DNA from: Rebecca billardiae RCC1528
Lineage: Eukaryota; Protista; Haptophyta
DNA length: 64,000 nt
NCBI GenBank assembly: GCA_965240325.2
Contig: OZ251237.1
Location: 1,426,001 to 1,490,000, forward strand
Direction of reading: 5' to 3'
Positions 1-64,000 of the stretch are shown piece by piece. The notes under the pieces are model-generated. The model was not told the DNA's origin. It did no database searches and worked only from the letters and a program-made list of their open reading frames with translations. Made by a program: the position numbers and the translations under genes. How positions within the stretch are numbered: position 1 is the stretch's first letter; each line of letters begins with the position of its first letter.

Positions 1-2
1 AC

Positions 3-188
3 CGCTACATCCCAACCGCGGCAGCATTCGGCGGCATGTGCATTGGCGCGCTGACAGTCGTCGCCGACTTCATGGGAGCGATTGGCTCGGGCACGGGCAT
101 CTTGCTGGCGGTGACGACCATCTACCAGTACTTTGAGACTTTCGTGAAGGAGGGTGGCACGGACAGCGCGATGTCCGTCTTCTTCTAA
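3..188 (+). CDS. SEC61A: Protein transport protein Sec61 alpha subunit, C-terminal fragment (5' part outside window)
   Basis: Frame 3 reads [50 protein letters not shown]...SVFF*, the near-invariant TM9-TM10 of Sec61 alpha; stop TAA at 186-188. Confidence 0.97.
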
Positions 189-639
189 GCACGGACCCGT
201 GCCACCGACGCGCAGCAAGATGCGCGACTTTCCGCCGCGTGCACAACTGGATAAAGGACACTAGTGGGCAGTGCTGCCGAAGGGCAGACCGCGTGTCCGA
301 CTCGGCTAGTCGCGGCGTCTCACCGTCTGCGATAGCGGATATGGTCGGTGATTGTCCGAGCTGTGACAGCGGCTGGTCACGTGGCGCTGGCATCGTCGGC
401 TGATGATGGCGGCCGACTACTGTCAGCCAGCCCTCGTCGTAGTCGTGTCATACTTTTCTGCACTGTAAATAATAAATATATATATATACTATTAATTAAT
501 ATTGGCTTCGGACCGCTACAAGTATATTTATAATTATATATATTAACGCGACGTGGTATGCAACGGGCAGGCGTCAGAGTCAGCAAGCTGTAGCGGCAGA
601 TCGAGCAGCAGAGACAAACACCAGGATGGCAGCGCTCCT

Positions 640-2370
640 CGCCGTCGTCCCCCCCCCCTCGTAGTCGCCCATCGACAGGTTGCACGGAAAAATGACCGCC
701 CGCGACTGACAGATGTTACATTCCCAGTGGACGCGACCTGTCCACCCGTCTTTCGGTACATGGCGCCGTCGCCGTGCGCCCGGAAGCGGCGCGCGCTCTC
801 GCGCGCTGCACGATGCCCGCTGTTGCGGGTGCAGCGCGCCACTCCGCGCCTCGATCGGCCTCTTCCTGCTTGAGTAGCATGTACCGAAAGTCAACCACCC
901 TTGAGCTCCAATCGCGACATCGCGCAGCCGCGCGGCACGTTCGCGCGGCATCTGAGTCACAGAGGGCAGCAGAGCAGGCCGTCTCAGCCTGGAAGAGTCC
1001 CAGGCCCGGTGTGAAGAGGCGTAGCAATGCAAGGTGGATACGTGCCGTGCACGTCGCAGTCTGGCCGCACACGACGTTCGCAGCCTACGACTCGCGCGTG
1101 CGTGCTTGCGCTCGGCCACGTCCATTCATCAGCCGTGCGTGTATTGGATGGAGCGCGCGCGCGACTGGTCTTGCACATCACGTTGCGCAGCAACAGTCGC
1201 GGGAAGAGACACGCGACACTCATAGTATGCGACAACCTTGCAATGTTCATCCAGCGCGTGTTGGTGAGGGTCGAAAAGCTGGCGGCGGCTACCTCTCAAC
1301 CGCTCGGTTGCACTTGATGGTGCGCATGCGCGCCGGCCGGAGCGCTGAAGTGTCAGAGTCGTGGCATGCTCGAGGCTCTTGGATGAGGAGACGGCCGCTA
1401 CGCAGTCTATCTATGTCGTCAGCATGAAGAACGGCATCCACGCACGACGCCTCGCGAACGCACACCTGCTTCCGCGCTGTGACACGCATCGACAAGAACC
1501 GCTCAGCAGGCTGACGAGGCACCACGCCTCACTCACGCCCAAGAACAGCAGGGCGAGTGCTAAGAAGCGGGCGAAGGAAGCTGTCGCTCGCTGCGGCAAG
1601 GACGCTCTCACTGTATAAATGCCGTTGAGCCCTACATAGCCTTCTTTGTCTCGCGTGAGCTCAGCATCAAGGGTGAGGCGTGAGGTGTTGCGCAGACGGT
1701 CGCACAGGCTCACGTAGACAGCTCGATGGTGATGATCGAGAGCTTCTATCAAGTGTTCAGATGCAGAGCGCGTGCGTACACCGAGCAGGAGCTGACGACC
1801 TACATGGTATCTATGCCACGCGTGGATCTCCCCGCCGGCCCACAAGTCGCTGACGACTTATTGTCGAACTCGACGAATGCTCGCGCGCGGCATTGCGGGC
1901 GAAGGCTGCACTCGGGCGACGAGCTCGGTCCGATCATGATGGTTTGCCATACTGCGCGTGGTGACGGGCGTTGGGCTCGAGACGGATGGCGCGGGCGGTG
2001 TGACGCAGATAGAGCTGGGCGTGTGCGCTCGCTCCGAGACGCGTCGAAGGGAGGACTGTCTCCAGCTGCCTGATGATCCTGGACGAGAGGGTGATGCTGC
2101 TGTGGCTGTTTGCCGTCTCACGCGACGTGTGATGGGATGATGACAGTCACTGCCGACGGCGAGGGGGTCCCGGCTGTGCTAGCTCAAGGGATGTAGCGCA
2201 CGCGGACAAGTCCTGACGACACGCGCATTCAGCTAGTCATGATGCGGGGCTGCATCGACACGCGAGGCGCGCGCCACCCACGAGCGGCGAGTGGGCGGGC
2301 GCCATCCTTCAGAGGCGCCGTCTCTCAGAAATGTAACACCAAGGACAGTTTCCTGTGCAACCTGTCCATC
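640..2370 (+). mobile_element. Possible degenerate MULE/Mutator-like transposon relic
   Basis: Broken + strand frames give LMVRMRAG, LLDEETAAT, IDKNRSA, INAVEPY and GPIMMVCHTA, in the order expected for a MULE DDE domain then SWIM finger. Partial inverted repeat (aatgtaaca ... gtgcaacctgtc) at ~670-722 vs ~2330-2366. Many stops and frameshifts; weak similarity. Confidence 0.3.
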
Positions 2371-2979
2371 ACTCCATCGCCGAGCGGAAGCTCGACGCAC
2401 CGTCTGGCGTCGACGCGCGCGCGCCACCGCGGTGGTCGCGGTGCCACGCGTCGTCAGCCGTCGTCTCGAAGCAGTCGTCGTACGCAGTGCCCCCGCGGGC
2501 GCGCGCCCCCGGGCGCACGTGCGCCATGATATTAAATAATAATTATTATTATTACGAGTCTTCATTCAATTATTAGTTTAATAGGGGGTGCCGGACGTCG
2601 CCACCGCCGACCGCTGCCACGACCCGAGACGCGCTTACTCACGGCGCTGCCGAGACCTGGGAGTGCCGGCTCCGGCTCGTCGGAGGCCCGCCCGAAAGTC
2701 ATCGGACGGCAGCGGAATCCGGGGCGCGCGCGTCTGTCTGATCAGCCTCAGCCTGCCGCGGGACAGCCGCGCCCGACGGACAGGCGTGTCACCGTCTCAC
2801 CGACCCCACGTCTCCCTGCGGCCTCGACGGTCACGCGCAGCGAGGCCGGAAAGGCAGCGACCACCGCGCAACCGCCTGCGCGCCTCCGCGTGGTCCAGGC
2901 GTCGATGGCGATTGAACGCCAGCACAGGCGACCGAGACAGCCGGCGTGCAGCCAGCATGCAGCTCCTTTCTCGCCGCTG

Positions 2980-3181
2980 TCATTCGTCATCTGCGTCGTT
3001 CTGTGCGTCATCGTCCCCATCATCTGCAAGCCGGTACAACGCCGTGTCGCCGTCATCGTCGCCATCCTCGACATCGGGCTCGCCATCAGCTTCGCCATCG
3101 TCAGCCTCGCCGTCATCGGCCGCAGCGTCGTCGAGGTCCTCGGCTCCTTCCTCCTCCTCCTCCTCCTCAGCGCCCTCCTCC

Positions 3182-3234
<53 letters not shown>

Positions 3235-4559
3235 TTCCTCGTCATCATCGTCCTCGTCATCATCGTCCTCATCCTCCTCGTCGTCCTCATCCTCATCCTC
3301 ATCCTCGTCCTCCGCATCGAGCGCGTCGTCCGCGTCAGCGTCCACCTCGTCGCCGTCCGCCTCATCGTCGTCCACCTCGTCCTCGTCCTCGTCGTCCTCG
3401 TCGTCGTCGTCGTCCTCGTCCTCCTCCTCGTCGTCGTCGTCGTCAGCGGCGTCCGCGGCGTCGTCTCCATCGTCCTCCTCCTCGTCATCATCGTCGTCCT
3501 CCGCGGCCGCGGCCTCCTGCGCGCCGAGCTTCGCGCGCAGGTCGTCGACAGTCGACTGCAGCTCGGTCAGCAGCCGCTGCTGCTCGTCGACGCGCGTCGT
3601 GAGCTGCTTGTTCTCCTGCTCGCGCATCTGCACGTGCATCACGAGCGAGCTGAGGTGCGGGCCGAGGTTGGAGAGGATGTGCCCGCCGAGCTGCTCACGC
3701 ACCATCTTGCCCTTGCACCCGGCGAAGCAGTACACCTTCGACTTCGGGCAGATGTGCTCCGCGTGGTGCGGCAGCTCGCGGCGCCGCACCGACTGCGTGC
3801 ATTGCTCGCACTTGGCGCGGCCGTTCGGGCACAGCTTCTTGTGCTTCGAGAGATCGCGGCGCGGGAACATCTGGCCGCAGCCGAGCGTGCACTTGCAGAT
3901 AAAGTACAGGCACTCGGACAGGTGGTGCTTCTTCAGGTCCATCCGCCGGTGCTGCCCGCACTTGTCGTGGCCGTACTCGCACTGCACGAGTGCGTACCCG
4001 CACGTCAGCTCGTGGTCCTGCAGGTTGCCGCGTGTGCCCTTCCACTTGCACCCGTCGAAGGTGCAGGTCGTGTCCATGTCCGCGACGATGCGCCGGATCG
4101 GGACCGACGCGCGCAGGTCCGACGTGCGGATCGCCTCGCGGCAGACGGCGCACTTGCGGTCGCCGTTGGCGATCTGGATCGCGATGCAGTTCTGCGCGCG
4201 CGCGGGCGGTGCGCGCGCGCGCGCGTACGCGCGCGGGGCATGGGGAGTGCCGCGGTGCGCGAGAGCGCGCGAGCGCCGAGAAGCGATGTCAAAATGCGCG
4301 TCGCACCCGGAGAGAACGCTTCGCGGTCGGTCGTGACGCGGGGAGGGCGCACCTCGCAGTAGACGTGAGCGCATGGCGTCTCCACGGCCTCGTTCAGGAT
4401 CTCACGGCAGATGGGGCAGGTAAGGTGGTCGGCGGCGAGGGCGACCTCATCACGCCGCGGCTGCTTGTCGCCTACCTCGGGGGACTTGGCGGCCTCGAGC
4501 GCTTCCTGTTTGCGCTTCCGATCCGCGTGACGCATCTCGCGCGTTTGCGTCCCCGTCAT
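2980..4559 (-). CDS. RING finger + TRAF-type zinc finger protein with coiled coil and long D/E acidic tail
   Basis: Exons 4559-4353 and 4191-2980 (GT-AG intron 4352-4192) join CPIC...PCAHVYCE|NCI...CAVC (C3HC4 RING). Followed by repeated Cx3-4C..H..C TRAF-type fingers, a coiled coil and >130 mostly D/E residues. Confidence 0.88.
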
Positions 4560-5563
4560 GAGCAGCCCGCCTGGGTGGCACAGCCGAGGTCCTGCGTGAG
4601 AGAGCCGTGAGGAGCTGCCGCAGCGAAAAATCAGCAGCAGCCGGTCGTTTGAACAACTGCCACTTGATGAAACATGACCCGGACTCACCGAAGGCTGAAT
4701 AGGAGATTGGTGAAAGCCAGCTATTGGCAGTGCGCATCTTCGTTTACAAGAAACGCTTACCCACGTACCCCGTTCTGACCAGGCCTCCCTGTCCTTGATC
4801 AGGCCCGATGCGGACGGGCGAACGCATGCGATCCTTCGCATCCGGCCGGGGAAAAAAACCGCGCAACTCGGCAACTTATGCCAACCGTCGCTCCGCTTTC
4901 CAAAGGCCGGACGTAGACGGCCAGATGTGCAGCAGCTCCGCGAGTCGTGAGGTGGAGTGCGTGCGGTCCGGCACCACAAGCGCTGCCTCCTTGGGGCAGA
5001 TGCAGGATGGGCTGTGGTGCCACGCGTGCCTCGTCCACCTCGTCGTGAGTGGCATGCCTCGCGACGATGACAATCTCCCATCACCGAGCTTACAATACTG
5101 CCACGCGGTGCGCACCACATCAAACTCAACTGCGCACCGGGCATCGTGCGAAGCGCGCCAGGCGAGCCCGCATCTCTTTTCGCATCCGTAGGGGTTGCTG
5201 AGAGACTCCCTTTCCGGCTGCGCAGCGGCCGCCAGCTTGCCATTGGCGCGTGAGACTTGGTGCGTGAGACGCCCGTCGTCCCGCCCCATCTCGGGTCACA
5301 TGGCAGGGTCAACGTGGACGGCTGGGCGCTGCGCTAGCTAACGGACGCGCGCTTCACGCATTGCCGCCGATGTGGACTCACCGATATGGCGGCCAAGTAC
5401 AGCCTGCTGTGTGGCGCACCCCGAACGGCAGGTTCTCTTCTGAGAGTGCGCAGATTTCCTCGTCTTTGCTGCAGCTGAGGAGTGAGGTGCGCGTCGACCT
5501 CATCCGTGGGCCCTGGAATCCGGGCTGGAATTGATATCGAGCGAGGATGAGCACTACATGGGC

Positions 5564-6286
5564 TCAACCGAAGCCAGAGCCGCGTATCAACAGGACTGCT
5601 ATTATAATATAAGAATCGTCAGTACTATTATAAATCGACCATATGCGTGCCATATGCCGGCGCGCCGCCGATTATTAAATATCTATAATTTCGCTTATGC
5701 CGCCGGCCACCCGGCGACGCGGACGCGAAGCAATCTGCCACTGCTAGTAATAGTAGTATCACGCAGTGTCGTGAACATTACAGACACTCCCAGAGCCCGC
5801 TGTCAGTGTCACACTGTTCAGTGTTCTGGTAGATTCCTGCGGCGCAAGTGGACTGCCAACTCGCGCGGCATTCCGCTGTCGACGTCATAATAGTCGCGTA
5901 GTAGTCCTTCTAAAGACGACGCGACTTCGTCTTTAGAAGGACTACTACGCGACTATTTATGACGTCGACAGCGGAATGCCGCGCGAGTTGGCAGTCCACT
6001 TGCGCCGCAGGAATCTACCAGAACACTGAACAGTGTGACACTGACAGCGGGCTCTGGGAGTGTCTGTAATGTTCACGACACTGCGTGATACTACTATTAT
6101 TACTAGCAGTGGCAGATTGCTTCGCGTCCGCGTCGCCGGGTGGCCGGCGGCATAAGCGAAATTATAGATATTTAATAATCGGCGGCGCGCCGGCATATGG
6201 CACGCATATGGTCGATTTATAATAGTACTGACGATTCTTATATTATAATAGCAGTCCTGTTGATACGCGGCTCTGGCTTCGGTTGA
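5564..6286. repeat. Near-perfect long palindrome (arms ~356/360 bp, 7-nt loop)
   Basis: 5564-5919 is the reverse complement of 5927-6286 apart from a 3-nt and a 1-nt indel; loop CGCGACT at 5920-5926. Mirrored ORFs 5531+ and 5957- confirm it. Confidence 0.97.
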
Positions 6287-6396
6287 CCCGCCTGCCAGAG
6301 ACGGGCACTGTGAGCTCCTTCATGAAGTCACTCGTGAAAACTGCACAGGAGGACCTCAATGGATCGGCCTATAGATGATGACTTCAGAGCGATATT

Positions 6397-6613
6397 GGGC
6401 CAACAAGCACTTCCTCTATAGTTAAGACTCTATTTTACTATGTATTTACCCATTTCAGACTCTGGTCAGAATACGGTCCGGGAGCGATCCGGATGCACCC
6501 GTAGCTATTGGAAATATGTCACCGGACTGGGTAAATAGCTATGAAAACAGAGTCGATCCGTGAAGTAGTCACAAACTGAGTTTCACACTATACCCTGGGC
6601 ACTTATTGGCCAT
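6397..6613. repeat. Small AT-rich imperfect inverted-repeat element (MITE-like)
   Basis: gactctattttactatgtatttaccca (6426-6452) pairs imperfectly with tgggtaaatagctatgaaaacagagtc (6528-6554); weaker outer pairing near 6397-6421 / 6588-6613. Confidence 0.5.
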
Positions 6614-7412
6614 CCATATAGCAACCCTACTTGGGGCCCTGATGTGGCCGTGGGACACTTCACCGAGTTATTCACGTCGGGCGTTCATTCTGCGTGCGGC
6701 CGCAGCAGGAATGATGCGAAGATCATTTTCGGTACGCGCGCCCGGTTTCCATGACCGGACTGGCAGGGGTCCGAACCGGATGAGCCAGGGCCACGCAGCA
6801 GATGCTAAAGGCCGGATTAGTAACGCGGACTAGCCTTAGAAGCCGTGACGGCCCACTCACTCCGTGAGTGAGTCCGACCGCGGGTCCACTCCGGCAAGAG
6901 TCAAGTGCCGTGTCTGCGGCTCCGAGTCCGACTCAGCACTCCGATGGCAGTGACTGTGACTCAGTGACAGTGCCAGTGCCCGAGTAGCTGAGAGTACAGT
7001 GACTCAGTCCCGCGGTGCTGCAGATCAGTCTGAGTCTGGCAGCACAAAAGTCAGTCACCCGTCCGTCGGAGCGAGCCACCGCTTGACAGTTTAATGGCGG
7101 GCCGTTATAAGATTTCGTTATACTTATAGTGGCCACCGCGCCGGGCGCCCACCCGCCGCACCGCCGCCGGCGCCGCACTCCGCGAGCCTTTCCGGCGTGA
7201 CGATGATGTGATGGTGCCAGCGAGCCGAATAACATATCAGTTCGAGGCTGCGCGGTGCGACGGTGTTGCATCGTGAACGTCCGGCGCTCAGACTCCCTCC
7301 CTTCATCAGCCACCCTTCAGCCGCATTCACACGCCACGCGAAGGCCTGATTGCTACAGCCGCCCGGGGCGGCCCCGTGCGTCTCGACGTGTTGCGGAGTG
7401 CGCCGACGGGCT

Positions 7413-7558
7413 GGGAGGAAGGGTAAGGGAGAGGAGGAGAGGAGGGAAGAGAGGAGGAGAGGAAGGAGGAGAGGAGGGAGGAGGGAGGAGGGAGGAGAGG
7501 AGGGAGGAGGGGAGAGGGAGGAGAGGAGGGATGGGGGAGGAGAGAGGGGGAGGAGGGG
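7413..7558 (+). repeat. Polypurine (G/A) low-complexity tract
   Basis: Almost pure G/A run (gaggagaggagggaagagagg...) just past the CMC2 stop. Confidence 0.9.
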
Positions 7559-7588
7559 TTCGAAAGGGTGGCCGGACCGCGCAGACAC

Positions 7589-7852
7589 TTAATCGCGCTG
7601 CGCGCCACGCGGTGCATCCACCCCGTACTCTTTGCACACCTCCTCCCAGCGTGCGCGCTTCTCTCTCGCAGCCTGCACACTCTTGTGCACTTTCTGCTTC
7701 TTGTCCTCGCGCAGGCAGCGATCGAGCGCCGTCTTGTAATTGTTACAGGCCCCCGTGAAGCGGTTGAAAGGAGAAGCCTCGTGGCACTTGAAAAGTGCCA
7801 CCATATGCGGGTCGCAAGGGTGGTCCTGGCCGATCACAATCTGCGGATGCAT
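7589..7852 (-). CDS. CMC2: COX assembly mitochondrial protein 2 (twin CX9C, Cmc1/Cmc2 family), 87 aa
   Basis: MHPQ...CDPHMVALFKCHEASPFNRFTGACNNYKTALDRCLRED: MHP start, two CX9C pairs and the F-x-G-x-C-N signature. Confidence 0.88.
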   Translation of the reverse strand: MHPQIVIGQDHPCDPHMVALFKCHEASPFNRFTGACNNYKTALDRCLREDKKQKVHKSVQAAREKRARWEEVCKEYGVDAPRGAQRD

Positions 7853-8185
7853 CCTGCCCTCCCAAAAGGTGGCTATCAGCCACGCGGTCACGCCCAAGCC
7901 GCCATGATGAATCCGCTCGAAGGGCGAAGGGCCGAAGGCGGGCTTTGGAGCCAAAGCGGTTCCGGTTTCCAAGCGGAGCTGCAGGGAGGGCCGAGGGAGC
8001 CAAGCCGGACTCTTGACCACCACTCCGGCAATGTTGTGGTGGGTGCCCAGTCAGGGCAAAGCGCCAAGCGCGCGCGCGCGCGTGCGCAAGCCCAAAGCCG
8101 CAAGGCACCCGCTCGGGCTGCAGCGCAGTGGCGGCCCGGACCAACCTGCATCGGCATGGTGCGGTGAAGGGTGAGGCTTTAGACG

Positions 8186-9741
8186 ATGGGGCAGTCGGGC
8201 TCGAGCGAGCAGGCGCGCTCGCCGTTCGACGGCGCCGATCCTGCGCCGACGGCCAGCGTGCCTCCGAGCACTGCCGCGCCTGAGCGCGTTACGCTCATTC
8301 CCACCGTGCTGCAATGGTCGCACGGTGGGCGGATGGTGTACGTGACGGGAACGTTCAACAACTGGGCGGAGCGCATACCGATGCGGCTGAGCAGAAACGA
8401 CTTCACCGTCTGTCTGAACCTGCCAGTGGGGACGTTTCAGTACAAATTTATCGTGGACAACGAATGGCGCTTCTCGCCGTCGCAGCCGTTGGTCCAGGAC
8501 GCGCAGGGCAACGTGAACAACTGCATCACAGTCCTCGACGAGGAGGTGTGGAGGCTGCGCCGCGCCGAGGGTGCGCGAGCGCGAAGGAGGGGCAGGGGGA
8601 GGGGTTGCGCGTGCAGGGGGCGAGTGGTCGGCATCGCAAGCGCGCGTGTGCCCGGTGGGAGCTGCCCAGGTGCACGCTGCTGCTCACACGCGGGCTCGAC
8701 GGACCGCCCCGCGGCGGGCGCTTGCCCACAGGATTTTATGCGCGAAAACATCGGGCCGGCGTCGGACCCGAACGACGGGCCGTTCAGCAACGACCCGACC
8801 CTCGCGCAATATGGGCAGAGCCTCGCCGATGACGCCATCCAGCTGGCGAAGGACCCGCCCCCGCTGCCCACTCAGCTCACGGTGCGCACCCGTCGCCCGG
8901 CGTGCGCGCGCGCCACGAGACATGCGGCGGGCGTGCAGCCCATGGCGCTGCGACCGCCCTGCGGCCGCCCATCGCGGCCGTTCTGCTCGCACGGCGCGGG
9001 CCGAGGTCCCGCGTCTCACCCAGCGCGGCCCTCCCTGCCGCGCCGCCCCTCCACGCAGCGTGTCGTTCTCAACTCGGAGGTGAGCACAGCGCCACCGACG
9101 ATGGTGGACGAGCTGCCACCGCCGCTGCCGTGCACGCTGCTGCACCTGTGCTGGCAGCAGCCCGCGCAACCCGAAGGGTCGGGCGTGGCTCAGGTGCGCG
9201 GCCGCGAGCAGCGGCGTGCGCCCCGCGCCATACCCTACCGGTGCGCTCGCTCACCGCCGCCTGTCGCCCGCACACCACCCTGCGCGTGTGCGCACCGCGT
9301 CGCTCCTGGCGTGCGCGCCGCGCCCCACAGGCGATTGTCGTGGCGTCATCACAGCGATACAGGGCCAAATATGTGTCGCTGGTGCTGTACAAGCCGCCCA
9401 GATTAAGAGGGGCTGGCACGCGGCTGGTGCCGAAGGAGGGTGCGCGCCGCCGCGCCACCCAACGCATGGCGCGTGCGCCCGGGACGTGCGCTGAGCGGCC
9501 CTGCCCACCCGCTGCGCGCTCGCGCCGCTCGCGATGCGCAGGCACTGCGAGCGTCGACACAATCAGCAGCACGCGCGCTGCCGATGCGCTCACTGCCGCA
9601 GCCGGCGACCGATCGCAGTCGTCCTCGATCGTTGCATCCGCGCTGAGCGCACCTCGACCGCCGTCGCTCATGCAAATAGACGACGACGGTGGCGCCAGCA
9701 GCGCGAGCGGCGGTGTACCTCTCAACCAGATGATCGAGTGA
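8186..9741 (+). CDS. PRKAB: AMP-activated protein kinase/SNF1 beta subunit
   Basis: MGQSGS myristoylation start; CBM48 (WSHGGRMVYVTGTFNNW...YKFIVDNEW); ASC region PPPLP...LHL...RYRAKYVSLVLYKP. Exons 8186-8545, 8732-8881, 9059-9193, 9331-9439, 9542-9741 with GT-AG introns. Confidence 0.93.
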
Positions 9742-10310
9742 GCCGTGAGGCCTCGGGCTGGCAGCCTGGCCCGGCTGGCGCCCGCGCCGAGTGTCAGTGA
9801 GCGCGCCGGCCAGCGTCAGTCCGAAGCCACAGCCGGCCGGCGGTGGGTGCCCCGTCGGACCACTCGCCTGCGGCCCAGGCACGGCGCTCACATCTAACGG
9901 ACACTGTATACTCTCTCATCACTACTCAGCTCACCGACCGGCTCAGAGTTGCCGTTGGCTGACTCGGAGACTCTGAGTCTAACTCTCCGGGAGACAGTCT
10001 CCGTCGGCGTCGAGTCCGGGTCCCGCGGAGAGTGTAGGCGCTGACTATCCGAGTATGACTATATGATTATTCCGAATCCGAGTCGTGTGACTGAGTCGGA
10101 TGACTTATATATCGCGTCATAATCATTATCAGGATCATCAGGCTGGTACCGCAATAACAATAATGATTACTGATCGGGCATGATGTCATCACTCAATGTC
10201 CGCGAGAATGTGGCGGCCGCCACCTGCGGGGCTGCGGGCGTCCTCTGTTCCTCCAGGTGCGAGCATGGAGAGCTGCGAACCGCCCAGGGAGAGTAAGTCA
10301 TCCCTAGACG

Positions 10311-10748
10311 TCATTGCTGCTGTCCTTGCGCACGCATCTGCTCCATGGCCATTTGCACAAGTGCTGGATCAGGTGGACGAGGCCCTGATTCGGGCGGTGC
10401 GTGGTTCACACGATCGCAAGCGAGGTAGATGCGATCTTCTGCGCTGATGTCGAGGTACCCGATCGGGCCGATGTCGCAGTCCGCGCAGATCAGATACTTC
10501 AGGCGGCCGTCCACAGTCTTCGTGAAGCCGACGTTGTCAAAGTCGAACTTGTCGCGCACGACCCAGAACGCCTGGAGGACCTCTTCCGAATCGCCGCCTG
10601 CAGCCGGCGCGCCCTGCTCGGACGGCAGGCGGGGAAGGGCGAATTCGTGCTCCACGAGCTCCGCCACTGACGTGCGCATCACCTTCGATGCGCAGAACTT
10701 GCAGTAGACGCCCTCCACGCCGGAAAGCGACGCCGCGTCAGCCGCCAT
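10311..10748 (-). CDS. RABIF: Mss4/RABIF Rab guanine nucleotide exchange factor
   Basis: CKFCASKV, FWVVRDKFDFDNVGFTK and KYLICADCDIGPIG match the Mss4 zinc-binding and FxFxNVGF motifs; ATG at 10748. Confidence 0.95.
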   Translation of the reverse strand: MAADAASLSGVEGVYCKFCASKVMRTSVAELVEHEFALPRLPSEQGAPAAGGDSEEVLQAFWVVRDKFDFDNVGFTKTVDGRLKYLICADCDIGPIGYLDISAEDRIYLACDRVNHAPPESGPRPPDPALVQMAMEQMRAQGQQQ

Positions 10749-10980
10749 GATGACGATACTGTGACGATGTGTGCTGGTTGAGTGGTTGGCGTCTTCTGCT
10801 ACTCTTCTGTCCGCGGACACCACCGCGAAGGCTGTCCGGTTTCCGCAAGCTCGAGTCAAGGGCGGTGCTCGAGTGCTCGACGAACGCGGCCGCGCGGAAA
10901 CCATCCTGATTTCCGACAGCTCGTCTTGGCCGGCGCGCACGACGAGACGGGCTGACGGTGGCTCGCGCCCTCTGTCGGTC

Positions 10981-11199
10981 ATGAACGTGGACGCGACTTC
11001 AGGAGCGCCGGGGTTCCACCCGCCGCAGAAGCCCGCGGGGCAGCAGGTGGCCGCAGAAGCGCAGCTGCGAAAGACGCGGCAGAGTGAATTGGCGATTGAC
11101 CTCGAGGACAGGCAGTCAAAGAAGGGCACGCCGCCACGACCATCTGAGGCCGGGGGAGTGCGTCGCTTGAGAGCTGGGAGGGACAACCCGAACGACTGA
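10981..11199 (+). CDS. Hypothetical small protein (72 aa), divergent from RABIF
   Basis: ATG-initiated ORF with coding-like codon use, 232 bp head-to-head with RABIF; no recognisable motif. Confidence 0.25.
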   Translation: MNVDATSGAPGFHPPQKPAGQQVAAEAQLRKTRQSELAIDLEDRQSKKGTPPRPSEAGGVRRLRAGRDNPND

Positions 11200-12130
11200 T
11201 CGCCTCGAACGCCGCCGCCGCTGCGCAGGCACCCTCTCTGTGCTCATCCCTGCCAGGGGCTCGTTTCTGCCGACGCAACTTCATCGAGCAGCGATCATCA
11301 CTCGCCTCCTCGCGCTCAAAAATCACGCACAACCCTGGCCATGTACGCGCCCGTGCCATCGTCATGCCTGACTTGTCCGGAGCTACTCAGATCAGTGGCC
11401 GAAGCAGTCACCACGGCGGGGCTCCTGCCGCGGAGTTCGTGAGCGGGACCGCCGTCCGCGGCGGCGCCGCCGCCGGACCGGGCCACAAAGTTCTTAGGTG
11501 CACGCTGCGCGGCGATCAGGGCCGGGCAGTCGCCTCACCGTTTTTAGAGCTCCGACAGTTCAAGGAGCAACGCGACTATGCCTGCGAGGCAGGCGCGTGG
11601 CACTCGGGCTGCGCGGCCGGACGGGCCCGCCGTCTCCGCCGCGGGCGGGCGGCTCACTCACTCGTACTCGGTGAGTCTCAGTCAGAGTCAGTCTCGCCGA
11701 CTCGGGCGGGCGCCCGCGGCGGCTAGTCACGGCGCCGGCGGGCTCGGCGAGTGATGACTGATTCACTCACTGATGACGGTCCGAGTGAGTCCGCGTCCTC
11801 AGTCTCAGACAGAGACTGGCTCAGTGACGGTGACAGTGGCCGAGTTGACGGTGCGGCTCCGGAGTCCGGGTCGGCGGCCGCGGGCTCGGCCCCGGGCCCG
11901 CTCACGAGTCGGCGCACCGTCGGCCGGCGGCTGGCGCCGGGGCGGGCCGGCGGGGCCGGGGGGGCGGGGGGCACCGGGCAGCTTAACTATAATTAAACTA
12001 TTGGGCAACTACTACTATTGCACTGATCACTGTCGGTCAGATGTCTATTGGCGGTTAATAATTATTATATTAATAACACGAGCTAAATGGCGGAAATGCC
12101 GCCGTGCCGAGCCGAGCACCTGCAATTAAA

Positions 12131-13244
12131 TAAATTCCCCTTAATTATATATATATAATTATAACGGGGCCGTCCGGGTGATCCGAGACCGTGCCCTCTG
12201 ACTGGCCCGGCCGAAGGTCGCTCCAGCCCTACCAAAGTACCCTGGCCAGCTCACCACGACACTCCACGGACCCTGTGACATGACTCACCAGACCCAGTCA
12301 CATATGAATGAGTGATCAATCAACACTCAATAATGACAGTTAGATCACTCGTTCGATCCGACTAAGAAGTCATTGATGCAGCACTAACAAAATACACTAC
12401 AGGGGTCTCAACAATTAAACGTCACATTCTGACTGAGCTGCACGCCACTGCTCACCCTGCCCCCCTGGGCTGATCCAGGCGGCCCCCACGGCCCGTGCAC
12501 GACGGTTTCGACCCAGCGCGTCAGCCCCAGCGCGCGTGGGCTGGAGTTGGGCACACCAGCAGGTCACACGGCTGCAGGCGTACAGCCTGTCGCAGCTGTC
12601 GCCAGATCCTGCCGCAGGCTTGTCGTCACTGGTCGCGGACTCGCGGGCAGTGTGCCCACACAGACCAGGCCTAAATTGTGCTTGGCAGTGGATCTGGTAC
12701 CCCCTAGGGAGGGCTGCATGCCACATGGGGGGGAGCTCATGGGATGCAGCTGCAGTGGCACAGTGCCCAATCCCGCGCCCCCACCTGCGCAAGGACCTGT
12801 CGGGTCAGCTCCCCTGCACTGGGAGGCCAGCAGCAGCACCCGCTGACACACCCCGAGGGTGGCCAGCCACCCGACTTGAGGGGGCTGGAGTGGGGCTGGT
12901 GCAGCCAAGAGCTCTGCAGCCTAGCTGCTGGTGGCTGGCCTGCATGGATTTTCAAGCTGACCACCCACTGCTGCCTGCCGCACCCCTCGCTGCACCCACC
13001 TGGGCTGCTGCACATGCGCACTCTGGATGGCACCACAGCCCAGCATGGAGAGCTGGCCAAGCAGCCACCCACTCGTCAGAATGGCCAGGGAGTGGGCGGT
13101 GCTAGACCACATCTAGCCAGGCAATCAAGTGCTCACATGCCTGTCCAGCGGCACAAACAGAGATACTGTTTTTAAATTCCCCTTTATAACGGGCTCCGGG
13201 TGATCAGACTGGCGGCCGAAGCCTCCAGCCCTACCCTGGCCAGC
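12131..13244. mobile_element. Segment bounded by degenerate direct repeats with CpG-poor interior (LTR/TRIM-like relic or old duplication)
   Basis: taaattcccc-tt-ataacggg-tccgggtgatc-gactggc-ggccgaag-ctccagccctacc-ctggccagc occurs at 12131-12250 (with insertions) and 13173-13244. Interior ~12650-13170 is visibly CG-poor and CA/TG-rich. Confidence 0.45.
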
Positions 13245-13484
13245 CCCCAACCAACCACCACCCTCACCCAACCTCAAACCACTGACCGATACACCGAGTG
13301 CCTTGACACCACTCGACAGCTACTGTAATTGTTGAGACCCCTGTATTCACCCCCCCCCCCTCCCGGCGCCCGGGCGGGCGCGCGCGGGGCGGCCCCGCCC
13401 GGTACGGCCCTTTGGCCTTTGCCCGCATCCAGTCAGTCAAGCTGGCGGTGCGCACCTTCCCGCAACCAATCAAGGACGCACGGA

Positions 13485-14664
13485 ATGGTGGCGTGCCTGC
13501 ACAGCGTCGCGCTCCTCACGCTGAGCTGGGCGAGCTCGCACCGCGGCCCGTCGCCCTTGAGCCACAGCCGCGTTGCGCAGGCTCGCCCAAGCAGCGCCTT
13601 CGCCTCCGCCGCCCTCAGCCCGCCCCGTTCGGTCTCGCTCGACGCGTGGCTCGAGGGCTTTCAGAACCAGACTCTCGCGAGCGCTGTTCGCTCCATCTTC
13701 ACATCGACGCGCATCATCGCGCACAAGATTCGAACTGCCTCGTGTGACTCGCAGTGCTGCTTCAACACGCTCGACGGCGGCGACGATGAGGAGGCGATCG
13801 ACTTGCTCGCCAACCAGGTCCGCGTGCGCGCGTGCAATCAGCCTAGTATTTCAGCTCTGCTCACGCGTGGCTGCCCTTCCCGCGCGTCGCGCACACGGGC
13901 AGGTGATGTTCGATGAGCTACGCGCCTCGGGTGCGGTTGCCACGGCGTCTTCCACCGAGGAGCCCTACGAAATCCCGCTCGATGGCGCAGGCTTTTCCGT
14001 GGCCTTCGATCCGCTCGACAGCACGTCCAGCGTCAACGTGAATTTTGCGGTGGGCAGCAGCTGGGGCGTGTGGCGCGGCGAGCGGCTGGTGAACGTGTCC
14101 GGACGTGACATGTGCGCCGCGGGGCTCATCACCTACGGCCCGCGCACTGCGATGATGGTCGCCACCGCCGAGCACGACCTTGTGCACGAGTTTGTGCTGA
14201 GCGACGCGAGCGGCAGCTGGGAGTGGCTCCAGTCGAACACATTCGTCGGCATGCGCGAGGACAACCCGCAGCAGCGGGCGGTGTTCGCGCCGGGCAACCT
14301 GCGCGCAACGCAGACCAACCCCGGGTACAAGGCGCTCGTCGACTACTACCTGCAGCAGCGCTACCACCTGCGGTACAGCGGAGGCATGGTGCCCGATGTG
14401 GCACAGCTGATCATCAAGGGGCTCGGCATCTTCGCGGCTGCGGACGGCGGGCACGAGTCGCGCGCGCGCCTCCGGCTGCTTTACGAGGTGGCGCCGGCCG
14501 CGTACGTCATCGAGAAGGCGGGCGGTGCGTCGAGCGACGGTGCGCAGAGCATCCTCGACCTGACGGTACGGCACACAGACCAGCGCGTGCAGGCAGCCAT
14601 GGGCTCAGCGGGCGAGGTCTCTCGCTTTGAGTCGTTGGTTGGTCCAGGCCGGGAGCGGCGTTGA
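13485..14664 (+). CDS. SBP: Sedoheptulose-1,7-bisphosphatase-like protein, plastid precursor (divergent active site)
   Basis: Signal + Ser/Arg transit region; KIRTASC..CFN, FSVAFDPLD, YGPRT, FAPGNLRAT, LRYSGGMVPDV, LRLLYEVAP, AGGASSDG. Exons 13485-13817 and 13903-14664. Confidence 0.9.
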
Positions 14665-15591
14665 GTGCGCGCGAGTGCGCGCTATGCGCGACCTGGCGCG
14701 AGCGGCGATGGTCGAGCTGCCTCGCGCTAGAGCGGCTCCGTGGCGGCAATACGCGGCCTGCGTGGTCGGTATCTGGCCGCAACCATCGTCGTCAGCAACT
14801 TCGACAACAATTATCATATGCCACTGTGCAGCGTCCGTCAGGTGGCCCACCCCGCGGCCCCGGGCTGCCGCCGGCGGGCCGTCGGATTGCTGTGCTGTTC
14901 AATTTCTGCTATATTATTTCATCATCATGATGACATCCCTGTCGTCCTGACGATGATGATGATCGATATCGGCGGACTGCGCAGATCGACCGTCTCGGGC
15001 AGTGACAGCAGTCCGACCGTCTGGCAGTGGCCGTCACGGCCAGCGCACGAGATTCGGACCGAATCCGTGCGCGGGCTTATATCACTTATCAGTAATCAGA
15101 CCGGCGCTCATTAAGGCCCAGGGGCTGACTCAGGGCGTCAGGCGACCGGCGCGCCACTGCCACTGGCCACTGCGCCAGGGCAGGCAGGCTCGGGCCGAGG
15201 GCAGGCATTATTGTGATGACAGATATGTATCGGCGTTAATCGTAGCGACTAGCCGACGCCGTGGCACGCGGATCCAACGATTGCATTAAAGTACTCCGAT
15301 TACTTGGGGTACCCCAATATGTAAGTAAGTTACTGGCTTATCAGAGTTCGGGTCTGAAATGCCGTTTTCGATTCTCACGTCCACAAAAATTGCCTCCCTT
15401 CCCACCCGGCATTCGGCAATCGTTGTGGTGCTGCGCCAGCAGACAGATGATGATGATGATTGATCGGACTGCTGACCGTATACGCCAGTAGGAGTACGAA
15501 TAAATGACTACACCGCTGCTGGCGACACCAGGCAGCAGGCGGACCGTGGCCCGTGCAGCGGGCGGGCGCCACCGTGCCGTTCGCAATAACG

Positions 15592-15593
<2 letters not shown>

Positions 15594-15633
<40 letters not shown>
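15594..15633. repeat. (CT)n microsatellite
   Basis: About 20 CT units. Confidence 0.95.
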
Positions 15634-15636
<3 letters not shown>

Positions 15637-16025
15637 AGCCGTTAATAAGTGTTAAGCGTGCCGGTGCGCGTGGCGCCGCGCCAGCCCTCGGGCTCGGCAG
15701 TCCGGACGGCGCGGGCAACAGCCGGCGCTCTTAGTCTGCTGCGGCAGCTCATCTGACGCGGACATAGTCGTCACTGGCCAAGCGCCCACGTCCGAGGCCG
15801 CTAGGGGACGATGCCTTGAATCGTGGGAGCGATGCATTGTGAGTAATGTCACTGCCATCGTTTGCCCAGACGGTAGAGTGCTGGTGGACCTGATGCACGC
15901 AGCTCATGTTGTTGTGGAAGGCTGGTCTGGAACTGGATCGCGAGCGGGGACTGTGAACGCGTGCTGCCAGTTGTACAGCCAGGGCCCAACGACGGCACGT
16001 ATTGGGCCGCATGATGCCAGTGCAC

Positions 16026-16436
16026 TCACCTAGCCTTTGGCCCCATGTCATCGAGATTTGGGCCCGACACACGAATGCCCCCAAAGATGGCTTTGAAGTC
16101 TTCATCGCCGAGCTCCTTTCGCATCTTGAACATGAGCATGAACTCGTCCATCTCCTCAACATGCTCGCTGCTTACGTTGAACATGCGCGTGGCCTCGAGC
16201 CCATCTGGGTCGATTTCGCTCTGGAACAGCTGCGCGAGATACTCATCAAGATCGGGCCGCATGGCGTCTGAGAGACGCACTGCCGCGAGCCTGCTCGTTG
16301 CCGCCGCGGCTCGGCGCCCTGTGATGCCGTGCGACGGCCAAGCACGGGCCAGCCGGAAGCCGTCAGCGTGAGCGAGCAACGCGCACACGACGGAGAAGGC
16401 CGCGATGATCGACGTCAGCCTTGTGGCGCCCATCAT
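16026..16436 (-). CDS. Small putative plastid-targeted protein of unknown function
   Basis: Hydrophobic signal peptide ending AHADG-F, Arg/Ala transit peptide, acidic mature part ending MRKELGDEDFKAIFGG. The stop overlaps a GTGAGT donor, so a further exon is possible. Confidence 0.7.
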   Translation of the reverse strand: MMGATRLTSIIAAFSVVCALLAHADGFRLARAWPSHGITGRRAAAATSRLAAVRLSDAMRPDLDEYLAQLFQSEIDPDGLEATRMFNVSSEHVEEMDEFMLMFKMRKELGDEDFKAIFGGIRVSGPNLDDMGPKAR

Positions 16437-16950
16437 TGCGGACGTCCACTGACGAAAGATTGGAGTCCACATCCAGTCATCATCAGCCTGGAACGAAGTT
16501 GAAAGTGTTGACTGAAGCAAGGCCCTTGACTGAAGGCCAATTCGCGACCACTGGGATGAAGCAACTACGGTCCTAGCAAGGGCCGACTGGTGACTCAGAC
16601 TCAGTGTCAGTGCTGACCTTGTGACTTTCGCTCGCCCGCTCGGTCATCTCGTGGTGAGACTGGTAGTGTATAACGAGACCCAGGCAGCCGCAGGTGCGAG
16701 CAGCGAGGGCGCCCGCAAGTGAGTAGCTTAGTGACCGTCGTGCCGCGCGGGCGTGCGCGGCGCCCGATCCGGGGCTGCGGGAAAATCCAACTCAGACAGA
16801 GTAGACAGACTGTCCGCCGCAAGAACCGTCCCGTATAAGAAGAAGAAGAAGTTCGCGATGAGAGAGAGGGGGGGGGGAGAGAGAGCGAGCAAGCGAGCGA
16901 GCGAGCGAGAGAGAGAGAGAGAGAGATGGCGCTCATCATTATTCTCGGAC

Positions 16951-19900
16951 TTATTCTGCGCCTGCTGTGTCGTCGCGCTTGGCGGCGGCCGCCACCAGCT
17001 TCAACTCGATGTCGCTCACGGCGGCGACCGGCTTGCGGAAGGTGACCTCGTACAGGCGCTCGACCACGCGTGCGCCCTCGTCGTGCTCGCGCAGCAGATC
17101 GCTCAGCTGAGGTCGCCGGCGCGGTTGGCGGTGGTGGGTGCGCGCGGGGGTGAGGGCGCGAGATCGCCGCGTGGGAGCGCTTGACGAGCCAACGCGGGCG
17201 CGCCGACGCGGCGGAGGCGCGTGCGAGCATCTGGCGGGCGCGCGCGCGCCGCGGTCACGCACCCGCTTCTGCACCGACGCGACGCCCTTCGCGGCAAAGT
17301 CGGCCGCGTCGGTGGCCCACGTGCTCAGCGCGGGCTGGACGGCGCGCACCGCGTGCGCGTGCCAGCCGTAGTGCGCCTCCGCGTAGTCAAACAGAGCGCC
17401 CCACAGCTCGGGCAGCTCGTCAGCAAGCACCGCGCCCTTCTCGCGCTCGAGCCGCAGCGCGTGGTCTACGGTGGCCTTGAGGCGCGCGACCGCGCTCGCC
17501 TCGGTGCGCACCCACGTGTCGGCCGTGCGGATCTTGCGCAGCAGGGCCTCGCGCGCGCGGATCGCCGCGGCCGCGCGCTCGAGCCTCGAGCTCTCGACGT
17601 CGATGGCCGCGGCGGCGAGCTGCTCGTCCGAGCGGTGCGCGCGGCCGGAGCCCGGGTGGCCGCCGCGCGACGCGAGCAGAGTCTGCAGCACCGGCGCCGC
17701 TCCCGCCTCCTCGCGCGCCGCGTCGTCGAGCGGCGTGCGCCCGAAGCGATCTTCGGCGTTGATCGAGATCTCGGGGACGGAGATGAGGAAGTTGCACGCG
17801 TTCACGTGCTGGCACGACGCGGCGAGGTGGAGCGCGGTGCGGCCGTGCGCGTCGGCCGCGTTCACGGAGCAGCGGAAGCGGATCAGCCTCTCGAGGTGGC
17901 TCACGTCGTTAGCGGCGGCGGCGCGGCACAGGTGGCGCGCCGCGTCGAACTCGCCGAGCCGCGCGCCGCGCTCGAGGAGGAGCGCGCCGGTCGCGTCCTG
18001 CCGCGCCATCATCGCGTCGCGCAGCGGCGTCGCGCCCGAGCGGTCGGCGGCGTTCACCTCGGCCTTGTGCTCGAGCAGCAGCCGGACGGCGGGCGCGTGC
18101 CCAACCGCGGCGGCGAGGTGCAGCGCCGTGCGCTGCTCCGCGTTCTGCGCGCTCACGTCGCCGCCGAACTGCGCGAGGCGGCGCAGCGTGGGCAGGCCGT
18201 CCTCGGCGTGCGCGGCGCACAGCAGCGCCTCCGCCTGCGAGCGCGAGCCGTGCGTGCCGCCGTGCCGCGCGAGCAGCTCGGCGGCGGCGCCGTGCTCGCA
18301 CGCGAGCGCGTCGGCGAGTGGCGTCGCGCCGCGCCGGTCCTCCACGTTGGCGCTGGCCTTGGCCGCGAGCAGCAGCTCGACGACGCGCGCGTTGCCGCCG
18401 CAGGCGGCGAGGTGCAGCGCGGTCCTGCCGTCAAAGTCGGCGTAGTCCACGTCCGCCTGCGCCTGGTGCAGCAGCCGGCTCACCTTCTCCAGGTCGCCCT
18501 TGGCGCACGCAGAGCACAGCCGCGAGTGGTACAGCTCACGCCGCTTGCGCTTGGCGATGGTGACAATCTGAGCGCACGGCGCGGCGCGCGCGGCACAGGC
18601 GGAGAAGGGGGTGCCGGCCGCGGCGGCGGGAGGCGAAGGAAGGGGCGGTCGAGGGGCGCGGCCGCGGCGGCGGCGCGTGGCGTGAGTGCGCAGCGCGCTC
18701 GGCGTGCGCGGTGCGGGCACGCGCGCCGCCCCCGCACTCCACTACGCCGCGGCGCGCGGCGCGCGGCGCGCGGCGCGCGCGCGGTGCAGCGCGCGCGCTC
18801 GCATCGCGCGGCCGCGCACATTCTGCACAGAGCGCATGTCCTCGTCCTTGATCGACGTGACGTCGGAGCGCGCGTCGGAGTCCGCCGAGAGCGCGGAGCG
18901 GCCAGACGACGATCGCCCCGAGTGGCTCCCGCTGAACACGGACGGGGCCGAGCCGCCGGACCTCCCGGACTCGGAGGCGCCGTCGCCCGCCGCGGACGAG
19001 ATCGACGAGCGCCGGCCGGACATGGCTGAGCGCGCCGAGCGCGCCGTCGCGACACCTGCGGGGCGCGCGGCCGCCGGCAGGGCGGGGGCGTGCGCGCGGC
19101 AGGGCGCGGCGCAGCGGCGCGGCGGCGCGCGGCAGGGCGGCGCCCGTGAGCGCACGCCACGCCGACTGCACTCGCCATCTTTGCCCGGGAAGCGTTGGGC
19201 CCAACCAGGCGTGGCTCGGCGCCACGCCACGCCGCGCCGCGCGGCGCCGCGCGGCGCGGTGCGGCGCGGTGCGCACCTTCGTACTGCCGCATCGCGTTGT
19301 CCATCACCACGTCCTCCTGCGAGGGGAAGAGCTTGAGCAGCTCGCGGTACCGCTCGCGCGTGAGCGAGAAGACGAGCGCGTGGCCGCCCTTGGACACGCG
19401 CGCGTTGGTGATGTACCGGATGCCGAACACAAACTGCATGGGACCGCGCGCGGGGCGCCGTGCGCGCGCGCGGGCGTGGCCCAGAGACGCGCGGGAGCGG
19501 AGGCGGGTGGGACGAAGGGGCAGCCACCGTGGCACGGCGGCGCATCGTCTCAGCGTGGCCGGAGCGCGGAGGGTCACGCGGCGCGCGTGCGGCCTGGCGC
19601 GGCCGCCTGACGACGCCCCGCTGCGCCGAGGCAAGCCAGCAGCAGCACTGAGCGCGCGCGCTGTCGGCGCGCGCGCCGCGGATCGCAGATCGCCCATCCC
19701 GCCCGCGCCGCCGCGCGCGGCTGCGGCTGCTGCGGCTGCTGCGGCTGCGCACCTGCACGTCCCCGACCGTCTCCCCGGGCCCGATCTCCTCGAACGCGTC
19801 CGCCGCGTCGTTGAGCGCGCCGCCCTCCTCCTCCGCGTCGCCGTACGCCTCGACGGTGCCGTGCGCGACGAAGAGGAGCTCCTTGCAAGCCTCGGCCACG

Positions 19901-22900
19901 CGGAAGATGACCGTCTCCGCCTCGATCTCGCGCTCGAGCAGCATGGAGGACAGCCGGTTGAGGAAGCCGTCGGAGCAGCCGCGGAGGAGGGAGGCGCCGC
20001 CGACGAGCGCGCGGTTCGTGTGCGCCGCCACCTCCATCTGCAGCGCGCTCGGCAGCCCCGCGTAGATCTCCTCGTTGGTCACGTTTGAGAGGGAGGCGGA
20101 TTGCAGCCGCGTGATGAAGTACTTGCGCAGTCGCACCTTCAGCTCGGCGGGGACGTCGATGTGCTGGATGTACGAGTTGGCGAGCTCGAGCTTGGCGCGC
20201 TTGGCGACCACCTCGTCGTCCTGCTTCATCACCACGCCCGAGATCCCGCCCACCGTCCACGCGTACACCGTCATGTTGAGCACCATCATGAACACGTAGA
20301 AGACAAACTCGCCGTAGTTGGCCGGCAGCTGCGCAGCGCCGAGCGTCGTCATCATCGAGACCACAAAGAAGAACGAGACGATGTAGTGGTCGAACATCTC
20401 GGCCTCGTGCGAGGCGTACTGCGCGGCGTACCCGCCTACCGCCTTGTTCTGCGGGGACACGTGTGCCGCGTGCGAGCGCAGCGGCGGCGGCAGGAGCGGG
20501 CGGCGCGCGTCGGCGGCTCAGCGCGGCGCGGCAGGCGCTCTCGCGCACGCCGGTGGCACGGGCGAGGGCGCGACGCCGCCACGGCGCGGGCGCAGCACCT
20601 GCACGGCGTACTCGTCCGACCAGGTGAGCGCGGTGAACGAGTGCGCGAGCTCCGAGTAGCCGAAGACGTTCCACACGCAGCTGCACAGGTGCATCGTGAC
20701 GAGCAGCACGGAGATGAACTTGAGCAGCCCGGCGCGCAGGTCATCGTCACTCACCGACGCGTCCCACCGCTTGTACGCCTGCGCCCACACGGCCGGCCGG
20801 GCGGGAGGGCGGGCGGGGCGAGGCGCGCGCCGGGTGGGCGGGCGGAAGGGCGGGAGGGGCGAGGGGCGCGCCGGGTGCACGCGGGGCGCACCTTCCACAC
20901 ATGCTTCAGCTGCGCGAGCCGCACGATCCTCAGCCCGATCACGACGGCGTGCTCCGCTCCGAGCAGCAGCGCAAAGACGTCGTGCGGCCACGACGCAAAC
21001 GCGTCGAGCGCAAAGTCGGTGTTGAGGTAGTGCCGCCGGATCTCGCGCGGGTCGAAGACCTCGCGCGAGCGCTCGTTCACGTGCGTGACGTGGAACATGA
21101 GCAGCACGCGCAGGATGTACACCACGTCGAAGCCGAGGTTGATGTCGGTGAGCCAGTGCATGTGCACAGTCTGCTCGATGAAGGACAGCTGCAGCGGGAT
21201 GATCAGAAAGTCAAAGACCACCTGGAAGAGGAACCAGCGGTGGCACGCGGCGTAGAAGGCGGAGCGGATCGAGACGATGTACCACGGCTTCTCGCCGATC
21301 TCGCGCGCCGTCGCCGCGCCGTCGCCACCGCCGCCCAGCCCGAGGCTGACGAGCATGCCCGCTGCGCCGCGATCGGTGCCGTCAGCTGATGCGCCGCCGC
21401 GCGCGCCCTTCTGCTGCCGGAGCTCGGCCGCTGCCTGGCCGAGCGCGCTCGCGAGCCGCTGCCACGTGACCCGGTCGTCCTCGTCCTCCACCAACGACAT
21501 GGCCGCCGCGGCCGCGGCGGCCGCCGCCTTGCCGCCGTCACCGCCCGCGCCCGCCAAGCCGGCGCCGGCGCGGCGCGCGCCATCGATCTCCAGGCCGAGA
21601 TAGTCCGACGCCCACGCGCGCACGTGCGCCGCGCGCGCGCCTGGCGGCAGCACGACCACGGTCTCGATCAGCGCGAGCAGCGCCGAAGCGCGCACCTCGT
21701 CCGTCGCGCGGAGCCGCCGCGTGTCGAGCCGCTGGTGGATCGCGTCGCCGATCGCGCTGTACGCCGCCGCAGAGACGAGCGCAGACCGCACCGCCTCGGC
21801 GACGCGCGCCGCGTCGGCGGCGGCCTGGATGCCGCTGGCGCTGAGCTGGGCGGCGTCGGCGTCCGAGCCCGCATGCGCGGCCGCGGCGCCGGGCGCGGGC
21901 TTGCGAGCGCCTCCAAGCGCCAGTCGCAGCTCGGGGCTCGCCCCGCTGCCCCCGTTGCCCACGCCCGCCTCGGAGCCGCCGTCGTCCGAGCCGCCGCCGC
22001 CGTCGGCCTCGGACGAAAGCAGGATCCACGAGGTGACGCCGACGAAGAACTGCACCTCCGTCATCTGCTTGAGCCCCTTGCGCGGCGCGTCCGCGGCCTC
22101 CGCCCACGAGGTGCGCTCGTTCGCGCCTGACATGCGATCCGCGAGCGACTCGCGCGCGCCGGACCGGCGCCACGCGCGCGAGTCGCGCGCGCCGCCCGCC
22201 GCGGCCGCGGCGGGCGCGGCGGCGGGCGGCGCGGCCACGTCGTCGTCCCACGCCACCTGGAGCCCCAGCGTGCCGGGCTTGACCCCGGACTTGCGCCGGT
22301 ACTGCTCCGCGCCCGCGGGCAGCCCGAGCGAGCCGGAGGCCAGCGGCAGCGGCGCGGCAGCTGGGGCGGCGGAGACGGCGCTGGGCCGCTCGGCCGCGGC
22401 GTTGTCGACAAACATCGGTCCCTCAGACTCGGCGCCGCCCACGTTGCTGGCGACGTCGTCGCCGGCCTCCGCAGGCGCATCGGCCGACGCGGGCGGCGCC
22501 GGCGCGACGTTGGCCCTGCGCGCCGTGTCGGCGACGGCGGGGGGGCGCTCCGCGACGTGCTCGCCCGCCGTGTCGGCGCCGAGTGGCCCATCGTTGAGCT
22601 CGGACGAGCCCGCGCCCGCGCTCTCGCGGCCATCGCCACGCCGGCGCGCCTGCGGGCTCCCGCGCCGCCGCCCCGCCGGCGAGCCAAACTGCCGATCCTG
22701 CGCGCTCGGCGCAAAGGCGCGCGAGGCCTCGAGCAGGTGCGAGACGAACGAGCGGATCTCCGCGGAGCCCATCTCGCCGAGCGAGCCTGCGCGCGCGCGC
22801 GCACGGCGTGGGCATGGCACGCGCGAGCGCACGCGCGCGTGGCGACGTGAGCAATCGCGCTCGCGCGCGCGCGCGCGCGCGCCGCGGTCCGCGCGAGCAC

Positions 22901-25900
22901 GCGAGTACGATGCGCGCCGCACCTTGGAGCTCGCGCACGTCGCGCAGCCGGATTGTGCCGCGCTGCTTGCGGTCGAACACCTTGAAGAGCGACGTGATCA
23001 CGAACACGGCCTCGCCCAGCGCCTCGGACAAGCTCAGCGCAGAGGAAGCCGACGCGCCGCCGCGGGCCGCGCGGCCGCTGTCGCTGTCCCCCTGGCTGTC
23101 CGCGTGCTGGCTCTCAGACTCCCGGACACCGCCGCGGCGGGTCGGGCTGCTGGGCGGGCTGGGCTCGGGCGTCGTCGCCGAGGTCGTCGAGACGTGCAGC
23201 GGGCCCGAACCCGGCGCGGAGCGGGTGCTCCACTGGCTGGGGCTCTGGTACTGCGCGGCGCCCGCCTGCGCCCCTCGGTTCGACTCGCTTAGCCGGGAGG
23301 CGGGGACGGGCGAGCCGCCATCCTGCTCGGTGCCGTCCGCCAGCGGGTTGCTCGCGCGGCTGGTGCGGCTCGGGCGGCCGTCGGCGGTGAACGAGATGCG
23401 CCCGCCGCGCGAGCTCAGGGTCTGCGACACGCGCGCGAGGGCGGCCCCCGCCGACGCTCGCGCGCGCCGCTTCGCGTGGCTCGCCTCTGCGTCGTCGCTG
23501 AGCTGGCCCGCGCCCCAGCTGATCGGGCCGTTGGCCGAGTGCCGGGCGGCGAGGATCTCGAGCAGCCGCTTCGAGCAGAAGAGGACGACGTGGCCGAGGT
23601 CGGAGAGGAAGACGGGCTCGACCGAGCCGTCGTCGGACCCAGCCGCCGCGCCCTGCCGGATCAGATCGGGCCCGCCGCCGAGCGGCGCGCCCAGCGCGGC
23701 GGCGGAGCGCTCGTCGTACTGCTGAGCGAGCGCGGACGCGGCGAGGCCGCGCGACTTGGCCTCGTCGACGGCGTGCAGGTGCTTCGAGAGCTCGAGGAGC
23801 GAGAGGCCCGAGCCGCGCCTCTGGATGGCGGCGCGCGCGGAGCCGGCCTGCGTGTGCCCGCCCCGCCCGGCCTCCACCTTGGGCACGCCGAGGACCATCA
23901 TCTCAGGCAGCGCGGGCTGCTGGCCGCGCGCCGACGCGCGCCGGCCCGCGATCGCCTCCATCTCGTCGGCCTCGTCGAGCTCGGCGAGTCCCTGGAGCTC
24001 GGCGGCGCCGAGCGCGCCGCCGAGCGCGATGCTGCTCGCCGCGCCGCTCGACGGCGCGGACACGCCGATGAAGTTGTGCAGCTCGGCGTAGATCTCGGTC
24101 AGCACCTCGTCCGCCTCCGCCGCCGAGAGCGCCAGGTCTGAGAGGAGGATGGAGCCGAGCGCGCTGTGCTCGTCGAAGCGGCGCGCGGCGCTCGGCAGGT
24201 GCGCGCGCTCGCTCGGCGAGAGCTTCTTGTCAAAGGCGGCGCGGAGCATCGAGAGCCCGGCCTCCGCCTTGGGCAGCTGCAGCACCAGCTTGATGAACCG
24301 GGCCTTGTCCGAGCTGACCACGTCCGCGGGCGCAGCCGCAGCCGCCGCCTCCGCCGTGGCGCGCGAGCGGCGGTCGGCCGCGCGCCACGGCGCGGCGTTG
24401 AAGCTGCCGTCGTCGTCGGGCCCGCTGTCGTCGGCGGAGGACGAGTCGGCGTCCGACGGGTCCGAGTCCGTGTCGCCGTCCTCCTCGTCCTCGATGCCGT
24501 ACTCGTTGATCCAGATGTCCGCGTGCCGGCCGAGCGTGCGGAAAAGCGCGTGCTGGTGCTTGGACAGCTCGGCCATCCGGCGCGAGAGCTTGCCGAGCGA
24601 GGTCTCGACCTCGAGCGTCTTGCGCAGCATGCCGTCGTGGTCCGCCTTGCGCGTGCGCGCGCGCTCGTTGATCTTGCGGTTGAGCGCGTACATGTCGACC
24701 GACTCCGCCTTGGCCGCGCCGAGCAGCGCCTCGTACTGCGCGTACGTGCGCGCGCCGGCCGTCGCGCCGCCGACGAGCGCCGACTCGGGCGGCAGCTTGG
24801 CGCCGCAGTGCAGCGCGAGCACGGACGCGATCTCCGGGTGGCACTCGAGGGCGTCGATCAGCGGCGGTCGGCCCCAGCGGTCGGCGAGGTTCACGTCCGC
24901 CATCGCGGAGACGAGGAGGTACGCCGTCGAGATCGAGCCCGCCTGCACCGCCGCGTGCAGCGCCGTGCGCTTGTCAAAGTCCGCGTCGTCAATCGGCGCG
25001 CCCATGTCGATCAGGAAGCGCAGCTTGTCCGCGTCGCCCGCGGCCGCGGCCGCGCGCAGCCGCTCGCCCATCGCCGCCTCGTCCAGCTTCGGCGAGTTGC
25101 GCGCGATCTGGCGCGAGACGAGCACGTGCTCGTGCTCGATCGCCTCGTCGAGCGGCGTGCGGCCCCACCGGTCCTCCGCGTTCACGTCCGCGAGGTTGGC
25201 GAGCAGGAACTCGACGACGCGCGTCGAGCCGTCGGCGGCGGCGGCGTGCAGCGCGGTGCGCCGGTCGTAGTTCGCCGCGTTAATCTCGACGCCGTGCGCC
25301 ACGAGCATGCCCAGGTGCGCCACGTCGCCCTTCTTGGCGGCGGTGAGCATGCGCTCCGCCGGGCGCTCGAGCTGCAGCACCGAGCCCGTCTTGGAGAGCT
25401 CGTCCGCCACGGCCGGGTGCCGCTTCTCGACAGCGTTCTGGATGGGGCTCTGGCCGAAGCGGTCGATCACGTTGGCGTCCGCGCCGAGCTCGCACAGCAG
25501 CCGGACGACCGTGAGGTTGCCCTGGATCGCGGCGAGGTGCAGCGTCGTGCGCTGGTCGTACGTGCCCTGGTCGAGGTCGAAGCCGCGCGCGACGAGCGTG
25601 CGCACCGTCTCCGTGTCGCCCTGCCACACGGCGAGCAGCATCTGCGAGAGCTGCTCCTCGTTGCGCTCGACGACTGCGGCGCGGATCATCTCGCGCAGCG
25701 CCTCGTGCTCCTTCAGCTCGTCCTCCGACAGCGCGTTCAGGTCGATCCCGACCGGGCCGCCGGCGAGGTCGTTGCCCGAGCGGTCGAGGCCGTACCGCCG
25801 CAGCAGGTTCTGCGTGATCCGGTCGGCGTGCTCGGGGTACGAGGTGATGAGGTCGTCGAAGGCGGAGCTCGAGAGCACGGCGAGCGTCACCTCGCCCGTC

Positions 25901-26526
25901 GGCGTCGCGAGCACCGTGTACGGCTGCGGCACGCCGGCGACGAAGGCGACCTCGCCGACGACCTGCCCCGGCCCGATGTCGGAGCGCACCGTCGAGATGT
26001 GCACGTCGCCCTTCCGCACGTGCAGCGAGCCGCCGATGCACCACGGCAGCTCGGTGCTGCCGTCGCCGCGCTTGAAGAGGATCTCCTTGGGCATCATGTA
26101 CCGCTCGCGCAGGTACAGCGCGAGCTGGTTGAGGAACTGCGGCGTGCAGCCGACGAAGAGCGACGTGGCGGAGAGCTCGCCCGCGTACTGCTCGACCGCC
26201 ACCTCCGTCTTGAGCGAGAGCGGCATCTGCGAGAAGATCCGCTCGGTCGCCGTCGCGCTCTTGCGGTGCTGGAACTCGTAGTGGCTGCGGATGCGCGCGC
26301 CCAGCTCCGTCGGCAGCCGACGCTCGATGACGTAGTCGTCCACCGCCTTCAAGAGCTGCTTGGCGTGCACGGTCGCCTCGTCCGTGCGCACGAGGTAGTG
26401 GAAGAGCGTGCCGAGCACGAACGCGTAGAAGACGATCTGCACGAGCGCGACCACGATGGCGAAGATGATCTCCGACTGCACGGTGATCACGAGCGTGCCG
26501 TACCCGAGCGCTGCTCGCGCGCGCGC

Positions 26527-26557
<31 letters not shown>

Positions 26558-27684
26558 AGACGGCCGCGGCGGCGCGCGCGGGGCGCGCGTCAAGATGAGG
26601 CGTGCCAGTGCGAGGACGACGCGCGCGCGCGCGCGCGCGCGCGGCCGACCGACCCGCCGCGCGCACCCGTCATCCCAGCCCAGGCCATGTAGAGCCCCAT
26701 CAAGTAGTTGTGCCAGCCGGTCGCGATCGGCGAGTGCAGGTCGAGCTCGGGGTTGTGCGTGAGCAGCGCAAACTGCGCGTTCCAGTGCGGCAGCTCGAGC
26801 GGGTCGGCCGCCCACTTGTCCGCGAGCGCCCACCACACGCACGCCGCCCAGTGGGGCACGCTCACGAGCACGAGGGTGAACTTGTACACCGCGAGGAACG
26901 AGACGTTGGTGCTGAGGTCGTTGTTGATCTGCTCGACGTAGTTGATGAGCTCGCGCACGCGCAGAATGCGGAAGCCTTGCAGCAGCTGGAAGAGCACCAC
27001 CTCGTGGAAGACGAGAGCGAGCACGCGGCCACAGTGCAGCGAGGCGATGATCACGAGGTCGCGGAAGCCGTGGGCGATGGTGTACGGGATCACCTGCGGC
27101 TTGCCGTCCAACACCTCGGCCTCCGACTTGGCGCGGCCCGCGCCGTCGCGCCGCGCCTGCGCGAGCTCGTTGAGCACCCAGCCGAGCTCGAACAGGTCGG
27201 TGAGCACGTCAAGCGCGATGATCGCCGGCTGCGCCAGCGTGATCGACGGGAGAGCCAGCCGCAGCGGAATGAGCAGGTTTTCGTACGTGAGGACGGGCAG
27301 CCGCGCGATCTTGGCGTACTTGCGCATCCGCGCCGCGCGCTCGCGCGCGGAGATCTCGGCCTCGAGCCGGCGGCGCGCCCCTTGCGCCGCCGCGTCGTCG
27401 CCCACGAGCACAGTGCGCCACTTGACGCGCGAACCCTTGGCGTGGTGCCGCGCGCCCGTTCGGAGGATCCCCTTGACCTGCGCGGACTTGGCCCCCCGCT
27501 CCGTGCGTGCGGCCTTTCCGCCGTCGCTGCCGCCACCAGAGAGAAGCTGCGCGCGCGCGCGCGCGGCATCGTCAGAGCCGTCGCGCTCGGCGGCCTTCTC
27601 GCCATGCGAAGCGCTCTGCTCGCTCTCCACCGGCGCGACTTGGCCGGTGCCGACGATGCCGAGCTTGCGACCCCAGCTGCTCAT
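16951..27684 (-). CDS. Giant two-module Shaker/AKT-like K+ channel: (6TM-pore-CNBD-ankyrin)-EF-hand-(6TM-pore-CNBD-ankyrin), ~3,076 aa
   Basis: Nine exons: 27684-26667, 26510-22923, 22786-20892, 20778-20599, 20448-19753, 19433-19277, 19055-18820, 18567-17263, 17106-16951 (9,231 nt, in frame, all GT-AG). Pore 1 MTALGYG; pore 2 MTTLGAA; S4 FRILRVRE and LRIVRLAQLK; CNBDs GEVAF and GDVQF; many TALHLAA ankyrins; EF-hand-like loop DRKQRGTIRLRD. Confidence 0.92.
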
Positions 27685-28920
27685 CGCGCGATGCAACGCG
27701 CTCGTCCGAGGTCAGTTGTGGTCGGTCCGCGGCGGTCCAAGCAGAATCTGGGCAACCCAGAGGGCGGGAAGGGTGTGACCACTCAATCCTACTCTGATAC
27801 TTTACTGTTACTGGCGCGCGAATCGTCGACCGTCGTCCGCCGTGAGGTTGTGATAGGGAGGCTATCGCCAGATTCCCCAAAGATGCCCCGAGGTGGGCGG
27901 CACCTATCAGCGAGGCGATTTCTGGCCGTTGGCGTGCGCTTATTTCAGGCTTTTAAACCACCCTTTCCCGCCACATTCACAACTACAAGCGCTCACATGA
28001 CAGTAATATCCGCAGGAGTGCAGGTGATGAAACGGAGAGTGCAAAATCTCAAGTTGAGTTGCGAAATCGTATACCTGTAAATGGGTGATGAGTGCTCACT
28101 CGGGTACCTAATGAGTCGGAAAGGCATTTTCGAGCCGACCGGTGAAGCAAGGGCCCTTGGGTGAAGATGGAGAGCTGATTCCTCGGGGCACGAGAGCGGC
28201 AAGCCCGGCAAGCGCGCAGCGTGCAGCCGCGCTGCGGCGCGCGAGGCCATATCAACAAGCCACAGGACCGCGCCAGCCCGCTCGGTGACGGTGTGCGCGC
28301 CACTGGCCGCACGGGCCCACGCCGTGCACGCCCCGAGCGCCCCCCGCAGCGGCGGCGGCTGCCGCGCGACGCTCCGGTCCAAAAGTGTGGATGTAAGGTG
28401 AAGCTCCGGCTCGCTGACCCTCGGCCAGGGGGGCAGCCTTGTTGGTGGCGTGGAAATCGATGGCTGGCTATGTCCGCGACGTGCCTGCTGCCGCACTCTC
28501 ATGCTTGGAAGTCCCACAGCGGGACTTCTCTGAGCATACTGTACAGGATCGCCAGTGAAGACCTCCCGCGCCCCTCGAGATCGCACGGATCTCGCCGCCA
28601 AGCATCGGGTTGTGCGGCTAGCCACGTGCGGCGTTTGCGGCTTGAAGGCGGGCTTGGCACGCGCGCGCGCGTGACGCGACGGATGGCGTGCGTTTAAGCT
28701 GTCCAGCCCGTGTCGGCTCGCCTCGTGCGGCGCGGCCCGGCCGCGCACCCCGCGTTCGACGCCGACCGCTGCTTGGTCAGCGTGCTTCATGGTGGACGGG
28801 TCGGCGCATGGCATCGCAGAGCCGCGCGTGGTCGCACAGAAGAGCTGTCTGAAGAGGCCCGCGAGTCCGCGCATGGCCACCGCAGCTGTGACAGAGTGAC
28901 GCGTCACGCGCGCGCGCGTT

Positions 28921-29020
28921 GCGTCACACTGGACGCGCGTCACACTGGACGCGTCACACTGGACGCGTCACACTGGACGCGTCACACTGGACGCGTCACA
29001 CTGGACGCGTCACACTGGAC
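28921..29020. repeat. Minisatellite, 14-bp unit GCGTCACACTGGAC x7
   Basis: Seven exact units with one 2-nt spacer; junctions form the palindrome GACGCGTC. Confidence 0.95.
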
Positions 29021-29319
29021 GCGTGTGACTGTGACGAAATCGCGTGACGCAATCGCGTCCGTCTCAGTAGGGTCTGCGAACGTTCGCCTCGCTTTGGGGC
29101 GGCCTGTGCCCTGCGGCGCATATGAGAGCTTCCGGCGGCGCTGCACCCGCACGGCAATAGCAGTAAGCATAGACGTAGTCAGTGACGCGGCGGGCCCCAC
29201 GCGGACCGTCGCGGCGGCGCAGACCATCAACAGCAGGCTGCGTCAGCCTCGGCGGGATGCCGGCGGATCGCCGCCTCTGAACCAGCAATTATGGACCATG
29301 GAAGCGAGTCACACCGGAG

Positions 29320-31450
29320 TAATCTTTTTCCGTAAGCAGGTTACTCACCACATTTGGTTGGGGCCCAAAAACGTCCTTCCACAGCCTAACCACCCAACCA
29401 TTCCAAGAGTGGCCAGCCGGACTACGATCACCGGACCTAACCAAGGTCGCCGGACAGAGAGCCAGTGCCCAACCATCACAGCCGGACTGCGCTACCGGAC
29501 CTAACCAAGTTCACCGGACAGCCGGCTGGTGCCTAACCAGCTAACCTTCCCAGCCGGACAGCGATTACCGGACCCGTCACCCGTGCTAGCTAAGAATCTT
29601 AAAAAAGCATTTCAAAAACATTAAAACAATGCGCTGATATGATGTGATCTATGAATAAAGATGGCTGCCGCTTTGCCGCCGACGACGAACGTGGGGTGCC
29701 CATCCAACCTAACCACCCAACCAAGTTTCGTCGCGGAGCGGACTCGCGGCCTTTCATCAAGCGAATCGGCGTTAGCGACGCCCGCGCCGCCCGAGCCAGC
29801 GCAGCGCCGGGACGGGCGCGGTAGTGGCTGCGCCAGGAGCGGCAAAGACGCGATGCTCTCGATGCGGGCGCTCGCGAGGGCGCACTTGCCGCGCCCCCCG
29901 CGCCCCCATTTTGTTCCCCGCTGCCGGACACGCACTGCTGCTGCCAGCGGCTTACTGAGAACGGTCCGCGCGGCCTCCGCGGGGCTGCGCGCGCCTCGAT
30001 CACAGCACGAGAGGTGTGCATCCCAGACCTCCCCGCTGTGCATGATGCATGCCGCGCGTCAGCTGGCTCGAGCTGCCTCACCCGCCCCCGCGCCCCATTT
30101 TGCGTCTGTCAACAACAACCCGCACACGACTTCTTCCAGCGTGCCAGACCGCGAGCGAGCCGAGCGCCGGCGCCGCGCGGCGAGCCGCCGTGGTGCCGCT
30201 CCAGCAGTTGCAGCGGCAGCGGCGCGAAAACGATGGTAGCGTCCCCGCCGCCATAATCTGGACTCGCAGTGTGGCTGCTCGCACGAGCTCCCGCACCGCA
30301 CGGACCAGCTGCGCTCGTGCGACGTGCGCTAACTAACGCGCACACGAGAAAATGGTTGGGTGGTTAGGTTAGGTTGGCACACCCCACTTCTCAAAGCTCG
30401 GTGGGGGCCGGCAGCCATGCTGATGCTCGCGCATGCTGTGACCACGATGGTTGGGTGGTTAGGTTGGATGGGCAACCATCTCACGACCAGCCGGCTGGCT
30501 GAGAGCCGGCAGCCATGCTGGCGCTCATGCTGGCGACGAAACTTGGTTGGGTGGTTAGGTTGGATGGGCACCCCTCTCGCGTCCCGTGAGTCCAGGCCGG
30601 CCGGCCGCGGCGGCCGCGCGGACGCACGGGACGCATGGACGGCCGGCAGCCTTGCTCATGCTCGCACTTGCTGGCGACGAAACTTGGTTGGCTGGTTAGG
30701 TTGGATGGGCACCCCTCTCGTCACTGGCCGAGCCCGAGAGCCGGCAGCCATGCTGATCCTCATGCTGGCTGCCGAAACATGGTTGGCTGGTTAGGTTGGA
30801 TAGGCACCCCCCTCGTCGCTGGCAGAGACCGAGAGACGGCAGCCATGCTGATCCTCATGCTGGCTGCCGAAACATGGTTGGCTGGTTAGGTTGGATAGGC
30901 ACCCCCCTCGTCGCTGGCCGAGCCCGAGAGACGGCAGCCATGCTGATCCTCACTTTGCTGGCTGCCGAAACATGGTTGGCTGGTTAGGTTGGATAGGCAC
31001 CCCCCTCGTCGCTGGCCGAGCCCGAGAGACGGCAGCCATGCTGATCCTCATGCTGGCTGCCGAAACATGGTTGGCTGGTTAGGTTGGATAGGCACCCCCC
31101 TCGTCGCTGGCAGAGACCGAGAGCGCCGGCCGGCAGCCATGCTGATCCTCATGCTGGCTGCCGAAACATGGTTGGCTGGTTAGGTTGGATGGGCACCCCC
31201 CTCGTCGCTGGCCGAGCCCGAGAGACGGCAGCCATGCTGATCCTCACTGTGCTGGCTGCCGAAATGTGGTTGGCTGGTTAGGTTGGATAGGCACCTCCCT
31301 CGTCGCTGGCCGAGACCGAGAGCCGGCAGGGCCACTGCTGATCCTCACAGCATGTACTAGTATCATCATGGTTGGGGCATGGTTAGGTGCAACTACCCTA
31401 TAGCTAGGCTGTATTCGCCACCCCCTGGCAATTTTCCCATACGGAAAGGC
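29320..31450. mobile_element. Non-coding element with inverted sub-terminal repeat motifs (CCTAACC left, GGTTAGG right); probable non-autonomous transposon
   Basis: cctaacc motifs at ~29385-29540 and ~29710 face ggttagg motifs from 30362 on. Perfect 42-bp inverted repeat 29693-29734 vs 30533-30574. Boundaries approximate. Confidence 0.6.
30686..31330. repeat. Tandem array of ~95-101-bp units (6-7 copies), each with an internal hairpin
   Basis: Unit ggttggctggttaggttggataggcacccccctcgtcgctgg...cggcagccatgctgatcctcatgctggctgccgaaacat; stem cggcagcca/tggctgccg. Confidence 0.95.
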
Positions 31451-31772
31451 TTCTATATACTATATAGCAAACACACCTGGGTATAGCCGTATAACTCGCT
31501 TCCACACCCCAATTATGATGATGATAATCTGCTTGATAGCTTCCCCCAGACCGACTCCCGCCGTCATGGACCGATTCCCGATCCGACGCCGATTATATCG
31601 TTCAGCTTAGAAGAAAGCGAACCGCGAACCAGTCACTCACAGTGTCACGGTATGTGCGCCGGACTGTCGCCCAGCTGACAAGGCGCAGTGAGCAGACAGC
31701 AGGGTGAGCGCCGCATCATTTGCGGTAGTGCCCGGCGGACTGATCGGCCCACAAGACGCTGTGGCGAGCTCG

Positions 31773-32009
31773 CTACTCGTAGTACCGGCGCTTCATTTCA
31801 CGGTACTTGCGCAGCTTGATCACGCCAATCATCTCACGCACCATGTACCGTCCATAAGCGACTGCGCGCTTGATCTCCACCTCGTCGACGAGATGTGCGT
31901 TCTGCGCAAACTTGGCCTTCGCCTTTTCTCGCACGAAGGACTCGCCAGCTGGGTAGTCGCGTGCGACGCGCATGATGCGCTTGTACAGATCCCGGACGAG
32001 AGGATGCAT
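31773..32009 (-). CDS. ETFRF1: LYR-motif protein LYRM5 / electron transfer flavoprotein regulatory factor 1, 78 aa
   Basis: LYKRIMRVARDYP...F..N...LRKYREMKRRYY fits the LYRM5 pattern (LYK, RDYP, LRKYRxMKxRY). Confidence 0.88.
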   Translation of the reverse strand: MHPLVRDLYKRIMRVARDYPAGESFVREKAKAKFAQNAHLVDEVEIKRAVAYGRYMVREMIGVIKLRKYREMKRRYYE

Positions 32010-32140
32010 GCAAGTGAGCTCACACGGCCGCCATCGTGCCGTTCGCGAGCTGGAGTTGACGCAAGACTTCACTGGAGACACCCTTGACTGGCGGGTGACG
32101 CTGTGTGGCAGCCGAGGACTCGCGCCCCGTGGCCGAGGCG

Positions 32141-32446
32141 ATGCTTTCACGAGCGGCATGCGCGCTGGGCGCTGCGGCGATGCGAGTGGGCACACCGTCC
32201 TCAAGCATGGCATGCGGCGAGTTCGTGCCGGCTCTTGCCGCTCGGCGCGGCGCGCCCGGCTTCCTGCTGCAGAGCTGGTTTCCATCCGCATCCATGGAGC
32301 AAGACGAGCCGGAGATCATGCACGCAATGAACCGCAACGCGCGCCGTCCGAAGAAGGCGAACCATGGCGCTCGACCGTGCTCGTCGGTGGCGCGCAGGCT
32401 GAAGCGGCCAAAGGGCACGAACATGGGCAAACGTCGGGGGAACTAG
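32141..32446 (+). CDS. Small basic protein with mitochondrial-type presequence and bL37-like KANHGxRP motif (candidate organellar ribosomal protein)
   Basis: MLSRAACALG start, short acidic linker, then highly basic MNRNARRPKKANHGARPCSSVARRLKRPK. Head-to-head with ETFRF1 (131 bp). Confidence 0.7.
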   Translation: MLSRAACALGAAAMRVGTPSSSMACGEFVPALAARRGAPGFLLQSWFPSASMEQDEPEIMHAMNRNARRPKKANHGARPCSSVARRLKRPKGTNMGKRRGN

Positions 32447-34248
32447 CTCTTCGTGGATGAGCTGCCATGCCTCAGCTGCCACGATGACGAATGCGCTGCG
32501 ACGATGAAGAATGCACTGTTGCAACCAGCATCCCTACCCTACCCGTGCCCACCGACAAGCAAGCACAACTGCCACAGCTGCCACGCAGGCCAGATCCGGC
32601 CGCAGCAACCGTCACTCGTTAGATACGGCCCGCGCCGCGTCGCCGGCCAGGTCAGGGCCCGCGCAGGCGAGCCGCAGCCATCGTCGTCGTGGTAAGCGAC
32701 TATCGCTACGACCTCTGAGGCTTCTACTCAGAGCACAGAGGCGAGCAGGTCTCCGCGTCCGCGCCCGCGGTCTGAGACCGCGCCGACCCGCGGGACTCGC
32801 GGAGTCCGTGGTCCCGGAGACGGTCACGCGGTGTCACGCCTCGCCCTCGGCACTGACCGGAGCGGACGCGGTAGCCCGGTAGGTAGGGCTGCGCTCGACG
32901 CGGTTATTGCGGTATACGGGCGGCTTCACGGACACGGACGACACGCGGTGACGGTCCGTCCGGTCCGCGGCCCGCGGGCGGGCCCGTCGGACGACTCGTC
33001 GGGCCTGAGGTCTCCGTTTACTCTAACTCTTAGTCCGTTAAGCTTACTCGTCAAATATTGAGTCGTATTATAATAAATTATAATTAGATGATGATGATGA
33101 CGAATTATATAACGATACTGCGCTAGCTATATATAGAATAAGTGTGCCAGTGATGAAGTCCTACTACACTCTACAGGCAGACTCACAGTACAGTCCTAAG
33201 TCAATGCGAGCCGTCAACAGTGTCGCGGGCGCAGCCGAGCCACGAGACTCGTTGTCGTCACTCATCATCAATCATCTTGGACTAAGAAGTAATTCGAGTA
33301 CACGTGTCGTCATAAATTTAAGCTTGATATTGAATTCTCAGGCAGATTGACTCCGCGTGAGTCGTCGTCAAGACTTGAGCCTTGAGGGCGACAGACTACA
33401 CCCGTTATTGACTGACTCACGACTAATGACTCCGTTGAGCTGCGCTGAGCCGTGCCGGTGCGGTTGCGGAGCACGGGCCACGGCACGTGGCATTCTCAGC
33501 CTAGCTCTCACGGTTCAGTCTCGTCACTTGCTGGCAACTATCGGACGAGACTACGCTCACAGACCATCAGATCAGACGCCGACGGACTGAGTTTTTCAAC
33601 CTGTGACCAGCACGAAAGGCACCGAATCCCCGGCGACGCGGTCCGACGCCGGGGGTCCCAGCGGGCCCAGGGCCAGGCTGCTCCGAGGCCGGGATCGATG
33701 GCATCAGCAGCCTAGGGTAGTATAGCTAGTGACGATCATATATATATAACTTCAACTATTCATCATCATCATCAATATTTGACATCAAAGCGTTTATTAT
33801 TCGTCAGTGACGATGACTTAGACGCCGAGCTGCTCGGGATTAATAATGCTGCTGCGCCACTCCGTGACTCAGTGCTGTATTTTCTAGGTGCCGTGCCGGA
33901 TATCATCAGCAGACGGCTCAGTCAGTCTGACTTAATGAGTTAAACACTTGCTCGCACGGCCCCCGGCCCTGGCAGGCCCGCCCGCGGGGCCGGACTCCGC
34001 GGTGGCCGGCCGCCCGCAGGCCCTCTGACGCGCGGGCCGTCTCAGTCTGCCGAGTCTCCCCTGGGTCCCGGGGGTCGTGACGACGCGATATTGATGACGG
34101 CGCCGCGGGCGTCCAACTGTCAGCAGGCCTCGACCACTCCGATGCACATATCACCCTGCGCCGAGTCGGCTGTAGCGGCCCTCGGAGCCCGCTCGCAGGG
34201 CACTGGCCCGCCAGGCGGCCAGGAAGGGCGCCTGCCCCCGATGGCTGG

Positions 34249-35690
34249 TCATTGCTCCACCTTCCACACGCGCGCCTCGCGCGCCGGCACCCTCTCGTGG
34301 CTGCCCGGCTTGCTGTGCTTGCGCCGGTTGGACTCCTTCTTCTGCGCGGCCTTCTTCATGATCTCCTTCTTGCGCTTGGCCTTCAGGATCGACTTGGGCA
34401 CGTGCTGGTGCCGCGCGATGCGGCGGACTTCGGGCAGGTGCTTGTGCCGCTCGACGAGCGCCTGGCTGTACTGCGCCTTGGACTTCTCGCGCGGCAGCAG
34501 CGCGCCAAGCTTCTCGTTCGGCTTGGCCTTCCACAGTCTGCGGCCGAGAGGGCGCGCGGCGCGGCGCGGCGGTTGGGCCGGATCAGCGTCGCTGGCGCTC
34601 GGCGCGCGCGCGCGCCGCTCGCGCGCGGGCCGGCGTGCGCGAGTGCGGCGCACCTGACGTTCGTGTCGTCGCTGCCCGTGACGACGAACCTGGCGTCCGA
34701 GCTCACGCGCACGCAGAAGATGCGCTGCATGCGCTTGGTGTGGTACACGGTGCGCGAGCGGCCGTCCTGCGCGCCCCACACGCGCACCGAGCGGTCGTAG
34801 CTGCCCGACGCAAACTCGGTGCCGGTCGGCGAGTAGTCGACGTCGAGGACGGGCGCGACGTGGTCCTCGTGCACCATCAGCGCGCGCGACGGCTTCCGCA
34901 TGTCGAACGTGTACAGGTTGTGGTCCTCGCTCGCCAGCACAAAGTTGAACGCCTCCATCGGGTTCCACGCGCACGCGTTGGCGCGCGTCTGCATCGTCAC
35001 CTTGCGCAGGCTCGAGCCGGCGCGGATGTCGTGCACGGTGATGCCGCGGTCGGAGCTGAGCGCGAGCACGACGGAGTGCTCCACCGGGTTGAACCGCGCG
35101 CGCGTGAACGAGCCCGAGCCCCACGAGAAGCCGTGCGTCGGCTTGGAGCGCGACACGTCCCACACCTGCAGCTCGGTGCCGGCGCTCACAAACAGCTGCT
35201 CGCCCCAGTGCGCGTCGACGTCGACGGTGGTGTGCGCCGAGGAGAAGACGGCGCGCGGCTCGCGAGAGCCGCTGGCGGGGAGCCACAGCTTGACCACCTT
35301 GTCGTCGCCGCACGAGAGCAGCGTCTGCCCCTTTGGCGCGTACCCCAGCCCGCGCGTGAAGCCGCGGTGCGCGCGCACGCGCCACGCGGGCTCGCGCTGC
35401 GCGAGCCTCCACTGGATGACCTCGCCGTCGCAGCTGCCGGTCGCCAGCGCGTTGAGCACGCTCGGGCACTTGGCCATCGAGCACACCGCATCGAGGTGGC
35501 CCTCGAGCGCGCCGACGAGCGGCTTGGAGAAGTGCTTGTCGAGCTTGACGGCGTTGACCGCGCGCGCGTACTCGCGCGCTTTCTCAAGCGGGTGCAGCGA
35601 GGGCTTGGTGGAGCGCGCGACGGGCTGGAGGTCTGTGGGCCGCTCCCTCGTGAAGTCCGCCTGGTTCCGCGAAAGCGTCTTCACCTTCAT
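34249..35690 (-). CDS. DCAF13: DDB1- and CUL4-associated factor 13 / Sof1 (U3 snoRNP WD40 protein)
   Basis: MKVKTLSR, HPLEKAREYARAVNAVKLDK, WNPMEAFNF, YHTKRMQ, GSDDTNVRLWKA, EVRRIARHQHVPK. Exons 35690-34654 and 34537-34249. Confidence 0.97.
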
Positions 35691-36794
35691 CCGCCCGGCG
35701 AGGCGTCGACGCGGCCGTCGGACGTCACGTCCCGTGCCGGGCCACGATCTTAGCGAGCGCTCCGTGTGCTCGCACGATGGCGTCGTCCGCGTCGTCGCCC
35801 ATGCAACTCACCACCATGGTGAGTTGCCCTTGTCGTCGCCCCTCGTGCGTGTTTTGACGGCCGCCATGTGCTTGTGGGGTGCACGACAGTGCAGTGCCTC
35901 GTAGGACAGACGGCGACGGCGCATGCCCATTGTCTGATGCCCGGGCGCATCGTCGCGCGACTCGCGCGCGCAGGGACGTTGCTGCCGCTCGCCCTGCTGC
36001 CAGCGCCCTTGCGCGCCCGACGCATGCACGCGGTGCCGGAGCATCTGCGTGCAATAGCACGAGGCGCACGACGAAACAGTGGCCCGTGCCTCTTCTGCCT
36101 ATACAACTGCTGAGTGCAGGGCAGGCTGAGTGCTGTACTGTACTCGACGAGCGCGAGGTGGTGAGCCGGCTAGGCGGCTACCCTGCCTGATCGCCGCTCG
36201 CTGAGCTGCGTTACGCGCGCTGCTGGCAAGACGACTATGCATCTACTGTGCGGTGCGGTGAGCGGACATCCGTGATCGAGTACGCTCTACAGCGGAGCTG
36301 GGACCGGATCCCGTGAGCCGCTGGCGAGCTTGGGCAGGTCGTCGGCGCCGGCGAAGTCGGCGCGCAGAGCGAGCCAGATGGTCTGATGGATGCGAACGGA
36401 TACCCAGGCCCAAACATAGGGTAAAATGAAAAATCGCGCAGGGTATCGTCAAATCTACTGAATACCTGCAATAAGAAAAGATCGTAGTAGTGTATGGTGT
36501 TTACCCGCTCCCTACAAGTAGGTTTCAGAATGTGCGCGCATCCGTTCGCTGGGGCCTTCTTTGGAAGCTCGGCAGCGGAAAAGTGAGCGCCTCGCCCCTT
36601 GCCAAGCTGACAACAGACCACCGCTGCCGCCGCCGCGTCTGATGCTCACGACCTTGGTCATCAGGAACCGCTCCCCTGGCACGCCGCACGCGCCCGCGCG
36701 GGGGCGAGAACCCGTGCATCCCACATTCCAGCAGGGCTCACGAAGTCTCGTCGAGCCTCATCAAGGCCTTGCACGACCATCCGCGAGCCACAGG

Positions 36795-39581
36795 ATGGGG
36801 AGCGCCTGCTCCGCGAGCAAGCCGGCGGAGCCGAGCGATGTGGAGACCGGCGGGCGCCCACCCCCCCTGCCGGCGAACCGCCAGCTGATGGTCACGCCGT
36901 CGTTCAAGGTCTTTGAAGACGAGCCGCTCGAGCTGTCGGCCGAGAACCCGTGCATCGCGTTCATCCGCCTGCTCGCGGAGCAGATGCTGTTCGTCTACGA
37001 CTTCGCGGTGCACGGGTACCTGCTGGTCGCATTTTGGGAGCGCACGCGGACACACTACCGCGAGACCATCGCCCTCGGCGTCTTCGTCCTGCTGCAGCTG
37101 TGCATGACCTACGCGGTCTTCTTCCGACACGTCGTGCGCGTGCGCGGGCACGGCGACCCGCTGTTCGGCCGCTCGCCGAAGACGGGCCGCATGCACGTCT
37201 TCGGCTTCCAGCTCAGCCTCGCCGCGTCCAAGTTTGAGATGGCGCGCGGGCAGACCGCGCTCGTCTTCCTCGCCTACCTCGGCCCGCTGGCCGTGCCGGT
37301 GCTCGACATCCTCGTGCTGCTGCGCACGGTCAAGCTCACGTGCTGCTGCGGCATCGAGAGGCGGCCCGACCTGGACGCGACGATCGCGGCGTATCGGCAG
37401 TGCCGGCTGAGCGTCTTCGCCCTCTTCCAGTCGCTCCCCGTCGCCTTCCTCGTCGCCATCGTCTTCATCTCGCACCACCTCGTCAGCCACGGCTCCCACT
37501 CGGCTCTCTTCACCAGCGCCAAGCGCATCTCGGGCTCGGTGAACTGGCGCGTGCTGGCGGCGTCGATGGTGCTCTCGATCGCGCAGGTCGGCCTGCACCT
37601 GGTGCGCCCCTACGTCATCGCCCTCCGCCGCAACCGCGACTTCATCAACTACGCCCTCGAGCTCGGCGGCGACGCGCCGCTCGCCGAGGTGCCGCTCGGC
37701 TTCACGCGCTCGATCGTGCTGCGCGAGAAGCCGCTCGGCTGGGCGCTCGACGCGCTGGTCTCGGCGATCGCGACGAGCCACACGGTGACGGAGGTGCGGA
37801 TCATCGGCGTGCGCCCGCTGCAGGTCGGCTCGTGGCCGCAGCGCCCCTCGGGCGCCATCGTGCGCATCCTCACCGCCATGCTGCGCAACGACGACGTGAC
37901 CTACATGCTCGACGCCGCGCGGCGCGACCTGATCCCGCAGCACGCGCTCGCGCTCGGCTCGGCGCTGCGCGTGAACAAGACGCTGATCGAGCTGAACCTC
38001 GCGCGGAACGAGGTGGGCGACGTGGGCGTGGACGCGCTCGCCGACGCGCTGCGCGTCAACACCACGCTGCAGGTGCTCGACCTCTCGTACAACTCGATCA
38101 CCGACGAGGGCGCGAACGCGCTCACCGCCGCCATCCAGGACAACGCCGACTGCGGCCTGCTCGCGCTCGCGCTCCAGGGCAACCTGATCACGGACTCGGG
38201 CGCGGTGGCGTTCGCCGAGATGCTGCAGAACGAGGGCGAGAAGCTCGAGGCGCTCCGCCTCGACCGCAACGCGATCGGCGACATGGGTGCCATCGCGCTC
38301 GCGACCGCGCTCGAGCACGAGGCGCCTCTCGTTGAGCTGCGACTGAACGGCAACTCCAAGATTGGCGAGGCGGCGGTCAAGCAGCTCTCGCAGGCGGTGC
38401 AGGCGAGCAAGCGGGTGGAGCTGCTCGACCTGTCGGGCACGGACATGCAGGCGCCGAGCGCGCGCGAGCTCCTCCTCGCCTCGACCAAGAACAAGACGCT
38501 GCACACCCTCCGCATGGGCTACAACCCTAAGATGGGCACGGCGGGCACGCTCGAGCCCGCGATCACGCAGGCGCTCACCGACCCGAGCTGCACGCTCATC
38601 GAGCTGGACGTCAGCATGGCGGGGCTGGTGCCGACGGACATGGCGGCCATGGCGCGCGCGATGGATCGCAACACCAACATCGAGACCCTCGACATCTCCG
38701 GCAACCGCACCAACGGCGTCAACTTCGTCCAGCTCCTCGCGGCCGCGCTCGAGCGCAACAGCCGGCTGCGCACGCTGCGCGTGGCCTCGTGCGGCATCGG
38801 CGATGGCGCCGACGCCATCTTCGCCGCGCTGCGTGTGCAGGGCACGCTGCGCAGCCTCGTCCTGAGCTCCAACCCGATCCCGGCGCGCTCGCTCGACGAG
38901 CTCGCCGTCACGCTCGAGGAGGACAACGCCGGCCTGCGCGAGCTCGAGCTCGATGACGTCGAGATGGGCAACCGCGGCGCGAAAACGCTTGCCGCCGCGC
39001 TCGAGAAGAACAGGACGGTGCGCTCGCTCTCGGTCCGCCGGATCGGGGTCGACGACAGCGGCGCGGCGCACTTCGCCGAGATGCTCTGGCGGAACAGCAC
39101 GCTGCGCGAGCTCGACCTCGGCTCCAACCCGATCGCCGACGGCGGCGCCTCCGCCCTCGCCACCGCGCTGCGCAAGAACTCGTCGCTCGCCAAGCTCGCG
39201 CTCGACCGCTCCGCGATCAGGGACTCGGGCGTGGAGGCGCTGGCCTCGGCGATGGCCTCGGACGCGCCCGCGCTGACCACGCTGCTGATCGACACGCCCG
39301 AGCTGACGAGCGAGGCGCACCAGGCGCTCGCCACCGCCGTGCGCGCGCGGCGCACCTTCTGCTACGTCGACGTGATCCACGAGCGCGCCAACAAGAACCA
39401 GAGGGAGCTCGTCAAGCTCGACTCACGCGGCGAGGTGACGGAGGCGGAGCGGCGCCTGTTCCGGCGCAAGACGCACGCGGCGGACCTCACCTGGTTCGAG
39501 GCGGCGGAGGACCACAAGATGCGCACGCTCGAGGACCGCGCCGCGCCGACTCCGACTCCGACCAGGGCCACCATGCTCTAG
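36795..39581 (+). CDS. N-acylated multi-pass membrane protein with ~16 RI-type leucine-rich repeats (paralog A), 928 aa
   Basis: Single exon from MGSACS; about 5 hydrophobic helices; then ~28-aa repeats LxxLxLxxNxIxDxGAxALAxAL. Confidence 0.9.
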   Translation: MGSACSASKPAEPSDVETGGRPPPLPANRQLMVTPSFKVFEDEPLELSAENPCIAFIRLLAEQMLFVYDFAVHGYLLVAFWERTRTHYRETIALGVFVLLQLCMTYAVFFRHVVRVRGHGDPLFGRSPKTGRMHVFGFQLSLAASKFEMARGQTALVFLAYLGPLAVPVLDILVLLRTVKLTCCCGIERRPDLDATIAAYRQCRLSVFALFQSLPVAFLVAIVFISHHLVSHGSHSALFTSAKRISGSVNWRVLAASMVLSIAQVGLHLVRPYVIALRRNRDFINYALELGGDAPLAEVPLGFTRSIVLREKPLGWALDALVSAIATSHTVTEVRIIGVRPLQVGSWPQRPSGAIVRILTAMLRNDDVTYMLDAARRDLIPQHALALGSALRVNKTLIELNLARNEVGDVGVDALADALRVNTTLQVLDLSYNSITDEGANALTAAIQDNADCGLLALALQGNLITDSGAVAFAEMLQNEGEKLEALRLDRNAIGDMGAIALATALEHEAPLVELRLNGNSKIGEAAVKQLSQAVQASKRVELLDLSGTDMQAPSARELLLASTKNKTLHTLRMGYNPKMGTAGTLEPAITQALTDPSCTLIELDVSMAGLVPTDMAAMARAMDRNTNIETLDISGNRTNGVNFVQLLAAALERNSRLRTLRVASCGIGDGADAIFAALRVQGTLRSLVLSSNPIPARSLDELAVTLEEDNAGLRELELDDVEMGNRGAKTLAAALEKNRTVRSLSVRRIGVDDSGAAHFAEMLWRNSTLRELDLGSNPIADGGASALATALRKNSSLAKLALDRSAIRDSGVEALASAMASDAPALTTLLIDTPELTSEAHQALATAVRARRTFCYVDVIHERANKNQRELVKLDSRGEVTEAERRLFRRKTHAADLTWFEAAEDHKMRTLEDRAAPTPTPTRATML

Positions 39582-40654
39582 CCGCACACCCACGGCCGCA
39601 GCGACCGCTCTGCGGGCCCTGCGCGGCCCGGCAGCAATCACTCATCATCGCACACTTGCTGCTTGATCCCTGTGTGTACGGATATCCAACGCATGCGCGT
39701 ATGCCCCGCGACGTGCGCCTGCGGTGCGGGCACGTGGCCACACCCTGGCTGCTGCGGCCGTGACCTGCTGGTCCGCGTGCCCGCCGTCGCCGTCGGCTGC
39801 CTTCTGCCATACTCATGCGCCGCGGGTCCCCCGACCGCCGCGCTGCCGCGGCTGCCGGGCCAGAGTCTGTAATGGCGGCAGCCTGCAGTCAGTGTCAGAG
39901 TGTGACACTGTCACTGCGCACTCGTCATGTGAGTAGGACTCTTATTCAAACGGTATCATAGTTCTAAGACTACTATACCGGTCCGATTCCCGGATTATCT
40001 CGCGGTCGCCTCACTAGTGTCTAGTCTACTAGAGTCAATTAGAGTGTCCAGCAGCAGTGACAATGGCCGCGGTTTGTATCAAGCGCGCTCAGACGAGTAG
40101 CACTTGCTTAGTCTTGCAGAATTCGCTCGTCGCGTTCGTCATCGTCACTCATCGCCTGCCTCATGGCCGCATGCCTCATCCGCCGCCATCCGGCTCACAT
40201 GGGGCATGGCGGCATGCGTCAATGTCAGATGAGTGGCTTGGTGAAGTCATGCTGCCGCTGGACAGGACGGTGCGCAGTCGCGGCGAATTCAGTCGTGCGA
40301 AAGCTGGAAAGCACCGCCGCGCGTCGCTCGGAGGACACGATAGTCAGGCGGACCTGCACCCTCGCCCTCGCTCGGGGCACAGCACCGGCCGGTCCAAGCG
40401 AGCCGCGCAGCGCAGGTGGATCGCGCTCCAGTGGCAGCTGGCAAGGTCGCGCTCAAGCAATATTCGGAAAGTGAATTCGATCGCGGTGCAGGCTATTCGA
40501 GGACCAACTTTCATCGTCGTTCTCAATTTGGGCGCATCTATCGGTCGGAAGCCTGGAGACTGACGTCGCAAAAGGCAATCCCGAGCGCATCGTCCCGCTC
40601 GCCCACAGCCATCGGCGTCGTCGCTCCCGACCTCGCCACCAACCCCCCGTCGCC

Positions 40655-43459
40655 ATGGGAGCGGTCTGCTCGTCGGAGCCCTCGCCCGCGCGGAAGGGCG
40701 CGGCGGCAAGCGAGACCTCCGCCCGCCGTCTCGTCCCCGCGAACTCCTTCCACCAGTGGCAGGAGGAGCCGGACTCGGTGCAGCCTGAGCCCGCCCTCCT
40801 CGCGTTCGGCCGCCTCTTCCTCGAGGAGGCGATCTTCCTGTGCGACGTGGGGCTGCACGTGTACTTGGTGAGCGTGGTGCCAGGGGGCACGGTCGCACAC
40901 TACGTCGCGACGGCCACCTTCGTCGCGGTCGTCGCGCTGCAGCTCCTCGTGTCGTACGCTGCGGTCGTGTGGCACACGATGCGCATCCCTGGCCAAACCA
41001 AGCCACGCTGCGGCCGCTCGGAGAAGACGGGCCAGCTGCACTGCGCCGGCGTCGAGCTGAGCTGCGCGCCGACCGCGAAAGCGCGCCAGCGCGGGCGGAC
41101 GGCCCTCGCGCTCCTCGTGCTCCTCGGCCCGCCGAGCGTGCTCGTGCTCGATCTGCTCGTGCTGCTGCGCACGCTCGGCCTCGCGCGCTGCATATTCGTC
41201 GACAGCTACCCGGACCTCGACGCGGCGATCGCGGCGTACCGGCCTGCGCGACTGAGCCTCTTCGCCGCGACCGAGTCGCTCATCGGCGGCGCGCTCGTCG
41301 CCACCGTGCTCAGCTCGCACGCGCTCTTCCGCCAAGGCTTCCACAACGCGATGGTGCTGGACGCGCTGCGCGTGGACGCGTCCGTGGACCCGAAGGCGCT
41401 GGGCGCGTCGCTGGCGTGCTCGGTGGCGCAGGTGCTGCTGCACGTGGCCCGCCCGCTCGTCGTCGCGGCGCGGCGTCGGCTCAGCTTCAAGCAGCACGCG
41501 CTCGAGCTCGGCGGCTCGGCCCCGCTCGGCGAGGCGCGCCTCGGCCTCGCGCGAGCCGTCTGGCTCAGCCAGATGCCTGCGGGCGCGGAGCTCGACGCTC
41601 TGGTCGCGGCGATCGCGGCCGGGCGCAGCGTGGGCGAGGTGCGCGTGCAGGAGATGGCGCCGCTCGAGGTGGGCTCGTGGCCGATGCGCCCGAGCACCAG
41701 CGCCGTGCGCCTGCTCACCGCCATGCTCCGCGGCGATCGGCGGATCATTCTCCTCGACTGCGAGAAGCGCGATCTCAACGCCGCGCACGGCGAGGCACTC
41801 GCGTCAGCGCTGCGCGTCAACTCGACACTGCTCGAGCTGCACTGCGCGAAGAACGCGCTGGGCGACGTGGGCGCGGTGGCGCTCGCGGGCGCGCTGAGCG
41901 TGAACCACGCGCTGCAGGTGCTCGACCTCTCGGTCAACTCGATCAGCGACGAGGGCGCGCTCGCGCTCGCCGGCGCGATCACCACCAACTACGGCTGCGC
42001 GCTGCGCGCGCTCGGCCTGAGGCAGAACCTGATCACCGACGTGGGCGCGGTGGCGATCGCGCAGGCGCTGCGCACGGACGGCGTGCGGCTCGAGGCGCTG
42101 CGGCTCGACCGCAACCTGATCGGCGACGAGGGCGGCGTCGCGCTCGCCGACGCCATGCTCCGCGGCGCGCCGCTCAAGGAGCTCCAGCTGAACGGCAACG
42201 CCAAGCTGGCCGACGCGGCGCTCGGCAAGCTGGCCGAGGCGGTGCGCGCGAGCCGCAAGCTCGAGGTGCTCGACCTCTCGGGGACGGACATGCCGGTGCG
42301 CGCGGCGCAGAGGATCGCGAGCGCGGCGGCGGGCAGCCGCACCCTGCACACGCTCCGCCTCGGCGCGAACCCGCGCATCGGCGCCGGCGGCATCGGCTCG
42401 ACGCTCGGCCAGGCCGTGAACGCGCCCGCGTGCGCGCTCGTCGAGCTCGAGCTCAGCATGGCCAACCTGCCACCTGCAGACATGGCGAGCCTGGCGCGCG
42501 CACTCGAGCGGAACGGCACGCTCGAGATCGTCGACCTCTCGGGCAACCGCACGGGCGCCGGCTTCGCCGCGCTGCTCGCCAAGGCGCTCGAGGCGAACCA
42601 GCGCCTCACCACGCTGCGCCTCGAGCAGTGCTACATCGGCGACGGTGCCGGCGCCGTGTTCGCGGCGCTGCGCACGCACGGCACGCTGCGCACGCTGCAC
42701 CTCTCGTCCAGCCCGCTGCCGCCGCGCGCGCTCGAGGAGCTCGGCACGACGCTCAAGGGAGACCAGAGCCTGACCACCGGCCTGCGCGAGCTCCACCTCG
42801 ACGACGTCGGCCTCGGCAACCCGGGCGCCAAGCTCGTCGCGCGCGCGCTCGAGAAGAACCGCGCGCTCGCCGAGCTCACCGCGCGGCTGAACGGCATCGG
42901 CGACGTGGGCGCGCGCTCCTTTGCTGAGATGCTCGAAGGGCGCAACGAGACGCTGCGCGAGCTCGACCTGGGCTCGAACGAGATCGCCGACCTCGGCGCG
43001 TCCGCGCTGGCCAAGGCGCTGGGCAAGAACGCTGCGCTCACCAAGCTCGCCCTCGACAGCAACCTCGTGCGCGAGAGGGGCGCGGAGGCGCTCGCGTCGG
43101 CGCTGGCGAACGACGCGCCCGCGCTGAGCACGCTGCTGATCGAGTCGTCCGAGCTCTCGGCCGGTGCGGCGCAGAGCCTGGGCGTCGCGGTGCGCACGCG
43201 CTCGACGTTCGTGTACGTCGACGCCGTCCACGAGCGCTCGACGCAGACGCAGCTCACCCGGCTCGAGAGCCGCGCGGAGGTGACGGCCACGCAGCGCCGC
43301 CAGGGCCGGCGCCGCTCGGCCGCTGTCAACATGACGTGGAACGAGGCGGCGGAGGACTACAGGCTGCGCGCGGCGGAGGAGGCACGGCCGGCGGGCGAGG
43401 ACAGCGATATCGACGATGACGACGCCGGCGGTTCGGGCCGCCGTGAGGGCCGGCGCTAG
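40655..43459 (+). CDS. N-acylated multi-pass membrane protein with ~16 RI-type leucine-rich repeats (paralog B), 934 aa
   Basis: Single exon from MGAVCS; colinear with paralog A throughout (GRSxKTG, PDLDAxIAAYR, ALELGG, VGSWPxRPS, TWxEAAED). Confidence 0.9.
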   Translation: MGAVCSSEPSPARKGAAASETSARRLVPANSFHQWQEEPDSVQPEPALLAFGRLFLEEAIFLCDVGLHVYLVSVVPGGTVAHYVATATFVAVVALQLLVSYAAVVWHTMRIPGQTKPRCGRSEKTGQLHCAGVELSCAPTAKARQRGRTALALLVLLGPPSVLVLDLLVLLRTLGLARCIFVDSYPDLDAAIAAYRPARLSLFAATESLIGGALVATVLSSHALFRQGFHNAMVLDALRVDASVDPKALGASLACSVAQVLLHVARPLVVAARRRLSFKQHALELGGSAPLGEARLGLARAVWLSQMPAGAELDALVAAIAAGRSVGEVRVQEMAPLEVGSWPMRPSTSAVRLLTAMLRGDRRIILLDCEKRDLNAAHGEALASALRVNSTLLELHCAKNALGDVGAVALAGALSVNHALQVLDLSVNSISDEGALALAGAITTNYGCALRALGLRQNLITDVGAVAIAQALRTDGVRLEALRLDRNLIGDEGGVALADAMLRGAPLKELQLNGNAKLADAALGKLAEAVRASRKLEVLDLSGTDMPVRAAQRIASAAAGSRTLHTLRLGANPRIGAGGIGSTLGQAVNAPACALVELELSMANLPPADMASLARALERNGTLEIVDLSGNRTGAGFAALLAKALEANQRLTTLRLEQCYIGDGAGAVFAALRTHGTLRTLHLSSSPLPPRALEELGTTLKGDQSLTTGLRELHLDDVGLGNPGAKLVARALEKNRALAELTARLNGIGDVGARSFAEMLEGRNETLRELDLGSNEIADLGASALAKALGKNAALTKLALDSNLVRERGAEALASALANDAPALSTLLIESSELSAGAAQSLGVAVRTRSTFVYVDAVHERSTQTQLTRLESRAEVTATQRRQGRRRSAAVNMTWNEAAEDYRLRAAEEARPAGEDSDIDDDDAGGSGRREGRR

Positions 43460-43768
43460 ATTGATTGGAGATCGCGGCTCCCGCATGATGTCACGAAGAC
43501 CGGGCGGAGCTGCCAGACGGCAGAGCCCTCGCAAATGTTCTCAGGGCTCATGCTGCGCGCATCACGCATGTCGCATGCACAGCACGGTGTCAGTCAGCAC
43601 CGACTGACCGAGGCCCGAATCACGGTGCTACCGTTAGTACGTATGGCCGAACGGAATGACGTGGTGTCACGAGTCCGGATGATACCGGACTCCACCTTTT
43701 TTGCGCGCTCGGTGGCGAGGAAGTCTCCATCGTGCGTGCGTCCGCTCCTCGTGGCCGAGGGTGGCGTC

Positions 43769-44172
43769 ATGGCCCGCGCGCCGAGCGTACTGGACCTCTC
43801 GAAGTACAACGACAAAGTGCGTCGGCTGGGGCGAACACGTTCATCGCCCCATGCGTCGTGTGCAGCGAACGGCACGCGTGGCTCGGCGCGGTACTCATCT
43901 CTAACCCGTGCCCATGTGCGCAGGAGGTGCGCGTCAAGTTCATGGGCGGGCGCGAGGTGACTGGGGTGCTCAAAGGGCACGACAAGCTCTTGAATCTGGT
44001 GCTGGATGACACCAAGGAGTATTTGAAAGACCCGGAGGACCCGTACAAGCTCCTTGACAAAACGCGCCCGCTCGGCCTGACAGTCTGCCGAGGAACAACC
44101 GTGATGCTTATCTCGCCGGTCGACGGCTACGAGGAGATTGCGAATCCGTTCGTGCAGGAGGAGGCGGAATGA
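43769..44172 (+). CDS. LSM7: U6 snRNA-associated Sm-like protein LSm7
   Basis: SVLDLSKYNDK|EVRVKFMGGREVTGVLKGHDKLLNLVLD...LGLTVCRGT...EEIANPF. Exons 43769-43816 and 43924-44172. Confidence 0.97.
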
Positions 44173-44443
44173 TGTGGTGGTTGGCCTGATACCCACTGTC
44201 CAGCTGTATGGGGATGCAGTGACAACAAGTCCCTTGTAAGCACCCCGGACGCACATTCGCCTTCTCCATGGAGTCGGAGATGGCAGCACAGCCGCACAGC
44301 GTCATCAGCTGGTGCCTGGTGGCGCCCGATTCATGATGATTCTCATTCCGGTCTGGCATCACTATTCACTCACTGACTCGGAACCATTGCCATCTGGTGG
44401 TGGCAGCAATAAATGGCGCAGCATCTGAATAACATCATGATGA

Positions 44444-44446
<3 letters not shown>

Positions 44447-44494
<48 letters not shown>
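44447..44494. repeat. (TA)n microsatellite
   Basis: About 24 TA units. Confidence 0.95.
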
Positions 44495-44500
<6 letters not shown>

Positions 44501-45169
44501 GCTATGTGCCTCTAATTAAACTACTATACTCTGTCTATATAGTTAAAATGAAGCGTCGCGTGGTCACTGGTAACCGAAGGTCTAGAAGCTAACCGACATG
44601 CTGATGCTGCTTATTACAGTGATGACCGGGCTGCTGAGATCGTGCACAAAGATAGCCTGGTCCATCCCGATTTTCGCCACTGAAAAAGCCTTTTTCGGAT
44701 TTTGGGCGCCTCATTTCTCCCGATTTTTCTCGTCGCTCGTCGCGCTCGTCAAAAATCGCCACCGGCCGTCCGACGGCTCGCCGCGACGAGGTCGGAAGGG
44801 GCTCGAGAGCCTCGACTGGACGACTGCGCCGCCTCATGTCAGGTGTAGTGCTGGACACATCGTTCGGGTGCCCCGGCGGTGTGCGTGCACACCTTAAGCG
44901 ACATGTCTGCGTTGCTTCCGCCGCCCGCGGTCCGTCGCCAGGTCGACTTCTCGCCCGACGGCGCGCGTCGAACGCTCAGCTGCTGGGTTGCGCTGCGCCT
45001 TCGAGAAGGGGCACCTCCGGGAATATGCGCGGCACGCGACGGCTCGCATGGGGCACCGCCTACCCCTAGCATGTACTCGATGCCACCACCAGCGTTGGGC
45101 GCGCTGCGCATCGCCAACGCTTCATCCGGCCAGTCCCGTCACGTTTGCGCATGGGTCGCCCAAGGCGGC

Positions 45170-45783
45170 GGCAGTCGATTTGTGCTTCTCGTGGAGCTGT
45201 ATGACGGGCTGGGGGCGATCAGGACGGCTCGCCTTGCGGGGCTGGGTATGTACAGTTACATTGTAGTGGCTGCCGGCTGACTCCCATCCCCTGGGTGCTG
45301 CTTTACCGTCGTGGCCTTTGCTGCGAGCACAAGGTCGAGGATCGTACCGCGGTCTGCGAGGCAGAGTCGACGGAGTCGTCGCTTGAAGATGGTTGAGAGC
45401 GCTCGTACGTCTTCCTTGGTGTCGTGCGGCTACTCCAGCACGCAAGGCTCGCGCTTTGGCACGTGTTTGGTGTCCATGGGTGGCACATTGTGCCATTCGG
45501 GTGGCTCGGAAGCACGTGCTCGGGTGTCTTCCCCGTTTACGTGCGGTGGGTCAAGTCACCACGCACGGCCAGAGCATGTCATGGCACGCGGAGGGTGCCC
45601 ATGAACGATCCCCACCCCGGTGGTGGCCGTAGGCGCACTCGAAGCGGTCGCATCGTCACCCGCGGATCACATCAGTCCGCCGTTGAGGCTGTCGGGCGAG
45701 CAAGGACGTGCGATCTGACCCTTGGACGAGCAGCTAGAACCGCGATTATGCCTCGTCTAAGGACGCACATGTCGTCGTTGTAG
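45170..45783 (+). pseudogene. Possible decayed C5-cytosine DNA methyltransferase fragment
   Basis: Across frameshifts: VELYDGLGA (motif I-like), GGTLC (motif IV GGxPC-like), PEHV (motif VI ENV-like), PRLR (motif VIII RxR-like), in canonical order; every motif deviates. Confidence 0.3.
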
Positions 45784-46700
45784 GCAGTACGGATGCCCCA
45801 AGTGAAAGGGCGGGCGTGGCACGCGACTTGACAGCTTGAATGACTCGATGCACGCCGCCATGGACACGCGATCCGGATCCGTTGCGAACCTGCCGTGTGG
45901 CTCACGGCGGCGCGCGTTGTGCCGCACATCGGCCAGTCGCCACGCAGGAGATGGTCTCCAGACCAGGTCCAGCACCTGACCGACTGTCGCACGCCTGGCC
46001 GGGTGGGAGTCCGGCCCTCTTCTTGTCTGCAGGAGTGCGCGGAAGGCCAGGCGGAGCCTCGTCCGACCACTGCACCCCGAGCGCCGCACTAATCGTGCAG
46101 CCTGGGACAGCTACCCACCTATGGCGAATATGTAACGACATACTGGCATTTAATTACACAGACTCAGAACGCATATTTATGCGGGTAAATTTCCCATATT
46201 ATGCGGGTACAAATGGGTAATATAGTCAATCTTGCAGTAGTTGAGTACGGCCACTTGCGCACAGACCAGAGCCCATCCTAATGGCCTGTACCAAGGTTCA
46301 TGTTCGCCTCGACGTACGCCAATAAGTAAGTTCGTGCGTTTGGGCTCATTTCGGCTAAGTACTTACCCACATTCAGACTGACGATTCTCTATGTGTCCGT
46401 AGTTGTCCGCGGCGCGCGCGCGCACGCTCACGACGGGCCGCGGATGCGATTTTTAGGCCGAAACTTTTGCTCCGCCCGGGCTGGGCCCATTTGCTACGCT
46501 GTTTCCGGGTGTGAGCGCGCGCCTAGGGGCCCGCATTCATTTGGCGATAAAATCCCCGAAAGTGCTCCAGTGCGTTTGGACCAGGCTAACAAAGACCAGA
46601 TCGACACGACTAACATGCCGACTGACATGAAGCGCGCGCAGGCGGGCCGCCCATCATGTCAGTCAGCATTGTCGCACCGTCTTGCGATCGCACGAAGCAC

Positions 46701-48722
46701 TCAGACTTTCAGAGCGGCATGCTTCGTGAGCTTGATGTGGTCGAAGAGCTTGTTGCGCGAGGGAAAGGTTTGTCCGCACACCTTGCACAGCAGCTCGTCG
46801 TGCGGCGGCGCGCCCCCACGCGCGTCCGCGCCCTGCTTTGCACGGCGCTTGCCCTTGCCCCGCTCACGTCCGCTCACGTCGGGCGCGTGGTCTGCTGACT
46901 CGTCTGCTGTGCCGCCACTGCGAGATGGCGGCGCGTCCCCCGAGCCAGCGCCACCCTTTGCGTTCCGCACTTTGTTCCGCCTCGCCCGGCGCGCGCTGGG
47001 AGCCGCGGCGTCGCCATCGCCATCCTCATCTGCCACGGGCGCTGGCGGCAGCTGCGGCTGCGAGCTGCCGGCGGCAGAACGTGGCTCGCCCGCCGCATCG
47101 TCCTGATCATCGGCCTGCGGCTGCGCGCTGTCGTGGGCACGGGCTGGCTTGGTGCTGGCCTTGCGAGACAGCAGGCTGGCGAGCAGAGCATCCTCGTCGG
47201 CACTGTCCGCCGCGCTCCGGTCGCTGCCGCTGGCATCTGAGGAGTGGCGGCGGCCGGCGGCGCGACCAGCACCGTCCTCAGCAGTCTCCTCCCCGCCGCC
47301 GTCATGCGAGCTCAGCGCATCCGATGAGGAGCTCAGTGCTTTCTCCTCCTGATCGGAGCCAGACCCTGCTGCCGCCGCCGCCGCCGCCTCGGGCTCGGGC
47401 TCGGAGCCCTCCTCGCCCTCCTCCTCTCCCTCCTCACCCGCAGACCCGCCCTCCTCCTCCTCCTCCTCCTCCTCCTCCGCTTCTGCCCGCGAGCTGCCCG
47501 AGCTGCCGGGCTCCTCCTCTCCCCGCGCACCCTCCGCCTGCGCCGCCGCCTCCTCGGCAAGCAGCTCCGCGCGCAGCTCAGCCACGCGCTCCACGTGCTT
47601 GCGCGAGCGCTCGTGGTTGCGCCACTGCGCGAGGGTGCGGAAGTCCTTGTGGCACGCCGGGCAGTACAGCAGCTCGCCCTCGCCCGGCGGCTCAACGTCG
47701 TCGCCATCGGCCGCAGCACTTGCCGCGGCCGCGCCGCCGTCGGCATCGGCGCCGCCATCCGCCCCCGCGCCACCACGGGTTTTCCCCTTCTTGTTCTTCT
47801 TCTTGCGCCCTCGGCTCCCGTCAGCGGCGAAGCCGAGCTCGTCCGCGGCCGCGGCGAGTCGCTCGCGCTCCTCGTGCGCGGTCTCCGCCTCGGCCGCCGC
47901 GATCTCCGCCGCCAGCCGGCTGCGCTCCGCGTCATACCGCTGCTGCTCCTCTGCGCGCCGCGCGAGCCTCGACACCTCGCGCTCGCGCGCCTGCGCGTCC
48001 ATGCGCGCCGCGTGCGCCTGCACGCGCTTGTCGCGCTTGCGCACGAACTCGAGTAGCTCACGCACCTGCGACGAGTACTCCTTCCGCGCGGCCTGCCGCT
48101 CCCGCTTGTTCTCCTTCTCCATCGCGCGGCGCACGGCGCGGTTGGGCGCGTCTCGGAGGTCCCACTTGTCGCGCGAGTAGAACGGCCGGCGCGTCGCGAA
48201 CGCAGAGTAGTGGTTGTAGAAGTCGCGCACGTCGGCCCACTCGGTGTCGGAGGCACCAAACGAGGGCGCCGCGCCCGTGCGCCGCCTGCTCGTCGGCGCG
48301 TCCTCGTCGTCCTCCCCCTCGTCCCGCTCGAGCTCCTCGATCCGCTCGAACAGCGACGCAAACACGCCGTAGAACCCGCCGGGATCGTCGCCGTAGCCGT
48401 CGTACGCGCTCGCCGTGAAGTAGCTGAAGAGGTCGAGATCGTCGTCATCGTCCGAGTCGTCCGCATCGCCGCGCCCACCCGCTTTGCCGCGCAGGATCTG
48501 CTCGCGGTGCCTGTCGTACCAGCTGCGCTCGTGCGGGTCGCTCAGGACCGAGTACGCGTGCTGGATCGACTTGAACACCTCCGTGGCCTCGTCGACGCGG
48601 TGCTGGTTCTTGTCAGGGTGCCACTCGAGCGCGAGCTTGCGGTAGGCTACCTTGAGCTCGTCCGCCGTCGCCGTCTGCTCGACGTTGAGCACCGCGTAGT
48701 AGCACTGCTGTCTTGGCGCCAT
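46701..48722 (-). CDS. DNAJC21: DnaJ homolog subfamily C member 21 (Jjj1-like), J domain plus two C2H2 fingers
   Basis: YRKLALEWHPDKN, VLSDPHERSWYDRHREQIL, RRAMEKENK, FVRKRDKRV, CPACHKDF...HERSRKH, CKVCGQTFPSRNKLFDH. Confidence 0.95.
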   Translation of the reverse strand: MAPRQQCYYAVLNVEQTATADELKVAYRKLALEWHPDKNQHRVDEATEVFKSIQHAYSVLSDPHERSWYDRHREQILRGKAGGRGDADDSDDDDDLDLFSYFTASAYDGYGDDPGGFYGVFASLFERIEELERDEGEDDEDAPTSRRRTGAAPSFGASDTEWADVRDFYNHYSAFATRRPFYSRDKWDLRDAPNRAVRRAMEKENKRERQAARKEYSSQVRELLEFVRKRDKRVQAHAARMDAQAREREVSRLARRAEEQQRYDAERSRLAAEIAAAEAETAHEERERLAAAADELGFAADGSRGRKKKNKKGKTRGGAGADGGADADGGAAAASAAADGDDVEPPGEGELLYCPACHKDFRTLAQWRNHERSRKHVERVAELRAELLAEEAAAQAEGARGEEEPGSSGSSRAEAEEEEEEEEEGGSAGEEGEEEGEEGSEPEPEAAAAAAAGSGSDQEEKALSSSSDALSSHDGGGEETAEDGAGRAAGRRHSSDASGSDRSAADSADEDALLASLLSRKASTKPARAHDSAQPQADDQDDAAGEPRSAAGSSQPQLPPAPVADEDGDGDAAAPSARRARRNKVRNAKGGAGSGDAPPSRSGGTADESADHAPDVSGRERGKGKRRAKQGADARGGAPPHDELLCKVCGQTFPSRNKLFDHIKLTKHAALKV

Positions 48723-48793
48723 CGCCCAGCGCCGGTGGCCACGTCCGCGCCTCGTCCCGCCTCGTCGCAGTCGTCAGCCCTCAGCGGACAACG

Positions 48794-49759
48794 ATGGCGT
48801 CGCCACGCCCGGCCCGGTTGCTTAGGCTTGGCCTCCTGTGCACGGCGATACCCTCGCCGCAGGGGCTGACGAGCACCATGGCTTTCACCTTCACATTGGC
48901 CCACACTCGCGCGCGCCACGTGCGCATGCTCGACTCGAGCCCCGGCGGCGAGCTCGTCGGCGCGCGCGGACGCGTTGGCTCGGCACTCGCAACCCTGGAC
49001 AGCTCACTCGCGCGCATCACGAGCCGCAAGGAGGCGGCGCTCGATCTCGGCCGGCGCAGCCCGCCGGGCACTCCCATTGTCGTAGCGACTGGCTGCGAAT
49101 CCTGGGCGAGCGTCGCGCGCGTGGCCATCGCCCGAGGCCGCGCCACTGATTTGGTCATTGTCGGCAATGGTCCGTCTGAGTGGGTGCCAGCAGCGGCGAC
49201 GCGCGTGCTGCTGTACGCCGCCGCCACGCCTGACGGCCGGCTGGAGACGCGCCGCGAGGCACCGCCATGCCGGGTGCGCGGTCGCCACGCCGAGCACATC
49301 GCCTCCGTGCTCAGACGCGCCGGCGTCGATTGTCTCACCGGCGACTCGCAGGCATCGTTCGAGTCGCACGCTTGCGCCAAGCTGATGTGGGGCTGCACGA
49401 TGTGGCTGGCCTGCGCGTACTTGCGCGAGCCGACAGACGTGCTGGCGACGGAGGAGGCCCACGTGGGCCGGCTGCAGCGCGAGCTGCTGCCGTGGCTCAC
49501 GTCGGCGGCTGCCTCCCACGCCGACCAGCCTCGGCTTGAGTTCATCGTGCGCGAGTGCGCGCGCTACTCGCGTGCGCTCCCAGGGTGCATGCCGAGCGTT
49601 CCCCTGGCAGTCGCCGAGTTCGCCGGGCGTAACGGATACGTGCTGAGCCGTGCGCGGGCCACGCTTGGTGAGCATGGCTGGGAGGCGGCGATGCCGCTGC
49701 ATGCGCGCATGCTGCGCGCCGTCGTCCCGCCCGACGCGCTCTCAGTAGTTACTCACTAA
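48794..49759 (+). CDS. Rossmann-fold, ketopantoate-reductase-like protein with N-terminal targeting sequence
   Basis: LVGARGRVGSAL nucleotide-binding loop, PIVVAT, DLVIVGNG (QNG-like), AKLMW helix; ATG at 48794. Confidence 0.6.
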   Translation: MASPRPARLLRLGLLCTAIPSPQGLTSTMAFTFTLAHTRARHVRMLDSSPGGELVGARGRVGSALATLDSSLARITSRKEAALDLGRRSPPGTPIVVATGCESWASVARVAIARGRATDLVIVGNGPSEWVPAAATRVLLYAAATPDGRLETRREAPPCRVRGRHAEHIASVLRRAGVDCLTGDSQASFESHACAKLMWGCTMWLACAYLREPTDVLATEEAHVGRLQRELLPWLTSAAASHADQPRLEFIVRECARYSRALPGCMPSVPLAVAEFAGRNGYVLSRARATLGEHGWEAAMPLHARMLRAVVPPDALSVVTH

Positions 49760-50235
49760 CAGTTAGTGAGAATAATGCGCCGCGCGATGATGAAGAACAC
49801 TGACGACTCTGAGACTGATCGCGATTAGACTGCGCGACTACGCTTACGCCACGTGCTTGTCTTGACGACGATCTGATGGCCCGCGGTGTAGGGCGGAGCG
49901 CGTAGCGTGGAGCCCCGCCGGGGGCCCTCACTACGTTGTCAAAAAGATCTTTTGATCAAAGAAAAGGGGACGGGGGACGATTTTGAGGGGTGTTGGAGGG
50001 TGAGTTTTCGCTTTTTCGAGGGGTACGTTGGCCCATAGTGCTCTGCATTAGCAACTACGCGCTTGACGAAATAAGCGCGCCCACGCCATTCCGCATAAGT
50101 CGATGGACGGACGTGGGATCAGATACCCCGGGGGTGAAACAAGTGAGTATTTTTGTCATTCTTGTATGCTGGAGTACGAGTTTGCCGAGCGACGTTTGAT
50201 TGTTTTGGGTCGAAAACAGCTATGAGGCCAGATGC

Positions 50236-50446
50236 TTCTGAATAGCGCTTTGTTTAAACAGCTACCCGCCTGTCTCGATGGATGAACCGCCTTATAATAT
50301 TAAAAGAGATCCTTTTGAATAGCGCTTGTTCAACCACATTACCCGCCTGCCTCGATGGATGAACCGCCTGTGCACTAATGTTAATAAACGAGATTCTTTG
50401 AATGGCGCCTATGGCGGCTTGTTAAAACGTAACAAGTTACCCGCCT
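50236..50446. repeat. Degenerate tandem repeat, ~80-bp unit x3
   Basis: tgaatagcgct...tacccgcctg.ctcgatggatgaaccgcc at ~50239 and ~50316; partial third copy at ~50399. Confidence 0.8.
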
Positions 50447-50749
50447 ACAAACCGGGCCTAAGCGCAACCTTTTGAAAGTGCATGTTGATGTGCATGGTCA
50501 GGGTCCTCCTCAACTACTGCATGTCGGCGTACTGCGTGCGCGCGCGGCGCGCTGTTATTTACCGATGCATCACTTGGTGCTGGAAACATAGGCCACACAC
50601 TACGGGCACTTGGAAGTGATCAAGTTTTGCTACTTATTCACTAAACAGGAGCCGCCAGGCGCGCGCGCGGCCCCGTATATTTATTCGAACGAGCACGGAG
50701 GGTCTTTGCCCGAGCGTCTAGCGAGTAGCGAGCGAGTCCCCACGGCTGC

Positions 50750-51900
50750 TCGCTCGCTCGTTCGCGTTCGTCGCTGCGGCGCCCTGGCCGGGGACGTGCG
50801 TGTCGGCGCCGCGTACGCCGCGGTGCGCGCGCGGTGGCGGGAGCCGGCCGGCCGCTGGTCTCCCCCTCGCGCTCTGCTCTCGCCCTCGCGCTCCGCTCCG
50901 ACGGCTCTCCCCGAGGCGTCGCGCGCGTCTCGGTCCGCGGTCTCGCCTCAGAGTCTCGCCAGGCCGTGCCGACGGCGCGCACACAGCGCCCCGCTGCAAA
51001 GCATGCGCGACGAGATCGCGGCGGGGGCGGCGAGATCGCGGCGGAGGCGGCGGTCAACAGCCTGCCCGCGGGCGCGTTCGTCGCTCGAGGAGGAGCGCGC
51101 AAGGGCGAGCCGAGTCCGGAGCACGCTCACGAGCTCGTTGGCGACGCCTTGAGGATCGGAGCGCGCCCGGAGCCACGCAGCGGAGATGAGCCGGATGCGC
51201 CCGGAGTTCGCGCAGCTGAAGGGCGAGCTCGAGCACGCGAGCTCGCTCCTCGACGCCGAGCGCGAGCTCCTCCTCAACTCGGTCGACGGCGACACTGATG
51301 CCAGAGACTAGAGAGGCCGTGCTGCATGCCAGCACGTGTGCGCGGAGGCGCTGTGCGCCGAGCTGGCGAAGCGCGGCGCCGAGCTCGACGCGCTGCGCGA
51401 CGCGGCGACGGACGCGCTGGGCGCGCGCGGCGCCCTCGTCGCGACGCCCCGTGCAGCAGCTCGAGCAGCCAGCTGTGGAGTAGACGGCCGTCGAGGCCGC
51501 GAGGCGATCGGCGCCGGTTGAGCGCGCACGGGCTCCGACTGCCTGCCGCTGGCTGGCCGCCGCCGTCTTCGAGGCCGCCGACGCGGCGGAGGAGGCGGCG
51601 GGCGAGCACGGCGGCGCGGTGGAGCAGGCGCGCACGCGCGGCGGCAGGCGCGACGCCCCGCTCGCCTCGTTCCACCCCGAGCTCCCGCTCGGTCTCGGTG
51701 CGCGGCTGCGCAGCGGCAGGCCGGGGCAGCCGCGTGGCGCGCGCTCTCGCTCTGCCGGCACGAGGCGAGCCGGCTGAGCGACCAGCGGCCCGTCGTCGAG
51801 CGCATGGCGCAGCGCGAGCACCTCAAGCAGGTGCGCCCGCACGCGCGCACGCGCCGGCCCGCGCCACGGCGGCCGCTTCCCCGCGCGGCCCGGGCGGCGC
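50750..51900 (+). pseudogene. Frameshifted coiled-coil gene remnant
   Basis: Heptad-rich pieces in different frames (SLEEERARASRVR; FAQLKGELEHASSLLDAERELL; AELAKRGAELDALRDAA; FEAADAAEEAAGEH) separated by stops and frameshifts. Confidence 0.5.
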
Positions 51901-52500
51901 GTCGGCGTCGGCGACAGTGACTCGGCCCGCCGGCCCGGTGGGCGGCAACTGAGTTGGCGGTGGCAGCTCAGGCGACTGTTACGCATGTCAGACTGACAGC
52001 AGCCGACGGAGGGTACACCGCGGGCCCCTAACTGCGTTGGTTCTACGGAAGGACCGCGGAACGCGGTCATATGATTATAGTTATATTCCGGACCAGTCAC
52101 GTCGCGTATGTAATCGTCGTCATCATCATGCGCGCGATCCGCGCATCTATATATCATCGTCAATATAATTTCACGACACTACGTATAGTAGTCTACGTAC
52201 GACGTACGCCCGTACTCCGTAGCAGCCCATGCAAGCCCAAGCGGTTTAACGACCGTATATATATATCATCATACGTACTGCTGCAATACGAGTACGCGTA
52301 GCCCGCACGCACGCGTGTTTACGGTGTTGCCGTCGTCTCGGCGACCGGCGCGGCCGCTGCATGTTTAGCGCATGCAGCCTTATATTCTATAGCAGGACTG
52401 AGTGATGATGCATGGTGACTGCACACCATCAGCGCCTGTAGAGTCAGAATAACTCAGAATCGACGCCGTGATCCTGGCAGTAGCTTAGTAGTGCTCGCCG

Positions 52501-55500
52501 CTAGCCCGGCCACTCTCGCTGCGCCGTCCTCATCGCGCTCGGCGACCGCCCAGCAGAGTGTCCAGCGGCAGGGTGGCGCGCAGCTTGGCGCGGGCGGGGC
52601 CGCGTCCGATTGCGCTGGGACCGCTGCTGCGCGCCCACAGCGCCGCGGCCGGGTGGCGACCTGGGCTTTGTCGGCTCGGAGTCGAGGCCTGTGCGCTGCC
52701 GCTTGCGCGCTGCTTGCCACGGGCTGCCACCGTCTGCGCCGGCGGCCGGCGGCGCAGGCACGCGCGGCCTCTGCACGGATTTGCGCCGCCGCTTATTGAG
52801 CCCACGCGCACCGGGCGGCGCGCCGCCTGCCCCGGCGCCGGCGCGAGTCGGCGCGCGCGCGCGCGCGCCGGTCGCCGCGTGGGCCATTCGCGCGTGCGGC
52901 CGCGCGGACATCGCGACCGGCTGCTCGCCGCGACCGCCTAGTCCCGACGCGCCGCCACCGTGCGGGGCGCGCCCGCCCGGCAGCTCGGTGCACAGGACAC
53001 CCCGCTCGCGCGCGTGCGCAAAGACCGCCGCCCAGTCGGCCGAGTGCGCGCACAGCGCCTCCGAGTCCCCGATCACCACGAGCGTGCGCCGCGCGCGCGT
53101 GAGCGCCACGTTCAGTCGGCGCGCGTCCGCGACGAACCCGATCGAGGTCGCGGGCCCGGCGCGCGTCGCCGAGAGGATGACCACGTCCGCCTCGCGGCCC
53201 TGGTACGCGTCGACCGTGCTCGCCTCGAGCGCGGTGCCGGCGGCGGTGCGCACGCGCGCCGCGCGCAGGCGCGCCTGCAGCTCGCGCAGCTGTGCCCTGT
53301 ACGGGGTAAGGATGGCGATGCGGGTGCCCGGCCAGATGGCGATCTCCCTCGCGACCTGCACCGCCGCGGCCGCCTCCGCCGCGTTGGTGTGCGAGCCGTG
53401 GCCGCCCGCGCGACCGACCGAGCGGAGGTCGAACACGGCGAGGGGGCCGAGCCGCCAGCCGGGCGCGCCCGGCGGCACGTCAGGCGCGCCCGCCGCGCCG
53501 CCATCCGCGCACTCGCGCGCCGGGTGCCACGGCGCCGCGCGCTCGCCCGCGTCGACGCCGGTGAGCAGCCGATCGGCGTAAAAGTGCTTCGCGGGGAACT
53601 CTGCGATCAGCGGGTGCATCCGATACTGCATGGCGAGCCTGCGCAGCGGCGCGCCCAGCGCGACCAGCCGGTCGAGGAGCGAGCGCGCGCCGCCGCACGC
53701 CTCGACGGCGCGCGAGAGCACACACGCAGGCAGCTGCGCTGGGTCGCCGATCAGCACGACCGGCGCGCCGCGCGCCAGCCGCCCGAGCACGGGCAGCAGC
53801 GACGGCTCCGCCGCCTGCGACGCCTCGTCCACGATCGCGGCGTCGAACCCGCCGTCCAGCTCGTCGAGCGCGGCCATGCCCGCGCCGGCGAGCGTGCAGC
53901 ACACGACGGTCGCGCGGCGCAGCACGCCAAGCCGCGCGCGCTGCCGCCCCTCGGCCGAGCGCCCGCTCGCCGCCGCCGCCGCGTCGACGAGGGCGTCCAG
54001 GCAGAACGCGCGCGACGACGCCGACATGGCCTCTGCGCTGCCCAGCCGCACCGTGCCGTCCGCGGGGCCGAGGCGCGCCCACTTGCGCAGCGCGTCGTCC
54101 ACGGCCGCGTTGGTCTGCGCGCACAGCAGCACGCGGCAGGGCGGCGGCGGCGAGGGCCGAGCGCCGGCCGCGGCCTCGAGCGCGGGCGGCGGCGGCGGCG
54201 GCGGCTGCCGCGGCGGCGTGCGCGCATGCAGCCCGAACGGCACCAGGCCGGCGCCTCCGCCCGGCCCGCCGAGTTGGGCGCAGCCGGCGGCGCGCTCGTC
54301 CCTCAAGAGCGCGCGCACGCGCTCGAGGGCGCACAACATCCCAACGAGCGTGAGTGTCTTGCCCGTGCCCGGCGGGCCTTGCAGCAACAGCCAGGGGCCG
54401 CCCGCGGCGGCGGCGCCGGCCGGCGCGGCACGCGCCGCCTCCGCCGCACACGGCAGCTCCGAGCGCCCGGGCGCGCCCGCCCCAGCCGTTGGCGCTGGGG
54501 CGCGTCTCGGGCGCGTGCGCTCGCGGCAGCCGCGCAGCACGAGCTCGGCGACCTCGTCGATCACGGCACTCTGCCCCGCGTTGAAGCCGCCGAGCTTCTT
54601 CGAGCCCAGCCTTGCCGGCACGGATTGGTCCGCCCAGCCCGCTGCCGGGGCGGCCTCCGGCGCCGTGGCGCAGCCTGCGCGCGCGGCGGCGTCGGGCGGC
54701 GGCGCGGCGCCGCCGCCCGCGCGCCGCGCGTCGCGTGCCGTCAGGTGAGTGCGGCGCAGCGGAGGCCGGACCGCTGCCGAGCCGCACGTGAGTAAGGCAG
54801 CCAGCTGACGCTCGGCAGTTGTCAAGTTGCTCACGCGCAGCGCGAGCCACGGCGTGCGGCCGAGGAGCGCGCACGCGCGCGCAACGCACGCCGGCGCGCG
54901 CAGCAGCACGGTCCCGTCGCCCAGCGCGCGCACGACGAGCGCGAGCACGTGAGCGTCCATGCACCACTGCGCCTCGTGCACGGGCACGGCAGCGGGCCGG
55001 CGCAGCAGCAGCACAGAGGATGCGTCGCTCCCGCCCGCGGGCGGCGGCGGATGCGCGTGCCAGCTCATCCGGAGGAGCACGCTCGCGTGCCGCTCGGCGG
55101 AAGCGCCAACGCCCGCGCGGACGGCCGTGCCGACGCACAGCTCCGGCGGCGCGCGCTCGAGCACGCAGCGGCATGCCGCGGCCGACTCGAGCTCCGCGGC
55201 GGCGGCCGGGAGCTCAGCCTCGCCGACGATGCTAGCGCACGCCTCGAGAACGACCAGAGGCGCCCAGCACAGTCGGTACTCGGCATAGGAGCCGAACTCA
55301 TCGGGCAGCGCGGCGCACGCGGCGGCGCGCGCGGCGCCGCCGCCGCGTGGCGGGCCTGCGCCGTCGCGCGGCGCTCCGGCGGCCGGCAGCGGCAGCGGCG
55401 GCTCGGACTGCTGGTGCGGCGGCGGCGGCGGCTGGCGCGCGAGCGGCGAGGTGAGCACGCGCGCCGCCCAGTGCGCAGGCTCTGCCGAGCGGCCGGGCAC

Positions 55501-56595
55501 GCCGCCGGCGCATGCCACCAGGTCGCTCACCGACAGGCTGAGCAGCAGCTCGTGCAGCAGCGCGGGCGCGAGCGCCGACGCGTCCTCGGCCGGCGGAGGC
55601 GAGTGCATGCGCGCGCGGAGGGACAGGAGCGCGCGCGAGAAGAGCGCGCGGCGCGTGGCCGCGGCCGCGGCCGCCCACAGCGGCGGCGACGGCACCGCGG
55701 CCGGCGACCGCGCTGGCGAGGAGAGCGGGGATGGAGTCGGCGGCGCGCGCTGCCGCGCTTGTGGCGGCTGCGCAGGCGCCCAGCCCACGGGACCCTCGGC
55801 CAGAGGCGGCGGGGCCAGTGGCCGCGGCGTTGCCGCCGACCGCGGCGTTGCCGCCGACCGCGGCGTTGCCGCCGACCGCGGCGTTGCCGCCGACCGCGGC
55901 GTTGCCGCCGACCGCGGCGTGGCCGCCGACCGCGGCGTTGCCGCCGACGTCGGCGGCGGCGGTGACCGCGGCGGCGGCGGCGGCCGCGGCGGCGGCGGCG
56001 GCGACGACGACCGCGGCGACCGCGGGTGCGCCACGACGGCCTGCTGCTCAGCCGGCTCTCTGATGGGCGGGGATGGCGGCGACGATGTCGTGGCGGAGCA
56101 CGCGGGCTCGGGAGCGTCCGCCTCGCCGGCGTGCGCGTCGATCACGAAGCGCGCCACGTTGCCGTGCTCGCTGATCGCCTCGACCACCACGCCCGCGCCG
56201 CCGTGCGGCGACCCGTCCGGTGGCGGCACCAATGCTAATCTCGGCTGGTCTGCGAGGATCGCGCGAGTCGCGAGCTCGACGGCCAGCCGCTTGTCGGCAC
56301 CGTCGTGCTCGACGGCCCGGCCGGCGAGGAATGCGCGCAGAGACGCGACGGGGAGCCACTTCGCGCGGAGGTACCTGTCGAGCTCCGCGCGGTCGCGCAC
56401 CTGCACGACCGCAGCCGCTGCGAGCTTCTCGACCTGCGTCGTGCGCGACGAGCGCACGGAGAGAACGCGGCGCTGCACCTTGTAGTAGTCGCGGAGCTTG
56501 TCCGGCGGGACGTGCTCGAGCAGCTCCCGCACCGACTCGCGCAGCGGCTCGCGCGCGAGACCTCGCCGCGGCAGCTTGGCCCCGCGTGACTTCAT
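52501..56595 (-). CDS. Sen1/senataxin- or Upf1-like superfamily 1 helicase
   Basis: QGPPGTGKT, LCAQTNAAVD, VCCTL, IVDEASQ, IGDPAQLP, QYRMHP, ILTPYRAQ, TVDAYQGRE, RRLNVALTRAR. Sen1-like FGSYAEYRLCWAPLVVLEA upstream. Long open frame; in-frame introns cannot be excluded. Confidence 0.92.
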   Translation of the reverse strand: MKSRGAKLPRRGLAREPLRESVRELLEHVPPDKLRDYYKVQRRVLSVRSSRTTQVEKLAAAAVVQVRDRAELDRYLRAKWLPVASLRAFLAGRAVEHDGADKRLAVELATRAILADQPRLALVPPPDGSPHGGAGVVVEAISEHGNVARFVIDAHAGEADAPEPACSATTSSPPSPPIREPAEQQAVVAHPRSPRSSSPPPPPRPPPPPRSPPPPTSAATPRSAATPRSAATPRSAATPRSAATPRSAATPRSAATPRPLAPPPLAEGPVGWAPAQPPQARQRAPPTPSPLSSPARSPAAVPSPPLWAAAAAATRRALFSRALLSLRARMHSPPPAEDASALAPALLHELLLSLSVSDLVACAGGVPGRSAEPAHWAARVLTSPLARQPPPPPHQQSEPPLPLPAAGAPRDGAGPPRGGGAARAAACAALPDEFGSYAEYRLCWAPLVVLEACASIVGEAELPAAAAELESAAACRCVLERAPPELCVGTAVRAGVGASAERHASVLLRMSWHAHPPPPAGGSDASSVLLLRRPAAVPVHEAQWCMDAHVLALVVRALGDGTVLLRAPACVARACALLGRTPWLALRVSNLTTAERQLAALLTCGSAAVRPPLRRTHLTARDARRAGGGAAPPPDAAARAGCATAPEAAPAAGWADQSVPARLGSKKLGGFNAGQSAVIDEVAELVLRGCRERTRPRRAPAPTAGAGAPGRSELPCAAEAARAAPAGAAAAGGPWLLLQGPPGTGKTLTLVGMLCALERVRALLRDERAAGCAQLGGPGGGAGLVPFGLHARTPPRQPPPPPPPALEAAAGARPSPPPPCRVLLCAQTNAAVDDALRKWARLGPADGTVRLGSAEAMSASSRAFCLDALVDAAAAASGRSAEGRQRARLGVLRRATVVCCTLAGAGMAALDELDGGFDAAIVDEASQAAEPSLLPVLGRLARGAPVVLIGDPAQLPACVLSRAVEACGGARSLLDRLVALGAPLRRLAMQYRMHPLIAEFPAKHFYADRLLTGVDAGERAAPWHPARECADGGAAGAPDVPPGAPGWRLGPLAVFDLRSVGRAGGHGSHTNAAEAAAAVQVAREIAIWPGTRIAILTPYRAQLRELQARLRAARVRTAAGTALEASTVDAYQGREADVVILSATRAGPATSIGFVADARRLNVALTRARRTLVVIGDSEALCAHSADWAAVFAHARERGVLCTELPGGRAPHGGGASGLGGRGEQPVAMSARPHARMAHAATGARARAPTRAGAGAGGAPPGARGLNKRRRKSVQRPRVPAPPAAGADGGSPWQAARKRQRTGLDSEPTKPRSPPGRGAVGAQQRSQRNRTRPRPRQAARHPAAGHSAGRSPSAMRTAQREWPG
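55822..55947 (-). repeat. Coding 18-bp tandem repeat x7 encoding (SAATPR)7
   Basis: ccgcggcgttgccgccga repeated 7 times with one synonymous variant, inside the helicase ORF. Confidence 0.95.
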
Positions 56596-56845
56596 GGCGC
56601 GTGCGCGCGCGCGCACGCCCGCCCCCCCGACTCAGGTCGTTCCCCGGGTTGTTCCGCGTGCATGTGATGCGCCTGGGTTCCTGGTGCCTTGGCAGCTGCT
56701 GCCGCCATCGTGATCCGCCTTGCCCACCCGCGCAGCAACTCAGCAAGGCCAGCACAGGTAGGCGCTGGACAACTCCCCGAGCGCGAGGAACCACGCCACG
56801 CTGCGCCGGCGGCGGCCGAGGGCGCGGGCCGCGGAGTGACGCGCC

Positions 56846-58695
56846 ATGCACGCCTCACCGGCGTCGGTCGACCCTGAGGAGAAGCGCTCGCTCCTCGCAC
56901 CCAGCCCGCGGGAGTACTATCCTGACTCAGCTGCCCAGCTGGCAGGTGTGGGCGCGGTGAGGGCGCTCGTCCAGCGCCGACTACATCGGTGCAACGTGCG
57001 CACGGCGCTGGTCGCGACGCTCACGGCGGCAGTCGTGCTGCTCCTGGCCGGCGAGTACGTGTGCGTCAACCCTCTCCGCGAGCAGCTCCTTCGGCTGCCG
57101 CGCTGCCCGCCGGCAGCAGCTGGGAGCGCCAACGGGCTCGCACCGATCGACACAATTGCGCCGCGGGCACCGCCAAATCCGCTCCGCCTGCCCAACGACA
57201 AGAGGCACGTCCTCATCACAGGAGGTGCGCGATGCCCGTGACGCATGCCCGCGCGCTCGACGCGCGTCGAGGCGCCCGGCGGCCCCACGCGCTCCCCCGC
57301 TCGCACGCCGCACGCACGCCTCACCACGTCTGCCGCCCGTGCCGCCGCGCCCCGCACCCCGGCCCGGCGCACGCAGGAGCGGGCTTCGTGGGGTTCCACC
57401 TGGCGCAGCGGCTGGCGAGCGAGGGGCGCCCCGTGATCGCGCTCGACGACTTCAACCCGTACTACTCCTCCGCGCTCAAGCGCGACCGCGCGCTGCAGCT
57501 GCAGAACCTGTACGGTCCGCTCGTGCGGATCGTGGACGGCGACCTGTGCGACGGCGCGCTGCTCCGGCGGTTACTCTCGGAGTTCAGCCCGAGCCACGTG
57601 GTGAACCTCGCGGCGCAGGCGGGCGTGCGGTACTCGCTGCAGCAGCCGCAGGCGTACGTGCGCGCCAACGTGCGCTGCTTCATCGAGCTGCTCGAGGCGC
57701 TCAGGCAGCGGCCGAGCACAAAGCTCGTGTACGCCTCATCCTCCTCCGTGTACGGCTCGAACAAAGACTCGCCGTTCGCCGAGGTGCAGCGCGTGGACAA
57801 CCCGAACTCGCTGTACGCTGCGACGAAGAAGGTGCGCCGCCGACGCCGCGCCGGCCGCGCGCGCCCGCCCGCCGCCTGCTGCCGCTGCTGCTGCGCGCGC
57901 GTGCGCGCGCGCACGCACCCCGGGTCACACGGCGGGACCCTTTTGGCTGACTGCTGGCTGACTGCATCCATGCGTCCCCGCCTGCTGCGCCGCCGCCGCT
58001 GCGCCGGCCATCGTAGGCCAACGAGGCGATGGCGATGGTGTACCACAAGCTGTACAACATCTCGACGACCGGCCTGCGCTTCTTCACCGTGTACGGCCCG
58101 TGGGGCCGTCCGGACATGGCGTACTTCTCGTTCGCGTACAAGATGACGAAAGGGCTGCCCGTGCAGGTGTACGGCCACGGCAAGCCGCAGCGCGACTTCA
58201 CGTACATCGACGACATCGTGACGGGCGTGGTCGGGGCGATGGCGCTCGGTGCGCGCGCACAACGGCGGCGCGGCTGCCCCGCGCACGCGCGCCGCGCCTC
58301 GCACCGTCCGCGCGCGCCGCCGCCGCCACTTCGCCCCCGGCAGTCGGATCTGAAACCCGCATGTCACCCTCGCCCCCGCCCACGCAGGCGCGCCCTATGA
58401 GGTGTTCAACCTGGGCAATAACGAGCCAGTGGGCCTGCTGTACTTCATCCGCGCGCTCGAGAAGGAGCTCGGCGTGACCGCCCAGCTCAACTTCACCGAC
58501 ATGGCGCCCGGAGACGTGCTCTCCACGCATGCCGACGTCGAGCGCGCGCACCGCCTGCTTGGGTACAAGCCGACGACAAGCATCGAGGAGGGGCTCCGGA
58601 AATTCGTCGCGTGGTTCAAGAGCCCGCTCTTCAAGGATGTGTATGCGACCGAGGGCTTGTGGCGCACTGGAAAAGCGTGGGATCGGTACTCGTGA
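56846..58695 (+). CDS. GAE: UDP-glucuronate 4-epimerase, type II membrane form
   Basis: N-terminal TM; VLITGGAGFVGFH, NLAAQAGVRYS, YASSSSVYG, YAATKKANE, GLRFFTVYGPWGRPDMAY, RDFTYIDDIV. Exons 56846-57224, 57377-57831, 58017-58248, 58388-58695. Confidence 0.95.
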
Positions 58696-59194
58696 TTACG
58701 CCGCCACGTGGCTGATCACGGAGTCTGGACCACCGTGTCTTCGATCAGATGCGCAGCTTCCGCCTACGTACAACTGCGCGCTCATCAGCTGAGTTGCATG
58801 CACGTATAGTCGTAGTTGTAGTTACTGCTGCGCGCTTCCGCCGCCTGCTAGCTGCTGCTTTATTATAATAATATATTTGCTAGGTGAGCTCGCCCGCGGA
58901 CGCCGGCGGGGGTCGTCGCCGGTATGTGGACGGTAGCCCACTCTGTAGTCTCTGGTCGACTGGTTGCCCCGCGTAGGGCGAGCGTGGACGCACCAACGGT
59001 ACGACTGTGCCGAACACCTCATCATCGCCATTGGCATTGCCATCGGAGTCTGCTCGGGCCATACCATACAACGGCCGCCACTCCATCGTCGTATTTGCCG
59101 TGGCGGGCGGCTCGCGCAGCATCTGCCACACGCGCGGGTCAGGGTGAGGGTCCAGCCTGAGTGCATCTCGCAGCTCGTCAAAGTTCCAGATCGC

Positions 59195-60133
59195 TCAGCG
59201 ATGCGGCTTCGGCTTGGGGCGGCTGGGGCTGCCAGGGCTCGTTCTGGGGCCGAGCACTTCTCGCAGGATGACGTGATCGGGAAGCGGTTCGTCGTGCCCA
59301 AGGGTGCGTAGTAGCCGCCTGAAACCGGCGATGCTCACGTTGGCCAGCTCAGGTGTGTGCGTCCCGAGGTAGAGCTCCTCGTACGCCAGCGGAACGATCG
59401 GTGCAGGGCCCAGGCCGAGAAGCTGCATCTGTCGCGCCATCGCCTCAGGCGCCTCCTTGCCCACCGCTGCGTGCAGGAACTCCAGCGCCCACGTAACGCT
59501 GACATTGGCGTATACCTGGGTGTTGAACGGATCATACCGGTTCACACGGCACACTTCATACGTTCCGGCACGCCTTGTTGTGCCAGAACGTTCCTGCACG
59601 ATCAGATGGGCATGCTCACGCGTGGACGCGAAGCATGACATGACAGAGCACACCATGATATCGATGTCGTTGGAGCGATGGAGGAAAGCCACGCGTGCGC
59701 CAAGAGACTTGAGCGCTGGCGCGGCCTCGAGTGCGCGGAACGCTGGCTTCGCCTTGAAGAGGAAAATGGCGTCCAGCTGCCCGCAATACTTTGCGTAGCG
59801 TTGCAGTGAGGCATGCATCCCACGCGGCCCGTCAAGGCCTTCCCGGATCCAGTACAGGTTGTTTGACCGCTGCGCGAGGATTTCCCACTGTTGGCGGCGG
59901 TGCTTGCCCAAGTGGCATATCGGCTTGCCTGTTGCGATGTGCAGCAGGCGCGCTAGGACATCCATCACCCATGTCGACCCTGAGCAGGCTTCAGCGACGA
60001 CGACAAGCGGCGGCTGCGCCCGCTGTAATACGCCTGTGGCCCAGCCGGCGATCGCGGCCAGGACGAGCGCGCGGACGAGTGCGCGGGTGAGGCGACGTCC
60101 AACACGACGAGCCGGCACGTCGTCAGTGCCCAC
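59195..60133 (-). CDS. PAPS-dependent sulfotransferase-like protein (Stf0-type), type II membrane
   Basis: TM anchor, then VVVAEACSGSTW (5'-PSB loop), FLHRSNDIDIMVCS (3'-PB-like) and LAYEEL. No in-frame ATG at the 5' end, so the start is uncertain. Confidence 0.7.
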   Translation of the reverse strand: MGTDDVPARRVGRRLTRALVRALVLAAIAGWATGVLQRAQPPLVVVAEACSGSTWVMDVLARLLHIATGKPICHLGKHRRQQWEILAQRSNNLYWIREGLDGPRGMHASLQRYAKYCGQLDAIFLFKAKPAFRALEAAPALKSLGARVAFLHRSNDIDIMVCSVMSCFASTREHAHLIVQERSGTTRRAGTYEVCRVNRYDPFNTQVYANVSVTWALEFLHAAVGKEAPEAMARQMQLLGLGPAPIVPLAYEELYLGTHTPELANVSIAGFRRLLRTLGHDEPLPDHVILREVLGPRTSPGSPSRPKPKPHR

Positions 60134-60552
60134 GCGCCTAAACTCCTAAAGGTGGCCGCTTCTGAACCTGTGATGGAGGCCCTGCCGCACGCGCCCGTGC
60201 GCGGCGAGGGGTGGAGTGCGGGGCTGGCGGGCGTCGGGGTCGCCTCGAGAGGGTCAATGAGTCCCCCGCCTAAGTGAGGGCCACCGCCTCAGTCGGCCTC
60301 TCCGCGTCGCGCGCGTCGTCGGCGCGCGGGTGCTTTTCGAGCCCTTGTGAAGGCACGCCGAGGTACCGAGCAGTCGGCCACAGTGCGCTGATGCGGCCGC
60401 GGCCACTGGCGGAGCAGCCGCTCGCCAGCTCTACTCGCCCTTTTGGCCTTTTCTCAGTTCTTCAAGAACGAATTTGTTCTGCTCACCAAGGTTGGGCTTG
60501 CCTTCACCTTATTACGGGTACCAGACGTGGCGCGAAGCGGTCATCCTTTACA

Positions 60553-61761
60553 ATGGCCGCCGTGCAGTTCATACTCGTCGTCGTCGCATCTTCGTTATTG
60601 GACGGTAGCGGCCAGGCGCGCAGGGCTCCACGACTGCGGCTGTGCTTGACCGCGCTCTTCGACTACGAGAATCGTACTCTTTACCACTGGCTAGCCTATC
60701 ACGAACTGATAGGCGTGACAGACGTTTGGCTGTACGTCGACGATCGGCCGATCCCTGGCTGGCCCATGCACCCGAGAGACGAGCTGATGAAAAGCTGGCT
60801 GCGCCCGCTGCAAGACTTGTGGCGGCCGTTTGTGCACGTCATCCGATTCAGCGTCGGTAGCATCCGCAGTCAGCGCGAAGCACTTCGGCACTGCCAAAAC
60901 AGCGCCGAATTCAGCCGAGGCGTCATGTGGGTCATGGCGATTGACGCCGACGAGTACTTGGTCATGGGGCCGCCGCGTGGTGAACCACGCAATCTGAACG
61001 GCGCCACGTGGTCACCGTGGAGCGTGAGCGATGCGCTCGCGAGCGTGCCGGAGCACGTCCTCGGGCTCATCGTGCCACGCCGCCTGATCGTGGACGTGTT
61101 CGACGCTTCGACCGGGAGGCCTGAGCACCCGGTGCCGCCCTCACGAGCCGAGGTGGGCGACTTCTTCTTCGAGCCGGGTGTGTACACACGCGCAGACGGC
61201 AGCGCACCGACCTGCCGTGGCAAGGCACTGCTGCGCGTCGGCACGGGAGCGCAGCTGCAGCTTGCCAACCACTTCATCCACAACAGCTCGCGCCACCGCG
61301 TGGCGAGATGGCCGCCCAGGGAGGGCGATGCGTACCCGGCGCCTCTCACCAACCTGCTCGCACTGCCAGCCTGCTCCATGCATTCGCCGAGCACGGCTCT
61401 GCCCGCGGGTATCAAGCCCGCGCCGTCTGAGCGAGCAGCACTCGACAACTACAGCGCACTGCACACCTTTCACTATTTCACACGCTCGCGACGCGAGTGT
61501 GAGCTCAAAGCATACAACCACGGCCACAGCATCGCCGCGACGGTGGGGCGCCACGGCCGGGATAAGCGTCCACGGCACCGCGCAACGAAGGGCACTGGGA
61601 TATGCACGCTGCGCCCGAATTCGACCACCCGCGTTCTTGGGCTCGCAGCCGCTGCGCGGGCGGTCGATGCACTGGTACAGCTCCGCATTTTTGGCAGCAG
61701 TGGCCAAAACTCTCTGCATGGCTCCGGGCGGGCGCCGATCTCCATCCGGCGAGGAAGGTAA
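60553..61761 (+). CDS. GT-A fold glycosyltransferase (GT92/GT2-like)
   Basis: Signal/anchor; CLTALFDYENRTLYHWLAYHELIGVTDVWLYVDD, WVMAIDADEYL (DxDE), KALL, HYFTRSRRE. The stop overlaps a GTAAGT donor. Confidence 0.85.
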   Translation: MAAVQFILVVVASSLLDGSGQARRAPRLRLCLTALFDYENRTLYHWLAYHELIGVTDVWLYVDDRPIPGWPMHPRDELMKSWLRPLQDLWRPFVHVIRFSVGSIRSQREALRHCQNSAEFSRGVMWVMAIDADEYLVMGPPRGEPRNLNGATWSPWSVSDALASVPEHVLGLIVPRRLIVDVFDASTGRPEHPVPPSRAEVGDFFFEPGVYTRADGSAPTCRGKALLRVGTGAQLQLANHFIHNSSRHRVARWPPREGDAYPAPLTNLLALPACSMHSPSTALPAGIKPAPSERAALDNYSALHTFHYFTRSRRECELKAYNHGHSIAATVGRHGRDKRPRHRATKGTGICTLRPNSTTRVLGLAAAARAVDALVQLRIFGSSGQNSLHGSGRAPISIRRGR

Positions 61762-61787
61762 GTTACTACTATACATAATGGCGCACG

Positions 61788-61873
<86 letters not shown>

Positions 61874-61896
61874 AAAGGTCTGAGCGTGAGCGAAAG

Positions 61897-61931
<35 letters not shown>

Positions 61932-61932
61932 G
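61788..61932. mobile_element. Poly(C)-core-poly(G) fold-back insertion flanked by 8-bp direct repeat GGCGCACG
   Basis: C85 (61788-61872), 26-nt core, G32 (61899-61930); GGCGCACG at 61780-61787 and 61933-61940. Confidence 0.6.
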
Positions 61933-62756
61933 GGCGCACGTGCTGGCAGCCGAAAAAGAGGATGCGCATACAGGATTTTGGCGGAGATTTTGTAGGTGGA
62001 TCGATTTAGGTGTGATCAAATTAAAGGCGCATATTTGCGAGAGCATATCACCGGCCCTTGCTCCCCTGATTAGTAGATTTGATTGCGTTTCCATACTGCC
62101 CCTTAAGTTTAATAAGATAGTAAATTGTAATAGAAGAAATTGAAATAAAATACTGAAATACGGGACAAAGTCAGTCAGACATCTCAGCACATCTGTCATC
62201 TCTACCTTTCTACTGATAGTCAAGATTCGCCTGTTGAACTGATTACAAACTGCTGAAACAAGGTCTGAGATATCGAACCGATTCTCTTGAGTCTTGATAG
62301 TCGTTCACTCCTCAGATTCATAAATATAAAAGCGACGAGATGTCATTGCGCGGCGGGTAGCCCGAACCGGCGTTCCGCCGCGCACAGGCGGCCTGATATC
62401 ATACTCCTGCGCTGATATATACTCTTTGTCTACTGATGCGAAGTCAATGCGGGTGGCAATCCATTCTTGTATTATATTTATTACATATAGCTAGTCAGGC
62501 GGTAGTAAGATCTCTCCTGGCAACTCCCTGAAAAGGGTGGCTGGCGGTATCTTTGATTGATGCTATTTCTTTGAAGCGAAACGCCGTCTTTTTTGAGCGT
62601 GCCGCTCTTATTATAATAGGGGCCGACGAATATGTGCCTCAGCAAAAATACCCAGGTGCGTAGCCGTCGGAGCTTACTCCGTACTCGTCTGCTGACCCCA
62701 CTACTGCGGCGGCGACGGCAGATGCCACCGCCGGGCCGAGCGCCTTCCGGAGCACG

Positions 62757-62893
62757 ATCATCACATCATCATCATCATCGTCATCATCATCATCACATCA
62801 TGATCATATCATATCATCATCAATCATCAGGCATCATCATCGTCGTCATATAATTATATCATCATCACACACACACACACACACACACACACC

Positions 62894-62944
<51 letters not shown>

Positions 62945-62945
62945 G
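62757..62945. repeat. Compound microsatellite (CAT)n-(CA)n-(TA)n
   Basis: Degenerate CAT run 62757-62866, CA run 62866-62933, short TA run. Confidence 0.93.
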
Positions 62946-63034
62946 TCTAGCCGTCCTCGAAGCGCCTGCGCCATCCAGATGCAGCGAGGAGGCGAGGCAC
63001 ACGCCGGGCAGGGCGGAGCCACGCATATATATAT

Positions 63035-63939
63035 GTGGCGTTATTGGCACAATAACTGAGTGTCTACGAGCGACACCAAGATCCGGCTCGCTTGGCATCA
63101 TCAACCAGCTGTCCGGCCGGGGCGCCCGCCGCCCAGCGCGCGCAGTCCTGGTCGGACCCCTTTTCGGCAGCCAATCCGGTCGGCACCGGGCACCGCCTGC
63201 AGGACTTGCTCGGCGATTCCTGTTCCATCCGAGGCGACTCTTCTGGCCTCGGCGCGGCTCGGCCCAAGGTACGGGGGCGCCATGACACAAGGCGCCGAGC
63301 CGAGCAGGGGGCCCACGACACCGCACGCTACACTCTCCTCCGACCACTCTTGTGAGCTCGGCACACAGGAGGTGTATACGCTGCTTTGGTAGTCCCCTCT
63401 GCTCGGTGAGGTTGCTGCTGTCAGCGCCTCCGCCCTGCAGCGCCGCACCGCAGCCGCGTCGTCGCTCGTCCGGCATCACATTCTCGTCCAGCAGCTCACG
63501 TGCTGCTGCGTCAGCTCCGCGGCGGCGGTTCACTGTTTGCCCACCCTCCCACCCTCTGTCTGGGATAACGGTGCTGTGCAACCCGTGCTGTCTGGTCAGC
63601 CAGATCGGCCGTCGACCTCCGTGACTGACGGACCTCACGGGCGCCCTCTCGACCACGGGCAGCTGCGCCTCCGCACTGCCCGCGCCCGTCGTTCGTTGGT
63701 AGTACCTTGGGCCGAGCCGCGCCGAGGCCAGAAGAGTCGCCTCGGATGGAACAGGAATCGCCGAGCAAGTCCTGCAGGCGGTGCCCGGTGCCGACCGGAT
63801 TGGCTGCCGAAAAGGGGTCCGACCAGGACTGCGCGCGCTGGGCGGCGGGCGCCCCGGCCGGACAGCTGGTTGATGATGCCAAGCGAGCCGGATCTTGGTG
63901 TCGCTCTTAGACACTCAGTTATTGTGCCAATAACGCCAC
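63035..63939. mobile_element. Long terminal-inverted-repeat element (238-bp arms, ~430-bp interior)
   Basis: 63035-63272 is the reverse complement of 63702-63939, with one mismatch that I could see; no transposase inside. Confidence 0.8.
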
Positions 63940-64000
63940 GTCTAACCACTCCGCCATGCCCTGCTCGCTCGAAGCGTCGAGCACGACCGAGAGCTGGATG

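Follow-up and report, generated by a model that had tools for sequence, protein, structure and literature searches.

A single gene for a two-module, ankyrin-bearing Shaker-type channel subunit with unequal pore signatures, and the conserved algal family to which it belongs

Our analyses of the window (the whole stretch of DNA that was analysed, 64 kb in length) have confirmed that positions 16951-27684 of the reverse strand are occupied by one intact nuclear gene encoding one channel subunit, of which no further copy was found within the window. The gene model, which was built from the sequence, is a single reading frame of 9 exons and 8 introns with a coding sequence of 9,231 nt (3,076 aa), running from an ATG at 27684 to a TAA at 16953-16951 without any internal stop. 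It is collinear with the orthologue P0121 (2,704 aa) at 40-44% identity. A first-pass annotation of this DNA had proposed one in-frame 9-exon gene with two full units of 6TM, pore, C-linker, CNBD and ankyrin repeats, and this is borne out by the intact model and by the agreement of Pfam and alignment. All 8 introns are of the GT..AG type, 113-319 nt in length and with a GC content of 0.80-0.88, and they are uniform in style (GTGCG..CAG, with the GTGCG donor in 7 of the 8); the true flanks of the gene have a GC content of 0.51-0.66 and show no periodicity. The host is a very GC-rich alga of haptophyte type, and Diacronema homologues are among the matches. The features of the gene are as follows, from its 5' to its 3' end:

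16951-27684, reverse strand: whole gene (model, translation, collinearity with P0121)
26667-27684, reverse strand: exon 1, with the N-terminus, module-1 S1-S5, pore helix and first half of filter 1 (..AWAGMT); GC3 0.80-0.98
26494-26676, reverse strand: filter 1, G-M-T-A-L-G-Y-G-T, aa 337-345, including intron 1 (model, orthologue alignment)
26511-26666, reverse strand: intron 1, 156 nt, GTGCGC..GAGCAG, splitting filter 1; same spacing in orthologue P0001, where no intron interrupts this point
22923-26510, reverse strand: exon 2, with ALGYG, S6, C-linker, CNBD-homology domain 1, ankyrin block 1 and the first 630 aa of the linker (Pfam cNMP_binding, Ank)
25789-26379, reverse strand: module-1 C-linker and CNBD-homology domain, aa 384-580 (Pfam, alignment)
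24814-25656, reverse strand: module-1 ankyrin repeats, aa ~625-905 (Pfam Ank_2)
21288-24813, reverse strand: inter-module linker, aa ~906-2035 (~1,100 aa), coding throughout (GC3, conservation profile)
22722-23007, reverse strand: EF-hand-like island, aa 1508-1557, FKVFDRKQRGTIRLRDV..LGEMGSAEI, spanning intron 2 (ungapped alignments)
22787-22922, reverse strand: intron 2, 136 nt, GTGCGG..GCGCAG; junction validated by 7 homologues
20892-22786, reverse strand: exon 3, with the second linker part and module-2 S1-S4 (Pfam Ion_trans, hydropathy peaks)
20599-20778, reverse strand: exon 4, with the module-2 S4-S5 link and S5 (gene model, alignment)
19753-20448, reverse strand: exon 5, with the module-2 pore helix, filter 2, S6, C-linker and start of CNBD-homology domain 2; also the query of the homologue search
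20323-20358, reverse strand: filter 2, S-M-M-T-T-L-G-A-A-Q-L-P, aa 2258-2269, in exon 5 (model, alignment)
19277-19433, reverse strand: exon 6, remainder of CNBD-homology domain 2 (gene model, alignment)
18820-19055, reverse strand: exon 7, Ser-rich spacer between CNBD-homology domain 2 and ankyrin block 2 (gene model)
17263-18567, reverse strand: exon 8, ankyrin block 2 (aa ~2600-2890) and helical tail (Pfam Ank_2)
16951-17106, reverse strand: exon 9, conserved C-terminal end (..YEVTFRKP..) and stop; same ending in P0121 and P0122

Pfam and PDB matches, together with Foldseek on P0121, indicate that a 6TM core containing a P-loop precedes the C-linker and CNBD-homology domain. In Pfam searches, module 1 matched cNMP_binding and ankyrin (Ank_2, E 1.1e-35), and module 2 matched Ion_trans (E 0.0023), cNMP_binding and ankyrin (Ank_2, E 1.8e-39); the two modules are 27% identical across 744 aa (E 1e-64). 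The best solved-structure matches of the modules, both by sequence and by fold, are the plant Shaker channels SKOR, GORK and AKT1, in which 6TM, pore, C-linker, CNBD-homology domain and ankyrin repeats stand in the same order as in each module, and these channels align to module 1 in one stretch from S6 through the ankyrin repeats (SKOR 309-730). AF2 models of P0121 have pLDDT values of 86.7 and 81.2 for its two modules, which are matched in Foldseek by GORK, SKOR, AKT1, HCN and CNG over ~475-495 columns. The module-1 stretch aligned to S1 is unusually charged and lacks a separate hydropathy peak, and the membrane topology of module 1 is for this reason not certain. A loss of S1 was considered, but AF2 still gives a helix at this place and Foldseek ~475 columns to GORK/SKOR (both on P0121), which would speak for its retention, if uncertainly.

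The Arg-Thr/Ser-Ala of cyclic nucleotide binding is absent from the phosphate-binding cassette of either module. The module-1 stretch GEVAFVAGVPQPYTV is SKOR-like: it shares with SKOR the pattern G-E-V-x-F..P-Q-P-Y-x-V (here ..PQPYTV), which is without the arginine of R-T-A, and module 2 has ..GIRYITNA, which is unaligned to R-T-A. No KHA domain was detected by Pfam in the present protein. The best conserved 40-aa segments of the protein, jointly at 0.63, are aa 2281-2320 (module-2 S6 and C-linker start) and aa 361-400 (module 1), and the strong conservation of the former speaks for module 2 as a functional part of the pore lining.

The pore signatures of the two modules are unequal, and this asymmetry is conserved. 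The TALGYG of filter 1 is visible only after splicing, as the first-pass annotation had stated: it is split by intron 1, and the spliced M-T/A-L-G-Y-G has the same length here as in the unspliced orthologue P0001. Its description as canonical holds for GYG but not for the signature as a whole, in which the Thr of T-V-G-Y-G is Ala. For filter 2 the reported letters TTLGAA are correct, while the placing of GAA against GYG is one of two possible alignments, because the stretch from filter to S6 is 1 residue shorter in module 2 than in GYGD channels. GYG was found in none of the second repeats across the family, and the odd filter 2 is hence a conserved trait rather than an error; what close orthologues have in common is T-x-L-G-[AILVM]-x-Q-[LVI]-P, so that a second filter without GYG is retained in them, though not with the exact letters GAA. 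Farther out in the family, the signature of module 1 decays as well (to GYQ, GYS, GYD, GYI or GNL), and it is consequently only in the haptophyte-type group that a good and a bad filter stand in sharpest contrast. Plant Shaker channels, which assemble as tetramers, differ in having one module per chain, a C-terminal KHA domain and T-x-G-Y-G in every pore loop, where the present chain has A-L-G-Y-G in module 1 and T-L-G-A-A-Q in module 2; AtKC1, too, retains GYG.

The linker between the modules is partly disordered, with indel-rich, low-complexity stretches separating conserved islands (aa 1001-1160, 1241-1320, 1521-1560, and 1761-1900). No Pfam domain was found in it even at E<=1, Pfam gave no LOV/PAS or RGS remnants in the linker of the present gene, and a search of the linker for a protease motif or domain found none. 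EF-hand_7 matches the island at aa 1508-1557 in 7 of 8 members, in every case below the Pfam cut-off, and on these sub-threshold matches the island may be read as degenerate EF-hand-like. Several family members carry EF-hands in the linker.

A search of algal proteomes for this domain architecture, which the first-pass annotation had proposed, has identified the same two-module layout in other algae. Full-length relatives are present in Diacronema, Cymbomonas, Bryopsis, Rhodelphis, and among MMETSP transcripts (P0123 is one of these), and at least 12 two-module proteins (full or 5'-cut; 2,000-3,000 aa) match the model collinearly. The two-module relatives have 2 Ion_trans, 2 cNMP_binding and 2 ankyrin blocks, and the two-module ankyrin homologues in NCBI, EukProt and MMETSP are hypothetical proteins. 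Module-1 matches also occur on contigs of 2-6 kb (L001-L003), which are too short or 5'-cut to reveal a second module. The first repeats group apart from the second, as two clades with support of 100/100, a split present in 100% of bootstrap trees, and their sub-branching is mirrored; unlike either of them, the 3 plant Shaker sequences lie outside, across a 95/79 branch from both module clades of this unrooted tree. Short tandem proteins of 1,200-1,400 aa form a clade of their own, in a tree set that excludes the sequences of PMC7576140 itself; their two repeats lie 180-500 aa apart and each has TVGYG, and ankyrin is absent. The gene is a member of a conserved algal family, in which, judging from these trees, a single ancient duplication or fusion appears to have been followed by co-evolution of modules 1 and 2.

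An in silico study of 2020 described tandem CNBD channels with two repeats from dinoflagellates and oomycetes and reported no tandem channel from haptophytes or green algae; it calls filter deviations rare and mentions ankyrin 0 times (PMC7576140). These channels are similar to the present family in having two 6TM-CNBD repeats per chain that are <30% identical and whose clades are separate with mirrored branching, but the present family bears ankyrin repeats and has a second filter without GYG. Of the initial claim that no characterised channel has such a layout, the word "characterised" stands, because no two-module homologue has been functionally characterised, whereas the layout itself is on record (PMC7576140; database homologues). 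The literature searched yielded no description of a SKOR/GORK-like clade that bears ankyrin repeats and whose pore asymmetry is conserved. CNGK (tetraKCNG, sperm) is likewise a multi-repeat CNBD-family channel in one chain, but it has four repeats, is ankyrin-free and has K+-type filters; the four-repeat matches form a separate clade from the present gene with its two repeats.

Three other systems provide parallels for the assembly of such a chain. The two-pore channels TPC1-3 have two unlike 6TM repeats per chain, they dimerise, and labour is divided between their repeats (PMC8665364). The present gene resembles them in its 2 x 6TM topology only, together with the linker EF-hands of several of its relatives; TPCs belong to the Nav/Cav branch and lack C-linker, CNBD and ankyrin, and no TPC was found among the listed matches by sequence or fold. 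In plant TPC1, EF-hands are located in the inter-repeat linker. AKT1-AtKC1 is a 2:2 heterotetramer (PDB 7wm1; bioRxiv abstract), and it shares with the assembly proposed here a Shaker-type pore and two kinds of subunit at 2:2, of which one is a modulating partner; it differs in that its subunits come from separate genes and assemble non-covalently. For GORK, a reduction of symmetry from C4 to C2 has been reported (PMC12742848).

We consider it probable, though well short of assured, that the locus encodes one two-module Shaker-type subunit which forms a dimer with a shared 2:2 pore, and of the possible mechanisms we infer such a dimer to be the likeliest. In the proposed assembly of two chains, a single twofold-symmetric pore would be lined by two pore loops from module 1 and two from module 2, as a covalent version of the 2:2 heterotetramer. 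Module 1 would contribute A-L-G-Y-G strands and module 2 strands of the form G-(aliphatic)-x-Q, without the Tyr and the second Gly, and the resulting filter would have fewer K+ sites and show weak selectivity for cations, or none. The channel would be gated by two unlike voltage-sensor-like domains, by the ring of CNBD-homology domains and ankyrin repeats and by the linker, and not by cyclic nucleotides. Both the 2:2 pore and its changed selectivity are argued from the parallels with TPC, K2P and AKT1-AtKC1.

Other explanations concern the number of transcripts and of mature chains. Two adjacent tandem paralogues with separate transcripts, the second starting at the ATG at 22770, might be suggested by the position of this ATG 16 nt past the proposed intron-2 acceptor and by several database matches with module 2 only (P0122, P0128, P0130), but P0122 and P0130 begin within the linker, as expected of 5'-cut contigs or of ORF calls from the first Met. 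The motif around aa 1535/1536 is gap-free across the splice junction in seven homologues (viz. P0121, P0122, P0123, P0124, P0130, P0134, and Diacronema P0160), some of which derive from transcripts, and the ATG at 22770 is accordingly an internal Met. Module 1 has no stop unless it is spliced, its frame continuing without splicing of intron 2 for 167 aa out of frame until a stop; GC3 holds at 0.94-1.0 as far as 22951 and at 0.86-1.0 once past 22800, the frame switching exactly at intron 2, and the 136 nt of this intron are the sole non-coding DNA between the modules. Separate transcripts had been named at the outset as the outcome that would speak against a single gene; in relatives, fused full-length transcripts join both modules, and the contig of P0121 (8,395 nt) has one ORF at 83-8197 with an in-frame stop upstream. 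On this evidence the two-transcript explanation is essentially refuted, and we assign it next to no probability. It is also very improbable that the product is a polyprotein-like precursor, whose linker would be cut after translation to release two subunits at a fixed 1:1 for free assembly. Such cutting would suit the indel-rich, low-complexity stretches of the linker, but apart from the lack of a detectable protease motif or domain, islands within the linker are conserved and relatives carry EF-hands or LOV/RGS arrays there, which suggests that the linker functions within the mature protein.

A single polypeptide whose modules do not share a pore is a more serious alternative, though still an unlikely one: separate pores of four modules 1 and of four modules 2 might form, or module 1 alone might conduct with module 2 as a silent regulatory or voltage-sensing partner. 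The flexible linker of ~1,100 aa would let the modules enter different pores, the CNBD-ankyrin parts could leave module 2 purely regulatory, and module 2 has lost the K+ signature; silent Shaker subunits are moreover known (e.g. AtKC1), and a lack of GYG does not prevent conduction in homotetrameric CNG and plant CNGC channels (PMC7576140). Against this, conservation of S6 is strong in module 2, long co-evolution is indicated by the fusion together with the mirrored trees, and degeneration looks complementary, with GYG and a divergent S1-S4 in module 1 and an Ion_trans-type S1-S4 and a lost GYG in module 2. In the multi-repeat P-loop channels known to us (K2P, TPC, Nav/Cav, and CNGK), moreover, all the repeats within a chain contribute to lining a common pore.

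If the modules share one pore, as the dimer with the 2:2 pore would require, the family would be a CNBD/Shaker-clade counterpart of the two-pore channels, and a natural, genetically fixed form of the 2:2 heteromers and C2 states of AKT1, AtKC1 and GORK. It would offer a ready-made system for the effect of two GYG and two non-GYG strands on ion selectivity. Annotation of GC-rich algal genomes easily splits or truncates genes of this kind, and Diacronema KAG8464917.1 looks like an example. As the simplest member of the family, the present gene is a natural control construct for its candidate light-regulated LOV/RGS paralogues. On a broader and more tentative reading, to which we give slightly less than even chances, the family represents an ancient, undescribed algal class of channels, spread over haptophytes, Rhodelphis and green algae of the prasinophyte and ulvophyte groups, in which Shaker-type modules with and without GYG are interdependent and form, as a covalent 2:2 heteromer, a twofold pore that is not strictly K+-selective. 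The linker, plain in the present gene, with EF-hands in some relatives and with LOV/RGS light-sensor arrays in paralogues, would then be an evolvable regulatory socket.

Our analyses show that the minus-strand gene encodes a single polypeptide in which two full-length, dissimilar Shaker-type modules (each a six-transmembrane, pore, C-linker, CNBD and ankyrin unit) have stayed joined over long evolutionary time. The high GC of the window (0.67 overall; 0.72–0.81 within the gene) produces long open frames in all six frames, which are meaningless by themselves, and gene calling was based on third-codon-position GC (GC3) and splice sites instead of ORF length. GC3 is 0.94–1.0 in a single minus-strand frame from about 27450 to 22951, dips in one 150-nt bin after 22951, is then 0.86–1.0 in a different minus-strand frame to 20851, and the pattern persists beyond 20851 up to the TAA at 16953–16951. 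The gene flanks (28200–27750 and 16950–16500) have a GC of 0.51–0.66 without periodicity. Joining the frames at GT..AG sites yields nine exons, a CDS of 9,231 nt (3,076 aa) and zero internal stops, and the ends of this model (27684–16951) coincide with those of the first-pass annotation. The eight introns are 113–319 nt long, with a GTGCG donor in seven and a CAG acceptor end in all eight.

Some features of base composition were also observed. All eight introns (GC 0.80–0.88) are richer in GC than the exons, with many (GC)n runs and a very uniform GTGCG donor, contrasting with the intergenic DNA (0.51–0.66). ORFs that overlap the gene in antisense or out of frame and reach 810 aa (e.g., 24166–26598 and 17221–19029, both plus strand) are spurious, since stop codons are rare at such GC; ORF length is not evidence for a gene in this genome. 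Right after the stop, the 3' UTR (16850–16945) holds a compound microsatellite of (CT)n, (GCTC)n, a C run and (CT)n, where GC falls to about 0.57.

Comparison with homologues was used to decide between one gene and two. With exon 5 as the query, an exhaustive HMMER search gave 2,858 hits; the top hits include numerous proteins of 2,000–3,000 aa that are matched twice, more strongly in their second half. The 3,076-aa model is collinear with these long proteins, each module pairing with its counterpart; the homologue P0121 (2,704 aa) aligns with aa 62–1333, 1504–1637 and 1777–3051 of the model (40–44% identity). The proposed inter-module splice (aa 1535/1536) cuts through the centre of a conserved motif, ..L-F-K-V-F-D-R-K-Q-R-G-T-I-R-L-R-D-V-R-E-L-Q|G-S-L-G-E-M-G-S-A-E-I.., and the existence of two separate genes is considered essentially refuted on several observations. 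The motif is gap-free in seven homologues (P0121, P0122, P0123, P0124, P0130, P0134 (54% identical) and Diacronema lutheri P0160), and the ATG at 22770, the sole candidate start of a separate second gene, is the internal Met of its conserved L-G-E-M-G-S. Further, P0123 is an MMETSP transcript, the P0121 contig (8,395 nt; GC3 0.97) carries both modules in a single ORF (83–8197) with an upstream in-frame stop, and if left unspliced, the module-1 frame would read through 167 out-of-frame codons until it met a stop. The single gene spanning both modules that had been proposed is thus supported over two transcripts, as judged from the relatives' sequences and the junction motif. P0125 (D. lutheri KAG8464917.1; 1,466 aa) aligns to module-1 S4–S6 (model aa 219–415) and then to aa 1778–2512, viz. 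the pre-module-2 linker and module 2, is without either ankyrin block, and resembles a two-module gene whose annotation left out some exons.

By Pfam, both halves of the protein contain cNMP_binding and ankyrin repeats, and the second half has Ion_trans as well. Aligned with each other over 744 aa, the halves are 27% identical (E 1e-64); modules 1 and 2 are old paralogues, not a recent tandem copy. The nearest solved channels by sequence are SKOR, GORK, AKT1 and AKT5, and a single alignment to solved plant channels spans S6, the CNBHD and the ankyrin repeats. AF2 models, made for both modules of the orthologue P0121 rather than the window's own (pLDDT 86.7 for module 2 and 81.2 for module 1), match GORK, SKOR, AKT1, HCN and CNG chains over about 475–495 columns, and all top 19 structure matches of the module 1 model are plant Shakers. 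The SKOR-type cassette G-E-V-x-F..P-Q-P-Y-x-V is present in module 1. The R-T/S-A arginine is missing from both modules in the alignment to known channels; hence, both hold CNBD-homology domains and cyclic-nucleotide gating of either is doubtful.

In module 1, the voltage-sensor-like region has diverged, its S1-aligned segment is charged, and Ion_trans does not match this sensor domain in the window gene or its orthologues. Module 2 has six clear hydrophobic peaks plus an Ion_trans match. S4 of module 1 contains three Arg; that of module 2 contains two Arg and two Lys. The S1-like stretch of module 1 (aligned to SKOR; window 27235–27325, aa ~121–150) reads K-Y-A-K-I-A-R-L-P-V-L-T-Y-E..; A-R-L-P-x-L-T-x-E-E is kept there across close orthologues, and AF2 still draws a helix.

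Filter 1, split by intron 1, reads ..A-W-A-G-M-T|A-L-G-Y-G-T.., with exactly equal spacing in orthologues without this intron. Module 1 of the closest relatives retains G-Y-G (T-A-L-G-Y-G, T-S-M-G-Y-G, A-T-V-G-Y-G, T-R-I-G-Y-G), although the Thr of T-V-G-Y-G is often replaced in close relatives and is Ala in the window gene; more distant members have G-Y-Q, G-Y-S, G-Y-D, G-Y-I or G-N-L. Filter 2, in exon 5, reads M-M-T-T-L-G-A-A-Q-L-P, and G-Y-G was found in none of the second repeats of the family. The pattern of close orthologues, T-x-L-G-[A/I/V/L/M]-x-Q-[L/V/I]-P, lacks one residue relative to T-V-G-Y-G-D-x-x-P, and that of the Cymbomonas/MMETSP group, T-G-[V/I]-I-G-D-M-[F/Y]-P, has one extra; Rhodelphis and Diacronema carry different variants. 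The first-pass annotation had named a sequence error in G-A-A, or its lack of conservation in orthologues, as grounds for refutation: the exact letters are not kept, but module 2 lacks the K+ signature throughout the family, which excludes a sequencing error. In module 2, identity with three orthologues is 0.63 over S6 and the C-linker start, the same as for the corresponding module 1 stretch, and these are among the best conserved parts of the protein. The two modules look degenerate in complementary ways.

The two-module layout, for which a domain-architecture search had been proposed earlier, recurs in further algal proteins, e.g., from Diacronema, Cymbomonas and Bryopsis. By Pfam, Ion_trans, cNMP_binding and the ankyrin block each occur twice in P0121, P0123, P0160, P0165 and P0152. 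The database labels of the named members are all hypothetical or "CNBD-containing".

Members of the two-module family
Diacronema lutheri, KAG8466681.1 and KAG8464917.1 (named)
Cymbomonas tetramitiformis, KAK3264010.1 (named)
Bryopsis sp., GMH40854.1 (named)
Rhodelphis marinus, three proteins (named)
MMETSP transcripts

In a maximum-likelihood tree of 73 S5-to-CNBD segments (332 columns, unrooted), all first repeats are separated from all second repeats (100/100 support, 100% of bootstrap trees) and the sub-branching is mirrored between repeats (the Rhodelphis trio; the Cymbomonas group; Diacronema with the window group). In this unrooted tree both module clades lie jointly apart (95/79) from plant Shakers, short ankyrin-less two-repeat proteins and four-repeat CNGK-like proteins. 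Together, these patterns argue for one ancient duplication or fusion, followed by co-evolution of the modules.

The linker of about 1,100 aa between the modules contains conserved islands, and no Pfam domain was found in it even at E<=1. Three islands, at window 24049–24528, 23569–23808 and 21693–22112 (aa 1001–1160, 1241–1320 and 1761–1900), are kept in P0121, P0123 and P0124, match no Pfam family at that threshold, and may represent new domains for regulation or assembly. The motif at the junction resembles a first EF-hand of the calmodulin type in which the loop (D-R-K-Q-R-G-T-I-R-L-R-D) is spoiled; EF-hand_7 matches it in seven of eight members, every one below the Pfam cut-off, and bona fide EF-hands lie just upstream of module 2 in P0211, P0192, P0152 and P0205. 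P0129, a module-2-clade relative from a JGI transcript-like contig (8,490 nt), has four LOV-type PAS_9 and one RGS domain directly before module 2. The 3' end of the public contig L001 (3500–3547; ENA contig NODE_18619, ERZ4290864) is a Nextera transposase adapter (CTGTCTCTTATACACATCT...), which is contamination in a public metagenome assembly.

In 2020, an in silico study reported two-repeat tandem CNBD channels from dinoflagellates and oomycetes, found none in other groups, and called filter deviations rare (PMC7576140). The window gene is, therefore, not the first tandem CNBD channel: the first-pass statement that no characterised channel with such a layout was known holds in that the family is uncharacterised, but tandem two-repeat channels were already published. 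Ankyrin is unmentioned for those channels, whereas the window gene has ankyrin blocks; likewise, the short two-repeat proteins are ankyrin-less with T-V-G-Y-G-D in both repeats, whereas the window gene has ankyrin in both modules and unequal filters. Ankyrin-bearing two-module channels in algae were not found in the literature searched. The window gene is real, conserved and uncharacterised.

P-loop channels require four pore loops and, to our knowledge, the repeats of one chain share one pore in the known multi-repeat channels. Hence, two chains should assemble into a pseudo-tetramer with the pore loops of modules 1 and 2 in alternation. The main rival, that the very long linker allows the modules to form different pores or that module 2 acts as a silent regulator, departs from this shared-pore pattern and is considered less likely. 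There are precedents: labour is divided between repeats in TPCs (PMC8665364), AKT1-AtKC1 is given as a 2:2 heterotetramer in PDB entry 7wm1, and symmetry is reduced from C4 to C2 in GORK (PMC12742848). In the alternating pseudo-tetramer, the Tyr and second Gly would be missing from two strands and Ala would replace the S4-site Thr in the other two, so that fewer ordered K+ sites should remain. The pore would then be expected to be weakly K+-selective or non-selective for cations, by analogy with HCN, CNG, NaK and signature-sequence mutants.
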